Part shown: positions 1-32,000 of the stretch, in pieces
Position numbering within the stretch: the first letter of the stretch is position 1
How the letters are laid out: every line of letters starts with the position of its first letter
DNA from: Methanopyrus kandleri AV19
GTDB lineage: Archaea > JAADCQ01 > Methanopyri > Methanopyrales > Methanopyraceae
Direction: 5' to 3'
NCBI RefSeq assembly: GCF_000007185.1
Contig: NC_003551.1
Span: 1,230,001 to 1,262,000 of the forward strand
DNA: 32,000 bases
Position numbers and translations under genes: made by a program
The notes under the pieces: model-generated
What the model was told of the DNA's origin: nothing
The model's input: the letters and a program-made list of their open reading frames with translations, nothing else
The model's database searches: none

Positions 1-1194
1 CGGGACGAACTCGCCACGCGGATCGCCCGGAACTGCGTGACGGGTCGGCCTTCGCTCTCCCGTCAGGACCGGATCGACCGCGTCCTCACGCACCCGGTGT
101 GGGGCACGCTCATCGCCCTGGGCGTGCTCGGGACGGTGTTCGCGTCGGCGTTCCTCCTGGGCGACCCGCTCTCCGAGCTCGTGGAGGGGGCGTTCGAACA
201 CCTCGCCGGGTTCGCCCGAAGTCTGCCCGCGCCATGGTCCGACCTACTCGCCGAGGGCGTGATCCCCGGCGTGGGAACCGTGCTCGCCATGTACCCGTAC
301 GTGTTCGTCATGCTACTACTCCTCACCGTGCTCGAGGATGCCGGCTACACGGCCCGCCTCGCCGCCTTAGCGTCCGGCCTGCTCGCCCGCTTCGGTCTCC
401 ACGGCAAGACCGTGTTCCCCGCCGTCCTGTCCCTCTCCTGCAACGTACCCGCGATCACGGCGAGCCGGATCATCGAGGACGAACGGGCCCGCCTGCTGAC
501 CGCGATCGTCGTGCCGCTGATCCCCTGCGGTGCCCGTCTCGAGGTGATCACGTTCCTCACGGCGAAGCTACCGGACCCCTGGCGCGTACCGGCCGCCGTT
601 TCCATCTACGTCGTCGCCCTCTCGCTGTTCGTGGCCACGTCCTACATCCTACACCGCCTCCTCTTCGGCAAGCCGGAGCCCCACCGCGGGCACGTGATCG
701 AGCTCCCACGCCTCCGTAAGCCGCACCTACGCACGGTGCTCACCGTCACCTGGCTGCGCTCGAACGAGTTCCTCCAGAAGGCCGGCACGATCATCCTGGC
801 GGCCTCGGTCCTGCTCTGGGTCGCCACCCGATACCCGGAGCCGCTGGGCACCGGCGGGAGCGCGATCGAGCTCGTCGGTAAGGCCCTCGAGCCGGTGACG
901 GTGGCCCTCCTGGGGCTGGACTGGAAGGGGGCCGTGGCGCTCCTCAACGGGATCGTCGCGAAGGAGATCGTCATCTCCACCCTCGCCATGCTGCACGCGC
1001 ACCTCACGCCCGAGAACGCCTACGTGCTCACCCTGGTGAGCGCGCTGTACATCCCGTGTGCCGCCACGATAGGTGCGGTCTACTCGGAGACCGGTTCCAT
1101 GAGGTACGCCGCACTCTCCGTCGCGGCGAACCTGTCCCTCGCGACCCTGGTCGGCGCGGCCGTGCACCACGCGCTCGTGGCACTCGGCGGCTGA
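1..1194 (+). CDS. feoB: Ferrous iron transporter FeoB, membrane (gate / FeoB_C) portion; the 5' end lies upstream of the window
   Basis: Frame +1 is open from base 1 (RDELATRIARNC precedes the first GTG at 37), so the gene is truncated by the window edge. FeoB membrane-domain hallmarks are present: DRIDRVLTHPVWG linker, GVIPGVGTVLAMYPYVFVMLLLLTVLEDAGY, SCNVPAITASR and several TM segments. Stop TGA at 1192-1194. Confidence 0.85.
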   Translation, partial: RDELATRIARNCVTGRPSLSRQDRIDRVLTHPVWGTLIALGVLGTVFASAFLLGDPLSELVEGAFEHLAGFARSLPAPWSDLLAEGVIPGVGTVLAMYPYVFVMLLLLTVLEDAGYTARLAALASGLLARFGLHGKTVFPAVLSLSCNVPAITASRIIEDERARLLTAIVVPLIPCGARLEVITFLTAKLPDPWRVPAAVSIYVVALSLFVATSYILHRLLFGKPEPHRGHVIELPRLRKPHLRTVLTVTWLRSNEFLQKAGTIILAASVLLWVATRYPEPLGTGGSAIELVGKALEPVTVALLGLDWKGAVALLNGIVAKEIVISTLAMLHAHLTPENAYVLTLVSALYIPCAATIGAVYSETGSMRYAALSVAANLSLATLVGAAVHHALVALGG

Positions 1195-1207
1195 ACCCGC
1201 CGTCACC

Positions 1208-1216
1208 TTATTTTTC
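1208..1216 (+). terminator. Oligo-T tract downstream of feoB
   Basis: TTATTTTTC starts 14 nt after the feoB stop. This is the archaeal oligo-T terminator type. Confidence 0.4.
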
Positions 1217-1275
1217 CGTGAACGGGGTCCTGAGATCCGCCAGGTAACGCCCCTTATCGCCCCCGGAGGGAGCCC

Positions 1276-1339
1276 GGCCGATGAGGAGTGGCGCCGGGAT
1301 GAGGGTCTCCCGATGACCGGGGGTAACGGGAGCTGAGGC
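1276..1339. repeat. Copy A of a ~60-nt GC-rich hairpin element (unknown RNA or regulatory element)
   Basis: GGCCGATGAGGAGTGGCGCCGGGATGAGGGTCTCCCGATGACCGGGGGTAACGGGAGCTGAGGC aligns by eye with 3144-3203. There is a conserved stem CUCCCG/CGGGAG around an AUGACC...GGGUAA loop, and GAUGA ... CUGA boxes flank it. It sits in an ORF-free spacer. Confidence 0.5.
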
Positions 1340-1754
1340 TCACGAGGCGGTGTATATTCATCGGGCGGTCGGGGTGACCCCATCTCGAGGGCGGGTTCAA
1401 CACCGCGATCTCGTCCCAATCGACGCTGGAACCTCACTTCGGCGCTCCTTGCTCGACCTCGGATTCACATCCAAGCCGTCACCACGGGGATCGACCTTCA
1501 CGACGGCGAGCCCGCGCTTCGGCACACGTCGTTCGATCCTGAAACCGAATTGTTTCCACGTTCACTTCGATCCGTCGGCGTCCGTCAGGGTTCGAGGTCG
1601 GGCGCCGCGGGGGGAGGGCGGCACTGCTTAAATAGCCCATTGACCCTACCTCGCCGCGACTTAGCCGGCAGTCGGGCAGGCCACGCTGCACCGTAAAAGA
1701 GGAATGAGGAGGCCGAGGAACGCCGATCGATGACGAGGGTCGGTGTTCCCGACC

Positions 1755-2141
1755 TCACTCCAGACGTTTCAGCAGGTTCCTCAGCATCTTCGTGTGCCGC
1801 TCCTCGTCGTGCGCGGTACTGATCAGGTACGCCCGTACGTCCTCGCTCATCTCGTCCCCGTACTCCTCGATCACGTTCCTCCTGAGCTCGGCGGCCTGCG
1901 CCTCCCGCTCCGCCAGTCGCTCGACCTCCGCCCTGATGTCCTCGCTCAGCTTCCCGGCGATCCGAGCCACGATCGCGGCGTGCCTCAGCTCCTCGTCCGC
2001 GATCTTCCTGAACGTCTCGGCGACCTCGGACATGCCCGCCTCCTCCGCCAATCCTGCCAGCGTACGGTACACGGTCACGGCCTCGCTCTCGTTCTTGAAC
2101 CATCTCTCGAGATGCTCCTCCAGTCCGGGCATGGGTACCAC
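1755..2141 (-). CDS. Ferritin-like / rubrerythrin-family di-iron domain protein (no rubredoxin domain)
   Basis: 128-aa ORF with two E-x-x-H ligand motifs (DEELRHA, DEERHTK) in helical, heptad-like sequence. The overlapping ORFs in other frames are low-complexity. Confidence 0.8.
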   Translation of the reverse strand: MVPMPGLEEHLERWFKNESEAVTVYRTLAGLAEEAGMSEVAETFRKIADEELRHAAIVARIAGKLSEDIRAEVERLAEREAQAAELRRNVIEEYGDEMSEDVRAYLISTAHDEERHTKMLRNLLKRLE

Positions 2142-2450
2142 CCGGGCCGGTCGGCGCGCGCGAGGCTATTATGAACTTCGATATCCTATAACGAGGAAAG
2201 TGATAAGGTGTGATCGGCTCGGGTCGGACCGACGGTTTTCTTACTGTTAACCCCCTCACGGGCCCGGTCCGCGGTCTCGGGTCGACCACCGGGGGCGGCG
2301 ACGCTGCCGACGATCTTCGCCGGAGAATTCGTATTCGAGGGATCTCGCCCACAGATCGGGCAACCGACGACCGATGAAGACCGTTCCCCTTGGGGAACCC
2401 GATGACCGGAAGTCGCGGGGCGGAGGGGGTTCGAGGCGGCGAGGGGGCGT

Positions 2451-2984
2451 TCACCGCCTCGTCGCACCGGCCAGCGCCAGCACGCAGAGCGCCCCGAGGA
2501 TCACCAGCGGCGAGACCGGCACGTCGGCCATACCGCCGGTCTGCTCACCCCAGCGGTGCTGCTCACCCTCGTTCGGGCACGTGGACGACCCCGTGACCTT
2601 CAGCTCCCCTAGGTTCTTCACCAGCGTCTCGTAGCCGTCCTTTTCGACCTTCACCCATACGTAGTACGTACCCTCCTTACCCGGCGCGGTGAGTTTGGCC
2701 GTCACGTTACCCTCGGAGTCCGAGGTGACCTTAGCGTAGTGTCCCCGTTCCCAGTTCTCGGGCGGCGTGTCCTTGTGCTCCTCACCGGCTATCCTGACGA
2801 TCACCGAGGCGTCGGACACGGGCTCGCCCGTCGACGCGTCGACGACCTTAAACTTGACCTCCATCTCCTGGCACGCGTTGACCTCGGCGGGGTACTGAAC
2901 GTCCTTCACGTCCAACGTGCCCGCCGCCGCGGCGGGCGATAGGACCGCCAGCAGACCCAGAACGGCAGCCAGAACAACTCTCAA
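2451..2984 (-). CDS. Secreted, C-terminally anchored surface protein with a beta-sandwich-like domain
   Basis: Signal peptide MRVVLAAVLGLLAVLSPAAAAG; beta-rich middle (EGTYYVWVKVEKDGYETLV); C-terminal hydrophobic anchor plus basic tail (PLVILGALCVLALAGATRR), like archaeal C-terminal sorting or anchor signals. Confidence 0.7.
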   Translation of the reverse strand: MRVVLAAVLGLLAVLSPAAAAGTLDVKDVQYPAEVNACQEMEVKFKVVDASTGEPVSDASVIVRIAGEEHKDTPPENWERGHYAKVTSDSEGNVTAKLTAPGKEGTYYVWVKVEKDGYETLVKNLGELKVTGSSTCPNEGEQHRWGEQTGGMADVPVSPLVILGALCVLALAGATRR

Positions 2985-3143
2985 GCCCGGTTCCCCGTAC
3001 TAAGCTGTTCGAACATGGGTAATTAAGGATAGTGGAGCTTTCCGTCACACCCGCGGTGTCACCGGTTCCCGACCGTGAGACGGCGCGGGCTCACCGGACC
3101 GTAAGTCAGAACTCGATCGATGCGATCGGGATACGGTGGATCG

Positions 3144-3203
3144 GGCCGATGCGGAGTGGCCCTGCGGGGAGGTCCCGATGACCTCCGGGTAACGGGCCGA
3201 GGC
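3144..3203. repeat. Copy B of the ~60-nt GC-rich hairpin element
   Basis: GGCCGATGCGGAGTGGCCCTGCGGGGAGGTCCCGATGACCTCCGGGTAACGGGCCGAGGC has the same order of blocks as 1276-1339 (GGCCGATGNGGAGTGGC, GAGGTC, CCCGATGACC, GGTAACGGG, GAGGC). A CTGA box follows at 3207-3210. Confidence 0.5.
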
Positions 3204-4370
3204 CCGCTGAAAGGTGACGCGGATGGGGAGGCCGAGGGGTGCCGAGCGGTGATGAAGGTGGCACAGGCCGACGGCGATCCCTTTGGACCCGGAACCAGCT
3301 CGCCGAACGATGATCTGACCCCTCTCTCGGAACGGTAGTGGGTGGCTCGGGGACGCCTGCCCCTCATCACCCTGTCAGTGCCCGAAGGGCTCCTCACCGG
3401 TGTTCCCGTTCGGAGGGTCGGAGCGGCACCGGTCATCACCGTTCAGTGGCCTAAAGGATCGTCATCCCCACCCATCGGAGGCCGGTGGTTTAAGAGCGTG
3501 ATGCGGCCGTTCCCGGCTCCACGGGGCGCCACCGTATCGCGGATGTGTCGATCGCCGGACGCGACGTGGCGTCCAGCTTAGGACGTCGTCGGGTCAGGGC
3601 CTTCAGCAGCTTCTCGGGCGGTTCAGCGCCCACCAGGACGTGACGAGCCGGGTGGTGCGGTCGGTGGGGATCGGAAGACGCAACGGGTTTCCCCTGTTCT
3701 CCGGAGAGTGGATAGGTGGCCCTCTCCGCGGGCCGGGGGTATCCGAGTCGTAATTTGATGTTTCTGGATATCAATACCGTGTTGTGGTGGCGCCGGTCGC
3801 CGTCTCATTATCGTTCGACGACGTGCAGGCCGCGGGCCGCGTCGGTGTCTCGAAGGGAAGACACCGGGGGACACGTGAGTCCCTTCCGGTGGAAACTCGG
3901 CGGACCCACGGCTTAAGGGGTCTCCAACCGTCGGAGGGGAGCGCTCCGTACGGCCCTCCCGGTCCCAGGTGAGGGACCCCCGTGCGGCGAGGACGGATTC
4001 CCCTCGGGCCTCGAGGTACGAGGGACCCGGCCCGACATCCGCCGTGAGATGGTACGCACGTGTTCGGGGCGGATGCCGTGGGTCCGATCCCGAGGTGGCG
4101 GGTGAGGCGGCTCGGGGAGAACCCGGGTGACGCACGAGCTGCGCGGGGAGGTCGGGGGTCGGCGGGTACCCACACGGTTCCCCGGGTCCTGAATACGGTT
4201 GCTTTACCCGGGTAGGTCGAAGGAAGGAGGACCGTCCGGAAGCAGAAGAAGCAGGAACAGTGTCAGGGGTTCCAACCGTCCAACCCCGACCGTCTACCCG
4301 CGACGAGATCACGATACCGTCCGACCGGGTCCGGGCCGGCACGCGGACCGACCCGTCATCTCCCGGTGGC

Positions 4371-5432
4371 TCAGCGGCGCCTCCTCAGGAAGTCGAACAG
4401 CCTGTGCAGGTCGTCTTCGGGCGTTTTCAGATCTTCCAGGCATCCCTCGAGCTTCTGCGCTATCTCGACGACGGGATCGATCTCCTCCGGTCTGGCGCGA
4501 CCGATGATCTCGCGCTCGTGCTCGCGGAGCCACTCCTTGAAGCTCCCGTCCTTGTCCCTGTGGTAGACCGGTAGTCGATCTCGCAACGTCAGGGTCGCGA
4601 GGTAGGAGGCTAACCCGATACCGTCCGCGGGCAGGTCGTGCTCCACGCCCTCCTTCCAGTCCTCCATCCAACCCTCCTCGACCGCCACGACGAAGGGCAC
4701 CGTCCCCGTGGCGTGCTCCGGGTTCAGGTGCTCCGAGTCGACCGCCGCCAGGACGGGTCGCTCCGTCTCGGTCAGCACGTGATCGGCTACCTCGGACGGT
4801 CCGGCGTCCTCAGGGGGAGGAGAGTGGTCGACTGTGGTGGCGAGGACGCCGCAGGCGGAGTCGAAGACGTCCCTCCGGACGGCGGCGACACCGTAGCGGG
4901 TGCAGTGCACGTACACGTACCTACTGTCGGTCTGGACCACCACGCACTCGTGGTCGACCTCCACGTCTGGAGCCGTCCGCATCGGCCGGTGCTCCACGGG
5001 GGTCCGGTACACCGCGGAGAACGACAGTACGGTCCTCTTGGGCCCGTACGCGATCGGGACCTCCTCGAGGAGGTACGTCAGGATCGCGGCGGCCCAGCTG
5101 GCGTCCGGGGGTCTGACCGTCGACGGCACGACCGGCAGGCCCACGTCCCTCAGGTCCTCGACGGCCGGGCTCAGGAGGCTTCCCAGCTCCATGGGTCTAC
5201 TGTCCCTCTCGACGTCGAACGGGTCAAGATCATGGCCGAGTGCTATCAAGTACTCGAGGGCCGCGGCCTCCGACGGGTGGAGGTGGTCGACCCTACCGTC
5301 GCCGTCCACGTCCTTCAGGAACTGGGTCCTGGGGACGTACACGGGCGCCAACGGTTCCGCTCGGAGGGGGAACTCGGGGTCCCCGCGCGGGGAGCTCATG
5401 AGCTCCTTCAACCGTATCGACCCCCCGTCCAT
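4371..5432 (-). CDS. Hypothetical acidic protein with a DxDxDG Ca-binding-like loop
   Basis: The translation is protein-like from MDGGSIRLKEL (ATG 5430-5432). The 41 further upstream codons of the 394-aa ORF (to 5555) are G/P/R-rich and probably untranslated. Contains DVDGDGRVD. No family recognised. Confidence 0.7.
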   Translation of the reverse strand: MDGGSIRLKELMSSPRGDPEFPLRAEPLAPVYVPRTQFLKDVDGDGRVDHLHPSEAAALEYLIALGHDLDPFDVERDSRPMELGSLLSPAVEDLRDVGLPVVPSTVRPPDASWAAAILTYLLEEVPIAYGPKRTVLSFSAVYRTPVEHRPMRTAPDVEVDHECVVVQTDSRYVYVHCTRYGVAAVRRDVFDSACGVLATTVDHSPPPEDAGPSEVADHVLTETERPVLAAVDSEHLNPEHATGTVPFVVAVEEGWMEDWKEGVEHDLPADGIGLASYLATLTLRDRLPVYHRDKDGSFKEWLREHEREIIGRARPEEIDPVVEIAQKLEGCLEDLKTPEDDLHRLFDFLRRRR

Positions 5433-5657
5433 GTGTAAGGATGAGCGTGCGGACAGGTGCGGGCCCGGCGCCCCGGCGGGATCACGGGCGGCACCGGGAC
5501 CGGGAACCTGCAACCCCTCACCGCGCTCCCGTCCGTGGTCACCGCCGCGCTCCACGGTGAACGTCGCCGAGGTCCTCGCCTCGCCGTACGGACCCTCGTG
5601 CTCAACCCGTGGACGGCTTTCCGGGGGCGGTCGGGGGGAGGAGAGAAAAAGGGAAGT

Positions 5658-5828
5658 TCACTCGAGCTTGTGGGCGAGTCGTCGTAGGCCGTATCGTCCG
5701 AGGTAGTGGAACCCGAGTCCGAGTGCCGCCAGGGTAGCGACCGCGAAGGCCAGTGCCGTGAGGCACACGAGACCCTCCACCACGGACAAGGGAACCCTCA
5801 CTCCCTCCCCACCCTCACGCAGGAGCAT
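5658..5828 (-). CDS. Small single-pass membrane protein (56 aa)
   Basis: Below the ORF-track cutoff. Runs from ATG 5826-5828 to TGA 5658-5660: MLLREGGEGVRVPLSVVEGLVCLTALAFAVATLAALGLGFHYLGRYGLRRLAHKLE, with one clear TM helix. A T5 tract follows the stop on the minus strand. An AT-rich TATA-like sequence (cattaatatg) lies about 50 nt upstream. Confidence 0.45.
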   Translation of the reverse strand: MLLREGGEGVRVPLSVVEGLVCLTALAFAVATLAALGLGFHYLGRYGLRRLAHKLE

Positions 5829-6232
5829 CGCGCCGGGGGTTCACGGCTGAGGATGGAATGGGTGGATGTATCGACATATTAATGTTTCGAAAACGGATCG
5901 CTGGTTCTGATCAGATGACGCTCCCCGCGCGGGTTCGACCCTGTCGACGACGGTGCGACGCTCACGGTCCGTCGGGCCCGCGCCGTGGGGTTGGTATGAG
6001 CGTTCACGTACGGTATGTCAATGACCGTATGATAAAAATCGTACTGTTTACTCACCACATACGTACGGTAATTCCACTACAGTAATACAACCGTCTAGGT
6101 TTTGAAAGGGCCGTGAAATTGCTAAAGTTTGGGTACAAACACTTGAGATATTCTTACCCACGCTAGTGCCGATCTTAACCCTGAACGATGGTATTACTAT
6201 CGTCCGCTGATAGTATGTAATTCATGTGTGAA

Positions 6233-7009
6233 TCATACTATATCGACATGAGCGTTAGTCGACGATAGTACGTGAACACTCTTACTAGCGTCACCGGCCG
6301 TGCCGCAGCTTCCAGCGCTGGAGTTCCAACTCCACGTCGGGTACCTCGTACCTCCCGTCGAGGAATCTCCTGCGCGAACGGATGATTCCAAGTACGAGGA
6401 GTAGTGGGCGGGCCATCCTCCGAGGGTCCTGATCACGAAGGATTCCAATCGGTCGGGGAGTTCCTCTAACACGTCCCGGATTCCGGGAGATCCCGCGGGT
6501 CTGGCGTCAAAGGCCAGCGCGAGCCCGCGGGCGAGTACTCGTCGGACCTTCTTGTACGGGAGGTCCGAGACCTCGGTCAGGAGGGTCTTGAGCACCGAGC
6601 GGAGGTTGCGCATGAGGTGTCGCGCGAGCTCGAGGACCTCTCCCCGATCCAGTGAGACCAACCACTCGACGAAGGAAACACTCTCGTTCTCGGACTTACC
6701 CAGGTAGAGAGTCCGCCCGTGCTTGAACCGGGAGTCGCGACGCCAACGGGCCACGTAGTACGGGCCGCAGGTGCTCCCGTTGACGGTCCGATAAGTAACC
6801 TCCAGACTCGGCTTCCTCCCCCGGCGGTAGACCTCCCTCAGGACTCGGAGTGTCCGGATCCGCTCGACCGGATCATGGGGTATCGGGATATGAGCGTGCG
6901 ATCCGACCAACCCCGGCACGTGATCCCCCGATGTGCCTCCAAATTGTATGGAGACAAGGGTAGAGTGGTACCCCAGGATATAATCTTTGTCATCACGATA
7001 GGGGACCAC
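6233..7009 (-). CDS. Hypothetical protein
   Basis: 258-aa ORF. The core reads protein-like (HDPVERIRTLRVLREVYRRGRKPSLEVTYRTVNGSTCGPYYVARWRRDSRFKHGRTLYLGKSE; LELARHLMRNLRSVLKTLL). The last ~50 aa are S/G/T-rich and doubtful. The 3' end runs into an AT-rich spacer. Confidence 0.55.
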   Translation of the reverse strand: MVPYRDDKDYILGYHSTLVSIQFGGTSGDHVPGLVGSHAHIPIPHDPVERIRTLRVLREVYRRGRKPSLEVTYRTVNGSTCGPYYVARWRRDSRFKHGRTLYLGKSENESVSFVEWLVSLDRGEVLELARHLMRNLRSVLKTLLTEVSDLPYKKVRRVLARGLALAFDARPAGSPGIRDVLEELPDRLESFVIRTLGGWPAHYSSYLESSVRAGDSSTGGTRYPTWSWNSSAGSCGTAGDASKSVHVLSSTNAHVDIV

Positions 7010-7165
7010 GGCTCACCGGTCGAGTCGCACAGCCGATGAGCTCCTTCCATACAAGATGGGCCGACCTCACGACGCTCGGGGGCCCGAAAACCGCAACGTC
7101 TTTAAAAATACGTCTTTAAGTAAAGCGACCCATCCGGCGCGGACCCGACGCGTCCGGAGGGGGTC

Positions 7166-10100
7166 GTGACGACCGTGCGAATTCCCATCCTGCTCGTCGT
7201 CTCCCTCACCGTCGCGGCGATCGGCGCGCAGGCGCTGGATCTCTACCCGTACGAGGTCATCAGAATAGGGACGGACGCCATCGGTCCGCCCGTCCTCCAC
7301 GCGACCCGGGACGGCCTGAGCGTGTACTACCCGACGAAGGGTGGGACGTGGGTCGGGGTGTCCCTCGACCGGGACCTCCGCGTACGCGGCGTGGCGCTCG
7401 ACGCGGTCCCGGTCCGCGAACGCGACCTACCGACCGGCAGGGGATCGTACTACCGGGCGCTCGAGGTGAACGGTGAGGTGCTGGTCGTCGACGACCTCGG
7501 CGACGTCGTGTACCGGGACGCGGGCCGCTCACCGAACGTCACGAGGCCGAGGTGGAAGCCGCTCACCTGCGTCGCCTACGTCGGTCGGGACGGGAGGATC
7601 CGGGCCGTGACGATCGGCTCCGGCGGCGAGGTCACCGCCTTCGACCTGAACGTCCGCGGCGAGGATCCCGTCGCCCTGATCGACGACGAGACGGCGCTCG
7701 CGTGCTACAGGTCCGGCGGCGACGTCTACCTGGCCGTCCTGGGGACCGAGTGGTCGGTCCTGGAGAGGGGCCCCGAGTGCGTCCTGCTGCACCGGGAGGG
7801 AGACCGGTGGGTCGAGGTCCTCCGCTGGTACCTTCCCGAGCGCCGCCACTACGACCACCTGATCGAGGCGCCCCACGAGCGGCTCGTCGTCGGACGGGTC
7901 GTCGAGCTCCTGGGTCGCGAGGTCTGGACGTTCCCGCTACCGCTGAGCCCCCTGATCGACCGGTCCACGGGCCGGATCCTGGGGTGGAGGGTCGGGAGCG
8001 TGCCGGTGCTCGAGTCCGACGGCGAGATCGAGGTCGTCACGGGCGACGGGAGGACCACCGTGGGCGAGGGCGAGCTCCTGAGCGCCGTGGACCTCGGGTG
8101 GGGACACCTCCTGGTCCTGAGGACCCCCGACGGTCGGATCGAGTTCGAGCTCGTGGAGTTCCGGCTCTACGGTCCGCCGGAGGTGAGGGACCTGAAGCCC
8201 GAGGTCATCCGGCTCGGCGACCGCACGCTCTACCTGGCCACGGCCGGGGTCGAACCGGTGACGACGATCCTGGTGTTCGACCCGGGAACGCGCCGCCTCT
8301 ACACGCTCTACGGTAAGGACTACCGCGTCGAGGGAGACGAGCTGGAGGTGACGGACCCGTGGGGCCGGACGCTCCGCTACGTCTACGACCCGGAGCTGGG
8401 CCCGGTACCACCCGTCCTGGTGCGCGACGGGACGGTCCTGGTGTGGAACGGGGGCGGGTTCGAGGAGGTCCTCACGACCTCGGGGCCGGAGGACGTACTG
8501 CCGCTGGACGACACCGGGATCCTGCTGATCTCGCGCACCGGATCGTACCTGGTGGATCTCGGGCGGGATCGTCCCGAGGTCCTGCCCGTCGACGCCGTGT
8601 GGAACGACTACGGCTCGTGCAGCCACTGCGGGGTCATCGTCGCGGTCCGCGAGGGCGACGCGGTGCGGGTGATCACCCCGCTCGGGACCTTCGAGCTCCC
8701 GGACGCCCGGGAGGCCCTCTGGCTGAACGACCGCCTCGTCGTCTACGAGGGGAAGGACGGCGCCCTCCACGTCGTCACCCACGACGGTCGCCGCGCCCTC
8801 GGCGAGGCCGAGGACGCGGAGGTGGTGGCGCGCGTCGGACCGTTCGTCGTGCTCAGGGAGAGAGGGACGTACGAGCTCCTCGCCAGGCTGACGGACGGCC
8901 TGTGCGTCGGACTCCCGCTCCCGGAGGTCCGCGGTCACGAGATCGTGTACCGCGTCGGCGACCGTGAGTGCCCGATCGACCTGGAGGACCTGCTCCCGGA
9001 GCGCCAGGTGCCGGACCGCTGGTACGTCGTCGAGGACCTCGCGCTGGGCGACCTACCGGACGCCTGGTGCCGACCGGCCGGGGACGGGACGTGCCGCGTC
9101 CTGAGGGACGGGGACGAGATCGTCGTGGAACTGTCCACGGGGTTCGGGCCCGTGAGGGTGCGGACGGGACTCACCGGCGATCCCGTGATCGCCGGGCTGA
9201 ACCGCTCGCTCCTCACGGTCGTGTACCGGGCGCCCGACGGGACCGCACACGCCGCCCTGCTCTCCCCGACGCCGATCGTCGGGAGGTACACCGACAAGGG
9301 ACTGGAGGTCGTGAGACTGGGGCCCGACGGTCCGGAGCGCGTCGACCTCCTACCGCCCGCCGAGAGGGAGACCCTGACGTCGCTCCTCGTGGTCTCGACG
9401 GTGCCCGAGTACGCGTGCGCCACGCGCGTGAAGGTCGGGGACCGGACGTACTACCTGCTCTCGGGGTCCCTGTACGACGCCGAGGGACGCGCCTTGGATC
9501 ACCGGCCCGGGTCGACGCCGGGGTGCGCGGGCGAGACCGTGGTCGTACCCGCGCCGATCTTCTCTTCCCTCCGTAGGTACTACCCCGTCGCGACGGTGCC
9601 GGCGCTCCTGGTGGGGTCCCGGGAACCCCCGTCCGGCGACCGCATCGAGCTGGACGGCGTCACCGTGCTGGTCCACCGGGAGGGCGACGTTACCGTCCTC
9701 ACGTTCGTCCGCGACGGACGCTCCGTGGACCTGGTGCTACCACCCCTCCCACGGGGTGACTGGCGCGTCGAGCGCGTCTCGGGGAGGGCGCTGAGGCTGT
9801 CGACTCCCGACGGGTTCGAGCTGGAGCTCGTGACCGACCCGTGGCCGACGCCGACCGTCAGGGTCAGGACCGGCCCGACCCGGCTCGAGGTCGAGAGATG
9901 GGACGGGGACGGCTACCGACCCGCGCTGACGCTCCGGGTCTCACCGCCCGAGGTCAACGTGGCCCTCCTGTCGAACTGCGACGTGGCCGCGGTCGTCGGC
10001 CGGCTGGTGTTCCTGAGCGGGAAGGTCTGGAGGGACGTCGGTACCCTCCGATCGGTGGCGGTGTGGTCCTCCGACGACTCGACCGTCCTCCTCGAACGGG

Positions 10101-10579
10101 TCGCGGCGTTCGACCGCTTCACGCGCGAGCGCGTGCTGGCGACACTACCCGGACGGTTCGTCCGCGTCGTCCCGACGGAGCTCGGGTGCGACGGGGAGCC
10201 GGTGACGCTGATCGTGACCGAGGGGACCGTGGTCGCCCTGACCGGGTCGTCGAGGGTCCTGGAGCCCGAGTACCTGAGACGGCTGGACGGGGGCTGGTTC
10301 CTGGCCGTGTTCGACATCGACGGGGAGTATCTGGTGGTGCTGTCGGACGGGAAGAAGGTGGTGGACCGGCGCCTCTACGACTCGGTCGAGCCGAGGCCGG
10401 ACGGCACGCTGGTGGCGCGGACGCCCGCGGGTGAGGAGGTCGTGCTGAGGGTCGAGCGGACGGGGGACGGGTGGACGCTGACCGAGGGGAGACCGGACGA
10501 GCGGAAGGGCGGTGGGAGGACCCGACGGATCCCCGTACCGGTACCGCCGGTGCCCGTCCGACGGCGACGATCGGCCTAG
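7166..10579 (+). CDS. Large secreted or anchored beta-rich repeat protein (1137 aa)
   Basis: GTG start. N-terminal signal or anchor IPILLVVSLTVAAIGAQA. Long non-low-complexity body rich in short V/L/R/E strands and DG/GD turns, suggesting a beta-propeller or beta-sandwich. Basic Pro-rich tail RRIPVPVPPVPVRRRRSA. The C-terminal ~110 aa are paralogous to the minus-strand gene at 31536-32000. Confidence 0.85.
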   Translation: MTTVRIPILLVVSLTVAAIGAQALDLYPYEVIRIGTDAIGPPVLHATRDGLSVYYPTKGGTWVGVSLDRDLRVRGVALDAVPVRERDLPTGRGSYYRALEVNGEVLVVDDLGDVVYRDAGRSPNVTRPRWKPLTCVAYVGRDGRIRAVTIGSGGEVTAFDLNVRGEDPVALIDDETALACYRSGGDVYLAVLGTEWSVLERGPECVLLHREGDRWVEVLRWYLPERRHYDHLIEAPHERLVVGRVVELLGREVWTFPLPLSPLIDRSTGRILGWRVGSVPVLESDGEIEVVTGDGRTTVGEGELLSAVDLGWGHLLVLRTPDGRIEFELVEFRLYGPPEVRDLKPEVIRLGDRTLYLATAGVEPVTTILVFDPGTRRLYTLYGKDYRVEGDELEVTDPWGRTLRYVYDPELGPVPPVLVRDGTVLVWNGGGFEEVLTTSGPEDVLPLDDTGILLISRTGSYLVDLGRDRPEVLPVDAVWNDYGSCSHCGVIVAVREGDAVRVITPLGTFELPDAREALWLNDRLVVYEGKDGALHVVTHDGRRALGEAEDAEVVARVGPFVVLRERGTYELLARLTDGLCVGLPLPEVRGHEIVYRVGDRECPIDLEDLLPERQVPDRWYVVEDLALGDLPDAWCRPAGDGTCRVLRDGDEIVVELSTGFGPVRVRTGLTGDPVIAGLNRSLLTVVYRAPDGTAHAALLSPTPIVGRYTDKGLEVVRLGPDGPERVDLLPPAERETLTSLLVVSTVPEYACATRVKVGDRTYYLLSGSLYDAEGRALDHRPGSTPGCAGETVVVPAPIFSSLRRYYPVATVPALLVGSREPPSGDRIELDGVTVLVHREGDVTVLTFVRDGRSVDLVLPPLPRGDWRVERVSGRALRLSTPDGFELELVTDPWPTPTVRVRTGPTRLEVERWDGDGYRPALTLRVSPPEVNVALLSNCDVAAVVGRLVFLSGKVWRDVGTLRSVAVWSSDDSTVLLERVAAFDRFTRERVLATLPGRFVRVVPTELGCDGEPVTLIVTEGTVVALTGSSRVLEPEYLRRLDGGWFLAVFDIDGEYLVVLSDGKKVVDRRLYDSVEPRPDGTLVARTPAGEEVVLRVERTGDGWTLTEGRPDERKGGGRTRRIPVPVPPVPVRRRRSA

Positions 10580-11415
10580 AACTCGATCAACCGCCGCTGC
10601 CCCGACCGTCCCCTTACCGACTCGCCCAGCACGTTCAGTAGCGAGTCCATTCGACGCAGTTCCTTCAGGTAGTCCTTCGAGCACAGTTTGTAGGACCACA
10701 GCAGAATTTTACCTTGACAGAGTCAGAAATTATTGATGAGTCAGTCAGTAGATCTTCTACCCGTCTACTTGAGTGATCGTCGTCCTTCTGAGTGGTGAGG
10801 GGGTCCTGCTCCTCGGACGTCTCCGGCTTCGGGGTTCGGACCTGGGGTCTCGAGGGAGAAGACACGCCCCTGTACGCGCGCTTCCAACAGCCCTGAGAGG
10901 CCCCGGTGGCGGGGAAGTGGGAGGGACATCACCTGGACGCCGTTCCTACCCTTAGTACCCGTCCGACCGGGGCGCCGGAGGTGACGGTTCACGCCGCTGC
11001 TGATCGTCCTCCCGCTGGTGCTCGCGGTGACTGACCGGGAGCGTGTCCGGTGACTACGAACTGCTGCACAAACGGCGCGAACGGGTGCAACGCCTACGCG
11101 TGGAGCGTCACGAGCCGGCTCATACCGATCCGCGCCGTCTCGGAGGTGCGGGGCTCGCCGTGAGGCCCTCGATCCTGCCGGTGACGACCGTGTGAGGATC
11201 ACCCTCGGCCGTCGAACCGTCGCTCCGGCGTCTGGCAGATTAGGAAACCGAAATCGAGTGGAGAGAAACAGGCATGTTTGACGTCTAAGTCCGCGGCGCG
11301 TCCGCGAGGGGACCACACCCGGGAGCACTCGACGTGAGATGTCGTTAACGTGGGGTAAGAGTTTATCCGAAAGCGGGTCCTCCCGCCGCCCGCGACGTCG
11401 CTCGGGGGAGTTCAG

Positions 11416-11982
11416 TTGCGTGTGATGCTCGACACCAACGTGGTCCTCCGGGCCGTCGAGGAGCTCCTCTCACCCTCGATCCCAGAGGTGACCAGGCCGG
11501 TCCTCATCTCGGAGGGCGGAAGGGGCGTTCGTAGGCGACTCATCGGGCTGAAACCCTCCTCGAGGGAGCAACGTGTGGAATCCCTTTACACGTTCACGTT
11601 CTCCCTGCTCGGATGCCTCGACGTGACCTTGGTGGTGGGTCCCAGGCTCATGAAGGAGTACGAGAAGAACCTGGCAGGGGAGTCCTTCTTCAACCGCTGT
11701 TGGAACCTCCGAGGTGTTCTTCAACTGCTCGAAGAGAAGTGCAAGTGGGTGGACCCGGACGAAGAGCTCGTGGAGTTGTGTCGTAAGGCTCATCCCAAGG
11801 ACGATCCCGCGGACGCCGAGCACGCGGCCGTCTGCCTACAAACTAAAGCGGTGTTGGTCACCCTAGACGTGAGTCATTTTTCACAGATGGCGGAGGAGCT
11901 GAGGAGAGAGGGTTTAGCACTGAAATGGCGGACGCCGTTCGACTTCCTCCAGGAGCTCGGCGTGTTCAAATGTAGAGGTTAA
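11416..11982 (+). CDS. PIN-domain nuclease (VapC-like fold)
   Basis: MLDTNVV at the N-terminus, then internal and C-terminal acidic positions (DPADAEHAAV, LVTLDVSHF), fit the PIN acidic-residue pattern. TTG 11416 is the first start; ATG 11425 (MLDTNVV) is more likely. Confidence 0.75.
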   Translation: MRVMLDTNVVLRAVEELLSPSIPEVTRPVLISEGGRGVRRRLIGLKPSSREQRVESLYTFTFSLLGCLDVTLVVGPRLMKEYEKNLAGESFFNRCWNLRGVLQLLEEKCKWVDPDEELVELCRKAHPKDDPADAEHAAVCLQTKAVLVTLDVSHFSQMAEELRREGLALKWRTPFDFLQELGVFKCRG

Positions 11983-12934
11983 GGTTAGGGGTAACGTCGG
12001 GCATGGTCTGAGGTTCGGGCTCCACCCACCAGAGCATCTCCGGACAACCCTCGCGCAGGTACCACTCTAACCCCGCTCTCAACTCCCGGTACAGGTGCCT
12101 CAGACCCTCGCACTCAGGTAGGTAACCACCGTACTCCTCGTAGAAGTTCCGGTAACTCGAGCGTCGATCGTACACGCGGTCGGATCGGGTGAGGAACTCG
12201 TGGAGTACGCCCGCGTGTACGTTCGCACCGACCACCGCCGCGAACCCCAGCGGCTCGTACTCGAGCAGGGCCACCGGCGCCTTGACGTCCATCACGAGGG
12301 GTACCACGAGCTCCGAGCATTCCCTCAGCCTCTCGAGGCCGGCGGTCGTCATGTTCGCGCTCGTGATCGCCATCACGTTGTCCGTGTAACAGACCTCGAA
12401 ATGGACGCCTTTCTTCTCGAACTTCTCCCGACCGACGACCCGCACCTCGAACCCGGCCTCGACCCAGGACTCGATCACCTCCTCGCTCGGGTGAACCCTA
12501 CCCTCGTACTCCACCTCTTGCACGAGCAGGCGCCGACACTCCGCCCGGATCTCCTCCGGATCCACGCCCAGCTCCTCCATCACCTCCTCGAACTCATCCA
12601 GCCCGTACGAGGTGATGAAGAGTACCGAGGCGTCCGGGTCCGTGAACACCTTCCGCAGGGTCTCGAGACCGGCCTTCCCGCACGCTCCTCCGACCTTCAC
12701 GGGCACGCCGGGCAGTCTGAGCACCTCGAAACAGGCCTCCAAGAGCTCCCTCTCACCCGCTAACACCTCGAGCTCGAACCGCCTGAACAGGTCCTTGGCT
12801 TCCCCCAACACCAGCTCCACAGAGTTCTTACCCTCGGGGAACCCCTTACCTGAGGCCGGATAGCGCTTCACGAGCCTGAGGACGGCGAGCGTGGTGACGT
12901 CCAACGCGAGACCGTAAAGCGAGGATTTATCCAA
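11966..12934 (-). CDS. PLD/HKD-like domain protein with variant motif (H-x-E)
   Basis: 322-aa ORF with a TTG start and a GGGGG stretch 8 nt upstream. It has a single HKD-like motif, GVHFEVCYTDNVMAITSANMTTAGLE, with Glu where the Lys is expected. Its 3' end overlaps the PIN gene by 17 bp (convergent). Confidence 0.55.
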   Translation of the reverse strand: MDKSSLYGLALDVTTLAVLRLVKRYPASGKGFPEGKNSVELVLGEAKDLFRRFELEVLAGERELLEACFEVLRLPGVPVKVGGACGKAGLETLRKVFTDPDASVLFITSYGLDEFEEVMEELGVDPEEIRAECRRLLVQEVEYEGRVHPSEEVIESWVEAGFEVRVVGREKFEKKGVHFEVCYTDNVMAITSANMTTAGLERLRECSELVVPLVMDVKAPVALLEYEPLGFAAVVGANVHAGVLHEFLTRSDRVYDRRSSYRNFYEEYGGYLPECEGLRHLYRELRAGLEWYLREGCPEMLWWVEPEPQTMPDVTPNLNLYI

Positions 12935-13182
12935 ATGAACAGCCCCCGTTACTTGGGGGGAGGGGGAGGTCCTTTACTATACAAGTTTCTACTCCGATCT
13001 GGTAAGTGGTCGTTGTACCCGGAAACGTGCGGTCCTCTCCCCACGGTTGTCCTCGGAGCGAAATCCTTCCTCGCTTTCCCTTGAACTTGTTAATTGCACT
13101 GTGTGCACCGTGAGCGTGGGGTTCTACCGGTACCACGCCGTGATATTCGAAGAGAGAAGGCCCGGAGCTGGCGAGGGAAGCT

Positions 13183-13557
13183 TTGTGGAGTAATCCATGG
13201 GGCAGGATCTTCCTGTTAGAAACTCGAGCGGATCCGCCTGTCCAGGGTCGAGCTCGACCGGGGTTCGGTTACTCGGAGGACTACCGGCCGATCGGCCCCG
13301 TCCGGGTGAGCCCGGAGGAGGTGATCGAACGGTACGGGAGCTGGCCCGAATTCATCCGTCGGTACGCGAATGGACTAATCGGCTTGGGAATCGTCTCTGA
13401 CCTCGGTCGGAAGAGGAAGACAGTACGTCATTCGGCGCTTCCCGAGGCTGCGAGTCGCATGGGGGCCTCGGGGAGAGGCGGGGGAGGCTTCAGATGGCCC
13501 GGTGATGGTTCTTCGAAGTATAGCTACAACCCGAACTTTACTCCCTATTTAGTTTAA
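13183..13557 (+). CDS. Questionable small hypothetical protein
   Basis: 124-aa ORF with a TTG start. Only the middle reads protein-like (YRPIGPVRVSPEEVIERYGSWPEFIRRYANGLIGLGIV). The C-terminus is G-rich. Its end overlaps the stop of the AT-rich gene by 4 bp. Confidence 0.3.
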   Translation: MWSNPWGRIFLLETRADPPVQGRARPGFGYSEDYRPIGPVRVSPEEVIERYGSWPEFIRRYANGLIGLGIVSDLGRKRKTVRHSALPEAASRMGASGRGGGGFRWPGDGSSKYSYNPNFTPYLV

Positions 13558-14471
13558 ATTTGATTTTTCATCCATTTTAACTCGCCATCTTTTCGCTCGA
13601 TCCAACTATTCTCAACGGCAAAATTGATAATTTCTTGTAGTTCCTTCTCATTTACTTTGCGCTTATCTAATGCCTTCTTTTTAATCTCATTTTCTGGAAC
13701 ACAGCCAGCTTTTCGTATTTCTGATAATATCCATTTCATGTCTGTAAGTATCCCAGGGATATGTGCACTTACGTCTATAGCTAAACTTACAATACTTCTA
13801 TCAAATTTTTCTACGACTTCTATAGCTTTATCTACATCATTCTTAGAATACCATAACTCGCCCTTTTCAATGTTATCAGAATACTTATCATAATACGCAT
13901 CTTCCATTTTCTCTAGTATATTACAATATTTTTTGATAAATTTACTTATTTCATCAGCCAACTCACTTAATCTACAATTATTAGAATATTCTTCATCGCA
14001 TAATTTCTCAGCTATCCCATCTATATCTTTAAGCGTCTTCTTTAAATGATCAAGTATGTCAATTACATTATGACTCTTATATACACACCTTCTTACCTTT
14101 TTAGCATCATTTGGATTCAGTATTACGTAGTAACCTTCTTTTCCTTTTTTCCATATTCCGATAAGCCACATTAAACGCTCTGCAATGTACTTCGCCATCA
14201 GCTCTAGTGATTGGTTAAGTAATGCCACTAAAATCGTATTTATATCACCTTGTTTAATATTCTCATCGGTCTTAATAAACGCTTCCACTAAGATCTTAGT
14301 CTCTATATCATTTTGACTTACCTTAACATCTTTGTGGATACCAATCTCTTTATGGATGTAATCCCTGCACTCCTTGTTTTCCCGATAGCACTTTACCGCA
14401 GCTAGTAACCATTTCGCCCTCCAGTATATCGGTTCCGCAGGCTCCCTAAACACGATCACGTACTTCCCCAC
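13554..14471 (-). CDS. Hypothetical protein encoded by strongly AT-rich (foreign-looking) DNA
   Basis: 305-aa uninterrupted ORF in AT-rich DNA, where stop codons are frequent, so it is very likely real. GTG start at 14469-14471. It is K/I/E/N-rich and helical (e.g. DKAIEVVEKFDRSIVSLAIDVSAHIPGILTDMKWILSEIRK). Line 13981-14040 counts 20/60 G+C against 42/60 for line 14701-14760. No family recognised. Confidence 0.8.
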   Translation of the reverse strand: MGKYVIVFREPAEPIYWRAKWLLAAVKCYRENKECRDYIHKEIGIHKDVKVSQNDIETKILVEAFIKTDENIKQGDINTILVALLNQSLELMAKYIAERLMWLIGIWKKGKEGYYVILNPNDAKKVRRCVYKSHNVIDILDHLKKTLKDIDGIAEKLCDEEYSNNCRLSELADEISKFIKKYCNILEKMEDAYYDKYSDNIEKGELWYSKNDVDKAIEVVEKFDRSIVSLAIDVSAHIPGILTDMKWILSEIRKAGCVPENEIKKKALDKRKVNEKELQEIINFAVENSWIERKDGELKWMKNQI

Positions 14472-14602
14472 GGGCTGAGGTACCGCTCCCGCAACGTTTA
14501 GAAGAGTTACTAAATAAACATTGTGGAGCGAGGTGTTTTTTCTCGGCTGCGCTGGGGATCCAACGACTGGCGCACAACTCCCCGTACAGTCACCACCGGG
14601 GT

Positions 14603-15679
14603 GTGAAGTGCTCGGGGGACGGGGGCGTGCTCCTTCGTCCCGCGGATTCGTGGGCGGGCGTGCTGGTGGATACGGGGAGCACGATCGTCGCCGTGGACGC
14701 GGGCCCCAACCCGTGGCACGCGGAGGACACCGACTACCTCCTTCTCACCCACGCCCACCTCGATCACGTGGCCTCCCTGGACAGGTACTCGAGGAACGGT
14801 GCGAAAGTACTGTGCCCGGGTGACGTGCGCGACGACTTGGGGCTCGTGGACAGCGCGGTGGGCGTGAAGAAGGTGAAGTCGATGCTCTACGACGTGATCG
14901 TCCACCCCATCCCCGTAGAACACACGTGCAGCGCGTACGCCTACGTCCTGGACTTGGAGGAGTGTAACGTCCTGGTCACGGGTGATTGGCACGTGGGACC
15001 GCGCACGATCGATGGTGAGATCAAACCCCTCTGGAAGGCCGTGCGTGAGGTCGTCGGGGGCGAGGGGGTCGACGTGATCGTCTCGGAGGCCACGCGGGCC
15101 CTCGTGGACGCTCCCGAGCTGGGCGGGAACGAGAGGGTTTTCGAGTACGCCCTGTCCCTACACGACCCGCGGGACGTCCTCGCCTTCCTCCAACCCACGG
15201 ACCTCGAGATCATCGACACGGCCTTCCGAGTGGCCTCGGACCTGGGACTCGACGTCGTCGTGGACTCGGAAACCGATCGGAAGCTCAAGTTCTTGGAGAG
15301 GCGTGGGGACGTGGAGTGGGAGTACGACGTGGCCGACGAGCCCCTGGTGCGCTCCCTGTACCTGACCGTGAGCTGGGAGAAGGCGAGGGAGTTGGCCGAG
15401 GCGGGGCTCGTGGAGGCCGTCGTGGGTAACTGGGCGACGGTCCACCATCTGAGGCGTCGAGTCGGAGTGAAGTACGCGTACGTGATCCCCAGGTCCGGGC
15501 ACGCGTCCCGACCCGAGATAACCCGACTGATCACCGAGCTGGAACCCTCGTGCCTCGTGTTCAGACACCGGTCCGGGGACGCCACCCGCCTCGAACGGTA
15601 CTACTCCAGGTTCGTGGACGAGGTGAGGGTGTGGGTGGGGAGAGGGTGCAGGGACGAGTCCCTCGAGCTCCCGCCCTGA
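14603..15679 (+). CDS. Metallo-beta-lactamase fold nuclease, beta-CASP-like
   Basis: MBL motifs are present: VLVDTGS, LLLTHAHLDHVAS (HxHxDH), PVEHTCSAYAY, VLVTGDW. Beta-CASP-like motifs are VIVSEATRA and the C-terminal PRSGHASRPEITRLITELEPSCLVFRHRSGD (SGHA ... H). GTG start. Confidence 0.75.
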   Translation: MKCSGDGGVLLRPADSWAGVLVDTGSTIVAVDAGPNPWHAEDTDYLLLTHAHLDHVASLDRYSRNGAKVLCPGDVRDDLGLVDSAVGVKKVKSMLYDVIVHPIPVEHTCSAYAYVLDLEECNVLVTGDWHVGPRTIDGEIKPLWKAVREVVGGEGVDVIVSEATRALVDAPELGGNERVFEYALSLHDPRDVLAFLQPTDLEIIDTAFRVASDLGLDVVVDSETDRKLKFLERRGDVEWEYDVADEPLVRSLYLTVSWEKARELAEAGLVEAVVGNWATVHHLRRRVGVKYAYVIPRSGHASRPEITRLITELEPSCLVFRHRSGDATRLERYYSRFVDEVRVWVGRGCRDESLELPP

Positions 15680-15680
15680 C

Positions 15681-18527
15681 TCATCCGCCCAGCAACCTCC
15701 GCCTCTGCTTCACCTCCCTCATCTTCTTCAGGACGAGGGCGGCGTACTTCAGCTCCGGGTAACGCTCGTCGAGTTCTCCCTCGTCCTCGACCTCCTCGAG
15801 CCTGTACTCCCTGAGCCTGGCCAGGGCCCGGGCGATGGGTTCGAACAGCTCCTCGTGCTCGAAGGCCACCTCTAGGGCGGTCCTCATGTCGAGTTCGTCT
15901 CCCTCGCGCGTGAGCGCGGTGAGTACCGCGTGGAGCGCGTCCACCTGGTTGTTCACGCGGCCCGGTTTCCTGGACTCGAAGTCGTCCAGGATGGCGACGG
16001 TCCCCCTGTCCCTGGTCGACGATACCCTGACTAGCTTGCCCTTGGCGTCGGGTCGCCTCCGGTACTCGTACTTGTTCAGCGGGAAGTCCGTGGCGTGGGC
16101 GAGCATGAGCACGTCCTCGTAGTCGGGAGCCTCGCTGGGCTCCTTCGGGTACCCCCAGAAGAACCGGTACAGGAAGTAGAACCTACCCGCCTCGTCGAGG
16201 TCCTCGAAGCCGGGGGTCTCGCCGATCGTCTCCTCGAACTGGTCGGCGATGGCCTCGGGCACGGCCCGGTAAGCCTCCTCCATGACCTCCTCGGGCGAGA
16301 CCTCGACCTCCTCGTCGCCCCTCGACCTGAGGACCTTATCGTACCGCGTGTACGGGCGTAGGGCGGCGCCGCGGGCCACGACCAGGCGCTCGGCGTCGGA
16401 GAACACGAGGTCGGCGGCCCTCCTGAACGCCTCCCGAACGTTCCGGCGGACCTCGTCCCTCACGCGACGCCACGTGGTCACCTCGCTCCCCGAGCGCGGG
16501 CGGCACGCGATGATCTGGGTCGTGCCCACGGCCGCCTTCCAACGCTGGTGGAGCGAGTGTTCAGACTCCGTTCTCACTGGCCATACTTCCGTGATCTCGA
16601 ACCCCGCGTCCCGCAGGGCTCGGACCAGCGAGGTCCAGGCCTCCGTGGCCTTGTGCGTGAACATTAGGGTTAATCGTCCGTGCTCGGGGAGGACTTCCCT
16701 GCAGGCTTCGAGGAATTCTCGAAGTCCTCGCTCGTACTCCCGCTCGGGGTCGTCGTGCCGGGTTCTGTTGGCGACGATCTCCTCGTCCTTGGGCGTCAGC
16801 TCGTTCGAAAACGCGCGTTGGAACTCCATGGCACTCTCCGGCGAGGATCTCGATATGGTGACGAGGAACGTCGGGTGTCCGAACAGGCGTTTCAACCATA
16901 CGTAGAAGAAGTCGGCGAGTTCCGCGTACTGAACGTTGTCGTAGTAAGGTGGGTCGACGACGATCGCGTCGACGCTTTCCACGCCTAGGTTCCTTAGGTG
17001 CTGAGGTAGGGCTCTAGCGTCTCCTAGGATCACCTCAACATCTCCATCAACGCCTGACAGTGCTTGAGAGATCTGTCTGAACGCTTTGAGTACATTCGGT
17101 GCGGCCCAGTACCAGCCACCGTCCTCCGCGAGCACGTTCATCTCGCCGTAGTCCCAAGCCCACGAGTACGCGTGCTGGTCGAAGATGCCTTTGACAACTC
17201 CGCGAGTGTACTCCCATCGCGAGCAGATCGTGTTGTAGTTGATCATCTTGTCGAAGGCTATCATCGCGTAGACGGTGAGCGGCTCGCGGTACTCGTCGTC
17301 TAAACCCCCGCTCAACTCCCGGATCACGCGGAGTAACTCCGCGTGCACGAGCAACTGTCTCTCGTTGAACAGCTTGTAGAAGCTGTCGATCCCGCGAAGC
17401 CTGGGCTCCCTAGTCTTCTCACCCTCCGGAATTTCCTCGGTCGGGATGAGGTCCTCGGCGACCAGCTCGTCCCACCGCTCGAACAACTCCTCCCGCGCCC
17501 GCTCGAAGAACTCCAGATCCCGATCGGTGGCGGCGCGGTACTCCTTCCCCCTACCCGAGCCCTCCACGATCGCGGCCAGGTAGGCGCGGACGAACCCGTG
17601 CTCGTCCTCGAAGTGCCTGCGGGAAAGCCGGTGCACTTGTTCCCGTTGGATCGTCGTTCCGCACCGCGGGCAGGTCACCGCCCCTCGACTAACGGTACCC
17701 CGGCCCGGGTCGAACCCATCTTCCCGAGCTTCGGAGTACCTAACTACGTCGAACCCGACTTCGTTACCCTCACCCTCTTCGGGCACGTCCGGTAAGATGA
17801 CCAGCGACTCCTCCGGCTTACCCCGCTTCCTCAACAACCACCAGTTCGGGCGGGTAGGTACCTTCAACCCGCACCTCGGGCACTCGATCCACTTGATCCA
17901 AACGTAGGCGCGATCGTTATCACCGTAGAACTCGCCCACGCGCTGCTCGAGCTCTTTGCGGATCTCCGCGAAGAACCCGCGCATCTTCTCGAGGAGTTCG
18001 CCCCCGTACTCGACCGGGTACTCGAGCGTGGCCTTGAGCACGAGCCACGCGACCGGGTTCAGCTCGCCTGCGACCACCCGACAACCGAGCCTCAACGCCT
18101 CGAACGGGATCGACCCACCACCCGCCATCGGATCCACGACCAACGGTCTCTCGGAACCCGTGGCCTCTCGGTACATACGTCGAAGGGTCACGCCGTGACC
18201 CTCATCTCGAGCATCACCCGGAATGAACTGTCGCAGATCCGCGCCCTTGCTCGACGTGTCGGCGTGGGAACCCGTCACGGGAGTGTACTTCCAGGAGGCC
18301 TGATCCTCCCCAACGTGAAGGATCTCTAGGAGTTCATCCTCATCGGCATCAACTGGGACCAAGGTGGTGAGCACGGCAGCCCTGGACGCTGACAGCGGCC
18401 GCCTCGCCCACCACACGTGAATGTACTGCAGTGGTGGTCTACCCGTGATCGGCATCTCCCTAGCCACCTCGTCCGTAACGTCCCTGGCGGGGAACCGTTC
18501 GTCGATCTTCCTGTCCCGAGTGGGCAC
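15681..18527 (-). CDS. DNA methyltransferase with N-terminal DUF1156-type domain and Zn-ribbon (COG1743-like, N6-A/N4-C class)
   Basis: 948 aa, GTG start. N-terminus ...PLQYIHVWWARRPLSASRAAVL; SAM motif VVDPMAGGGSIPFEALRLG; catalytic motif AIVVDPPYYDNVQY; two zinc knuckles (ECPRCGLKVP and TCPRCGTTIQ). Confidence 0.9.
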   Translation of the reverse strand: MPTRDRKIDERFPARDVTDEVAREMPITGRPPLQYIHVWWARRPLSASRAAVLTTLVPVDADEDELLEILHVGEDQASWKYTPVTGSHADTSSKGADLRQFIPGDARDEGHGVTLRRMYREATGSERPLVVDPMAGGGSIPFEALRLGCRVVAGELNPVAWLVLKATLEYPVEYGGELLEKMRGFFAEIRKELEQRVGEFYGDNDRAYVWIKWIECPRCGLKVPTRPNWWLLRKRGKPEESLVILPDVPEEGEGNEVGFDVVRYSEAREDGFDPGRGTVSRGAVTCPRCGTTIQREQVHRLSRRHFEDEHGFVRAYLAAIVEGSGRGKEYRAATDRDLEFFERAREELFERWDELVAEDLIPTEEIPEGEKTREPRLRGIDSFYKLFNERQLLVHAELLRVIRELSGGLDDEYREPLTVYAMIAFDKMINYNTICSRWEYTRGVVKGIFDQHAYSWAWDYGEMNVLAEDGGWYWAAPNVLKAFRQISQALSGVDGDVEVILGDARALPQHLRNLGVESVDAIVVDPPYYDNVQYAELADFFYVWLKRLFGHPTFLVTISRSSPESAMEFQRAFSNELTPKDEEIVANRTRHDDPEREYERGLREFLEACREVLPEHGRLTLMFTHKATEAWTSLVRALRDAGFEITEVWPVRTESEHSLHQRWKAAVGTTQIIACRPRSGSEVTTWRRVRDEVRRNVREAFRRAADLVFSDAERLVVARGAALRPYTRYDKVLRSRGDEEVEVSPEEVMEEAYRAVPEAIADQFEETIGETPGFEDLDEAGRFYFLYRFFWGYPKEPSEAPDYEDVLMLAHATDFPLNKYEYRRRPDAKGKLVRVSSTRDRGTVAILDDFESRKPGRVNNQVDALHAVLTALTREGDELDMRTALEVAFEHEELFEPIARALARLREYRLEEVEDEGELDERYPELKYAALVLKKMREVKQRRRLLGG

Positions 18528-18592
18528 GCGCCCTCCCCTCCGACTCCCTTTTTACGTAGCGTCCAATCCACAACTTACCTCGGGGTTAAGTC
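18528..18592. promoter_or_regulatory. 65-bp divergent promoter region between the methyltransferase and the DUF499 ATPase
   Basis: The two genes start back-to-back (GTG 18527 on the minus strand, TTG 18593 on the plus strand). The spacer contains the only A/T-rich stretch available for TATA function (CCCTTTTTACGTAGC). Confidence 0.5.
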
Positions 18593-20761
18593 TTGAGCGG
18601 CGGGGACCTCCCCTCGGTCTTCGACGTCTTCGAGCCGACGGAGCACGCGATCAACAGGAACAAGAACGTCCTGAGCGTGGAACTATCACACGTGGAACGG
18701 GAGGGTACCCCCGAGTCCGACCCCGAGAAGTTCCTGGCGCTGACCGTCCCGACCGAGGGGCTAGTGAACACCGTCGTGAGCGCGTTGAAACGCGTGGCCG
18801 GACTGGAAGGAGGCGAGCCCGTCCAGTACATGACGGAACGCTACGGCGGCGGCAAAACCCACGTCCTCGTCACCCTCTACCACCTGGCGACGAGCGAGAG
18901 GGCTAGGGAACTCCTCCTGGAGAGGGCCCGAGGTTACGTGGACGAGCGGCGACTGGAGGAGTTGGAGGAAGTCCTGTCGGCCCTCGAGGGGAAGGACGTG
19001 CGGGTCGTCGTGTTGGACGGCGATTCCGTGAGCGAGCCCAGGTGGTGGGTGGAACTGGCCGAACGGGTCGACCCGGAGCTCGCGGAGGAGTGGCGTTCTC
19101 GGGACATGACCCCCTCGAAGGGCGACGTCGAGGAGCTCCTGGATCGCGCGCTGGACGGGGTGGACGGCGTTCTCCTGTTGTTGGACGAGGTGACTGGAAT
19201 GTTGATCCGGTCGGGCGAGGAGATGGACCGTGGTCTCGAGTTCTTGAAGATCCTGGCGAGGGTGGTGGGTAAGGCGGACGCTCCCGTGGCGATGGTGGTC
19301 TCGGCGCCGAAGGGTAGTGGCGAGGTACAGCGGCAGTTGGAACGGTTGAAGGAGGAGGGCGAGGTCGAGTCCGAGGCGGTGTTGCGCGAGGAGGTGCACG
19401 ACGTCGGGGAGGAGGCGGTCGAGCAGCTGGACCGCGTGGGAGAGGAGAGGATCCCCGTGAGCGACGTGGAAGAGGCCGCGGAGATCGCCAAGGTATGGCT
19501 CCTACGCCCGAGGGAGGACGTCGACGTGGAGGAGGCGCGGGAAGCGGTCGTCGAGGCGTACGAGGAGTTGACCTCCGAGCTCGCGGGCACGGAAGGCATC
19601 CCGCGAGACGAAGCGGCGAACGCGGTGAGGCGGTTGCGCGAGACGTACCCGTTCCACCCCAGGCTCTTGGAAGTCCTGAGGAGCGTCACGAGGGAGGAGC
19701 CCTACCAGCTGACGCGTAGCTACCTGGAGATCCTCATGCAGGTCGTCGGGTACGCGTTCGATAGGTGGAAGGAGGGCGAGTGGGAGGCTCCGGTGTTCGA
19801 CCTCGGGGACGTGTTCCTGGACGAGACGGAGGTCGAGGAGGCCGTGGTGAAGCCCGAGGGTTGGGAGGAGCCGGCGGGCGACCTCAGGGAGAAGCTGGAC
19901 GACCTGGTGGAGAAGGAGGGCGAGTTGGCGCGCCGCCTCGCGTACGCCCTGTTCGTGCGCAGTCTCGTCCCGGACTCCAGGAAGAGAGGTGCGACGCCGA
20001 AGGACCTCCTGTTGGACGTGGCCAGGCCCGGGGAGGGCGTGGAACTGTCCGACGTGGAGAGGGCGCTCGAACCCATGGAGGACACGCTCTTCTACCTGCA
20101 CAGGGAGGGGGAGCGGTACTACTTCGACAGGACCATGAACGTCTCTTCCGTGATCCAGTCCTACATGCCGAGGGAGGAGCGGGTCGGTTGGAACCGGGCC
20201 AGGGAGGAACTGGAGAGGGAGCTGAGGAGTATCGGGGGCCTGGGACGGGACGCGCTGGTCCTGTGGGAGGACGAGGAGGAACTGTTGAACAAGCTTCGAG
20301 AACCCAAGCCACGCGTCGTCGTACTACCACCGTGGGAGGGTGAGGAGCGGGCCGAGGAGCTCTGGGAGAAGGCCGAGATGGAGAACGCCCCAGTCTTCCT
20401 GGTCTTCCAGGACAAAGGGCGCGAGAGGCGGCTCCTGAACGCCGCCCTGAGGTTATCGGCCGTCGAGAGGGCGCTGAGGTCCGACGACAAGCTCGCCCGG
20501 GAGCACGGGAAGGAGCTCAGGAGGAAGGAGGAGGAGTACCGGAACAGGGTGCGGAAGCTCCTCCGCGAGGGTTACACGATCCTGCGGTACCCTTCCGAGG
20601 GCGGGTTGGCGAGGGAGATGTTCAGTGTCGAGGAGGGGAGGAGTCTGGGGAGTGCTCTCGGGGAGAAGTTGGAGGAGATCGGGTTCCTCGAGCCGGGTGA
20701 AGAACCCGGGGATGTTCGTGTCGGAGGGGTTGGTGGAGAAGCGCGTGGAGATGATGCCTAA
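18593..20761 (+). CDS. P-loop ATPase of the DUF499 (BrxC/PglY-like) family, N-terminal two thirds
   Basis: 722 aa. DPEKFLALTVPTEGL, then Walker A MTERYGGGKTHVLVTLYHLA, Walker B GVLLLLDEV, and ETYPFHPRLLEVL, which I recognise as typical of DUF499-type ATPases. Divergent from the methyltransferase. Confidence 0.8.
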   Translation: MSGGDLPSVFDVFEPTEHAINRNKNVLSVELSHVEREGTPESDPEKFLALTVPTEGLVNTVVSALKRVAGLEGGEPVQYMTERYGGGKTHVLVTLYHLATSERARELLLERARGYVDERRLEELEEVLSALEGKDVRVVVLDGDSVSEPRWWVELAERVDPELAEEWRSRDMTPSKGDVEELLDRALDGVDGVLLLLDEVTGMLIRSGEEMDRGLEFLKILARVVGKADAPVAMVVSAPKGSGEVQRQLERLKEEGEVESEAVLREEVHDVGEEAVEQLDRVGEERIPVSDVEEAAEIAKVWLLRPREDVDVEEAREAVVEAYEELTSELAGTEGIPRDEAANAVRRLRETYPFHPRLLEVLRSVTREEPYQLTRSYLEILMQVVGYAFDRWKEGEWEAPVFDLGDVFLDETEVEEAVVKPEGWEEPAGDLREKLDDLVEKEGELARRLAYALFVRSLVPDSRKRGATPKDLLLDVARPGEGVELSDVERALEPMEDTLFYLHREGERYYFDRTMNVSSVIQSYMPREERVGWNRAREELERELRSIGGLGRDALVLWEDEEELLNKLREPKPRVVVLPPWEGEERAEELWEKAEMENAPVFLVFQDKGRERRLLNAALRLSAVERALRSDDKLAREHGKELRRKEEEYRNRVRKLLREGYTILRYPSEGGLAREMFSVEEGRSLGSALGEKLEEIGFLEPGEEPGDVRVGGVGGEARGDDA

Positions 20762-22061
20762 GGAGGTCCTGAAGAACGCGTACTCCAAGCCCGGGTGCCC
20801 GTGGTGTCGGGAAGAGGACGTGATCGCGATGATCGTCAAGGGGTGCGAGGAGGGCTTCTTCGTGGTGGACACGGGTAAGGCACGGTTCTTCCTGAGGCGA
20901 CCGAAGGGCGTGGACTCCAAGGCGAGGTTCGGGCATCCGACGGTACTGCACCCTCCGGTGGGATGGACGGCGGACTTCATGGGGGCTGACGAGACCGTCA
21001 AGGACTTCCTGGACGACGTGATGAAAAGGTTGGAGGAACCGAGGAACACGAACTGGAGCGAGGAGGAGAGGTGGCTCTCGGACGACGAACTGCTCGAGTT
21101 GGTGAGAGAGGACCTCCCTCAGGGGTTGGATAGGGCCGGGTTGGTGCTCCGGCATCAGGACGAGGGAGGGATCGTCGGGCCCGGGGATCTGGAGGAGGAC
21201 AAGGATCTCCTGGAGGCCGTCCTGGAGGAGCCGAACGCTTGGGTCTTCGAGGAGTTGAAGGTGACGAGGCTGGTGTCGGACGAGGTGCGTCGGGAGGGTA
21301 GTATCGCGAGGAGGGAACTGGTCCGGCGGTTGTCGCAGAGGTTCGGGCTGGAGGAGAGTCGGGTGAACGGTGCCATCAGCCGGTTGGTGCAAGACGGTGA
21401 GTTGGAGGAGGACGGTGGGATCGTGAGCGTGCCGTCCGAGGCGGAGGTGACTGTGGACGACGTCGTGGGCGTTGTGGAGAAGAAGGGTGAGGCCACGCTG
21501 GACGTGCTCGCGAGCAGGCTCGGGGTTAACCCGGCGTTCGTGGAGCCCGCGGTCGTGGAGGGTGTGAAACGCGGTCGCCTGGTCGTGTACCGCGGTGATC
21601 GACCGTTACGGGACCTGGAGTCGGTGAGTGAGGGTGTGCGGGTCGGACTGCCGGAGGAGCGGGTCGAGGTCGGGTACGCGGGAGATCCGGTGGATTTCGC
21701 GAGGGAGGTCGCGGACGCGGTGTTGATCGTGGGAGGGCGTGCTCGGGTGCAGCTCGAACTGGAGAGTGTGAAGGGCCTGGACTACGTCGATACCGAGTAC
21801 CTGGCCAGGTTTGAGGAGGTCCGGGTGAGGATCGAGGTGGAGGGTGGCGTGCTGGAAGGTGAGAAGAAGGGGGTCAGTCCGCGGAACGACGGGTGGTGGA
21901 TCGCGGTCAGGCTGGCCGCGGGCCAAGCGAGCGGCGCGGAACTCCACCTCACCGGCCGATTCGACCGGGACTCACTGACCGACTTCGAAGAATCCGTCAG
22001 AGAGCTCGCGGATGCCCTGGACCCTGAAGAAGCGCATGCCGTAGTGGAGAAGGTCGATTGA
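20712..22061 (+). CDS. C-terminal module of the DUF499 ATPase as a separate or overlapping ORF (wHTH-like repeats); start ambiguous
   Basis: In-frame ATGs lie at 20712 (MFVSEGLVEK), 20751 and 20754 (MMPKEVLKN), all overlapping the end of the upstream ORF (stop 20759-20761). The translation is protein-like with two wHTH-looking segments (IARRELVRRLSQRFGLEESRVNGAISRLVQDGELEE; ATLDVLASRLGVNPAFVEPAVVEGVKRGRLVVY). Confidence 0.7.
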   Translation: MFVSEGLVEKRVEMMPKEVLKNAYSKPGCPWCREEDVIAMIVKGCEEGFFVVDTGKARFFLRRPKGVDSKARFGHPTVLHPPVGWTADFMGADETVKDFLDDVMKRLEEPRNTNWSEEERWLSDDELLELVREDLPQGLDRAGLVLRHQDEGGIVGPGDLEEDKDLLEAVLEEPNAWVFEELKVTRLVSDEVRREGSIARRELVRRLSQRFGLEESRVNGAISRLVQDGELEEDGGIVSVPSEAEVTVDDVVGVVEKKGEATLDVLASRLGVNPAFVEPAVVEGVKRGRLVVYRGDRPLRDLESVSEGVRVGLPEERVEVGYAGDPVDFAREVADAVLIVGGRARVQLELESVKGLDYVDTEYLARFEEVRVRIEVEGGVLEGEKKGVSPRNDGWWIAVRLAAGQASGAELHLTGRFDRDSLTDFEESVRELADALDPEEAHAVVEKVD

Positions 22062-22504
22062 GACGGTGAGCGAGGACTACGGGTCGGAACTACCATCCTC
22101 TTCGTCACCATCTCTACTTATCCTGAAGCTTACGGATTCCCTGACCGATTAATCCAAGTGCTAGACCTTCTAGTTAACCACTCTCAAGCCTTTATTCATA
22201 AGTATAAGTATATGAACTATCTCTGTCATTTTGATTCAAGTCAGAACAAGCGGTAATAGAGTTATCTTCCCCACATTCACTTCAGTTTTCTCACCTAAGT
22301 TCAACATCTTCATGTAGGTGATCAATATCTCCTTAACTGTTACAACTTCGCCATTTAGGGTTAACATAAAGCTTCTTTCGTACCTACTTAGCCAACATTA
22401 TTTCTTAGAAATAGGCAGAATATGGAAGGTTCAAAATATAACAGTTTCATACCATTAATCTTTATATATGACACATATGATACTCTTAGATGGGGTGAAT
22501 ATCC

Positions 22505-22828
22505 ATGTTCATTCTCGAATTTGGGGTTGAATATAGCTTAGGATCACCGACTATTCGATATGTATGCAGAGTCTACTACTCACCAACATTCAGCATCCAA
22601 CCTACATTCCAATTCGCGACAGAGTACTTTAGTAATACTTCGTTACTGCACCTTTTACTGACTATAGAAACTATCTCAAAACTTAGCAGTATCGAAAGTA
22701 AACTATACCACATCGAAAGTAAACTAAGCTTCCGGAATACTTTACTACAGAATGTAATCTCGAACTGGCTTTCACCGATACTGCCACCAATTCCCGAAGT
22801 GATCAAGATACTACTAGGTAGTTGGTGA
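22505..22828 (+). CDS. Questionable 107-aa hydrophobic ORF inside the AT-rich spacer
   Basis: A 107-codon open frame in ~30-35% G+C DNA is unlikely by chance. However, the antisense frame (22576-22854) is also open, and the ORF contains the 15-bp direct repeats (IESKL x2). No RBS or family recognised. Confidence 0.3.
   Translation: MFILEFGVEYSLGSPTIRYVCRVYYSPTFSIQPTFQFATEYFSNTSLLHLLLTIETISKLSSIESKLYHIESKLSFRNTLLQNVISNWLSPILPPIPEVIKILLGSW
22691..22726. repeat. Two perfect 15-bp direct repeats, 21-bp period
   Basis: ATCGAAAGTAAACTA occurs at 22691-22705 and again at 22712-22726. Confidence 0.9.
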
Positions 22829-23094
22829 TCACACGGTGTCAAACTTCCATCCACTACCGTCTTTTATGAGTCCAGGGACGTAGTCCCACCCGGACTAGTT
22901 TTTCACTCACTTCCCTCTTTCTCCTCACCTCACGGTCCGATATCTCAGGTGCTAGCGGTAGGGAGTGGAGAAATTGAACATCAGCTTCCGGCCCATGTTG
23001 GGCAGTTCCGGCTGTAAGATTTCCGTCCGATTAGTACGTAGAACACGTTCGAATACGTTCCACTTAGGATAGACACAACGCCCTCAATGGATGG

Positions 23095-23589
23095 GTGGAG
23101 TTTGGCATCAAGGTAACTACGCCGCCCGTCCCACCCCCGGAGTCCGACGGGAGGGCCGAGACCCTCGAGGAGGGTAACTGGTCGTACGAGACGCGCACGT
23201 ACTACGTCCGCCTCCGGGACGACCGACTGGGAACCGAGGTGGGGAAGGGCTCCGCCGAGTACGCCGTGCACGCGCTCACCCACGCCCTCAGGGTCACCGA
23301 GGGTTACCCGCCCGCCCACGTCCGGCACGCCGTCGACGAGGAATCGATCTTCCTCTACGAGCTACCGGCGGCTGTCCTCCCCCACCTGGACTGGGAGTCC
23401 GCGGTCCGGGAGGCCGAGCGCACGCGCCTGGAGCCCGAGCGGCTCCGGCTCCCGACCTGTCCGTGGCCGAGGGGCTCACCGAGGGTCTCCCGACCCCTCG
23501 TCCGCCGCTACCTTCGGCGGTTGCTAGACCTCCTAAAGCGACTCTCCCTGCACGTGCATGGCGCGGTTACCGAACCCTCAAAGCACTAA
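23095..23589 (+). CDS. Hypothetical protein
   Basis: 164-aa ORF, GTG start. Protein-like N-terminal two thirds (NWSYETRTYYVRLRDDRLGTEVGKGSAEYAVHALTHALRVTEGYPPAHVRHAVDEESIFLYELP). The tail is basic. It is the first GC-rich gene after the AT-rich spacer. Confidence 0.5.
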   Translation: MEFGIKVTTPPVPPPESDGRAETLEEGNWSYETRTYYVRLRDDRLGTEVGKGSAEYAVHALTHALRVTEGYPPAHVRHAVDEESIFLYELPAAVLPHLDWESAVREAERTRLEPERLRLPTCPWPRGSPRVSRPLVRRYLRRLLDLLKRLSLHVHGAVTEPSKH

Positions 23590-23701
23590 CAGCCAACACA
23601 ACAGACCTAAGCTATTGCTAAACCACCAAACTATCCCACTAAGTTGCGCCCGTGTGATAATTCATCAGATTTGACAACCTAAAGGAAATTCTCGAAATTT
23701 C

Positions 23702-23731
23702 TAGCAACCCTACCGAAAGTTGCTAATATAT
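23702..23731 (+). promoter_or_regulatory. Palindromic operator overlapping the BRE/TATA of the wHTH gene
   Basis: Perfect inverted repeat TAGCAAC (23702-23708) / GTTGCTA (23719-23725) with a 10-nt spacer. The right arm runs into TAATATAT (23724-23731), about 30 nt before ATG 23762. Related half-sites are ATTGCTAAA (23614-23622) and AAGTTGCGCC (23641-23650). Confidence 0.55.
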
Positions 23732-23761
23732 CTCCCTCCTTTAGTAGGAAGAGGGCTGAGA

Positions 23762-24154
23762 ATGCTCGAGGAACGCGAGCTTGAGGAGCTTGCTAAAGCT
23801 CTGAAACGGGGAGAACTGGACAAAACCGGCGCCGTGCTCGGCTTGCTCTATCTAGCGTACGTTGAGACAGGCGGACATGGAGGCATGACAGCTGACGATG
23901 TAGTACGAGTTTTACAGGAATCAGGATACGACATAACTAAAGAGAGATTCTACTCGCTCGCCTCCCAGTTGATGAAGAAAGGCTACATAGAATCTCACAA
24001 AATCAATGGACGTAGGGTTATCTACACGATCAACAGCGACAGTGAGTACGAGGTGGAACAGAAACTACGCGAGAGACTCGAGAAATCCGCCCCGACGGCT
24101 GAGCGTGTAAGCGCAGAGGAGATGCGGAGAATACTGGATAGGCACTCGACTTGA
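23762..24154 (+). CDS. Small winged-helix DNA-binding protein (PadR/MarR-like fold)
   Basis: 130 aa from ATG 23762; the track start TTG 23720 lies inside the TATA box and is unlikely. MTADDVVRVLQESGYDITKERFYSLASQLMKKGYIESHKINGRRVIYTI gives a helix-turn-helix plus beta-wing pattern. Confidence 0.7.
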   Translation: MLEERELEELAKALKRGELDKTGAVLGLLYLAYVETGGHGGMTADDVVRVLQESGYDITKERFYSLASQLMKKGYIESHKINGRRVIYTINSDSEYEVEQKLRERLEKSAPTAERVSAEEMRRILDRHST

Positions 24155-24243
24155 GGGAAAGCGCGGCCCCGTGTGGGACGGTGGTTTAATTTTCTCGGCC
24201 CTCATGGTACCAATTAGGAGAAGTTGTTGGGGATTGTCTTGTT

Positions 24244-25155
24244 TTGGCTAAGGTCAGTAAGGTGTTCGTGGTCGGGTTCACGGCCAGGAAGGGAGGTACC
24301 GGGAAGACGACCTGCTCGTTCAACGTAGGGTTCGAGTTCGCCAGGAGGAGGAAGTGGAAGGGTGTGAAGAGCCATCCGGTGTTCTTCGTGGACGTCGATC
24401 CGCAGGCGATCGGTAAGGAGTCGGAGCGGGCGGCCACTACGCTTACCGACCTCTTCAGGATCGGGCCTTTCGACCTAACACCCCTCAAACTAGAGGGCGA
24501 CAGGATGGTCGAGGCCAGACGCGTCACGAAGGAGACCGTCGAGAGGACCGGTGGTTTCGAGTTGTTCCACGTGAAATACTCGCCGGATCCCGAGGAGTTC
24601 GACAATGCAGATCCTATGTGCTCGGTTCACGATAAGGTGTTCCTAGCTCACCTCAGCACGCACATCTCGGAGTCGCCGGGTATGATGGATTTCGGGAAGT
24701 TCCTGAACGCCATCACGGGGGCCGGGTTCGACGGTATCGTCGTCCTCGACACCCCTCCGCTGAACGTCAGGACGACCTTCGTCCTCAACGCGCTGGAACA
24801 CTGTGATTTAGTGGTTCCAGTCCTGAACCCGGAGTCCTACGATCAGATCCCCGACTTCATCAGGCGACACCCTGTGCGGTTCATCGTGCTCAACCAGATG
24901 CTGAAGGGTAGGACGAAGGAGGCGGAGAAGATCCGCAGGGAGATCGAGGGTTACCTCAAGAGGACGACGTTGGACGAGGACGACGTCATCTGGATCCCTA
25001 GCAACGACCAGCTCCGCTCGTGCACGAACACCGGGGTTCCGGCTAGGTGTAGGAACCCCAAGCCCCAGGCCGTCACGCCCAAGTTCCATCACATAGCCTG
25101 GAGGATTGAAGTGGAGCGGGAGCGGCGGAGCAAGATCAGCGAGATCAGGCTCTGA
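24244..25155 (+). CDS. ParA/MinD/Soj-family P-loop ATPase
   Basis: Deviant Walker A FTARKGGTGKTTCSF, DVDPQ, Walker B GIVVLDTPP. TTG 24244 or GTG 24262 is the start. Confidence 0.9.
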   Translation: MAKVSKVFVVGFTARKGGTGKTTCSFNVGFEFARRRKWKGVKSHPVFFVDVDPQAIGKESERAATTLTDLFRIGPFDLTPLKLEGDRMVEARRVTKETVERTGGFELFHVKYSPDPEEFDNADPMCSVHDKVFLAHLSTHISESPGMMDFGKFLNAITGAGFDGIVVLDTPPLNVRTTFVLNALEHCDLVVPVLNPESYDQIPDFIRRHPVRFIVLNQMLKGRTKEAEKIRREIEGYLKRTTLDEDDVIWIPSNDQLRSCTNTGVPARCRNPKPQAVTPKFHHIAWRIEVERERRSKISEIRL

Positions 25156-25169
25156 GCGGGGGAGCGCCG

Positions 25170-25841
25170 GTGTTCGAGCTGGCCGTCAAGGCCTTCGGTC
25201 TCCCGGATTCGACCGTGACCCACGCCAAGCGCGGCCTCCAGATCATGGACGACCGGGCTTCGAGGGGCCGGAAGCCGGTCACGAGGGGCGACTACGGTAA
25301 GGTGACGAGGGGGGTCGCCAGGCTCGTCAGGCACGCCCACACGACGCTGGTGGTACCGGGTCTCGACGTCGTCACGAAGTGGGCTAAGCGCTACGGGAAA
25401 AGGCCCTGGAAGATCGTCCGTAACGTCCTCGAGGACGGTGGCGGGCTCCTCGACGAGACCCCCCTGAGGTTCGAGGACCTGCCGCCGGGCGCCGCCCCGA
25501 TCGCGGCCGTGGTCAGGACGGGGAACGCCCGGAAGGTCGTCGAGGAGGCGTTCCTGACGGAATACCCGCTGTTCGCGGCGATGATGTGCGCGGTGCTCGA
25601 GGACGCGGCTCGGACAATGCTCGAGCGGTTCTCGGAGGAGGAGGTCGAGACTTACGGGGAGTTCTGTCGGAAGCACCCGGGGAGGCACGGTTCCAGCTTC
25701 CTGATCGGGGTAGCCCTCTGGGGCTGGCTCGAGGAGAGGACGGGGGAGACTATCGACGTCGACGAGACCCTCAGGAGCATCGAGAAACTCGCCAGGGACC
25801 CGGTGGAGGAGGCCGTGAACGGGATCCTAGACGTCGGCTGA
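25170..25841 (+). CDS. Hypothetical protein downstream of ParA (candidate partition adaptor)
   Basis: 223-aa ORF. GTG start 14 nt after the ParA stop, preceded by GGGGGAG. The translation is protein-like (VVTKWAKRYGKRPWKIVRNVLEDGGGLLDETPLRFEDL; FLIGVALWGWLEERTGETIDVDETLRSIEKLARDPVEEAV). No family recognised. Confidence 0.65.
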   Translation: MFELAVKAFGLPDSTVTHAKRGLQIMDDRASRGRKPVTRGDYGKVTRGVARLVRHAHTTLVVPGLDVVTKWAKRYGKRPWKIVRNVLEDGGGLLDETPLRFEDLPPGAAPIAAVVRTGNARKVVEEAFLTEYPLFAAMMCAVLEDAARTMLERFSEEEVETYGEFCRKHPGRHGSSFLIGVALWGWLEERTGETIDVDETLRSIEKLARDPVEEAVNGILDVG

Positions 25842-25897
25842 TACCCGCCGAGGCAGTGACTAGAGGATCTCTCGGAGAGTTTAACGGACTGGGGGCG

Positions 25898-27057
25898 GTG
25901 CCGGTGGATGCTGAGCACTGGGAAGTCCCGATTGTGCCGAAACCCGAGTTCCGGGAGGCACTGCAACGGTACATGATCTCCCGACTCGAGGAGGTCGGCG
26001 TTGGCCCCAAAACCGTCGAACAAATTGTAAACCTTAATATCGAGAAGGTGGAGCCATGGAATGACATCAAATCAAAGATAACTTATGAAATCCAATATAA
26101 TTTGAAGCATTGCTGTTGCATGGTAGAGGACTTAAAAAAAGATTTGAAACGTATCTACGGAGAGTTGAGGCTTGAGGACCTCTGCTCGTTCGGTGACGCT
26201 GCCCTGTGGTTACTCGGCGTCCGTAGAGCGGTGGTCGAGTTCATCCACGACCTCCTTCTCGAGCGACCGGACCTCACTAAGGCTGTTGACCTCTGGTTGG
26301 TCGGAAGGATGCTCGATGCGGGCGAACTCAAGGCGGCTACGGAGCTCCTGGAACTGAACGGGTACGAGGTTCCTCCGTCCCCAACTCGAGTACCAGAGCT
26401 AAAAACTACCGAAAGAGTCCATAGGCTGGGTCACGTAATGACTGAAACGATACTCACGGCCCACGCGCTCTCGAACAGGGTCGATAGCAGCTCCTTCGAC
26501 GAAGCCGTTGGAAAGGTCAGGAACTGGTTCAAGGAGGCCCAGTCATCGCTGAGGAATGAAGTTCAGAAGGAGGATAGCTCGGAGCTAGTGGTGAAATTTA
26601 TCGAAGGGTTGCGCGACACGCTGGAGGATCTTATCAGAAAGACGTTAGAGCACGGTAAACCCGAGCTTGAGGAGGTCAACTCTACTTTCGAGCTGTTGGG
26701 TATCGACGATCTAGGTTCGTTTTTCAGCCGGGCGTGTGGTGAGTTCAAACGGGCGGTGGATTACCTCGTCGAGGTGGTCGAGTTCGACCCCGGACGAATG
26801 GCGAAGAACTTACTCCGAGCGAGTCCGGAGATAGAACTCGGGGATCGGACGCTGGAACCGGAAGTGTACGATCCGAGGTGGAGCATCTTCGAGCGAGACC
26901 TGAGCGAGCTCGACAGGATTACGAAGGAGATGATCGAAGAGCTGGTCACCGAGACCGATCGGTCTTCCTCCGAGCGCGAAGCCCCCCCGACCCACTGTCC
27001 GAGGTCGTGGACTCCGTCGTCAAGGAGGCGCTTGACAAACGCCGAGGGAACTCTTGA
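25898..27057 (+). pseudogene. Paralog 1 of the novel triplicated family, frameshifted at a C7 run
   Basis: Homologous to 28311-29615 and 29840-31165. Matching segments: VPIVPKPEFREALQRYMISRLEEVGV vs VPLSPTEEFYDRVKSYVERRMSDLGL; VDLWLVGRMLDAG vs VNLWIAGAALASQ; ILTAHALSNRV vs CLTAHAMVNRG; EIELGDRTLEPEVYDP vs EIRLGDKIIPPEEYDP. After the C7 run at 26982-26988 the running frame becomes P/S/R-rich junk. The frame reached by adding one C reads DPLSEVVDSVVKEALDKRRGNS* (stop 27055-27057), matching the family C-terminus. Start GTG 25898 or 25904. Confidence 0.65.
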
Positions 27058-27182
27058 ACCCAGTCCTACCCCCTATCGCTCGATGACTCCTAGGATCTCT
27101 CCCAGCGATCCTGTCGGAAAAAGGTCCCCGCTAGAACCGCGCCCGAACTCCCCGACGGCCGCGCATGCCTTAGTGGGTACCC

Positions 27183-28277
27183 TTGATACTGTTCTCGTTC
27201 CGACGACTTTACGCCCGGGATCGCGACCGAGCGCCACGTCTCACGGGGCGGTGGGCGTTGAGGGTACTCCCGGCCGACGAGCTGGAGGAGTGGCTGTCGG
27301 AACGACTGGAAAGCTTCGTGGGCGAGGTCGGCGAGTACTCGATCGTGCTCGCGTGCGCGTTCTCCAGGCGCGTGGGGAGCGGGTTGCCCGCGAGCGACCT
27401 CGTGACGGCCATCCGGGAGCTAGACCCCGGCCCGTGCCGGGTCATGCTGCTGTGGGGCGCCGGTACCACCGAGGTGGCGGACCCGCTGGAGGCCGTGCGG
27501 GCCGCGGAGGACCTGCGCGGTTGCGGCGATGAGGCCTGGATCGGCGTGCACCCGACGCGACCCTTCCACGGTAAGTTCCTCCGCGTGCTCCCGGAGGGTG
27601 AGGGCCCGGAGCTCTCGATCGCCTTCAGCTGGAACCTCTCGCGGACGGCGGCGGACGCGGGTTCACTCGAGAGCGTGCTCGAGCGAAGGGAGGAGCGCGG
27701 TGAAACGTTCGAAGAGTTCGTGGGCAGGCTACGCGAGGACGGCTGGCTCGTGGGCCGGTTACGCCGTGAGGGTGGGAAGTCCCGCGTCGTCCTCGAGGAC
27801 GTGCGGAAGTTCAGGTTCCCCTGCTCGGGCCCCCGGGAGGTGCGGGTGCGTGGACGGGTGGGCGTGCTCTCGGGAACGGTGAGCGTCACGGAGCTGGTCC
27901 TGGACGACGGGTCGCGGGAGGTGACGTTGGTCCTGGATAGGGGGCTCCGCGAGTCCTTCGAGGACGTCGAGTCGGTGGTGACGGAGGTCGTAGAGGGGGA
28001 GTTCCGGCGGGTCGTGCAGGACGGGGAACTGGAGAGCGACGTGGTGCGGTACGGGATCGTCCGCGCGGTGCGGGACGTCGTGGAGGAACTCGTCGAGCGG
28101 GGTGAGGCGGAGTACGAGGTCGCCGTGCGGGCGGAGGAGACGGTGAACGGCGACGAGGCGGGTGTGCTCGCGGACGAGTGGAGGTTCCCGAACGCGAAGG
28201 CGGCCCTACGCTCGCTCGTCCGGGAGATCCTCCGGACACGGTTGCGCGAGGTGTTGGAGGAGTTAGTTGAAAGTTAA
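27183..28277 (+). CDS. PLD/HKD-like nuclease-fold protein with acidic C-terminal extension
   Basis: 364-aa ORF. The start is uncertain (TTG 27183, or the TTG giving MRVLPADELEEWL). It has alternating beta-strand pattern (YSIVLACAF, RVMLLWG) and an HKD-like motif, VHPTRPFHGKFLRVLPEGEGPELSIAFSWNLSRTA (H-x-K ... S-x-N with an insertion). The antisense 226-aa ORF is S/R/P junk. Confidence 0.6.
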   Translation: MILFSFRRLYARDRDRAPRLTGRWALRVLPADELEEWLSERLESFVGEVGEYSIVLACAFSRRVGSGLPASDLVTAIRELDPGPCRVMLLWGAGTTEVADPLEAVRAAEDLRGCGDEAWIGVHPTRPFHGKFLRVLPEGEGPELSIAFSWNLSRTAADAGSLESVLERREERGETFEEFVGRLREDGWLVGRLRREGGKSRVVLEDVRKFRFPCSGPREVRVRGRVGVLSGTVSVTELVLDDGSREVTLVLDRGLRESFEDVESVVTEVVEGEFRRVVQDGELESDVVRYGIVRAVRDVVEELVERGEAEYEVAVRAEETVNGDEAGVLADEWRFPNAKAALRSLVREILRTRLREVLEELVES

Positions 28278-28421
28278 TTTAGGACAGATGTTATCTCATC
28301 AGGAGGTTCCGTGTCGCCAGGGGGCGTTCCAGTGCCCGAGCGCGTCCCATTGAGCCCGACCGAAGAGTTCTATGACAGGGTGAAATCGTACGTGGAACGC
28401 CGAATGTCGGACCTCGGCTTA
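28273..28421 (+). repeat. Duplicated leader plus 5' coding block of paralog 2 (copy 1 of 2)
   Basis: 149 bp collinear and ungapped with 29781-29929: GTTAATTTAG...CAGGAGGTTCCGT...CAGGGGGCGTTCCAGTGCC.GAG.GCGTCCC..TGAGCCCGACCGA...ATGTCGGACCTCGGCTTA. It includes a TATA-like TTAATTTA and AGGAGGT. Confidence 0.85.
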
Positions 28422-29615
28422 GAACCTCCGGAGGATAATGAGAGTCTTCTCTACGATGAGAAGTATGGTCATTTCTGGACGTTCAACGGATTTGGTCGAG
28501 AATTGTGGAGTGATTTAAGTGCAGTATGGATATTAATCGTATTACCTTCGAATGGTCTTCTTTCAGAAAACATATTCGAACTTGAGGAACAACCGTCGAC
28601 GGGTAAGGTATTAAGGGACGAAGTAGAAAGAGTTGGAAGGGGATTGCTAGAGCGGGAGTCTAAGCGTCATTTTAGTGATTACTTTTTGGGAGAACTAGAA
28701 GTCTTCAAGGAAGCCTCACAGCATGTCAAACGCTTCGTACTAGATGAGCCGAACTTTGAGGTTGCGGTTAACCTCTGGATCGCCGGAGCTGCTCTTGCGT
28801 CTCAAGATGGTACCCCAAGAATCGCCATCCAGGCTATCAGTTCGATAGACACCGAAGTTTCTGAGTTTCCAGTTGGGGTTCCTTCGTACCCTCTTGGTTA
28901 TATCCTCCAAGGTTGTGGCATAACGGCTTCCGTACTCTGCCTGACTGCTCACGCGATGGTTAACCGTGGAGTAGAAGAAGATCAGTTACTTGAATATCTA
29001 AGTGATACGCCCTATGGTGAGAAAGTTCGGATTATATGCGCATCATGGGTTGAGGGAACGTACAAAGAGGTGATTAAAGAATGCCTAGAAGGTTTGAAAG
29101 ATGGACTTAATAGATTACTGAGGAAAGGACGAGGTTTAAACATGAGGGATCTAGGGATAGACGACCCTGAGGAGTTCGCTCATGAAGTTTTGAGAAAACT
29201 TGCTGATGTAATAGCTAACATCTCCGCCGTCTTCGAAACTGTTCACAGAGAACCTGAGAGGATCGTTCATACCCTTCTCTCGGTCGATGAAGAGATACGA
29301 CTCGGAGATAAGATCATCCCACCTGAGGAATATGATCCAAATGGAACAAATATGTATCGGTTGGAGAAGACCTTCGAGAGTATCGATGCTGAGAAATTTG
29401 TAGAAGATGCTATGAAAACAGTCGGTAAGCTCGTAGGCGGGTCAAAGGGTGAAGATGTAGCCGAAACCGCGACCAAACTGGCGACAGAAGCGGTAAAACA
29501 GGGGTTGAACATAATATCCGAGTCGGGTGGGGATCGTAAGGGGAGGAGCACACTAGGGGAGCTCATCGAATCCGTCGTTAAGGAGGTCATGGGTGACGAC
29601 CGGAAGAGAAAGTAA
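28311..29615 (+). CDS. Paralog 2 of the novel triplicated family (434 aa)
   Basis: Long ORF through AT-rich DNA. GTG 28311 is the first start; GTG 28332 (MPERVPLSPTEEFYD) corresponds to the paralog 3 start. The C-terminus GGSKGEDVAETATKLATEAVKQGLNIISESGGDRKGRSTLGELIESVVKEVMGDDRKRK is conserved in paralog 3. No known family recognised. Confidence 0.85.
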   Translation: MSPGGVPVPERVPLSPTEEFYDRVKSYVERRMSDLGLEPPEDNESLLYDEKYGHFWTFNGFGRELWSDLSAVWILIVLPSNGLLSENIFELEEQPSTGKVLRDEVERVGRGLLERESKRHFSDYFLGELEVFKEASQHVKRFVLDEPNFEVAVNLWIAGAALASQDGTPRIAIQAISSIDTEVSEFPVGVPSYPLGYILQGCGITASVLCLTAHAMVNRGVEEDQLLEYLSDTPYGEKVRIICASWVEGTYKEVIKECLEGLKDGLNRLLRKGRGLNMRDLGIDDPEEFAHEVLRKLADVIANISAVFETVHREPERIVHTLLSVDEEIRLGDKIIPPEEYDPNGTNMYRLEKTFESIDAEKFVEDAMKTVGKLVGGSKGEDVAETATKLATEAVKQGLNIISESGGDRKGRSTLGELIESVVKEVMGDDRKRK

Positions 29616-29780
29616 GTGGTCATTCTTTGCCTTCTCAATGATTAAGTGTCCTCGTACCGTTCTCTACCGATCGCCGATACTCCGAAATCCCTACTCTACC
29701 GTCAGGAAAGCCCTCCGAACGGACGTTCCATCGACTAAAAGGAGTATCTCAACTGTGTGAAGCACTGTAAGGTTGGTTAA

Positions 29781-29929
29781 GTTAATTTAGAGCGGACGTT
29801 GTCTCACCAGGAGGTTCCGTACCGTCAGGGGGCGTTCCAGTGCCTGAGTGCGTCCCGCTGAGCCCGACCGATAGGTTCTACGACAAGGTGAAATCCTACG
29901 TGAGACACCGGATGTCGGACCTCGGCTTA
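29781..29929 (+). repeat. Duplicated leader plus 5' coding block of paralog 3 (copy 2 of 2)
   Basis: See 28273-28421. Same length and block order, offset 1508 bp. Confidence 0.85.
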
Positions 29930-31165
29930 AGGATTGGAGATGCCGCTCTTTACGATACAAAGTACGGTCCCCTTTCACCACTTCCCATTTTCATGGATGG
30001 ATGGTGGCGTGGATCATGGATTCGAGAGCGTAGATTATGGGATGGAAAGCTGGACAAGCCATGGCTATTAACCGTGTCAGTCCTAGCCGAACTTTTCGAT
30101 TCTAATCCTGAAGAAATTGCTGGCATTCCCTCAATTGAAATTGAACCAGGAGCATCAAAATTGGGATATATGCTAAGGAAAATGATAAAGACTGGAGAGG
30201 AGTCGTTAAAAGAGAAACGGGAGTATGGACACCTAAGCGACTATATTCTGTGGGCACTGGAAGTAATTGAGGTGATCACTCGAAGAATCAGGGATCTCGT
30301 ACTGGACAAGCCAAGCCTTGAGACCGCCCTGAACTTTTGGGTCATTGGAGCTGTTCTTAGCTCTCGAAACGTTTCAAAAGTTACTGTCATTAGCGATTCA
30401 GTGGATCTTGAAATACCGAAGTCTTCTGTCGAGATTCCGTTACCTTATGGCATTAACATTCAAGGTAGTAGCTCAATAACTTCCACGCTCTATGTAATTG
30501 CTCACGCGATGGTACATCGTGGGATAGATGAAGACCAGCTGTTAGAACACTTTAATATACAAACAGTGTGCGCGTTATGGATCGAGGAGAATATGCATAA
30601 AAAGATGATTAAGAAAGGACTAGAGGAATTAAAACACGGTTTTGAAAAGTTACTAAAGAAGTCGAAGTGGGAGCTGGAACTCGAAGACTTAGGGATCGAT
30701 GACCCCGAAGCGTTCTTCCACGAAGTCTCGAAAAAACTCGCCGAGATTGTGACCAACGTTTCAACCGCTTTTGAAACTATTCAAGATAAGCCCGAAGAGA
30801 TCGCCCGGAACCTGCTCTCGGTCGACGAGGAGATCCGACTCGGGGACGAGGTCATCCCGCCCGAAGAGTACGATCCCAAGTGGAGACAATCACAACGCGT
30901 GAAACAACACGTAAAAGGCACTCTGGAAAGCATCGACACCGAGAAACTCGCGGAAGATGCGTTGAAGACGGTAGGAAGGCTCGTAGGCGGGTCGAAGGGC
31001 GAGGAGATGGCCGAGACCGCGGCCAAGCTGGCGACGGAGGTAGTAAAACGAGGGTTGGACATGGTGTCCGAGTCAAGTGGGAATCGTAAGGAGAGGAGTG
31101 TGCTAGGGGAACTCATCGAGGCGGTCGTCAAGGAGGTCATGGACGGCGCTCGGAAGAGGAAGTAG
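29840..31165 (+). CDS. Paralog 3 of the novel triplicated family (441 aa)
   Basis: GTG 29840 is the first start after the in-frame stop at 29783-29785. MPECVPLSPTDRFYDKVKSYVRHRMSDLGL; LNFWVIGAVLSS; YVIAHAMVHRGIDEDQLLEHF; LLSVDEEIRLGDEVIPPEEYDP; C-terminus GGSKGEEMAETAAKLATEVVKRGLDMVSESSGNRKERSVLGELIEAVVKEVMDGARKRK. Confidence 0.85.
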   Translation: MPECVPLSPTDRFYDKVKSYVRHRMSDLGLRIGDAALYDTKYGPLSPLPIFMDGWWRGSWIRERRLWDGKLDKPWLLTVSVLAELFDSNPEEIAGIPSIEIEPGASKLGYMLRKMIKTGEESLKEKREYGHLSDYILWALEVIEVITRRIRDLVLDKPSLETALNFWVIGAVLSSRNVSKVTVISDSVDLEIPKSSVEIPLPYGINIQGSSSITSTLYVIAHAMVHRGIDEDQLLEHFNIQTVCALWIEENMHKKMIKKGLEELKHGFEKLLKKSKWELELEDLGIDDPEAFFHEVSKKLAEIVTNVSTAFETIQDKPEEIARNLLSVDEEIRLGDEVIPPEEYDPKWRQSQRVKQHVKGTLESIDTEKLAEDALKTVGRLVGGSKGEEMAETAAKLATEVVKRGLDMVSESSGNRKERSVLGELIEAVVKEVMDGARKRK

Positions 31166-31322
31166 GTGAAGTCGCCCTTACATTCCTCGATAATCCCTAT
31201 ATCACCGCAACTCCCGACCGTTGGGTCCGGCGGATTATCTGGCGCTCAGCGTCCAGCAACAACAGCACTGCCCTCGGCGTCGTAGGGTGAGGAGGCTCCG
31301 CACGTTTCCGCAGACCCGACTG

Positions 31323-31349
31323 GAATCGTTAATATTTCTGTAACGATTC
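31323..31349. repeat. Perfect 9-bp inverted repeat (hairpin) in an AT-rich patch
   Basis: GAATCGTTA (31323-31331), atatttctg, TAACGATTC (31341-31349). Confidence 0.85.
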
Positions 31350-31535
31350 TGAGTTGAGCTGCTGGAGAACCCCTCCGAACCCGTGATATTCCACACTAAG
31401 ATAGCGAGCTCATACTACTAATGGTTTTCGGGAACCACCGACCGCCGAAACCCCGGGGATCCCGACTTTACCCCGGAGAAAGCCGATCGGACGGGCGCTT
31501 CGTAGGGTAGGAAACCCTAAAGTTTCCGTAATAAC

Positions 31536-32000
31536 TCAACCGGTATCGTCACGACGCCACCGGACCGCGCGCCGTCCGATCGGTACGGGGATCGCCGGCA
31601 GAACGTGTCGCGACCCACGCCCCGACGACCCCTCGGACTCCCCGGTCTCCCCGCGTGTCCCCTCGACCTCGGAACCACTCGACCCGCCCGCGGGGAACTC
31701 CTCCAGCGTCCACTCCCCGAAACCGGGGTACTCCCGACGCACCGGCTTCAGCAGGTGACGGACACCGTCCCGGTCCTCGACGATCAGCCCCTCCGACGTC
31801 GGGTCACCGAGCGGTACTCCCGGGACTCCCGCACGGAACGCCCGTCGGAGAGGACCACGACGAACCCGTCGTCGAACCGGAAGACGGCCACGAACCAACC
31901 GTCCGACAGGTCCCGGCGGTACACCGGCTCCCCCGATCGCTCGGACGGGAGGACGTACGCGCGGCCGGTCCCCGGGTCGAGGACGACCGACCCCGCGACG
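31536..32000 (-). pseudogene. 3' end of a paralog of the 1137-aa secreted protein, frameshifted; continues beyond the window
   Basis: One minus-strand frame, open from the window edge, reads ...GEPVYRRDLSDGWFVAVFRFDDGFVVVLSDGRSVRESREYRSVTRRRRG* (stop 31784-31786). A second frame continues with DPTSEGLIVEDRDGVRHLLKPVRREYPGFGEWTLEEF...LPAIPVPIGRRAVRWRRDDTG* (stop at 31536). Joined, they parallel the end of 7166-10579: LRRLDGGWFLAVFDIDGEYLVVLSDGKKVVDRRLYDSVEPRPDGTLVARTPAGEEVVLRVERTGDGWTLTEG...RRIPVPVPPVPVRRRRSA. A single-nt indel near 31800-31815 separates the frames. Confidence 0.7.

What the first reader, a model, noticed from the sequence alone, without database searches (positions are those of the whole stretch)
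14603..22061. Methylase + DUF499 ATPase module without PglZ, helicase or REase, abutted by a beta-CASP nuclease: candidate minimal BREX-like defence system
Seen in the sequence:
- A 948-aa Zn-ribbon methyltransferase (HVWWARRP N-domain, DPMAGGGSIP, DPPY, two CPRCG knuckles) is transcribed divergently, across a 65-bp spacer, from a P-loop ATPase (YGGGKTH, LLLLDEV, YPFHPRLLEVL).
- The ATPase is followed by an overlapping ORF with two wHTH-like segments.
- The methylase stop (15681) is 1 bp from the stop of a convergent metallo-beta-lactamase/beta-CASP nuclease (15679).

Known background: DUF499-type ATPases are the BrxC/PglY component of BREX. COG1743/DUF1156 methylases have been noted next to DUF499 ATPases in defence-island surveys, usually with additional helicase or other partners.

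Here no PglZ, Lon-like BrxL, SF2 helicase or recognisable restriction endonuclease is present anywhere in the 32 kb. My inference is a stripped-down archaeal variant. The beta-CASP nuclease and/or the nearby PIN/PLD proteins might supply the effector, or the system may be purely epigenetic.
Basis: partly seen in the sequence, partly recalled or inferred. Interest (0 to 1): 0.75.

Follow-up and report, generated by a model that had tools for sequence, protein, structure and literature searches.

The report
Helicase-less Hma/BREX-related module, Methanopyrus
This is a divergent Methanopyrus kandleri copy of the known DUF499-ATPase plus DUF1156-methylase defence family (Hma, or "BREX-related"): its usual helicase has decayed, a small beta-CASP nuclease is conserved next to the methylase, and the "extra ORF" is the ATPase's own C-terminal half, split off by a one-base difference in the reference sequence.

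Summary
The sequence features are real and sit at the stated coordinates. The window is Methanopyrus kandleri AV19.

- **Family.** The methylase is a DUF1156/HmaB-type N6 methyltransferase. The ATPase is a DUF499/HmaC-type ORC/Cdc6-like AAA+ protein. This places the pair in the known Hma / "DUF499-centred BREX-related" (BR) family, not BREX proper.
- **The overlapping wHTH ORF is not a separate gene.** An extra C at 20693 splits one 1155-aa DUF499 gene. Three independent assemblies that are 99.97% identical to the window lack that C, and four close relatives are intact.
- **The helicase was lost, not primitively absent.** ORF 23095-23589 matches the C-terminus of a DEAD/Lhr-like helicase that follows DUF499 in a sister locus (L003). 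Of 45 complete comparator loci carrying both the methylase and DUF499, all 45 have a Snf2 helicase; this window has none.
- **The MBL link.** A compact beta-CASP-like MBL gene lies tail-to-tail with the methylase in all four divergent Methanopyri locus types. It is absent from 80 other methylase loci. More distant members of the MBL family are not methylase-linked.

Best reading: this is a Methanopyri-specific variant of a known RM-like system. The ATPase probably loads the methylase, and the MBL is the probable effector, though that is unproven. Interest is moderate.

The parts
14627..15679 (+). Compact (350-358 aa) beta-CASP-like metallo-beta-lactamase nuclease (AAM02471 / WP_148679755). It is convergent with the methylase, and their stop codons are 1 bp apart. 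The longest ORF starts at 14603.
   Evidence: Pfam Lactamase_B scores 28 bits, above its gathering cut-off. The orthologs in L003 and L004 also hit Pfam RMMBL (24.2 and 21.5 bits against a cut-off of 21.6). A profile of five orthologs hits RNase J (3e-7), Integrator-11, CPSF73 and SNM1A in the PDB. HxHxDH, H107, D128, E162, H187, SGH300A and H322 are invariant. Synteny with the methylase is conserved in L003, L004 and L087.
15681..18527 (-). DUF1156 / HmaB-type N6-adenine-type DNA methyltransferase, 948 aa (AAM02472), with one 4-Cys Zn ribbon inserted in the methyltransferase fold. The gene is intact.
   Evidence: Pfam DUF1156 3.2e-11. PADLOC HmaB 2.6e-55. NCBIfam DUF1156_antiphage 2.6e-62, but 211 bits against a cut-off of 1000. 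It is 100% identical to the M. kandleri protein P0121. Catalytic and Zn motifs are invariant. dN/dS for the N-terminal 475 codons against L087 is 0.12.
18528..18592 (.). 65-bp divergent intergenic spacer between the methylase and the ATPase. It is presumed to be a bidirectional promoter region.
   Evidence: Read directly from the sequence. Promoter function was not tested.
18593..22061 (+). One DUF499 / HmaC-type ORC/Cdc6-like AAA+ ATPase gene, 1155 aa once the extra C is removed. In this window it is split into 18593-20761 (722 aa, AAM02473 / WP_011019628) and 20712-22061 (449 aa, WP_158295969).
   Evidence: P0001 (1159 aa, 97% identical) covers both ORFs. L088, L089 and L090 are 99.97% identical to the window and encode an uninterrupted 1155-aa protein. 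Intact versions of 1154-1159 aa are also seen in P0245, P0248 and P0249. Family scores: Pfam DUF499 2.4e-12 and PADLOC HmaC 5.3e-28. The AF2 model has pLDDT 78 and is confident across the junction. Its top Foldseek hit is the BrxC N-terminal region, then ORC/Cdc6. dN/dS is 0.16-0.21 for the N-terminal part and 0.23-0.31 for the C-terminal part.
20692..20693 (+). Single extra C (GAGCCGGG here, GAGCGGG elsewhere) that causes the apparent frameshift. It is most likely an error in the reference sequence or a variant in the laboratory stock.
   Evidence: The C is absent from L001, L002, L088, L089 and L090. The only other differences from L088-L090 across 14.8 kb are three synonymous substitutions.
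22062..23094 (.). AT-rich (about 42% GC), ORF-poor DNA occupying the position where a sister locus has the helicase's 5' 1.5 kb.
   Evidence: Composition profile and sequence. No Rfam or tRNA hit. Homology with L001 and with L002/L087 ends at the DUF499 stop codon.
23095..23589 (+). Relic of a DEAD/Lhr-like (BrxHI-like) helicase. This 164-aa ORF (WP_148679757) is homologous only to C-terminal residues 499-619 of the 653-aa L003 helicase.
   Evidence: tblastn gives 43% identity, E 3e-19. blastp gives 40% over 121 aa, E 2e-24. The L003 helicase has DEAD and Helicase_C domains, and its best PADLOC match is BrxHI at 1.3e-34. No other part of the helicase is detectable between 21900 and 24300.

Best explanation
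The block 14.6-23.6 kb of M. kandleri AV19 is a lineage-specific variant of the Hma / DUF499-centred BREX-related (BR) family. This family is RM-like and is the one that includes MANTIS.

**Shown**
- An intact DUF1156 N6 methyltransferase is transcribed divergently from a single 1155-aa DUF499 AAA+ ATPase. The split into two ORFs is a one-base artefact or variant of this reference sequence.
- A compact beta-CASP-like MBL nuclease is conserved tail-to-tail with the methylase in Methanopyri.
- The SF2 helicase that accompanies every complete comparator locus is missing here. What remains is a C-terminal relic of a DEAD/Lhr-like helicase. An intact copy of that helicase follows DUF499 in the sister locus L003.

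**Inferred mechanism**
- By analogy with MANTIS, where the DUF499 ATPase must load and activate the methylase, the ATPase uses ATP to load the methylase on an asymmetric site. The methylase marks host DNA.
- Unmethylated incoming DNA bound by the same complex would be handed to a nuclease.
- In this clade the usual Snf2 helicase-nuclease fusion has been replaced by separate proteins: the beta-CASP nuclease and, optionally, the Lhr-like helicase.
- In AV19 the helicase is gone. The locus therefore works either as a three-gene system (methylase, loader, nuclease) or as a methylation module with a weakened restriction arm.
For: **Family placement**
- PADLOC: HmaB 2.6e-55, HmaC 5.3e-28.
- Pfam: DUF1156 and DUF499 both above their gathering cut-offs.
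- The AF2 model of the ATPase best matches BrxC and then ORC/Cdc6.

**Single ATPase gene**
-.

**Selection on helicase-less lineages**
- dN/dS is 0.16-0.31 for DUF499 among three helicase-less lineages, at dS up to 0.44.
- dN/dS is 0.12 for the methylase N-terminal part.

**MBL linkage**
- The MBL is tail-to-tail with the methylase in the window, L003, L004 and L087. MBL identity across these is only 28-34% (56% between L003 and L004), and the outer flanks differ.
- The MBL and the methylase body travel together when the DUF499 module is swapped, as seen comparing L087 with L003.

**Helicase**
- Intact in L003, directly after DUF499.
- Relic in AV19.
- Of 45 comparator loci with full flanks that contain DUF499, all 45 carry a Snf2 helicase of HmaA or PLD-helicase type.

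**Mechanism template**
- MANTIS preprint 10.64898/2026.09.23.753747.
- BR-system survey PMC12839542.
Against: - No experiment or methylome is available for M. kandleri.
- All MBL-linked loci come from one narrow taxon (Methanopyri), so shared descent could explain part of the synteny.
- More distant members of the compact MBL family are not next to a methylase: L106 and L107 sit among ORFans, and L109 is next to an RNA ligase.
- The MBL has the His-type motif C (SGHA) and an RMMBL signature, which are typical of RNA-acting beta-CASP enzymes. NCBI names one copy 'ribonuclease J'.
- The MBL structure prediction failed (pLDDT 39).
- The helicase may be encoded elsewhere in the genome, which could not be searched.
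- Both core proteins score far below the NCBIfam equivalog cut-offs (211 against 1000, and 90 against 1200).
Confidence: 0.6

Rival explanations
1. Methylation-only module. After the helicase (the restriction arm) was lost, the methylase and its DUF499 loader persist as an orphan epigenetic pair. They might protect against other nucleases or have a regulatory role. The neighbouring MBL would then be a housekeeping or RNA-processing beta-CASP enzyme whose adjacency reflects descent, not function.
For: - In MANTIS, methylation needs the DUF499 ATPase. That requirement would keep DUF499 under selection even without restriction.
- The helicase has decayed repeatedly: the relic in AV19, and a second decayed copy in L003 and L087.
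- The MBL has RNA-type beta-CASP features and is annotated as RNase J.
- Distant MBL relatives are not methylase-linked.
Against: - The MBL-methylase junction (overlapping or 1-bp-spaced stop codons) is kept across four locus types, while everything outside the three genes changes.
- The MBL evolves fast (28-34% identity within one genus-level group). That is typical of defence genes rather than housekeeping RNases.
- None of the other 80 methylase loci has this MBL, so it is not a generic neighbour.
Confidence: 0.25
2. One reading: a primary, stripped-down BREX-like design that never used a helicase, PglZ or restriction endonuclease.
For: No intact helicase, PglZ or BrxL gene is present in 32 kb. 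Three Methanopyrus lineages lack an adjacent helicase, yet DUF499 remains under purifying selection.
Against: - A helicase relic lies 1.1 kb downstream.
- An intact homologous helicase overlaps the DUF499 stop codon in L003.
- DNA after the DUF499 stop differs in each lineage, which indicates replacement.
- None of 45 complete comparator loci lacks a helicase.
- The ATPase is HmaC-type, not BrxC.
Confidence: 0.05
3. The whole locus is a decaying remnant with no function: a frameshifted ATPase, a lost helicase and an orphan methylase.
For: The reference sequence shows a frameshift. A second lineage (L002) shows an independent 1-nt deletion 42 nt upstream. The helicase is reduced to a relic.
Against: - The frameshift is absent from three near-identical assemblies.
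- L002's nearest relative L087 (99.2% identical) is intact.
- dN/dS is well below 1 in both halves.
- The methylase and the MBL have all catalytic motifs.
Confidence: 0.07

Closest known systems
Hma system (HmaA Snf2 helicase-nuclease, HmaB DUF1156 methylase, HmaC DUF499 ATPase), also called Type-1 DUF499-centred BREX-related (BR) system (PMC11232893; PMC12839542)
   Same: The methylase and the ATPase are the best PADLOC matches (HmaB 2.6e-55, HmaC 5.3e-28). The domain logic is the same: an ORC/Cdc6-like AAA+ protein with wHTH domains and a C-terminal beta-alpha-beta module, plus a DUF1156 N6 methyltransferase with a Zn-finger insert.
   Different: - There is no Snf2 helicase-nuclease (HmaA).
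- The genes are divergent rather than co-directional.
- A beta-CASP MBL is attached tail-to-tail to the methylase.
- The helicase seen in the sister locus is DEAD/Lhr-like (BrxHI-like), not Snf2.
- Scores are far below the NCBIfam equivalog cut-offs.
MANTIS (Gao_RL; Type-2 BR system: MtsA DUF499 ATPase, MtsB, MtsC methylase, MtsD PLD-helicase) (bioRxiv 10.64898/2026.09.23.753747)
   Same: It has the same ATPase + methylase pair. It is also the only member of the family with a worked-out mechanism: ATP-dependent loading of the methylase, hemimethylation of asymmetric sites, and a separate effector.
   Different: No MtsB/DUF3780-type protein and no PLD-helicase MtsD were detected here. The candidate effector has an MBL fold.
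BREX, especially Type 3 (BrxC, PglXI, BrxHII) and the Type-2 helicase BrxHI
   Same: The ATPase model superposes best on the BrxC N-terminal region (9zll_B, E 2e-6). The methylase gives a weaker PglXI hit (5.8e-16). The L003 helicase is most similar to BrxHI (1.3e-34).
   Different: No PglZ, BrxA, BrxB, BrxF or BrxL. The BrxC profile scores only 5e-5. This is not a BREX system by its defining genes.
Ligase-associated DNA-damage-response pair: Lhr-like DEXH helicase (TIGR04121) and beta-CASP exonuclease (TIGR04122)
   Same: It pairs a compact (about 330 aa) beta-CASP nuclease with an Lhr-like helicase. The MBL orthologs have TIGR04122 as their best or joint-best NCBIfam match. The L003 helicase hits TIGR04121 at 8e-29.
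   Different: All scores are far below the family cut-offs, so the similarity is at superfamily level only. There is no ligase or phosphoesterase here. The context is a methylase/ATPase defence module.

Membership tests
Hma / DUF499-centred BR systems | DUF499 ORC/Cdc6-type AAA+ ATPase with Walker A/B, downstream wHTH domains and a C-terminal RRM-like domain | tested here: met
   Pfam DUF499 scores 45.9 bits against a cut-off of 23. PADLOC HmaC 5.3e-28. GGGKTH and DE are invariant. In the AF2 model, the AAA+ part and a wHTH at 882-945 are confident. [quoted passage not shown] Foldseek top hits are BrxC and ORC/Cdc6.
Hma / DUF499-centred BR systems | DUF1156 N6-adenine methyltransferase with a Zn-finger TRD insert, adjacent to the ATPase | tested here: met
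   Pfam DUF1156 scores 43.6 bits against a cut-off of 24. PADLOC HmaB 2.6e-55. DPPY, the GGGS motif and the four Cys are conserved. It is adjacent to the ATPase across a 65-bp spacer.
Hma / DUF499-centred BR systems | Swi2/Snf2 helicase (usually fused to a PD-(D/E)xK or PLD nuclease) in the locus | tested here: not met
   An HMM built from 40 Snf2 helicases taken from comparator loci finds nothing in the window, L001-L004 or L087. There is no HmaA or PLD_Helicase hit. All 45 comparator loci with full flanks have one.
Type-2 BR (MANTIS) | Small DUF3780/MtsB gene and a PLD-helicase effector | tested here: not met
   No such hit in Pfam or PADLOC scans of window ORFs of 100 aa or more. Smaller ORFs were not scanned exhaustively.
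Type-3 BR and BREX | PglZ phosphatase (plus iSTAND/BrxB-like protein) | tested here: not met
   No PglZ or BrxB hit for any window ORF scanned.
BREX | BrxC/PglY-type ATPase (DUF6079 type) and PglX methylase | tested here: not met
   PADLOC BrxC scores 4.9e-5 against HmaC 5.3e-28, and PglXI scores 5.8e-16 against HmaB 2.6e-55. The structural similarity to BrxC is at fold level only.
NCBIfam anti-phage-associated DUF1156 / DUF499 equivalogs (NF042963, NF042962) | Score above the curated equivalog cut-off | tested here: not met
   211 bits against a cut-off of 1000, and 90 bits against 1200. The proteins are related to these families but lie outside them.
beta-CASP nucleases | MBL motifs 1-4 (including HxHxDH) plus beta-CASP motifs A (D/E), B (H) and C (H or V) | tested here: inconclusive
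   HAHLDH, H107 and D128 are invariant. Candidates for motifs A, B and C are E162, H187 and SGH300A, also invariant. RMMBL passes its cut-off in the L003 ortholog only. PDB profile hits are all beta-CASP proteins, but the best E-value is 3e-7. The AF2 model is unusable.
DISARM | DrmA helicase, DrmB (DUF1998) and DrmC (PLD with an HKD motif) | tested here: not met
   The only hit is a weak DrmC match (2.4e-4) for 11966-12934, and that protein has no HxKxxxxD motif.

The most novel reading that the evidence does not exclude
In Methanopyri the DUF499-methylase recognition complex uses a compact beta-CASP metallo-beta-lactamase nuclease as its effector, and this can work without any helicase motor. 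It would be the first MBL-fold effector, and the first helicase-independent three-gene form, of a BREX-related RM-like system. The co-transfer of the MBL with the methylase body would then reflect a physical methylase-nuclease partnership.
Probability: 0.3. Interest if true: 0.65.

Novelty: new variant of a known kind. Interest (0 to 1): 0.45.

Why it matters
- **Annotation.** It corrects the public annotation of M. kandleri AV19. WP_011019628 (722 aa) and WP_158295969 (449 aa) are one DUF499 ATPase, and WP_148679757 is a helicase relic.
- **Family diversity.** It shows that the Hma/BR/MANTIS family, so far described with a Snf2 helicase(-nuclease) as an invariable third core gene, has a hyperthermophilic archaeal branch. 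In that branch the effector side has been rebuilt from a separate beta-CASP nuclease plus an Lhr-like helicase, and the helicase is repeatedly lost while the methylase, ATPase and MBL stay under selection.
- **A natural test case.** If the MBL is the effector, this locus can test which parts of these systems are needed for methylation and which for restriction.
- **Diversification.** The locus shows extreme allelic mosaicism within one genus-level group: 30% identity between DUF499 alleles that sit beside 96-100% identical MBL and methylase segments. This is a clear example of modular shuffling in an archaeal defence island.

Tried and rejected
1. **Programmed frameshift or phase variation at the ORF2/ORF3 overlap.** Rejected. 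The extra C is not in a long homopolymer. It is absent from three near-identical assemblies. The second frameshift (L002) is at a different position, and L002's 99.2%-identical relative is intact.
2. **ORF3 as an independent wHTH regulator.** Rejected, because fused homologs exist and the AF2 model is continuous across the junction.
3. **Widening the MBL family.**
   - The word-indexed homolog search found only two close relatives.
   - The metagenome and viral DNA-pattern scans returned only generic beta-CASP/MBL genes with no methylase nearby.
   - The exhaustive phmmer search found only 12 hits.
4. **AF2 model of the MBL from a 3-sequence alignment.** It failed (pLDDT 39), so no fold search was run on it.
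5. **PDB sequence searches** with the DUF499 and methylase profiles found nothing.
6. **Flanking att-like repeats, tRNA or Rfam elements** that would mark a mobile element. None were found.
7. **The PLD-like and PIN genes as the nuclease effector.** The pair is conserved near the system in L004, but the PLD-like protein lacks HKD. Left as a side note.
8. **A published M. kandleri DNA methylome.** None was found.
9. **The BR-survey paper's held supplements.** They contain no mention of Methanopyrus or these accessions.
Full report
**Source and observation**

The window is the Methanopyrus kandleri AV19 chromosome. The 948-aa methylase is 100% identical to AAM02472 / WP_011019627, which is carried on a 1,694,969-bp contig (accessions). 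A Methanopyrus-specific DUF1678 gene lies at 6233-7009.

The divergent spacer is 65 bp. The MBL and methylase stop codons are separated by one base. The quoted motifs are real and conserved: DPMAGGGSIP, DPPY and four cysteines forming one Zn ribbon in the methylase, and GGGKTH, DE and YPFHP in the ATPase.

**Family placement**

- The methylase passes Pfam DUF1156 (43.6 bits against a cut-off of 24). Its best PADLOC match is HmaB (2.6e-55).
- The ATPase passes Pfam DUF499 (45.9 bits against 23). Its best PADLOC match is HmaC (5.3e-28). BrxC scores only 4.9e-5.
- The NCBIfam 'anti-phage-associated' DUF1156 and DUF499 models match, but far below their equivalog cut-offs.

The literature shows this gene pair is already known. 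It was first noted beside HEPN and EVE domains (PMC7641849). PADLOC named it Hma, and HmaA was shown to defend against phage T4 (PMC11232893). [quoted passage not shown] All types have an ATPase, a DUF1156 methylase and a Swi2/Snf2 helicase as core (PMC12839542).

A September 2026 preprint on the Type-2 member MANTIS gives a mechanism. The DUF499 ATPase, together with MtsB, must load and activate the methylase. The methylase hemimethylates asymmetric 6-bp sites. A helicase-nuclease then restricts unmodified DNA.

**The 'overlapping wHTH ORF' is the ATPase C-terminus**

The ATPase ORF covers only about 580-630 of the roughly 940-1020 profile positions. A 97%-identical metagenomic protein, P0001 (1159 aa), aligns to ORF2 and then, from residue 702, to ORF3 at 96% identity.

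A DNA alignment shows the window has one extra C at 20693 (GAGCCGGG here, GAGCGGG in the others). L002 has an independent 1-nt deletion 42 nt upstream.

Three Logan assemblies settle the question: L088 from SRR606249, plus L089 and L090. They are 99.97% identical to window 17226-32000. They differ only by the absence of that C and by three synonymous substitutions, and they encode an uninterrupted 1155-aa protein. SRR606249 is the Shakya mock community of cultured strains. That this community contains AV19 is from my own memory, but the near-identity supports it. Intact 1154-1159-aa versions also exist in P0245, P0248 and P0249. L002's 99.2%-identical relative L087 is intact as well.

Further support:
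- dN/dS is 0.16-0.21 for the N-terminal part and 0.23-0.31 for the C-terminal part.
- An AF2 model of P0001 built from 60 sequences has pLDDT 78. It is confident and continuous through the junction, has a confident wHTH at 882-945, and ends in a low-confidence beta-alpha-beta-type C-terminal domain.
- Its best PDB matches are the BrxC N-terminal region (9zll_B, E 2e-6) and ORC/Cdc6.

RefSeq currently annotates the two halves as separate proteins.

**The helicase**

I surveyed 80 loci from GTDB species genomes that contain methylase homologs at 28-36% identity. Fifty have at least 8 kb of flank on both sides. Of these, 45 contain DUF499, and all 45 also contain a Snf2 helicase of HmaA or PLD-helicase type. 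The window has no Snf2 hit, and no PglZ, BrxL or HmaA hit.

The nearest non-identical loci explain the absence. In L003 (methylase 55% identical), a 653-aa helicase with DEAD and Helicase_C domains starts at the DUF499 stop codon. Its best PADLOC match is BrxHI (1.3e-34), and it hits the NCBIfam Lhr-like model TIGR04121 at 8e-29.

Window ORF 23095-23589 (164 aa) aligns to residues 499-619 of that helicase at 40-43% identity, with E-values of 2e-24 and 3e-19. No other helicase segment is detectable. The 1.1 kb between it and the DUF499 stop codon is ORF-poor DNA of about 42% GC.

The other type-A DUF499 lineages have different DNA after the stop codon. L001 has a 179-aa gene there, and L002/L087 have an MNT/HEPN pair. 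L003 and L087 also carry a second helicase copy beside the MBL. It is decayed: residues 100-319 are missing and the reading frames are broken.

So the helicase-less state is secondary and recurrent. It is not a primitive minimal design.

**The MBL gene**

An alignment of five orthologs keeps HxHxDH, H107, D128, E162, H187, SGH300A and H322 invariant. The L003 and L004 orthologs hit Pfam RMMBL. A profile of the five hits only beta-CASP proteins at the top of the PDB list: RNase J at 3e-7, then Integrator-11, CPSF73 and SNM1A. The AF2 model was unusable. 'Beta-CASP-like' is therefore well supported but not structurally proven.

The MBL lies tail-to-tail with the methylase in the window (1-bp gap), in L003 and L087 (4-bp overlap), and in L004 (464-bp gap). 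MBL identity across these is only 28-34% (56% between L003 and L004), and the genes beyond the MBL differ.

The locus is mosaic. L087 shares its MBL (1 codon difference in 329) and most of its methylase with L003. Its methylase N-terminus and its DUF499 match L002 at 99.2% nucleotide identity. The L003 DUF499 is only about 30% identical to it.

Limits on the linkage evidence:
- None of the 80 other methylase loci has this MBL.
- An exhaustive phmmer search of 1.84 billion representative proteins found only 12 hits, including about six compact relatives.
- The three distant relatives I could place are not methylase-linked. Two sit among ORFans and one is next to an RNA ligase.

The linkage is thus real but confined to one Methanopyri subclade. 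The His-type motif C and the RMMBL signature leave open whether the substrate is RNA or DNA.

**Interpretation**

The best reading is a Methanopyri-specific variant of the Hma/BR family. In it, the Snf2 helicase-nuclease has been replaced by a separate beta-CASP nuclease plus an Lhr-like helicase. AV19 has lost the helicase.

Purifying selection on DUF499 and the methylase across helicase-less lineages fits the MANTIS finding that methylation itself needs the ATPase. Whether the MBL gives a working restriction arm without a helicase is unknown. The main rival is a methylation-only module with an unrelated MBL neighbour.

It is wrong on three points: this is not a primary minimal system, the ATPase is not BrxC-type, and the wHTH ORF is not a separate component.

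**Verdict**

This is a new variant of a known kind, of moderate interest (0.45). The most useful concrete outputs are the annotation correction, the helicase relic, and the MBL-for-Snf2-nuclease swap hypothesis.

Noticed in passing
window 20693, 21806, 23514, 23517: These are the only four differences between this reference sequence and three independent assemblies (L088-L090) across 14.8 kb. One is an extra C that breaks the DUF499 gene. The other three are synonymous substitutions. All lie in GC-rich contexts, which suggests errors in the original Sanger-era sequence or drift in the laboratory stock.
   Followed up: yes
window 22062-23094: A block of about 42% GC, ORF-poor DNA in a genome of about 65% GC. 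It sits where the helicase 5' part should be. It has no Rfam or tRNA hit, no flanking repeats, and its origin is unknown. Similar AT-rich stretches occur at about 13.0-14.5 kb and 29-31 kb.
   Followed up: partly
window 11416-11982 (+) and 11966-12934 (-): A PIN-domain gene overlaps a PLD-like gene that gives weak DrmC hits and has no HxKxxxxD motif. The same pair (45% and 56% aa identity) lies near the methylase-ATPase-MBL module in L004. It may be an accessory or toxin-antitoxin-like pair of the same island.
   Followed up: partly
window 25586-31165; L004 7626-10023: A family of ORFan paralogs (25586-27532, 28311-29615, 29840-31165, plus 27183-28277), with 151-nt and 243-nt direct repeats between copies. 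Homologs sit between the MBL and the PLD-like gene in L004, and the 27183-28277 homolog is 80% identical. No Pfam, PADLOC or NCBIfam match.
   Followed up: no
L003 9497-10693; L087 4896-6091: A second, decayed copy of the DEAD/Lhr-like helicase lies divergently beside the MBL gene. Residues 100-319 are deleted and the reading frames are broken. Helicase genes around this module decay repeatedly.
   Followed up: partly
L087 vs L003 vs L002 vs window (methylase gene): Recombination breakpoints fall inside the methylase gene, at about codon 130 and about codon 475. Nearly identical MBL and methylase-body segments are therefore combined with DUF499 alleles that are only about 30% identical. The N-terminal 263 aa of L001's methylase are 65% identical to the window's, beside a 97% identical DUF499.
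   Followed up: partly
L002 (position equivalent to window 20651): An independent 1-nt deletion lies 42 nt upstream of the AV19 insertion and also splits DUF499, into 701 and 448 aa. The 99.2%-identical L087 is intact. It is either an assembly error or a real polymorphism at the same region of the gene.
   Followed up: partly
window 7166-10579 (+): A 1137-aa ORF in DNA of about 71% GC, with no hit in Pfam, PADLOC or NCBIfam. Whether it is a real gene was not examined.
   Followed up: no
window 23720-25155 (+): A small wHTH protein (weak MCM_C and Csa3-like hits) followed by a ParA/MinD-like ATPase, immediately after the helicase relic. This could be a partition module of an integrated element.
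   Followed up: no
P0262: A 1227-aa protein in the representative library has 12 separate stretches that match residues 284-342 of the MBL (the SGHA C-terminal motif region). This is an odd repeat architecture and was not examined.
   Followed up: no
L109 2295-4538: A distant member of the compact MBL family (P0265) sits directly upstream of an RNA ligase (TIGR01209, 9e-110) in a MAG contig whose FeoB is 58% identical to the window's. This hints that the family's ancestral role may be RNA or DNA end processing.
   Followed up: partly

Follow-up and report, generated by a model that had tools for sequence, protein, structure and literature searches.

A putative defence-island-type region of Methanopyrus kandleri AV19 with a ParA-containing cassette and a PLD-like gene followed by MK-37 paralogs

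Gene content of the region

The genes in question are seven genes of M. kandleri AV19 (MK1261–MK1267), all encoded on the + strand. They lie in a stretch of 32,000 nucleotides that was analysed as a whole (hereafter, the window) and are accompanied by the following features, given in window positions.

22100-23090, no strand: AT-rich non-coding filler (39% GC) at a deletion/insertion junction
23095-23589, +: p164, 3' remnant (last ~27%) of a DEAD/DEAH helicase gene, from alignment to the L013 helicase
23702-23725, no strand: candidate operator, perfect inverted repeat TAGCAAC-N10-GTTGCTA, right arm abutting TATA-like TAATATAT
23762-24154, +: wHTH regulator (MK1261), 130 aa, BlaI/MecI/CopY- or Fur-like winged helix, GC3 0.57
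24244-25155, +: divergent ParA/Soj-type P-loop ATPase (MK1262), 303 aa, deviant Walker A RKGGTGKTT
25170-25841, +: p223 (MK1263, 'MK-29 family'), tightly linked to ParA, GC3 0.91
25904-27057, +: MK-37 paralog 1, frameshifted in AV19, intact form 384 aa, GC3 0.67
27258-28277, +: PLD-superfamily protein with a single HKD-like motif (MK1265), 339 aa, GC3 0.89
28271-28331, +: MK-37 promoter/leader unit, TATA-like GTTAATTTAG overlapping the PLD stop codon; second copy at 29779-29839
28311/28332-29615, +: MK-37 paralog 2 (MK1266), GC 47%, GC3 0.46
29840-31165, +: MK-37 paralog 3 (MK1267), GC 49%, GC3 0.55
31325-31574, no strand: conserved ~250-nt sequence 3' of the MK-37 array, flank of the duplication unit

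The initial annotation had described seven co-directional genes, and its gene calls were correct apart from two corrections. The start of the PLD-like gene was moved from 27183 to the TTG at 27258, because the homologues align from the latter position, and paralog 1 was found to be frameshifted. The frameshift lies at 26982-26988, in a C7 run that is C8 in an independent assembly (L001), which encodes an intact 384-aa protein (P0003) continuing through to ...VVKEALDKRRGNS. GC3 differed gene by gene, ranging from 0.46 to 0.67 in the wHTH gene and the paralogs and from 0.83 to 0.91 in the genes for ParA, p223, and the PLD-like protein.

Upstream of these genes, the window encodes a PIN protein and an Hma-like DUF1156 methylase and DUF499 ATPase. 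The resemblance to Hma/DUF1156-DUF499 defence consists of matches of the genes at 15681-20761 to HmaB (E 3e-55) and HmaC (E 5e-28) and of the former helicase gene at 23.1 kb. The Hma system looks degraded here, because the helicase is cut to its last ~27%; moreover, it lies outside the seven-gene block and does not travel with the PLD-like and MK-37 genes in other genomes. The remnant p164 aligned to residues 501-649 of the 669-aa helicase of L013 (E 5e-25, 38% identity), which has DEAD and Helicase_C domains and is BrxHI/SngC/DpdF-like. A tblastn search with this helicase covered residues 492-649 only; the homology sets in sharply at 23089, and in-frame stops lie immediately 5' of that point. 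By eye, the same helicase C-terminus was recognised ahead of the wHTH gene in L009. The adjacent filler holds a 21-nt repeat in 2.5 copies (22679-22729) and gave no match in an Rfam search.

The wHTH, ParA, and p223 genes

The previous assignment of the MK1261 product as a wHTH protein held. It matched Pfam Penicillinase_R marginally below the cut-off (E 1.6e-4; 22.4 against 22.6 bits), with further Pfam matches to the MCM_C wHTH and FUR models and a Fur match in the PDB (E 0.007). The protein shared 45% identity with the product of the gene upstream of ParA in L009 and L010, and 48% with that of a gene adjoining CobN in L004, which has no ParA beside it. The perfect palindrome reported at the TATA box of this gene was located at 23702-23725, its right arm abutting the TATA-like TAATATAT (23724-23731), about 35 nt ahead of the wHTH ATG. 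Even with up to two mismatches permitted, this palindrome was single in the window (expected 0.06; one match in 6 of 100 shuffles), and its half-site GTTGCTA occurred four times versus 1.15 expected, three of the four falling within 23520-23725. A second inverted repeat, of 8 nt, CTAAAGGA/TCCTTTAG (23679/23737), encloses the palindrome, which was not conserved in the L009 promoter. The wHTH protein would probably repress its own promoter by binding this TATA-abutting candidate operator.

In addition to the KGGTGKTT sequence by which ParA had been recognised, the ParA-type motifs FVDVDPQ and VVLDTPP were present, in agreement with its identification as a ParA ATPase. The protein matched Pfam AAA_31 (28.9 bits; cut-off 27), the PHROG ParA-like family (E 2.4e-8), and, at 39 bits and far under the 180-bit cut-off, NCBIfam ParA_partition, and a profile search of the PDB returned weak MinD and Soj matches. 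A set of 5.8 billion proteins yielded only two relatives. The GTG start of p223 lies 14 nt past the ParA stop, after a Shine-Dalgarno-like GGGGGAG run; a coupled start had been proposed earlier, and the two genes are indeed near one another, with no overlap. No match to p223 was obtained in Pfam, PHROGs, NCBIfam, PADLOC, or the PDB, and the protein shared 49-50% identity with the product of the gene after ParA in L009, L010, and L020. It may be a close partner of ParA, possibly an adaptor or stimulator.

These three genes were compared with archaeal and type Ib ParA cassettes (pNOB8 AspA-ParB-ParA, Sulfolobus SegAB, and ParF-ParG), with which they share a gene for a small DNA-binding protein next to a deviant-Walker-A ParA, a palindromic site at the promoter, and a tightly linked third gene. 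They differ from these cassettes in the wHTH-ParA-X gene order, in the score of ParA against ParA_partition, and in their chromosomal location without replicon genes; furthermore, a ParA of a sister lineage sits between unrelated genes of 49 and 218 aa. The analogy to pNOB8 AspA-ParB-ParA drawn in the initial annotation applies only to the logic of the cassette: p223 contains no ParB/Srx, RHH, or other recognisable domain, and there is one operator-like palindrome in place of a centromere-like repeat array.

The PLD-like protein and the MK-37 family

The PLD-like protein consists of a PLD domain (~145 aa) at the N-terminus and a beta-rich/helical domain at the C-terminus. The residues H104-x-K106...S124-x-N126 were invariant in six homologues, and the top Foldseek matches of the AF2 model (pLDDT 75) were PLD, SauUSI, and NgoAVII R (probability 0.99-1.0), the match being borderline in E value (~2e-3), limited to ~145 residues, and of a query-normalised TM-score of only ~0.25. 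Both results agree with the earlier PLD/HKD-like call. No PLD model was matched in a Pfam search, and the homologues recovered all belonged to Methanopyrus or close MAGs. The protein most likely functions as a homodimer with phosphodiesterase or nuclease activity. It shares with single-HKD PLD nucleases (Nuc, BfiI, NgoAVII R, the SauUSI domain, and DISARM DrmC) the N-terminal PLD fold, the H-x-K...S-x-N residues, and a setting among defence genes, and NgoAVII R and BfiI also appear to resemble it in size and two-domain layout. Unlike these nucleases, it is matched by no PLD/DrmC model of Pfam or PADLOC, lacks the motif Asp, has an H-to-S spacing of 20 rather than 15 residues (our own comparison with the canonical motif), and is partnered by MK-37 rather than by a methylase, an N-protein, or a DrmA/B helicase.

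The three genes named 'MK-37 family' in the AV19 annotation are paralogs, as had been proposed, the other two sharing 51% and 26% identity with paralog 2. They could not be placed in any known family, consistent with the earlier statement, and gave no fold match in the PDB or in BFVD (predicted viral structures). In a set of 1.84 billion proteins the family accounted for 13 cluster representatives, and those that bear a name all came from Methanopyrus or a euryarchaeal MAG. The MK-37 proteins are 380-460 aa long, acidic and soluble, and predicted to be all-alpha. A few islands are conserved, namely a helix at the N-terminus, a helix carrying AHAxxNRG, a hairpin carrying EIxLGDxxxPEEYDPxW, and, at the C-terminus, an amphipathic helix whose end is a basic RKRK tail; the segments between these islands are hypervariable. 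In its last ~130 aa the L018 MK-37 protein matched paralog 3 at 90-100% identity, against only 23-63% in the preceding part. Frameshifted copies were found in AV19 (the C7 run), L004 (a 10-bp duplication), and L018. The two promoter/leader copies in the window form a direct repeat (D2, 85% identity), and the duplication of paralogs 2 and 3 takes in the promoter.

Recurrence at other loci and possible roles

At five loci (the window, L003, L004, L011, and L012), one to three MK-37 genes come immediately after a PLD-like gene, with three tandem copies in L004, and L018 carries a 3' remnant of the PLD-like gene followed by MK-37. ParA was absent from the vicinity of these genes in L003, L004, L011, L012, and L018. 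The wHTH-ParA-p223 order recurred in one other lineage (L009, L010, and L020; 45%, 57%, and 49% identity for wHTH, ParA, and p223), on contigs that cover the cassette up to the end of p223. A 42%-identical ParA near CobN is present in L005-7 and missing from L002, between conserved flanking genes. Because the two gene groups recur apart, ParA is not a conserved part of a system comprising ParA, the MK-37 family, and the PLD-like protein, and the seven genes do not form the fused plasmid-like unit originally proposed. Judging by these genome fragments, we suggest that the two modules vary independently. The initial annotation had alternatively considered a novel system of these components; of this, the coupling of a nuclease to a diversified family stands in part, but ParA is not a conserved member.

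Several observations count against a pairing of the PLD-like protein with MK-37. An upstream alignment showed a separate TATA-like box and leader for every MK-37 gene. The gene downstream of the PLD-like gene in L002 encodes an unrelated 650-aa protein, L013 carries MK-37 without the PLD-like gene as the last gene of a helicase/P-loop/250-aa operon, and in L015 a solitary MK-37 gene of host-like GC lies amid housekeeping genes.

We put at about even the chance that 23.1-31.6 kb is part of a Methanopyrus-specific, fast-rearranging chromosomal island of the defence-island type, with two independent modules rather than one integrated replicon, in which the PLD-like protein and the variable MK-37 proteins constitute a conflict system. 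One module, wHTH-ParA-p223, would be an independent autoregulated cassette; the other consists of a conserved PLD-family enzyme gene with one to three MK-37 genes behind it, each under its own promoter. The PLD-like proteins were 72-81% identical across genomes and the adjoining MK-37 proteins only 24-41%, and MK-37 genes of 46-62% GC lay beside PLD genes of 64-72%. The PLD enzyme might accordingly be read as a constant effector, with MK-37 as the variable, target- or partner-specific part, possibly a sensor, specificity, or inhibitor subunit. A defence setting is suggested by the Hma-like and PIN genes upstream, by the truncated helicase gene ahead of the block, and by the type III cas10 operons beside MK-37 in L013 and L019 and the CARF gene near the PLD-like gene in L002. 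PADLOC assigned no known defence family to the PLD-like protein, MK-37, ParA, or p223.

In bacteria, conflict loci linked to secretion are known to carry tandem arrays of immunity genes 3' of PLD-type effectors. The one to three diverged paralogs directly 3' of a PLD-family enzyme, with mosaic recombination and pseudogenes among them, could thus represent a polymorphic-toxin type locus in which the PLD-like protein is the toxin and the tandem MK-37 proteins are cognate and orphan immunity proteins accumulated by duplication and exchange. We consider this unlikely: a cognate pair should co-vary, yet conservation is high in the enzyme and low in its neighbours; the PLD-like protein has no signal peptide, recognisable secretion/delivery domain, or Pfam match; and MK-37 is large for an immunity protein and also occurs without the PLD-like gene. 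Scarcely as probable is an origin of the whole of 22.1-31.5 kb from an integrated plasmid or provirus now in decay, with replication and structural genes among the unassigned ones and ParA-wHTH as partition cassette. The low GC3 of the wHTH and MK-37 genes and the AT-rich filler, which occupies the place of the missing 5' part of the helicase gene and resembles an insertion scar, would fit such an element, as would the partition-like wHTH-ParA layout with its operator-like palindrome and the decay suggested by the frameshifted MK-37 copies. However, Pfam, PHROGs, NCBIfam, and PADLOC detected no integrase, Rep, capsid, or packaging gene, in line with the initial annotation for the first three, and neither a tRNA nor a flanking att-like direct repeat was present. 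The composition is mosaic rather than uniform, with host-like GC3 in the ParA, p223, and PLD genes. ParA and p223 had no relatives in viral contigs or a phage collection, plasmid matches to ParA were only marginal (bacterial RepA, 25-28% identity), and the MK-37 model was unmatched among predicted viral structures. The two modules occur apart in other genomes, and the PLD-like and MK-37 genes are long-standing residents of Methanopyrus chromosomes near CobN and cas loci.

MK-37 adjoins type III cas10 operons in L013 (168 nt upstream of cas10, same strand) and L019 (~2.5 kb from cas10), and the PLD-like gene of L002 follows genes for a CARF protein (Cas_APE2256, two genes upstream) and a nucleotidyltransferase beside the same csm operon. 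It is nevertheless very unlikely that MK-37, and possibly the PLD-like protein, are accessory components of Methanopyrus type III CRISPR-Cas, given that the window contains no cas gene or CRISPR array, that four loci with both genes have no cas genes within the available sequence, and that no CARF, SAVED, or HEPN signature was found, the conserved H-x4-R being, in our reading of the alignment, the reverse order of HEPN R-x4-6-H. Least probable is a single new system in which ParA as positioning ATPase would act with p223, diversified MK-37 sensors, and the PLD nuclease. The seven AV19 genes are co-directional and closely spaced, paralog 1 lies directly 3' of p223, and the overlapping L013 operon (helicase, 442-aa P-loop NTPase, 250-aa protein, MK-37) parallels the AV19 order of helicase remnant, ParA, p223, and MK-37. 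Against this, neither ParA nor p223 was present at any other readable PLD/MK-37 locus (L002, L003, L004, L011, L012, L017, and L018), p223 has no detectable relationship to the L013 250-aa protein, and the contigs with the related cassette end at p223.

The locus resembles hypervariable conflict arrays, such as polymorphic-toxin orphan immunity genes and type I R-M HsdS, in its tandem diverged paralogs beside a conserved enzyme gene, in mosaic coding sequences that are conserved at the ends and variable inside, and in duplication and pseudogenisation; it differs from them in that MK-37 is related to none of these families in sequence or fold. Tandem duplication enlarges the MK-37 array, recombination reshuffles it, and frameshifts lead to its decay. 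The conserved ~250-nt sequence downstream of the array contains a perfect palindrome, GAATCGTTA-N9-TAACGATTC (31323-31349). Two copies of this sequence flank the MK-37 cassette of L018, and partial copies lie at 29666-29739 of the window and at 7940-8020 of L004.

Gene content and annotation of the MK1261–MK1267 block

The initial annotation had described seven co-directional genes behind an AT-rich spacer, and the gene map between 23762 and 31165 confirmed this arrangement.

Genes of the block, with their AV19 annotation
23762–24154, + strand: wHTH protein (AV19: "Fe2+/Zn2+ uptake regulator", or BlaI/MecI/CopY family)
24244–25155, + strand: ParA (AV19: "ATPase involved in chromosome partitioning")
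25170–25841, + strand: p223, the 223-aa protein following ParA (AV19: "MK-29 family")
25904–27057, + strand: MK-37 paralog 1, frameshifted in the window sequence
27258–28277, + strand: PLD-like protein (MK1265), TTG start
28311/28332–29615, + strand: MK-37 paralog 2 (AV19: M. kandleri-specific, MK-37 family)
29840–31165, + strand: MK-37 paralog 3 (AV19: M. kandleri-specific, MK-37 family)

Exact look-ups assigned the AV19 accessions AAM02474–AAM02480 to the seven proteins, and the run was identified as MK1261–MK1267 because record AAM02478 bears the name MK1265. The window is M. kandleri DNA, and the products of paralogs 2 and 3 were 100% identical to NCBI proteins of this species. Paralogs 2 and 3 belong to the MK-37 family by their AV19 names, and paralog 1 matched the family profile with an E-value of 2.5e-135. 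The start of the PLD-like gene was placed at TTG 27258, since all homologues align from that codon. The frameshift of paralog 1 lies in a run of seven C residues (26982–26988), which contains eight in an independent assembly (Logan ERR9765777; 99.9% identical); the C8 version encodes an intact 384-aa protein with a C-terminus (...SVVKEALDKRRGNS) fitting the MK-37 family tail. A second single-base indel relative to the same assembly affects a G at ~27157, between the genes for paralog 1 and the PLD-like protein; the reference may be wrong at both indels, or the homopolymers may undergo phase variation. The genes and their MK-29 and MK-37 labels have been public for years in the AV19 annotation, where many genus-specific "MK-n" families have stayed uncharacterised, and searching the literature by locus tag and by topic turned up no paper on MK1261–MK1267.

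Recurrence of the two modules in other loci

The seven genes had been regarded as a fused, plasmid-like unit. Homologous loci on other contigs instead divided them into two modules, one composed of wHTH, ParA, and p223, and the other of the PLD-like gene and the MK-37 genes following it.

Neighbourhoods of PLD-like and MK-37 genes on other contigs
L003: 336-aa gene, PLD, MK-37
L004: PLD, a tandem run of three MK-37 genes, of which two are split
L011 and L012: PLD, MK-37
L018 (another M. kandleri strain): PLD 3' remnant, one MK-37 gene
L002: CARF, nucleotidyltransferase, PLD, unrelated 650-aa gene; adjoins a type III csm operon
L017: DUF1678 gene, PLD
L013: helicase, P-loop, 250-aa, and MK-37 genes in an overlapping operon with MK-37 last, beside cas10
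L019: MK-37 near cas10
L015: MK-37 alone among housekeeping genes

ParA and p223 were absent from the PLD-like loci L002, L003, L004, L011, L012, L017, and L018. The wHTH-ParA-p223 module recurred alone on three short contigs, L009, L010, and L020, with identities of 45% for wHTH, 57% for ParA, and 49% for p223. The C-terminus of the helicase found before the block in the window preceded it there too (seen by eye in L009). A 42%-identical ParA was located on L005–L007 between 49-aa and 218-aa genes, adjoining CobN (L005 9845–11507). As the orthologues of these flanking genes on L002 (53 and 223 aa; 3025–3854) overlap by 4 nt with no ParA between them, the ParA near CobN represents a presence/absence difference, and Methanopyrus chromosomes can thus be seen to gain or lose a very divergent ParA cassette. 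Comparison with related contigs thus found the modules apart, rather than 22.1–31.5 kb as one unit, and the best-supported conclusion is that the block comprises two independent modules in a fast-evolving, genus-specific chromosomal island. The PLD/MK-37 linkage, its separability from ParA, and the array dynamics of MK-37 appear to be undescribed.

The wHTH-ParA-p223 cassette

ParA-type ATPases are defined by a deviant Walker A motif (xKGGxGK[ST]), an A' motif (DxDPQ), and a Walker B motif (hhhD-x-PP). The ParA of the block carries the deviant Walker A sequence RKGGTGKTT with the signature lysine (residues 15–23), and this motif, FVDVDPQ (A'), and VVLDTPP (Walker B) were invariant in an alignment of three homologues. 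The ParA previously recognised by KGGTGKTT was therefore corroborated by its DVDPQ and LDTPP motifs. Family profiles matched it poorly: Pfam AAA_31 scored 28.9 bits (cut-off, 27) and covered residues 9–55 only, Pfam CbiA scored 21.1 bits (below the cut-off of 25.4), and NCBIfam ParA_partition gave 39 bits (cut-off, 180). The three-sequence profile weakly matched MinD and Soj in the PDB, where a single-sequence search found nothing. Only two relatives were detected among 5.8 billion proteins, and the genome-collection scan found nothing. Plasmid matches were limited to bacterial RepA (25–28% identity), phages gave no match to ParA, and viral contigs contained no relatives of ParA or p223. On sequence criteria, ParA is a very divergent, predicted deviant-Walker-A ATPase.

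p223 follows ParA closely; the comparison with archaeal tripartite cassettes held at the level of logic, and no search revealed a ParB-like domain in p223. In the AspA-ParB-ParA system of pNOB8, the ParB adaptor carries a ParB/Srx-like N-domain, whereas p223 showed none in Pfam, NCBIfam, PHROGs, or the PDB, and had no match of any kind in these databases or in PADLOC. A metagenome scan for p223 found one short contig. Two candidate relatives, the 218-aa gene after the L005 ParA and the 250-aa protein of L013, proved unrelated on comparison.

The perfect palindrome noted at the TATA box of the wHTH gene was verified as TAGCAAC-N10-GTTGCTA at 23702–23725, with its right arm running into TAATATAT and the ATG located ~35 nt further on. 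It had no second copy anywhere in the window at up to two mismatches (0.06 matches expected), and of four GTTGCTA half-sites in the window, three clustered within 23520–23725. The homologous L009 promoter did not share it, as judged by eye and by repeat search. The palindrome is a plausible candidate operator; by the known logic of ParA systems, the wHTH protein would regulate its own expression there.

A bona fide par locus would be expected to possess a multi-site centromere and to reside on, or derive from, a self-replicating replicon. By comparison, the region 23560–24260 contains no repeat array, only one 7-N10-7 palindrome and scattered half-sites, and searches of the window with Pfam, PHROGs, and repeat detection found no integrase, Rep, or origin-like feature. 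With neither a centromere array, a replicon, nor a ParB-like partner, the module does not qualify as a partition locus. It is a self-contained cassette in which, by analogy with ParA systems, the ParA ATPase would act with a linked partner.

Two rival explanations of the block involve this cassette. An integrated plasmid or virus in decay is tempting, and we removed this call as unsupported: in addition to the missing Rep and integrase and the lack of close plasmid or viral relatives, the window contained no att-like or long flanking direct repeat and no tRNA. Searches of the window for Rfam families and CRISPR arrays were likewise negative. No virus or plasmid of Methanopyrus was present in any collection searched, and to our knowledge none has been described. 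The other explanation, a single novel system including ParA, is partly retained, in that a diversified family is indeed linked to the PLD-like gene; the inclusion of ParA is disfavoured by its absence from the other PLD loci.

The PLD/MK-37 pairing and its genomic setting

The assignment of MK1265 as a PLD/HKD-like protein was supported by both its motif and its predicted fold. Six PLD-like homologues share an invariant stretch, GxHPTRPFHGKFL...FSWNxSxTAAD, containing H104-x-K106 and S124-x-N126; compared with the motif HxK(x)4D(x)6G(S/T)xN, it lacks the Asp and has a loop five residues longer. Foldseek comparison of the AF2 model (pLDDT 75, pTM 0.74) with the PDB gave PLD-superfamily proteins as all six best matches (probability 0.97–1.0, E-values of 2e-3 to 9e-3, ~145 columns), headed by Streptomyces PLD, the SauUSI restriction enzyme, and the NgoAVII R-protein (probability 0.99–1.0, E-value ~2e-3), with low TM-scores of about 0.25 normalised to the query. 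Polyphosphate kinase (PPK) and Tdp1, both of the PLD superfamily, appeared lower in the list. Since no Pfam family matched at E ≤ 0.1 (PLDc and PLDc_2 included), PADLOC, PHROGs, and NCBIfam gave no match, and a profile search of PDB sequences returned nothing relevant, we regard the protein as a remote superfamily member at the level of fold and motif, with its C-terminal ~180 residues left unassigned. The PLD-like alignment found one further locus in the genome-collection scan. DISARM also includes a PLD protein (DrmC), together with the DrmA helicase, DrmB (DUF1998), and a methylase; MK1265, however, had no PADLOC DrmC match and its gene does not accompany the methylase gene, and the 25 best of the 71 hits that PADLOC gave for the L013 helicase included neither DrmA nor DrmB.

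An exhaustive profile search identified 13 MK-37 proteins among 1.84 billion cluster representatives, and all named representatives were from Methanopyrus kandleri, Methanopyrus sp., or a euryarchaeal MAG. These proteins are soluble and acidic (pI 4.5–5.6), and the AF2 model (pLDDT 71) is all-alpha apart from one hairpin. Mean pairwise identity was 30% in the N-terminal helix, 31% in the AHAxxNRG helix, and 40% in the EIxLGDxxxPEEYDPxW hairpin, compared with only 11–17% in the segments between the conserved islands. The fourth island is the C-terminal tail, in which an amphipathic helix is followed by an oligo-basic tail in all members. The paralogs, earlier left without a family, belong to no known one: Pfam gave no consistent matches over ten members, PHROGs, NCBIfam, and PADLOC gave none, and Foldseek found no meaningful match in the PDB or among BFVD viral structures (TM-scores ~0.1–0.18, rmsd >16 Å). 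The Pfam, PDB, and BFVD searches likewise revealed no housekeeping family. Designed helical bundles, the sole PDB-sequence matches of the profile, are a composition artefact. The conserved H-x4-R was rejected as a HEPN motif because its residues stand in reversed order, and the 650-aa (L002) and 407-aa (L004) PLD neighbours were rejected as divergent MK-37 members on testing. The most divergent member, P0018 (L015 10001–11077; 358 aa, 10 Cys), is solitary and of host-like GC. On its 193-kb contig it has housekeeping neighbours, Translin and an RsmB-like gene, and it may represent an ancestral cellular version of the family.

Third-codon-position GC (GC3) was 0.83–0.91 in ParA, p223, the PLD-like gene, and p164 (the ORF at 23095–23589), equal to that of flanking host genes, compared with 0.57 in the wHTH gene and 0.67, 0.46, and 0.55 in paralogs 1, 2, and 3, respectively. 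The contrast was repeated on L003, L004, L011, and L012 (PLD, 64–72% GC; neighbouring MK-37 genes, 46–62%). Every MK-37 gene is separately preceded by a TATA-like box and a leader of ~50–70 nt. Paralogs 2 and 3 are 85% identical in the promoter and 5' ends and 77% in the 3' ends, with diverged interiors, and the L018 copy is 90–100% identical to paralog 3 over the last ~130 residues and 23–63% before. A conserved non-coding sequence of ~250 nt downstream of paralog 3 (31325–31574), with a perfect 9-bp palindrome (GAATCGTTA-N9-TAACGATTC, 31323–31349), marks the tandem-duplication unit; it occurs on both sides of the L018 MK-37 cassette (1–253 and ~1850–2100), and as partial copies in the paralog 2/3 spacer (29666–29739) and at L004 7940–8020. 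As a structured RNA it was rejected, with weak folding z-scores (−2.1, −1.6) and no Rfam match. Frameshifted MK-37 copies were recurrent, including one on L004 (~2300–2345) broken in two by a duplicated 10-bp stretch (AAATGATAAT, twice in tandem) and the L018 gene, called as two ORFs of 234 and 179 aa; such splits reflect either pseudogenisation or assembly error.

The surroundings of the block form a defence island that shows signs of decay. Upstream, 15681–22061 holds an Hma-like defence system with a minus-strand DUF1156 methylase gene (HmaB, E-value 3e-55), a DUF499 ATPase (HmaC, E-value 5e-28), and a 478-aa wHTH-containing protein; a metallo-beta-lactamase-fold protein and a PIN protein are also encoded upstream. 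p164 corresponds to residues ~492–649 of a 669-aa DEAD helicase (the last ~27%), with stop codons just upstream, and the Hma-like system therefore looks incomplete. The missing 5' part is replaced by non-coding filler of 39% GC (22100–23090), which contains a 21-nt repeat in 2.5 copies (22679–22729) and, being followed only by the helicase 3' remnant, is read as a deletion/insertion junction. Lineage-specific genes without an assigned function are common in defence islands.

As judged from linkage, the PLD/MK-37 pairing fits a conflict system, because a conserved enzyme adjoins a variable neighbour, with mosaic recombination and a defence context. The PLD enzyme would be the effector, and the hypervariable, amplifying MK-37 array would provide variable specificity or regulation. 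A toxin/immunity array, which we consider improbable, might also place tandem MK-37 genes behind a PLD-type enzyme; L013 and L015 hold MK-37 genes away from PLD. An accessory role in type III CRISPR systems is suggested by the cas10 or csm genes on L002, L013, and L019, and is improbable because the window has neither a cas gene nor a CRISPR array and the available sequence of four PLD+MK-37 loci shows no cas genes. We favour the conflict system, and the position of MK-37 behind a PLD-type enzyme, its duplication, mosaic recombination, and decay, and its location among R-M-like and type III CRISPR genes yield a testable hypothesis, in which MK-37 would be the variable and the phosphodiesterase the conserved partner in a genetic conflict. 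These observations also point to lower-GC donor DNA, so far unseen, in the vent communities. A further-reaching proposal, which we consider rather unlikely, is that both proteins form an unrecognised Methanopyrus-specific immune or conflict system on a fold without known relatives, in which the hairpin and basic tail would dock a constant partner and the variable helices would recognise fast-evolving invaders. If true, such an immune system would be an indirect sign of an unsampled mobilome in Methanopyrus, which grows above 100 °C.

Several neighbouring genes were also recorded. The L013 operon (3149–8431; same contig as L002) encodes a 669-aa DEAD helicase, a 442-aa P-loop protein, a 250-aa protein, and MK-37 directly upstream of a type III cas10-csm operon, and may be a distinct helicase-based system using MK-37. 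A second recurring neighbour pair of PLD/MK-37, absent from the window, consists of a 336–466-aa protein and a divergently transcribed 111–149-aa protein with no family match (L003 8349–10004, L004 5860–7494, L011 2325–4127). Within the window (61% GC), a minus-strand ORF of 305 aa and 34% GC (13554–14471), in a sharply AT-rich patch (13000–14500), is probably foreign DNA; its only match was a faint PHROG exonuclease (E-value 0.006). The 1137-aa protein at 7166–10579 has a 26–29% identical homologue beside the CARF gene of L002. On the minus strand, a 223-aa gene converging on paralog 3 (31536–32000) extends beyond the window, and its L018 version (2075–2746) is similar to the C-terminal portion of that 1137-aa protein, with a faint PQQ/beta-propeller match.

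Follow-up and report, generated by a model that had tools for sequence, protein, structure and literature searches.

Two paralogs with constant ends and AT-rich cores are probable recombination mosaics of a Methanopyrus-restricted gene family

The window analyzed here, a 32,000-nucleotide stretch of the genome of the hyperthermophilic archaeon Methanopyrus kandleri AV19, carries three members of one gene family and a neighboring gene, here called the partner gene; all features described below lie on the forward strand. Paralog 1 (P1; 25904–27054) is the GC-richer, most divergent copy and is frameshifted. The partner gene (27258–28277; 339 aa, GC3 ~0.88), whose synteny is conserved, and two intact genes, P2 (28332–29615; 427 aa) and P3 (29840–31165; 441 aa), complete the set. 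Both intact genes were taken from the list of open reading frames; P2 is also a 427-aa gene-caller product in the assembly L001 and was matched by the family profile with 451 bits, and the same P3 protein was found on 8 contigs. P2 has an alternative upstream GTG at 28311, the equivalent position in P3 being GTA.

P2 and P3 share constant sequences at both ends. The 5′ constant block, an ungapped leader plus N-terminal block for which a preliminary description of this DNA had given 149 bp, was measured as an ungapped direct repeat of 151 nt with 85% identity between its copies (28271–28421 and 29779–29929), each consisting of ~60 nt of leader and the first 30 codons; both copies were also set apart by pS and a GC3 change-point. 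The first copy contains a TATA-like element (TTAATTTA), a GGAGGT motif, the start codon, and P2 codons 1–30. The 3′ constant block is a 243-nt ungapped repeat with 77% identity that covers the last 80 codons of P2 (29376–29618) and of P3 (30926–31168). At the protein level, P2 and P3 are 80% identical over the first 30 residues, 27–40% identical in the core, and 62–78% identical over the last ~110–120 residues, in agreement with the conserved C-terminal block of ~110 aa described earlier.

The two genes have an overall GC content of 0.47–0.49 and a GC3 of 0.46 (P2) and 0.55 (P3). A recount reproduced the earlier figures of 21 G+C in 60 nt for 28501–28560 and 43 in 60 for 28021–28080 in the partner gene. 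GC3 change-point analysis delimited an AT-rich body in P2 (28419–29498, codons 30–389) with a GC3 of 0.41 inside versus 0.75 outside, and one in P3 (29927–30655, codons 30–272) with 0.40 versus 0.73; in each gene the observed value was reached in 0 of 200 permutations (p < 0.005), whereas the same test on the neighboring gene gave p = 0.35. The 5′ boundary in both genes is the end of the 151-nt repeat. The AT-rich and diverged cores noted previously were thus confirmed, and a sliding analysis of GC3 and divergence revealed no uniformity along the genes; the boundaries, sharp and significant, matched the conserved blocks. GC-rich conserved ends were present in both genes, as had been stated, but they were not symmetric, extending over ~38 codons at the 3′ end of P2 and ~170 codons at that of P3. 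The P2 body includes the conserved LSVDEEIRLGD..PPEEYDP motif in A/T-ending codons, and the P3 body includes a hypervariable loop region (residues ~31–105) in which the AlphaFold pLDDT is <50 at residues 47–72 and 88–105. GC3 was correlated with conservation in P3 (rho = 0.70, p < 0.001) and not in P2 (rho = 0.18). The K/(K+R) ratio was 0.47–0.60 in P2 and P3, 0.09 in the partner gene, and 0.13–0.29 in GC-rich family members, indicating that the AT shift reaches the protein level.

Synonymous divergence between P2 and P3 was also heterogeneous. dS was 0.36 over codons 1–30 and ~0.55 over the last ~55 codons and was saturated elsewhere; pS was 0.29 in the 5′ block versus at least 0.75 over most of the gene. 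The lower dS at the extreme ends suggests gene conversion, as proposed in the preliminary description, although the 85% identity of the leader, a probable promoter and ribosome-binding region, could reflect constraint instead. Tests for conversion tracts were divided: of the residues identical in P2 and P3, 44 of 62 at the ends share their codon, as do 63 of 141 in the middle (Fisher test on regions chosen post hoc, p = 7e-4), whereas the best single high-identity synonymous segment was not significant by permutation (p ~0.36). The proposed conversion did not extend to the peptide LSVDEEIRLGD(K/E)(I/V)IPPEEYDP, whose differing codon usage had been pointed out and was borne out here (third-position G/C in 9 of 22 codons in P2 and 19 of 22 in P3). 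Its synonymous sites are saturated (pS 0.76–0.96, pN 0.12–0.28), indicating that it was kept by purifying selection since an old divergence and not by conversion. In this motif block, P2 has the lowest GC3 of nine family members (0.38; 0.54–0.88 in the other eight), and with this outlying value the A/T-ending codons of P2 are probably derived; the idea that the G/C-ending codons of P3 represent an ameliorated state thus did not hold. When changes were polarized by parsimony, which is crude given the AT-rich outgroup and saturated sites, the P3 branch had 75 GC-to-AT versus 42 AT-to-GC changes (25 versus 5 in columns 226–330), and the branch to an allele from a second M. kandleri assembly (L009) had 68 AT-to-GC versus 38 GC-to-AT changes.

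The L009 assembly carries a single family gene at the P2/P3 position. From upstream of this gene through the leader half of the 5′ block, 37 of 41 informative sites were P2-like; beyond a breakpoint near nt +9, the sequence was P3-like (permutation p < 0.001). Over 29927–30754, its identity to P3 was only 28–72%, the gene having a third core type. Identity and composition switched at about 30755–30815, where the LLSVDEEIRLGD motif starts, and sliding identity reached 95–98% over the GC-rich 3′ tract of P3 (30815–31054). dS between the two alleles was 0.05–0.24 in this tract versus at least 1 upstream of it, and 101 of the 114 identical residues had the same codon (p < 0.004 by permutation). 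This highly similar tract may itself have been transferred recently. The last ~100 nt of the L009 allele contain a few P2-like sites, and the allele carries an in-frame TAG. Since the gene joins a P2 leader and a P3-type 3′ end to a core of yet another type, the alignment shows recombination at the conserved ends, so that the comparison of cores across strains suggested earlier revealed a reassorted gene. The AV19 and L009 downstream flanks (31339–31936) were 93–100% identical, except for one 72% window (31698–31757), the baseline divergence of the two being based on just this ~600 bp. The clearest recombination signal at the locus was found between strains and not between P2 and P3.

An exhaustive profile search of 1.8 billion representative proteins yielded only 13 family clusters, and every cluster that was traced belonged to a Methanopyrus-type assembly. 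No family homologue outside Methanopyrus was found among these representatives or in viral, plasmid, and phage sets, and the latter sets yielded no AT-rich viral or plasmid donor pool. The family had no match in Pfam, NCBIfam, PADLOC, or PHROG and no structural match; its members are predicted to be soluble, acidic, all-alpha proteins folded as a helical bundle. The family-conserved motifs are VP..P..(E)F...Y...R(L/M).(E/D).G near the N terminus, AHA..R, LGIDD, LLS...I.LGD...PE.YDP.W, and a basic C-terminal tail. The family also has GC-rich members (GC3 0.90), of which one lies among housekeeping genes and lacks partner-type neighbors, and the N-block and C-tail of the AT-rich members P2 and P0011 have a GC3 above the gene average. 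In another genome (L014), the partner gene is followed by 3–4 tandem family copies with a GC content of 0.36–0.48 in the cores, 0.54–0.58 at the gene junctions, and 0.62–0.72 in the background. This cluster is very divergent (~25% aa identity) and has the same AT-core pattern, which is therefore long-lived and not transient. Pseudogenized copies comprise P1 (frameshift), the L009 allele (TAG), and some of the L014 copies (frameshifts).

The partner gene had been called a PLD gene, a label that found no significant PLD match; a PLD-like HGK...SWNLS motif was recognized by eye only, and searches of Pfam, NCBIfam, PADLOC, and PDB profiles gave no match. Partner homologues were located directly 5′ of family members in L014, L011, L015, L018, and L009 (74% or 69% aa identity, or the tail only). 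P2 and P3 lie next to the partner gene, helicases, and CRISPR type III loci, and recurrent neighbors of the family include a DEAD-box helicase resembling BrxHI and DpdF, type III-A cas genes, DUF1156, DUF499, and a weak PD-(D/E)xK match. The island contains other AT-rich genes, for example at 13554–14471 within a stretch of ~36% GC. Our working guess from this gene neighborhood is that P2 and P3 are fast-evolving accessory, sensor, or immunity-type partners of the adjacent nuclease-like gene and the helicase module.

Together, these results make it probable that P2 and P3 are recombination mosaics of a Methanopyrus-restricted family in a strain-variable, defense-island-like region, shaped by selection on motifs, recombination of the ends, and old AT-rich cassettes. 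The conserved ends would then be the product of two separate processes. Purifying selection across the family would maintain the motifs over anciently diverged DNA, which would account for the different codons that P2 and P3 use for the same peptide. Homologous recombination or gene conversion would act on the terminal blocks (the 151-nt block of leader plus 30 codons and the last 40–170 codons), keeping them alike and host-like GC-rich, and these blocks would serve as crossover points at which whole divergent bodies are exchanged, fused, or deleted, both from copy to copy and from strain to strain. The AT-rich bodies would be old allelic cassettes under long-standing AT pressure rather than a foreign gene undergoing amelioration in situ; we infer that this pressure probably came from AT-biased mutation without the GC restoration provided by recombination, and/or from a stay in an AT-richer mobile gene pool. 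In bacteria, a general GC-to-AT mutation bias (PMC2936529) and an association of recombination with higher GC (PMC4450053) have been reported. Although real, the mosaicism is fairly ordinary for a gene family that turns over rapidly in a variable genomic island.

A tentative refinement of this mosaic explanation holds that GC-biased gene conversion makes the ends GC-rich directly: similarity sufficient for recombination, and hence for GC-favoring repair, would be confined to the terminal blocks, and the non-recombining bodies would decay to an AT mutational equilibrium. Low dS goes together with high GC3 at both ends of P2 and P3 and in the P3–L009 tract, and the general phenomenon has been described in bacteria (PMC4450053); the GC3–conservation correlation of P3 and the raised GC3 at the ends of P2 and P0011 point the same way. 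These arguments are correlational, however, with a bacterial precedent applied to an archaeon; the correlation is absent from P2, and host-like flanks retained after cassette import predict the same pattern. We consider it unlikely that diversifying selection drives the cores as an arms-race recognition module, such as a sensor or specificity subunit serving the nuclease-like protein and helicases, with cassettes swapped at the constant ends. The constant-variable-constant layout, the low-confidence modeling of the hypervariable residues, the tandem copies, allele replacement within the species, and the conserved neighborhood would all fit such a role, but dN/dS was <1 in nearly all windows, exceeding 1 only for P2 versus L009 in columns 91–120, which are gapped and poorly aligned. 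In addition, the family has no homology to known specificity subunits or defense proteins, and the member among housekeeping genes lacks such partners.

It is quite improbable that recombination played no part and that the ends were simply held by selection on protein, promoter, and initiation signals while the cores became neutrally saturated and drifted toward AT through mutation bias and relaxed constraint. The same blocks are indeed conserved family-wide, several copies are pseudogenized, a sign of weak constraint, dN/dS rises to 0.8–0.95 in columns 166–210, and the single-segment test between P2 and P3 was not significant. Such a history nevertheless leaves unexplained both the incongruence of the L009 allele and the jump from ~65% to 95–98% identity within one gene of two M. 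kandleri assemblies, and selection on protein does not account for the reduced synonymous divergence and raised GC3 of the ends. Very unlikely, in our judgment, are the different stages of amelioration envisaged in the preliminary description, by which an AT-rich foreign gene entered, duplicated, and drifted toward the 61% GC of the host, P2 being least and P3 partly ameliorated. The Lawrence–Ochman model describes such amelioration of horizontally acquired genes. Like those genes, P2 and P3 are atypically AT-rich in a GC-rich genome and lie in a variable island, beside a gene of much higher GC3 and together with further AT-rich genes; the AT-to-GC excess on the L009 branch also fits. Unlike them, they belong to a genus-native family that includes members of host-like composition, and no donor was found in the searches described above. 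The inferred changes on the P3 branch and in the P2 motif run toward AT, the AT-core pattern recurs in the divergent L014 cluster, and the compositional boundaries are abrupt at the repeat edges, whereas amelioration predicts gradual, gene-wide change.

Several known systems resemble this arrangement in part. Rhs and other polymorphic-toxin loci of enterobacteria combine a conserved, GC-rich core with variable, AT-rich tips at the C terminus and also include displaced "orphan" cassettes. P2 and P3 share with them a sharp compositional mosaic within a family, with GC-rich, host-like constant parts and AT-rich variable parts, as well as tandem partial and complete copies, recombination at constant sequence, and many decayed copies. 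Variation in Rhs is confined to the C-terminal tip, whereas in P2 and P3 it occupies the middle, between two constant ends; P2 and P3 also lack YD repeats, a toxin domain, and a small immunity gene, reside in an archaeal host, and show no sequence or fold similarity. HsdS subunits of type I restriction-modification systems likewise have a constant-variable-constant layout, crossovers in conserved regions that reassort variable ones, and a defense-island location beside nuclease and helicase genes. P2 and P3 nevertheless differ from HsdS in having no Methylase_S or other Pfam match, no internal duplication of a target-recognition domain, a predicted helical bundle, and no linked invertase or recombinase. 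As in concerted evolution with GC-biased conversion (PMC4450053), the terminal tracts of these directly repeated neighbors have lower dS and higher GC3, but the P2–P3 signal is modest, with a dS of 0.36–0.55 and not near zero and the single-segment test not significant.

P1 has a GC3 of 0.67, with a local AT-rich patch at ~26018–26152 (GC3 0.42, p = 0.11). Its frameshift lies at a C7 run (26981–26987), past which three-frame translation showed the family C-terminal tail (DPLSEVVDSVVKEALDKRRGNS, then stop) in another frame. The C7 run is identical in the independent assemblies L001 and L002; in a noisy assembly (L008) the run is C8, giving an intact 384-aa protein (P0003).

P2 (28332–29615) and P3 (29840–31165), two of the three paralogs of the family in the window, are intact ORFs of 427 and 441 aa, respectively, on the same (plus) strand. 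A repeat search revealed an ungapped 151-nt 5′ repeat (28271–28421 versus 29779–29929, 85% identity) and an ungapped 243-nt 3′ repeat (29376–29618 versus 30926–31168, 77% identity). In a protein-guided codon alignment, amino acid identity between P2 and P3 was 80% over residues 1–30, fell to 27–40% over most of the core, and was 62–78% across the final ~110–120 residues. A change-point test of third-codon-position G+C (GC3) delimited an AT-rich, low-GC3 body in P2 (28419–29498; GC3 of 0.41 inside versus 0.75 outside) and in P3 (29927–30655; 0.40 versus 0.73), neither of which was equaled in any of 200 permutations. The same test found no such structure in the 339-aa partner gene (27258–28277, plus strand; p = 0.35). 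In both paralogs, the 5′ boundary coincided with the final codon (codon 30) of the 151-nt repeat, and the GC-rich 3′ end was of unequal length, comprising ~38 codons in P2 and ~170 codons in P3. The preliminary description had proposed conserved GC-rich ends flanking divergent AT-rich cores; its G+C counts (21/60 at 28501–28560 against 43/60 at 28021–28080) were exact, and neither divergence nor GC3 was uniform along the genes, GC3 changing at the repeat edge. Overall, P2 and P3 were atypical in composition relative to the host genome (GC 0.47–0.49 and GC3 0.46–0.55, compared with 0.69 and 0.88 in the partner gene and a GC of 0.615 for the window). The sequence from 25538 to 32000 was also reproduced with zero differences in independent short-read assemblies. 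The observation of mosaic paralogs is solid.

The C-terminal peptide LSVDEEIRLGD..IPPEEYDP had been reported to be encoded with A/T-ending codons in P2 and G/C-ending codons in P3, and of its 22 codons, 9 indeed ended in G or C in P2 and 19 did so in P3. Gene conversion of the ends had been offered as one explanation of their conservation, and this proposal held in part. In a sliding Nei–Gojobori analysis, synonymous sites of P2 and P3 were saturated (pS of at least 0.75) over most of the gene, including the conserved C-terminal motif block, in which pN was only 0.12–0.28. This combination of saturated pS and low pN indicates that the peptide does not lie in a conversion tract and has been kept by purifying selection over an old divergence, which accounts for its different codons in the two paralogs. 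dS was clearly lower only in codons 1–30 (0.36) and the last ~55 codons (~0.55), and it is at these two extreme ends that conversion finds support. In the ends, 44 of 62 identical residues were encoded by the same codon, whereas the middle had 63 of 141 such residues (Fisher p = 7e-4). Because these regions were picked post hoc and the best single P2–P3 segment of clustered identical silent sites gave p ~0.36 in a GENECONV-type permutation test, the case for P2–P3 conversion at the extreme ends is plausible but of moderate strength. Two separate causes, purifying selection and recombination at the extreme ends, would account for the conserved ends of P2 and P3.

The comparison across strains that had been proposed to see whether the cores shuffle revealed a mosaic in contig L009, from another M. 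kandleri assembly (GCA_053992195.1), which carries one family gene at the P2/P3 position, with a P2-type upstream part, a different core, and a P3-type 3′ part. Its upstream part, consisting of the partner-gene tail and the leader, was 88% identical to P2 (28164–28420) and 75% identical to P3, and its core matched neither paralog at the DNA level. Identity to P3 was 28–72% over 29927–30754 versus 95–98% from 30815 onward, and the downstream flank (31339–31936) was 93–100% identical, save for one window of 72% at 31698–31757. Informative sites were P2-like upstream (37/41) and mostly P3-like (~69%) after a switch near nt +9, although a few P2-like sites returned in the last ~100 nt; in a three-sequence test, the maximum chi-square of this breakpoint (56.5) was reached in 0 of 1000 permutations. 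dS between P3 and L009 was 0.05–0.24 in alignment columns 331–405 versus at least 1 upstream, and identical silent sites were clustered between P3 and L009 (p < 0.004) and, at p ~0.05, between P2 and L009 in the GENECONV-type test. The gene therefore shows both low-dS tracts and incongruence along its length, as in a recombination mosaic. These switches in identity and site pattern place the crossovers in the conserved terminal blocks, and closely related genomes carry bodies that differ in their entirety.

The L009 gene (421–1695 of the contig) contains an in-frame TAG, which splits it into ORFs of 234 and 179 aa. Since the homologous codon in P3 specifies Glu and a GAG there would be one substitution from TAG, the simplest reading is a nonsense mutation, ahead of read-through as pyrrolysine or selenocysteine. 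Upstream of this gene, only ~50–60 nt of the partner-gene 3′ end is left, and a ~250-nt sequence related to 31325–31574 is present on both sides of it (upstream copy, L009 1–253). Just 3′ of the P3 stop codon, 31175–31338 aligned to L009 with gaps at 40–60% identity between flanks of 83–100%, and is a second small variable segment. In addition, a GTG at 28311, located 21 nt 5′ of the annotated P2 start and four bases past GGAGGT (28302–28307), is shared by the L009 allele, and the equivalent codon in P3 (29819) is GTA; given this difference, the start codons or translation efficiencies of P2 and P3 may differ.

Other members also showed copy turnover and decay. In contig L014 (251–7835; GCA_054039895.1), a partner-gene homologue is followed by three to four family copies in tandem. 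These are only ~25% identical to P2 and P3, and frameshifts split at least two of them. P1 (25904–27054, plus strand), which has a GC3 of 0.67 and is GC-richer than P2 and P3, is frameshifted at a C7 run (26981–26987): the family C-terminal tail runs on in another frame past this run, and one added C yields a 384-aa protein. Sequencing error as the source of this frameshift was rejected because C7 was reproduced in two independent assemblies (contigs L001 and L002). Contig L008 has C8 and an intact 384-aa protein, but its C8 is likely sequencing noise because the L008 run shows further one-base indels in short base runs. P1 may be a pseudogene, or its C run may be phase-variable. Within-species allelic replacement and tandem-copy turnover are documented here in Methanopyrus, a hyperthermophile in which gene flow is considered low.

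The codon contrast had been taken to reflect different stages of amelioration of a foreign gene, a reading with which the atypical composition of P2 and P3 agrees. We found no outside donor, either another lineage or a mobile element, among protein clusters, viral contigs, and phage and plasmid records. An exhaustive search of 1.84 billion representative proteins with the family profile returned only 13 clusters, and every cluster traced came from Methanopyrus-type assemblies or vent metagenomes; the named records read "hypothetical protein [Methanopyrus kandleri]". The family had no match in Pfam, NCBIfam, PADLOC, or PHROGs, and no homologue was retrieved by tblastn from phage and plasmid records. 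Scans of metagenome contigs (JGI metagenomes) and viral contigs were also without a family match with the patterns used, alignments A3 and A4 of the broader family being too divergent to serve such scans. Neither a protein pattern from alignment A1 nor a leader DNA pattern matched anything in a set of genome contigs, which probably masks or lacks the source genome. The family is undescribed and confined to one genus, Methanopyrus. Moreover, it includes GC-rich native members (P0006, P0008, P0010, and P0012; GC3 0.78–0.94), one of which, P0012, sits in a core-genome context amid housekeeping genes (such as PheRS, translin, and RsmB). P2 had the lowest motif-block GC3 (0.38) of nine members, the other eight ranging from 0.54 to 0.88, so that its A/T-ending codons, an outlier in the family, are most simply the derived state. 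The L014 copies had AT-rich cores as well (GC 0.36–0.48, against 0.54–0.58 at gene junctions and 0.62–0.72 in the background), and the recurrence of this pattern across ~25% identity is not expected of a transient amelioration stage. The K/(K+R) ratio was 0.47–0.60 in P2 and P3 versus 0.09 in the partner gene, a shift at the protein level that points to long-standing AT pressure. On the P3 branch, parsimony with P2 as the outgroup counted 75 GC-to-AT versus 42 AT-to-GC changes (25 versus 5 in columns 226–330), and the L009 branch showed the opposite (38 versus 68), but this polarization is crude, involving saturated sites and being confounded by the AT-richness of P2 itself, and is supportive only. 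These results indicate that the AT-richness of P2 and P3 is probably not due to amelioration, which is not supported as the headline reading.

We instead favor two origins of the high AT content, possibly acting jointly: AT-biased mutation, general in bacteria (PMC2936529), would act on bodies too divergent to recombine, and sequence would be exchanged with a mobile gene pool that is richer in AT and has yet to be sampled. The ends would stay host-like through recombination with GC-rich copies and flanks, and GC-biased conversion might help to keep them so (PMC4450053). As this genus-native family illustrates, a gene that is AT-rich within a GC-rich genome is not necessarily an import undergoing amelioration, and AT-rich bodies with recombining host-like ends may serve as a small-scale natural experiment on whether recombination increases GC in archaea.

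An AlphaFold2 model of the family built from 12 sequences was all-helical (pLDDT 71, pTM 0.68), and its low-confidence segments (residues 47–72 and 88–105) lay within the most variable, indel-rich part; another model, from three sequences, had a pLDDT of 63. Foldseek searches of both models against PDB and BFVD gave nothing significant (best E at least 0.03, TM-scores ~0.2 or lower). Transporter matches topping the Foldseek list were dismissed as all-helix noise. The family proteins are acidic and have no segment hydrophobic enough to score as transmembrane-like. A sequence-profile search of PDB matched only a designed helical bundle. The blocks kept family-wide are the N-terminal VP..P..(E)F...Y...R(L/M).(E/D).G, AHA..R, LGIDD, and LLS...I.LGD...PE.YDP.W, together with a basic tail. 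This unannotated, genus-restricted protein family is thereby flagged.

The partner gene had been labeled PLD. It had no Pfam match at E ≤ 0.1 and no PADLOC match, and a three-sequence profile of it found no PLD structure in PDB at E ≤ 1. Its HGKFLRV...SWNLS resembles HxK...SxN by eye, with Leu at the Asp position of the motif. With no significant PLD/HKD model match and no full HxK(x)4D motif, these results did not confirm the PLD-superfamily label. Homologues of this gene, or their 3′ tails alone, lie directly 5′ of family members in contigs L014, L011, L015, L018, and L009; the 339-aa gene is thus a conserved syntenic partner of the family. Downstream genes in L011, L014, and L015 encode a small protein with weak PD-(D/E)xK-like matches, a 407–466-aa uncharacterized protein, and a DEAD-box helicase whose top defense-database matches were BrxHI, SngC, and DpdF. 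In L014, the tandem copies are followed by a small minus-strand gene, homologous to the L011 PD-(D/E)xK-like gene, and then by the 407-aa gene. In two different assemblies, the P1-like members P0006 (within L013 3157–11113) and P0010 (within L019 3149–15038) adjoin type III-A CRISPR-Cas genes (Cas10, Csm2, and RAMPs); the L019 member overlaps the preceding gene by 4 nt, in a gene run including DEAD and ResIII helicases. This neighborhood of a nuclease-like gene, a helicase, and CRISPR type III is a reasonable place to seek archaeal defense functions.

In the window, a DUF1156 methylase-like gene (15681–18527, minus strand) lies 5′ of P1–P3, and a DUF499 gene (18593–22061), divergent from it, is read as two overlapping ORFs (18593–20761 and 20625–22061); this pair looks like a defense-type pair. 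In L001, where one C is missing at 20693, the DUF499 product is a single protein of at least 1155 aa, and the split reflects either an error in the reference sequence or a genuine frameshift polymorphism. A winged-helix gene (23720–24154) and a ParA-like ATPase gene (24244–25155) are also upstream of P1–P3. A DUF1678 member (PF07913, E = 4e-105) is encoded at 6233–7009 on the minus strand, and in L013, its homologue is directly 5′ of the P1-like gene, implying that ~7,000–25,900 (~19 kb) is inserted relative to L013. With this extra material and these neighboring genes, the locus is a strain-variable region resembling a defense island.

Tandem copies, frequent pseudogenes, within-species allelic replacement, and the defense-island setting favor the view that the family may act as a fast-turnover accessory protein tied to the nuclease-like gene and helicase module. 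Its link with the partner enzyme consists of conserved synteny only, with the 339-aa gene and helicases. The preliminary description had likened the constant–variable–constant arrangement to specificity-determining proteins, which for this family would be a hypothesis: dN/dS was between 0.1 and 0.95 and below 1 almost everywhere, the sole values above 1 falling in a gapped stretch of the P2–L009 alignment, so diversifying selection is not demonstrated. Mosaic cassette exchange is shared with HsdS specificity subunits, but the family has no HsdS sequence or fold similarity, and Pfam, NCBIfam, PADLOC, PHROG, and PDB sequences and folds yielded no homology to a known specificity-subunit family. 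Rhs elements likewise combine GC-rich cores, AT-rich tips, and cassette exchange, but again without sequence or fold similarity. A diversity-generating retroelement was rejected, as the repeats found in 25000–32000 were limited to the two paralog blocks, none of them forming a pair of template and variable repeats; no reverse transcriptase was matched among the ORFs scanned. The phenomenon, in which genes of a variable island are recombination mosaics of heterogeneous composition, is already known in kind. It is conceivable, though we think it rather unlikely, that the family supplies the recognition or immunity component, exchanged at a rapid pace, of a defense or conflict module that is specific to Methanopyrus and undescribed, its GC-rich terminal blocks serving as recombination handles for swapping AT-rich specificity cassettes. 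If so, the module, which often neighbors type III-A CRISPR-Cas, would comprise the partner gene, the small PD-(D/E)xK-like protein, the 407–466-aa protein, and the DEAD-box helicase, and cassettes would move among tandem copies and among strains that live at about 100 degrees C.

Several other features of the window were recorded. Rfam gave no match anywhere in it. A 305-aa ORF at 13554–14471 (minus strand), in ~36% GC surroundings against a 62–70% GC background and with a K/(K+R) of 0.77, had no Pfam match and a weak PHROG exonuclease match (E = 0.006), and it resembles a foreign gene of recent acquisition. The stretch at ~22100–23000, flanked by the DUF499 gene and a helicase remnant, has ~42% GC and no convincing ORF, and may be a junction or remnant of an inserted element. 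Within the adjacent ORF (23095–23589), 23182–23469 is 42% identical to the last ~100 residues of the 669-aa DEAD-box helicase encoded upstream of the L019 family member, and this ORF is apparently a decayed remnant of a helicase that accompanies the family elsewhere.
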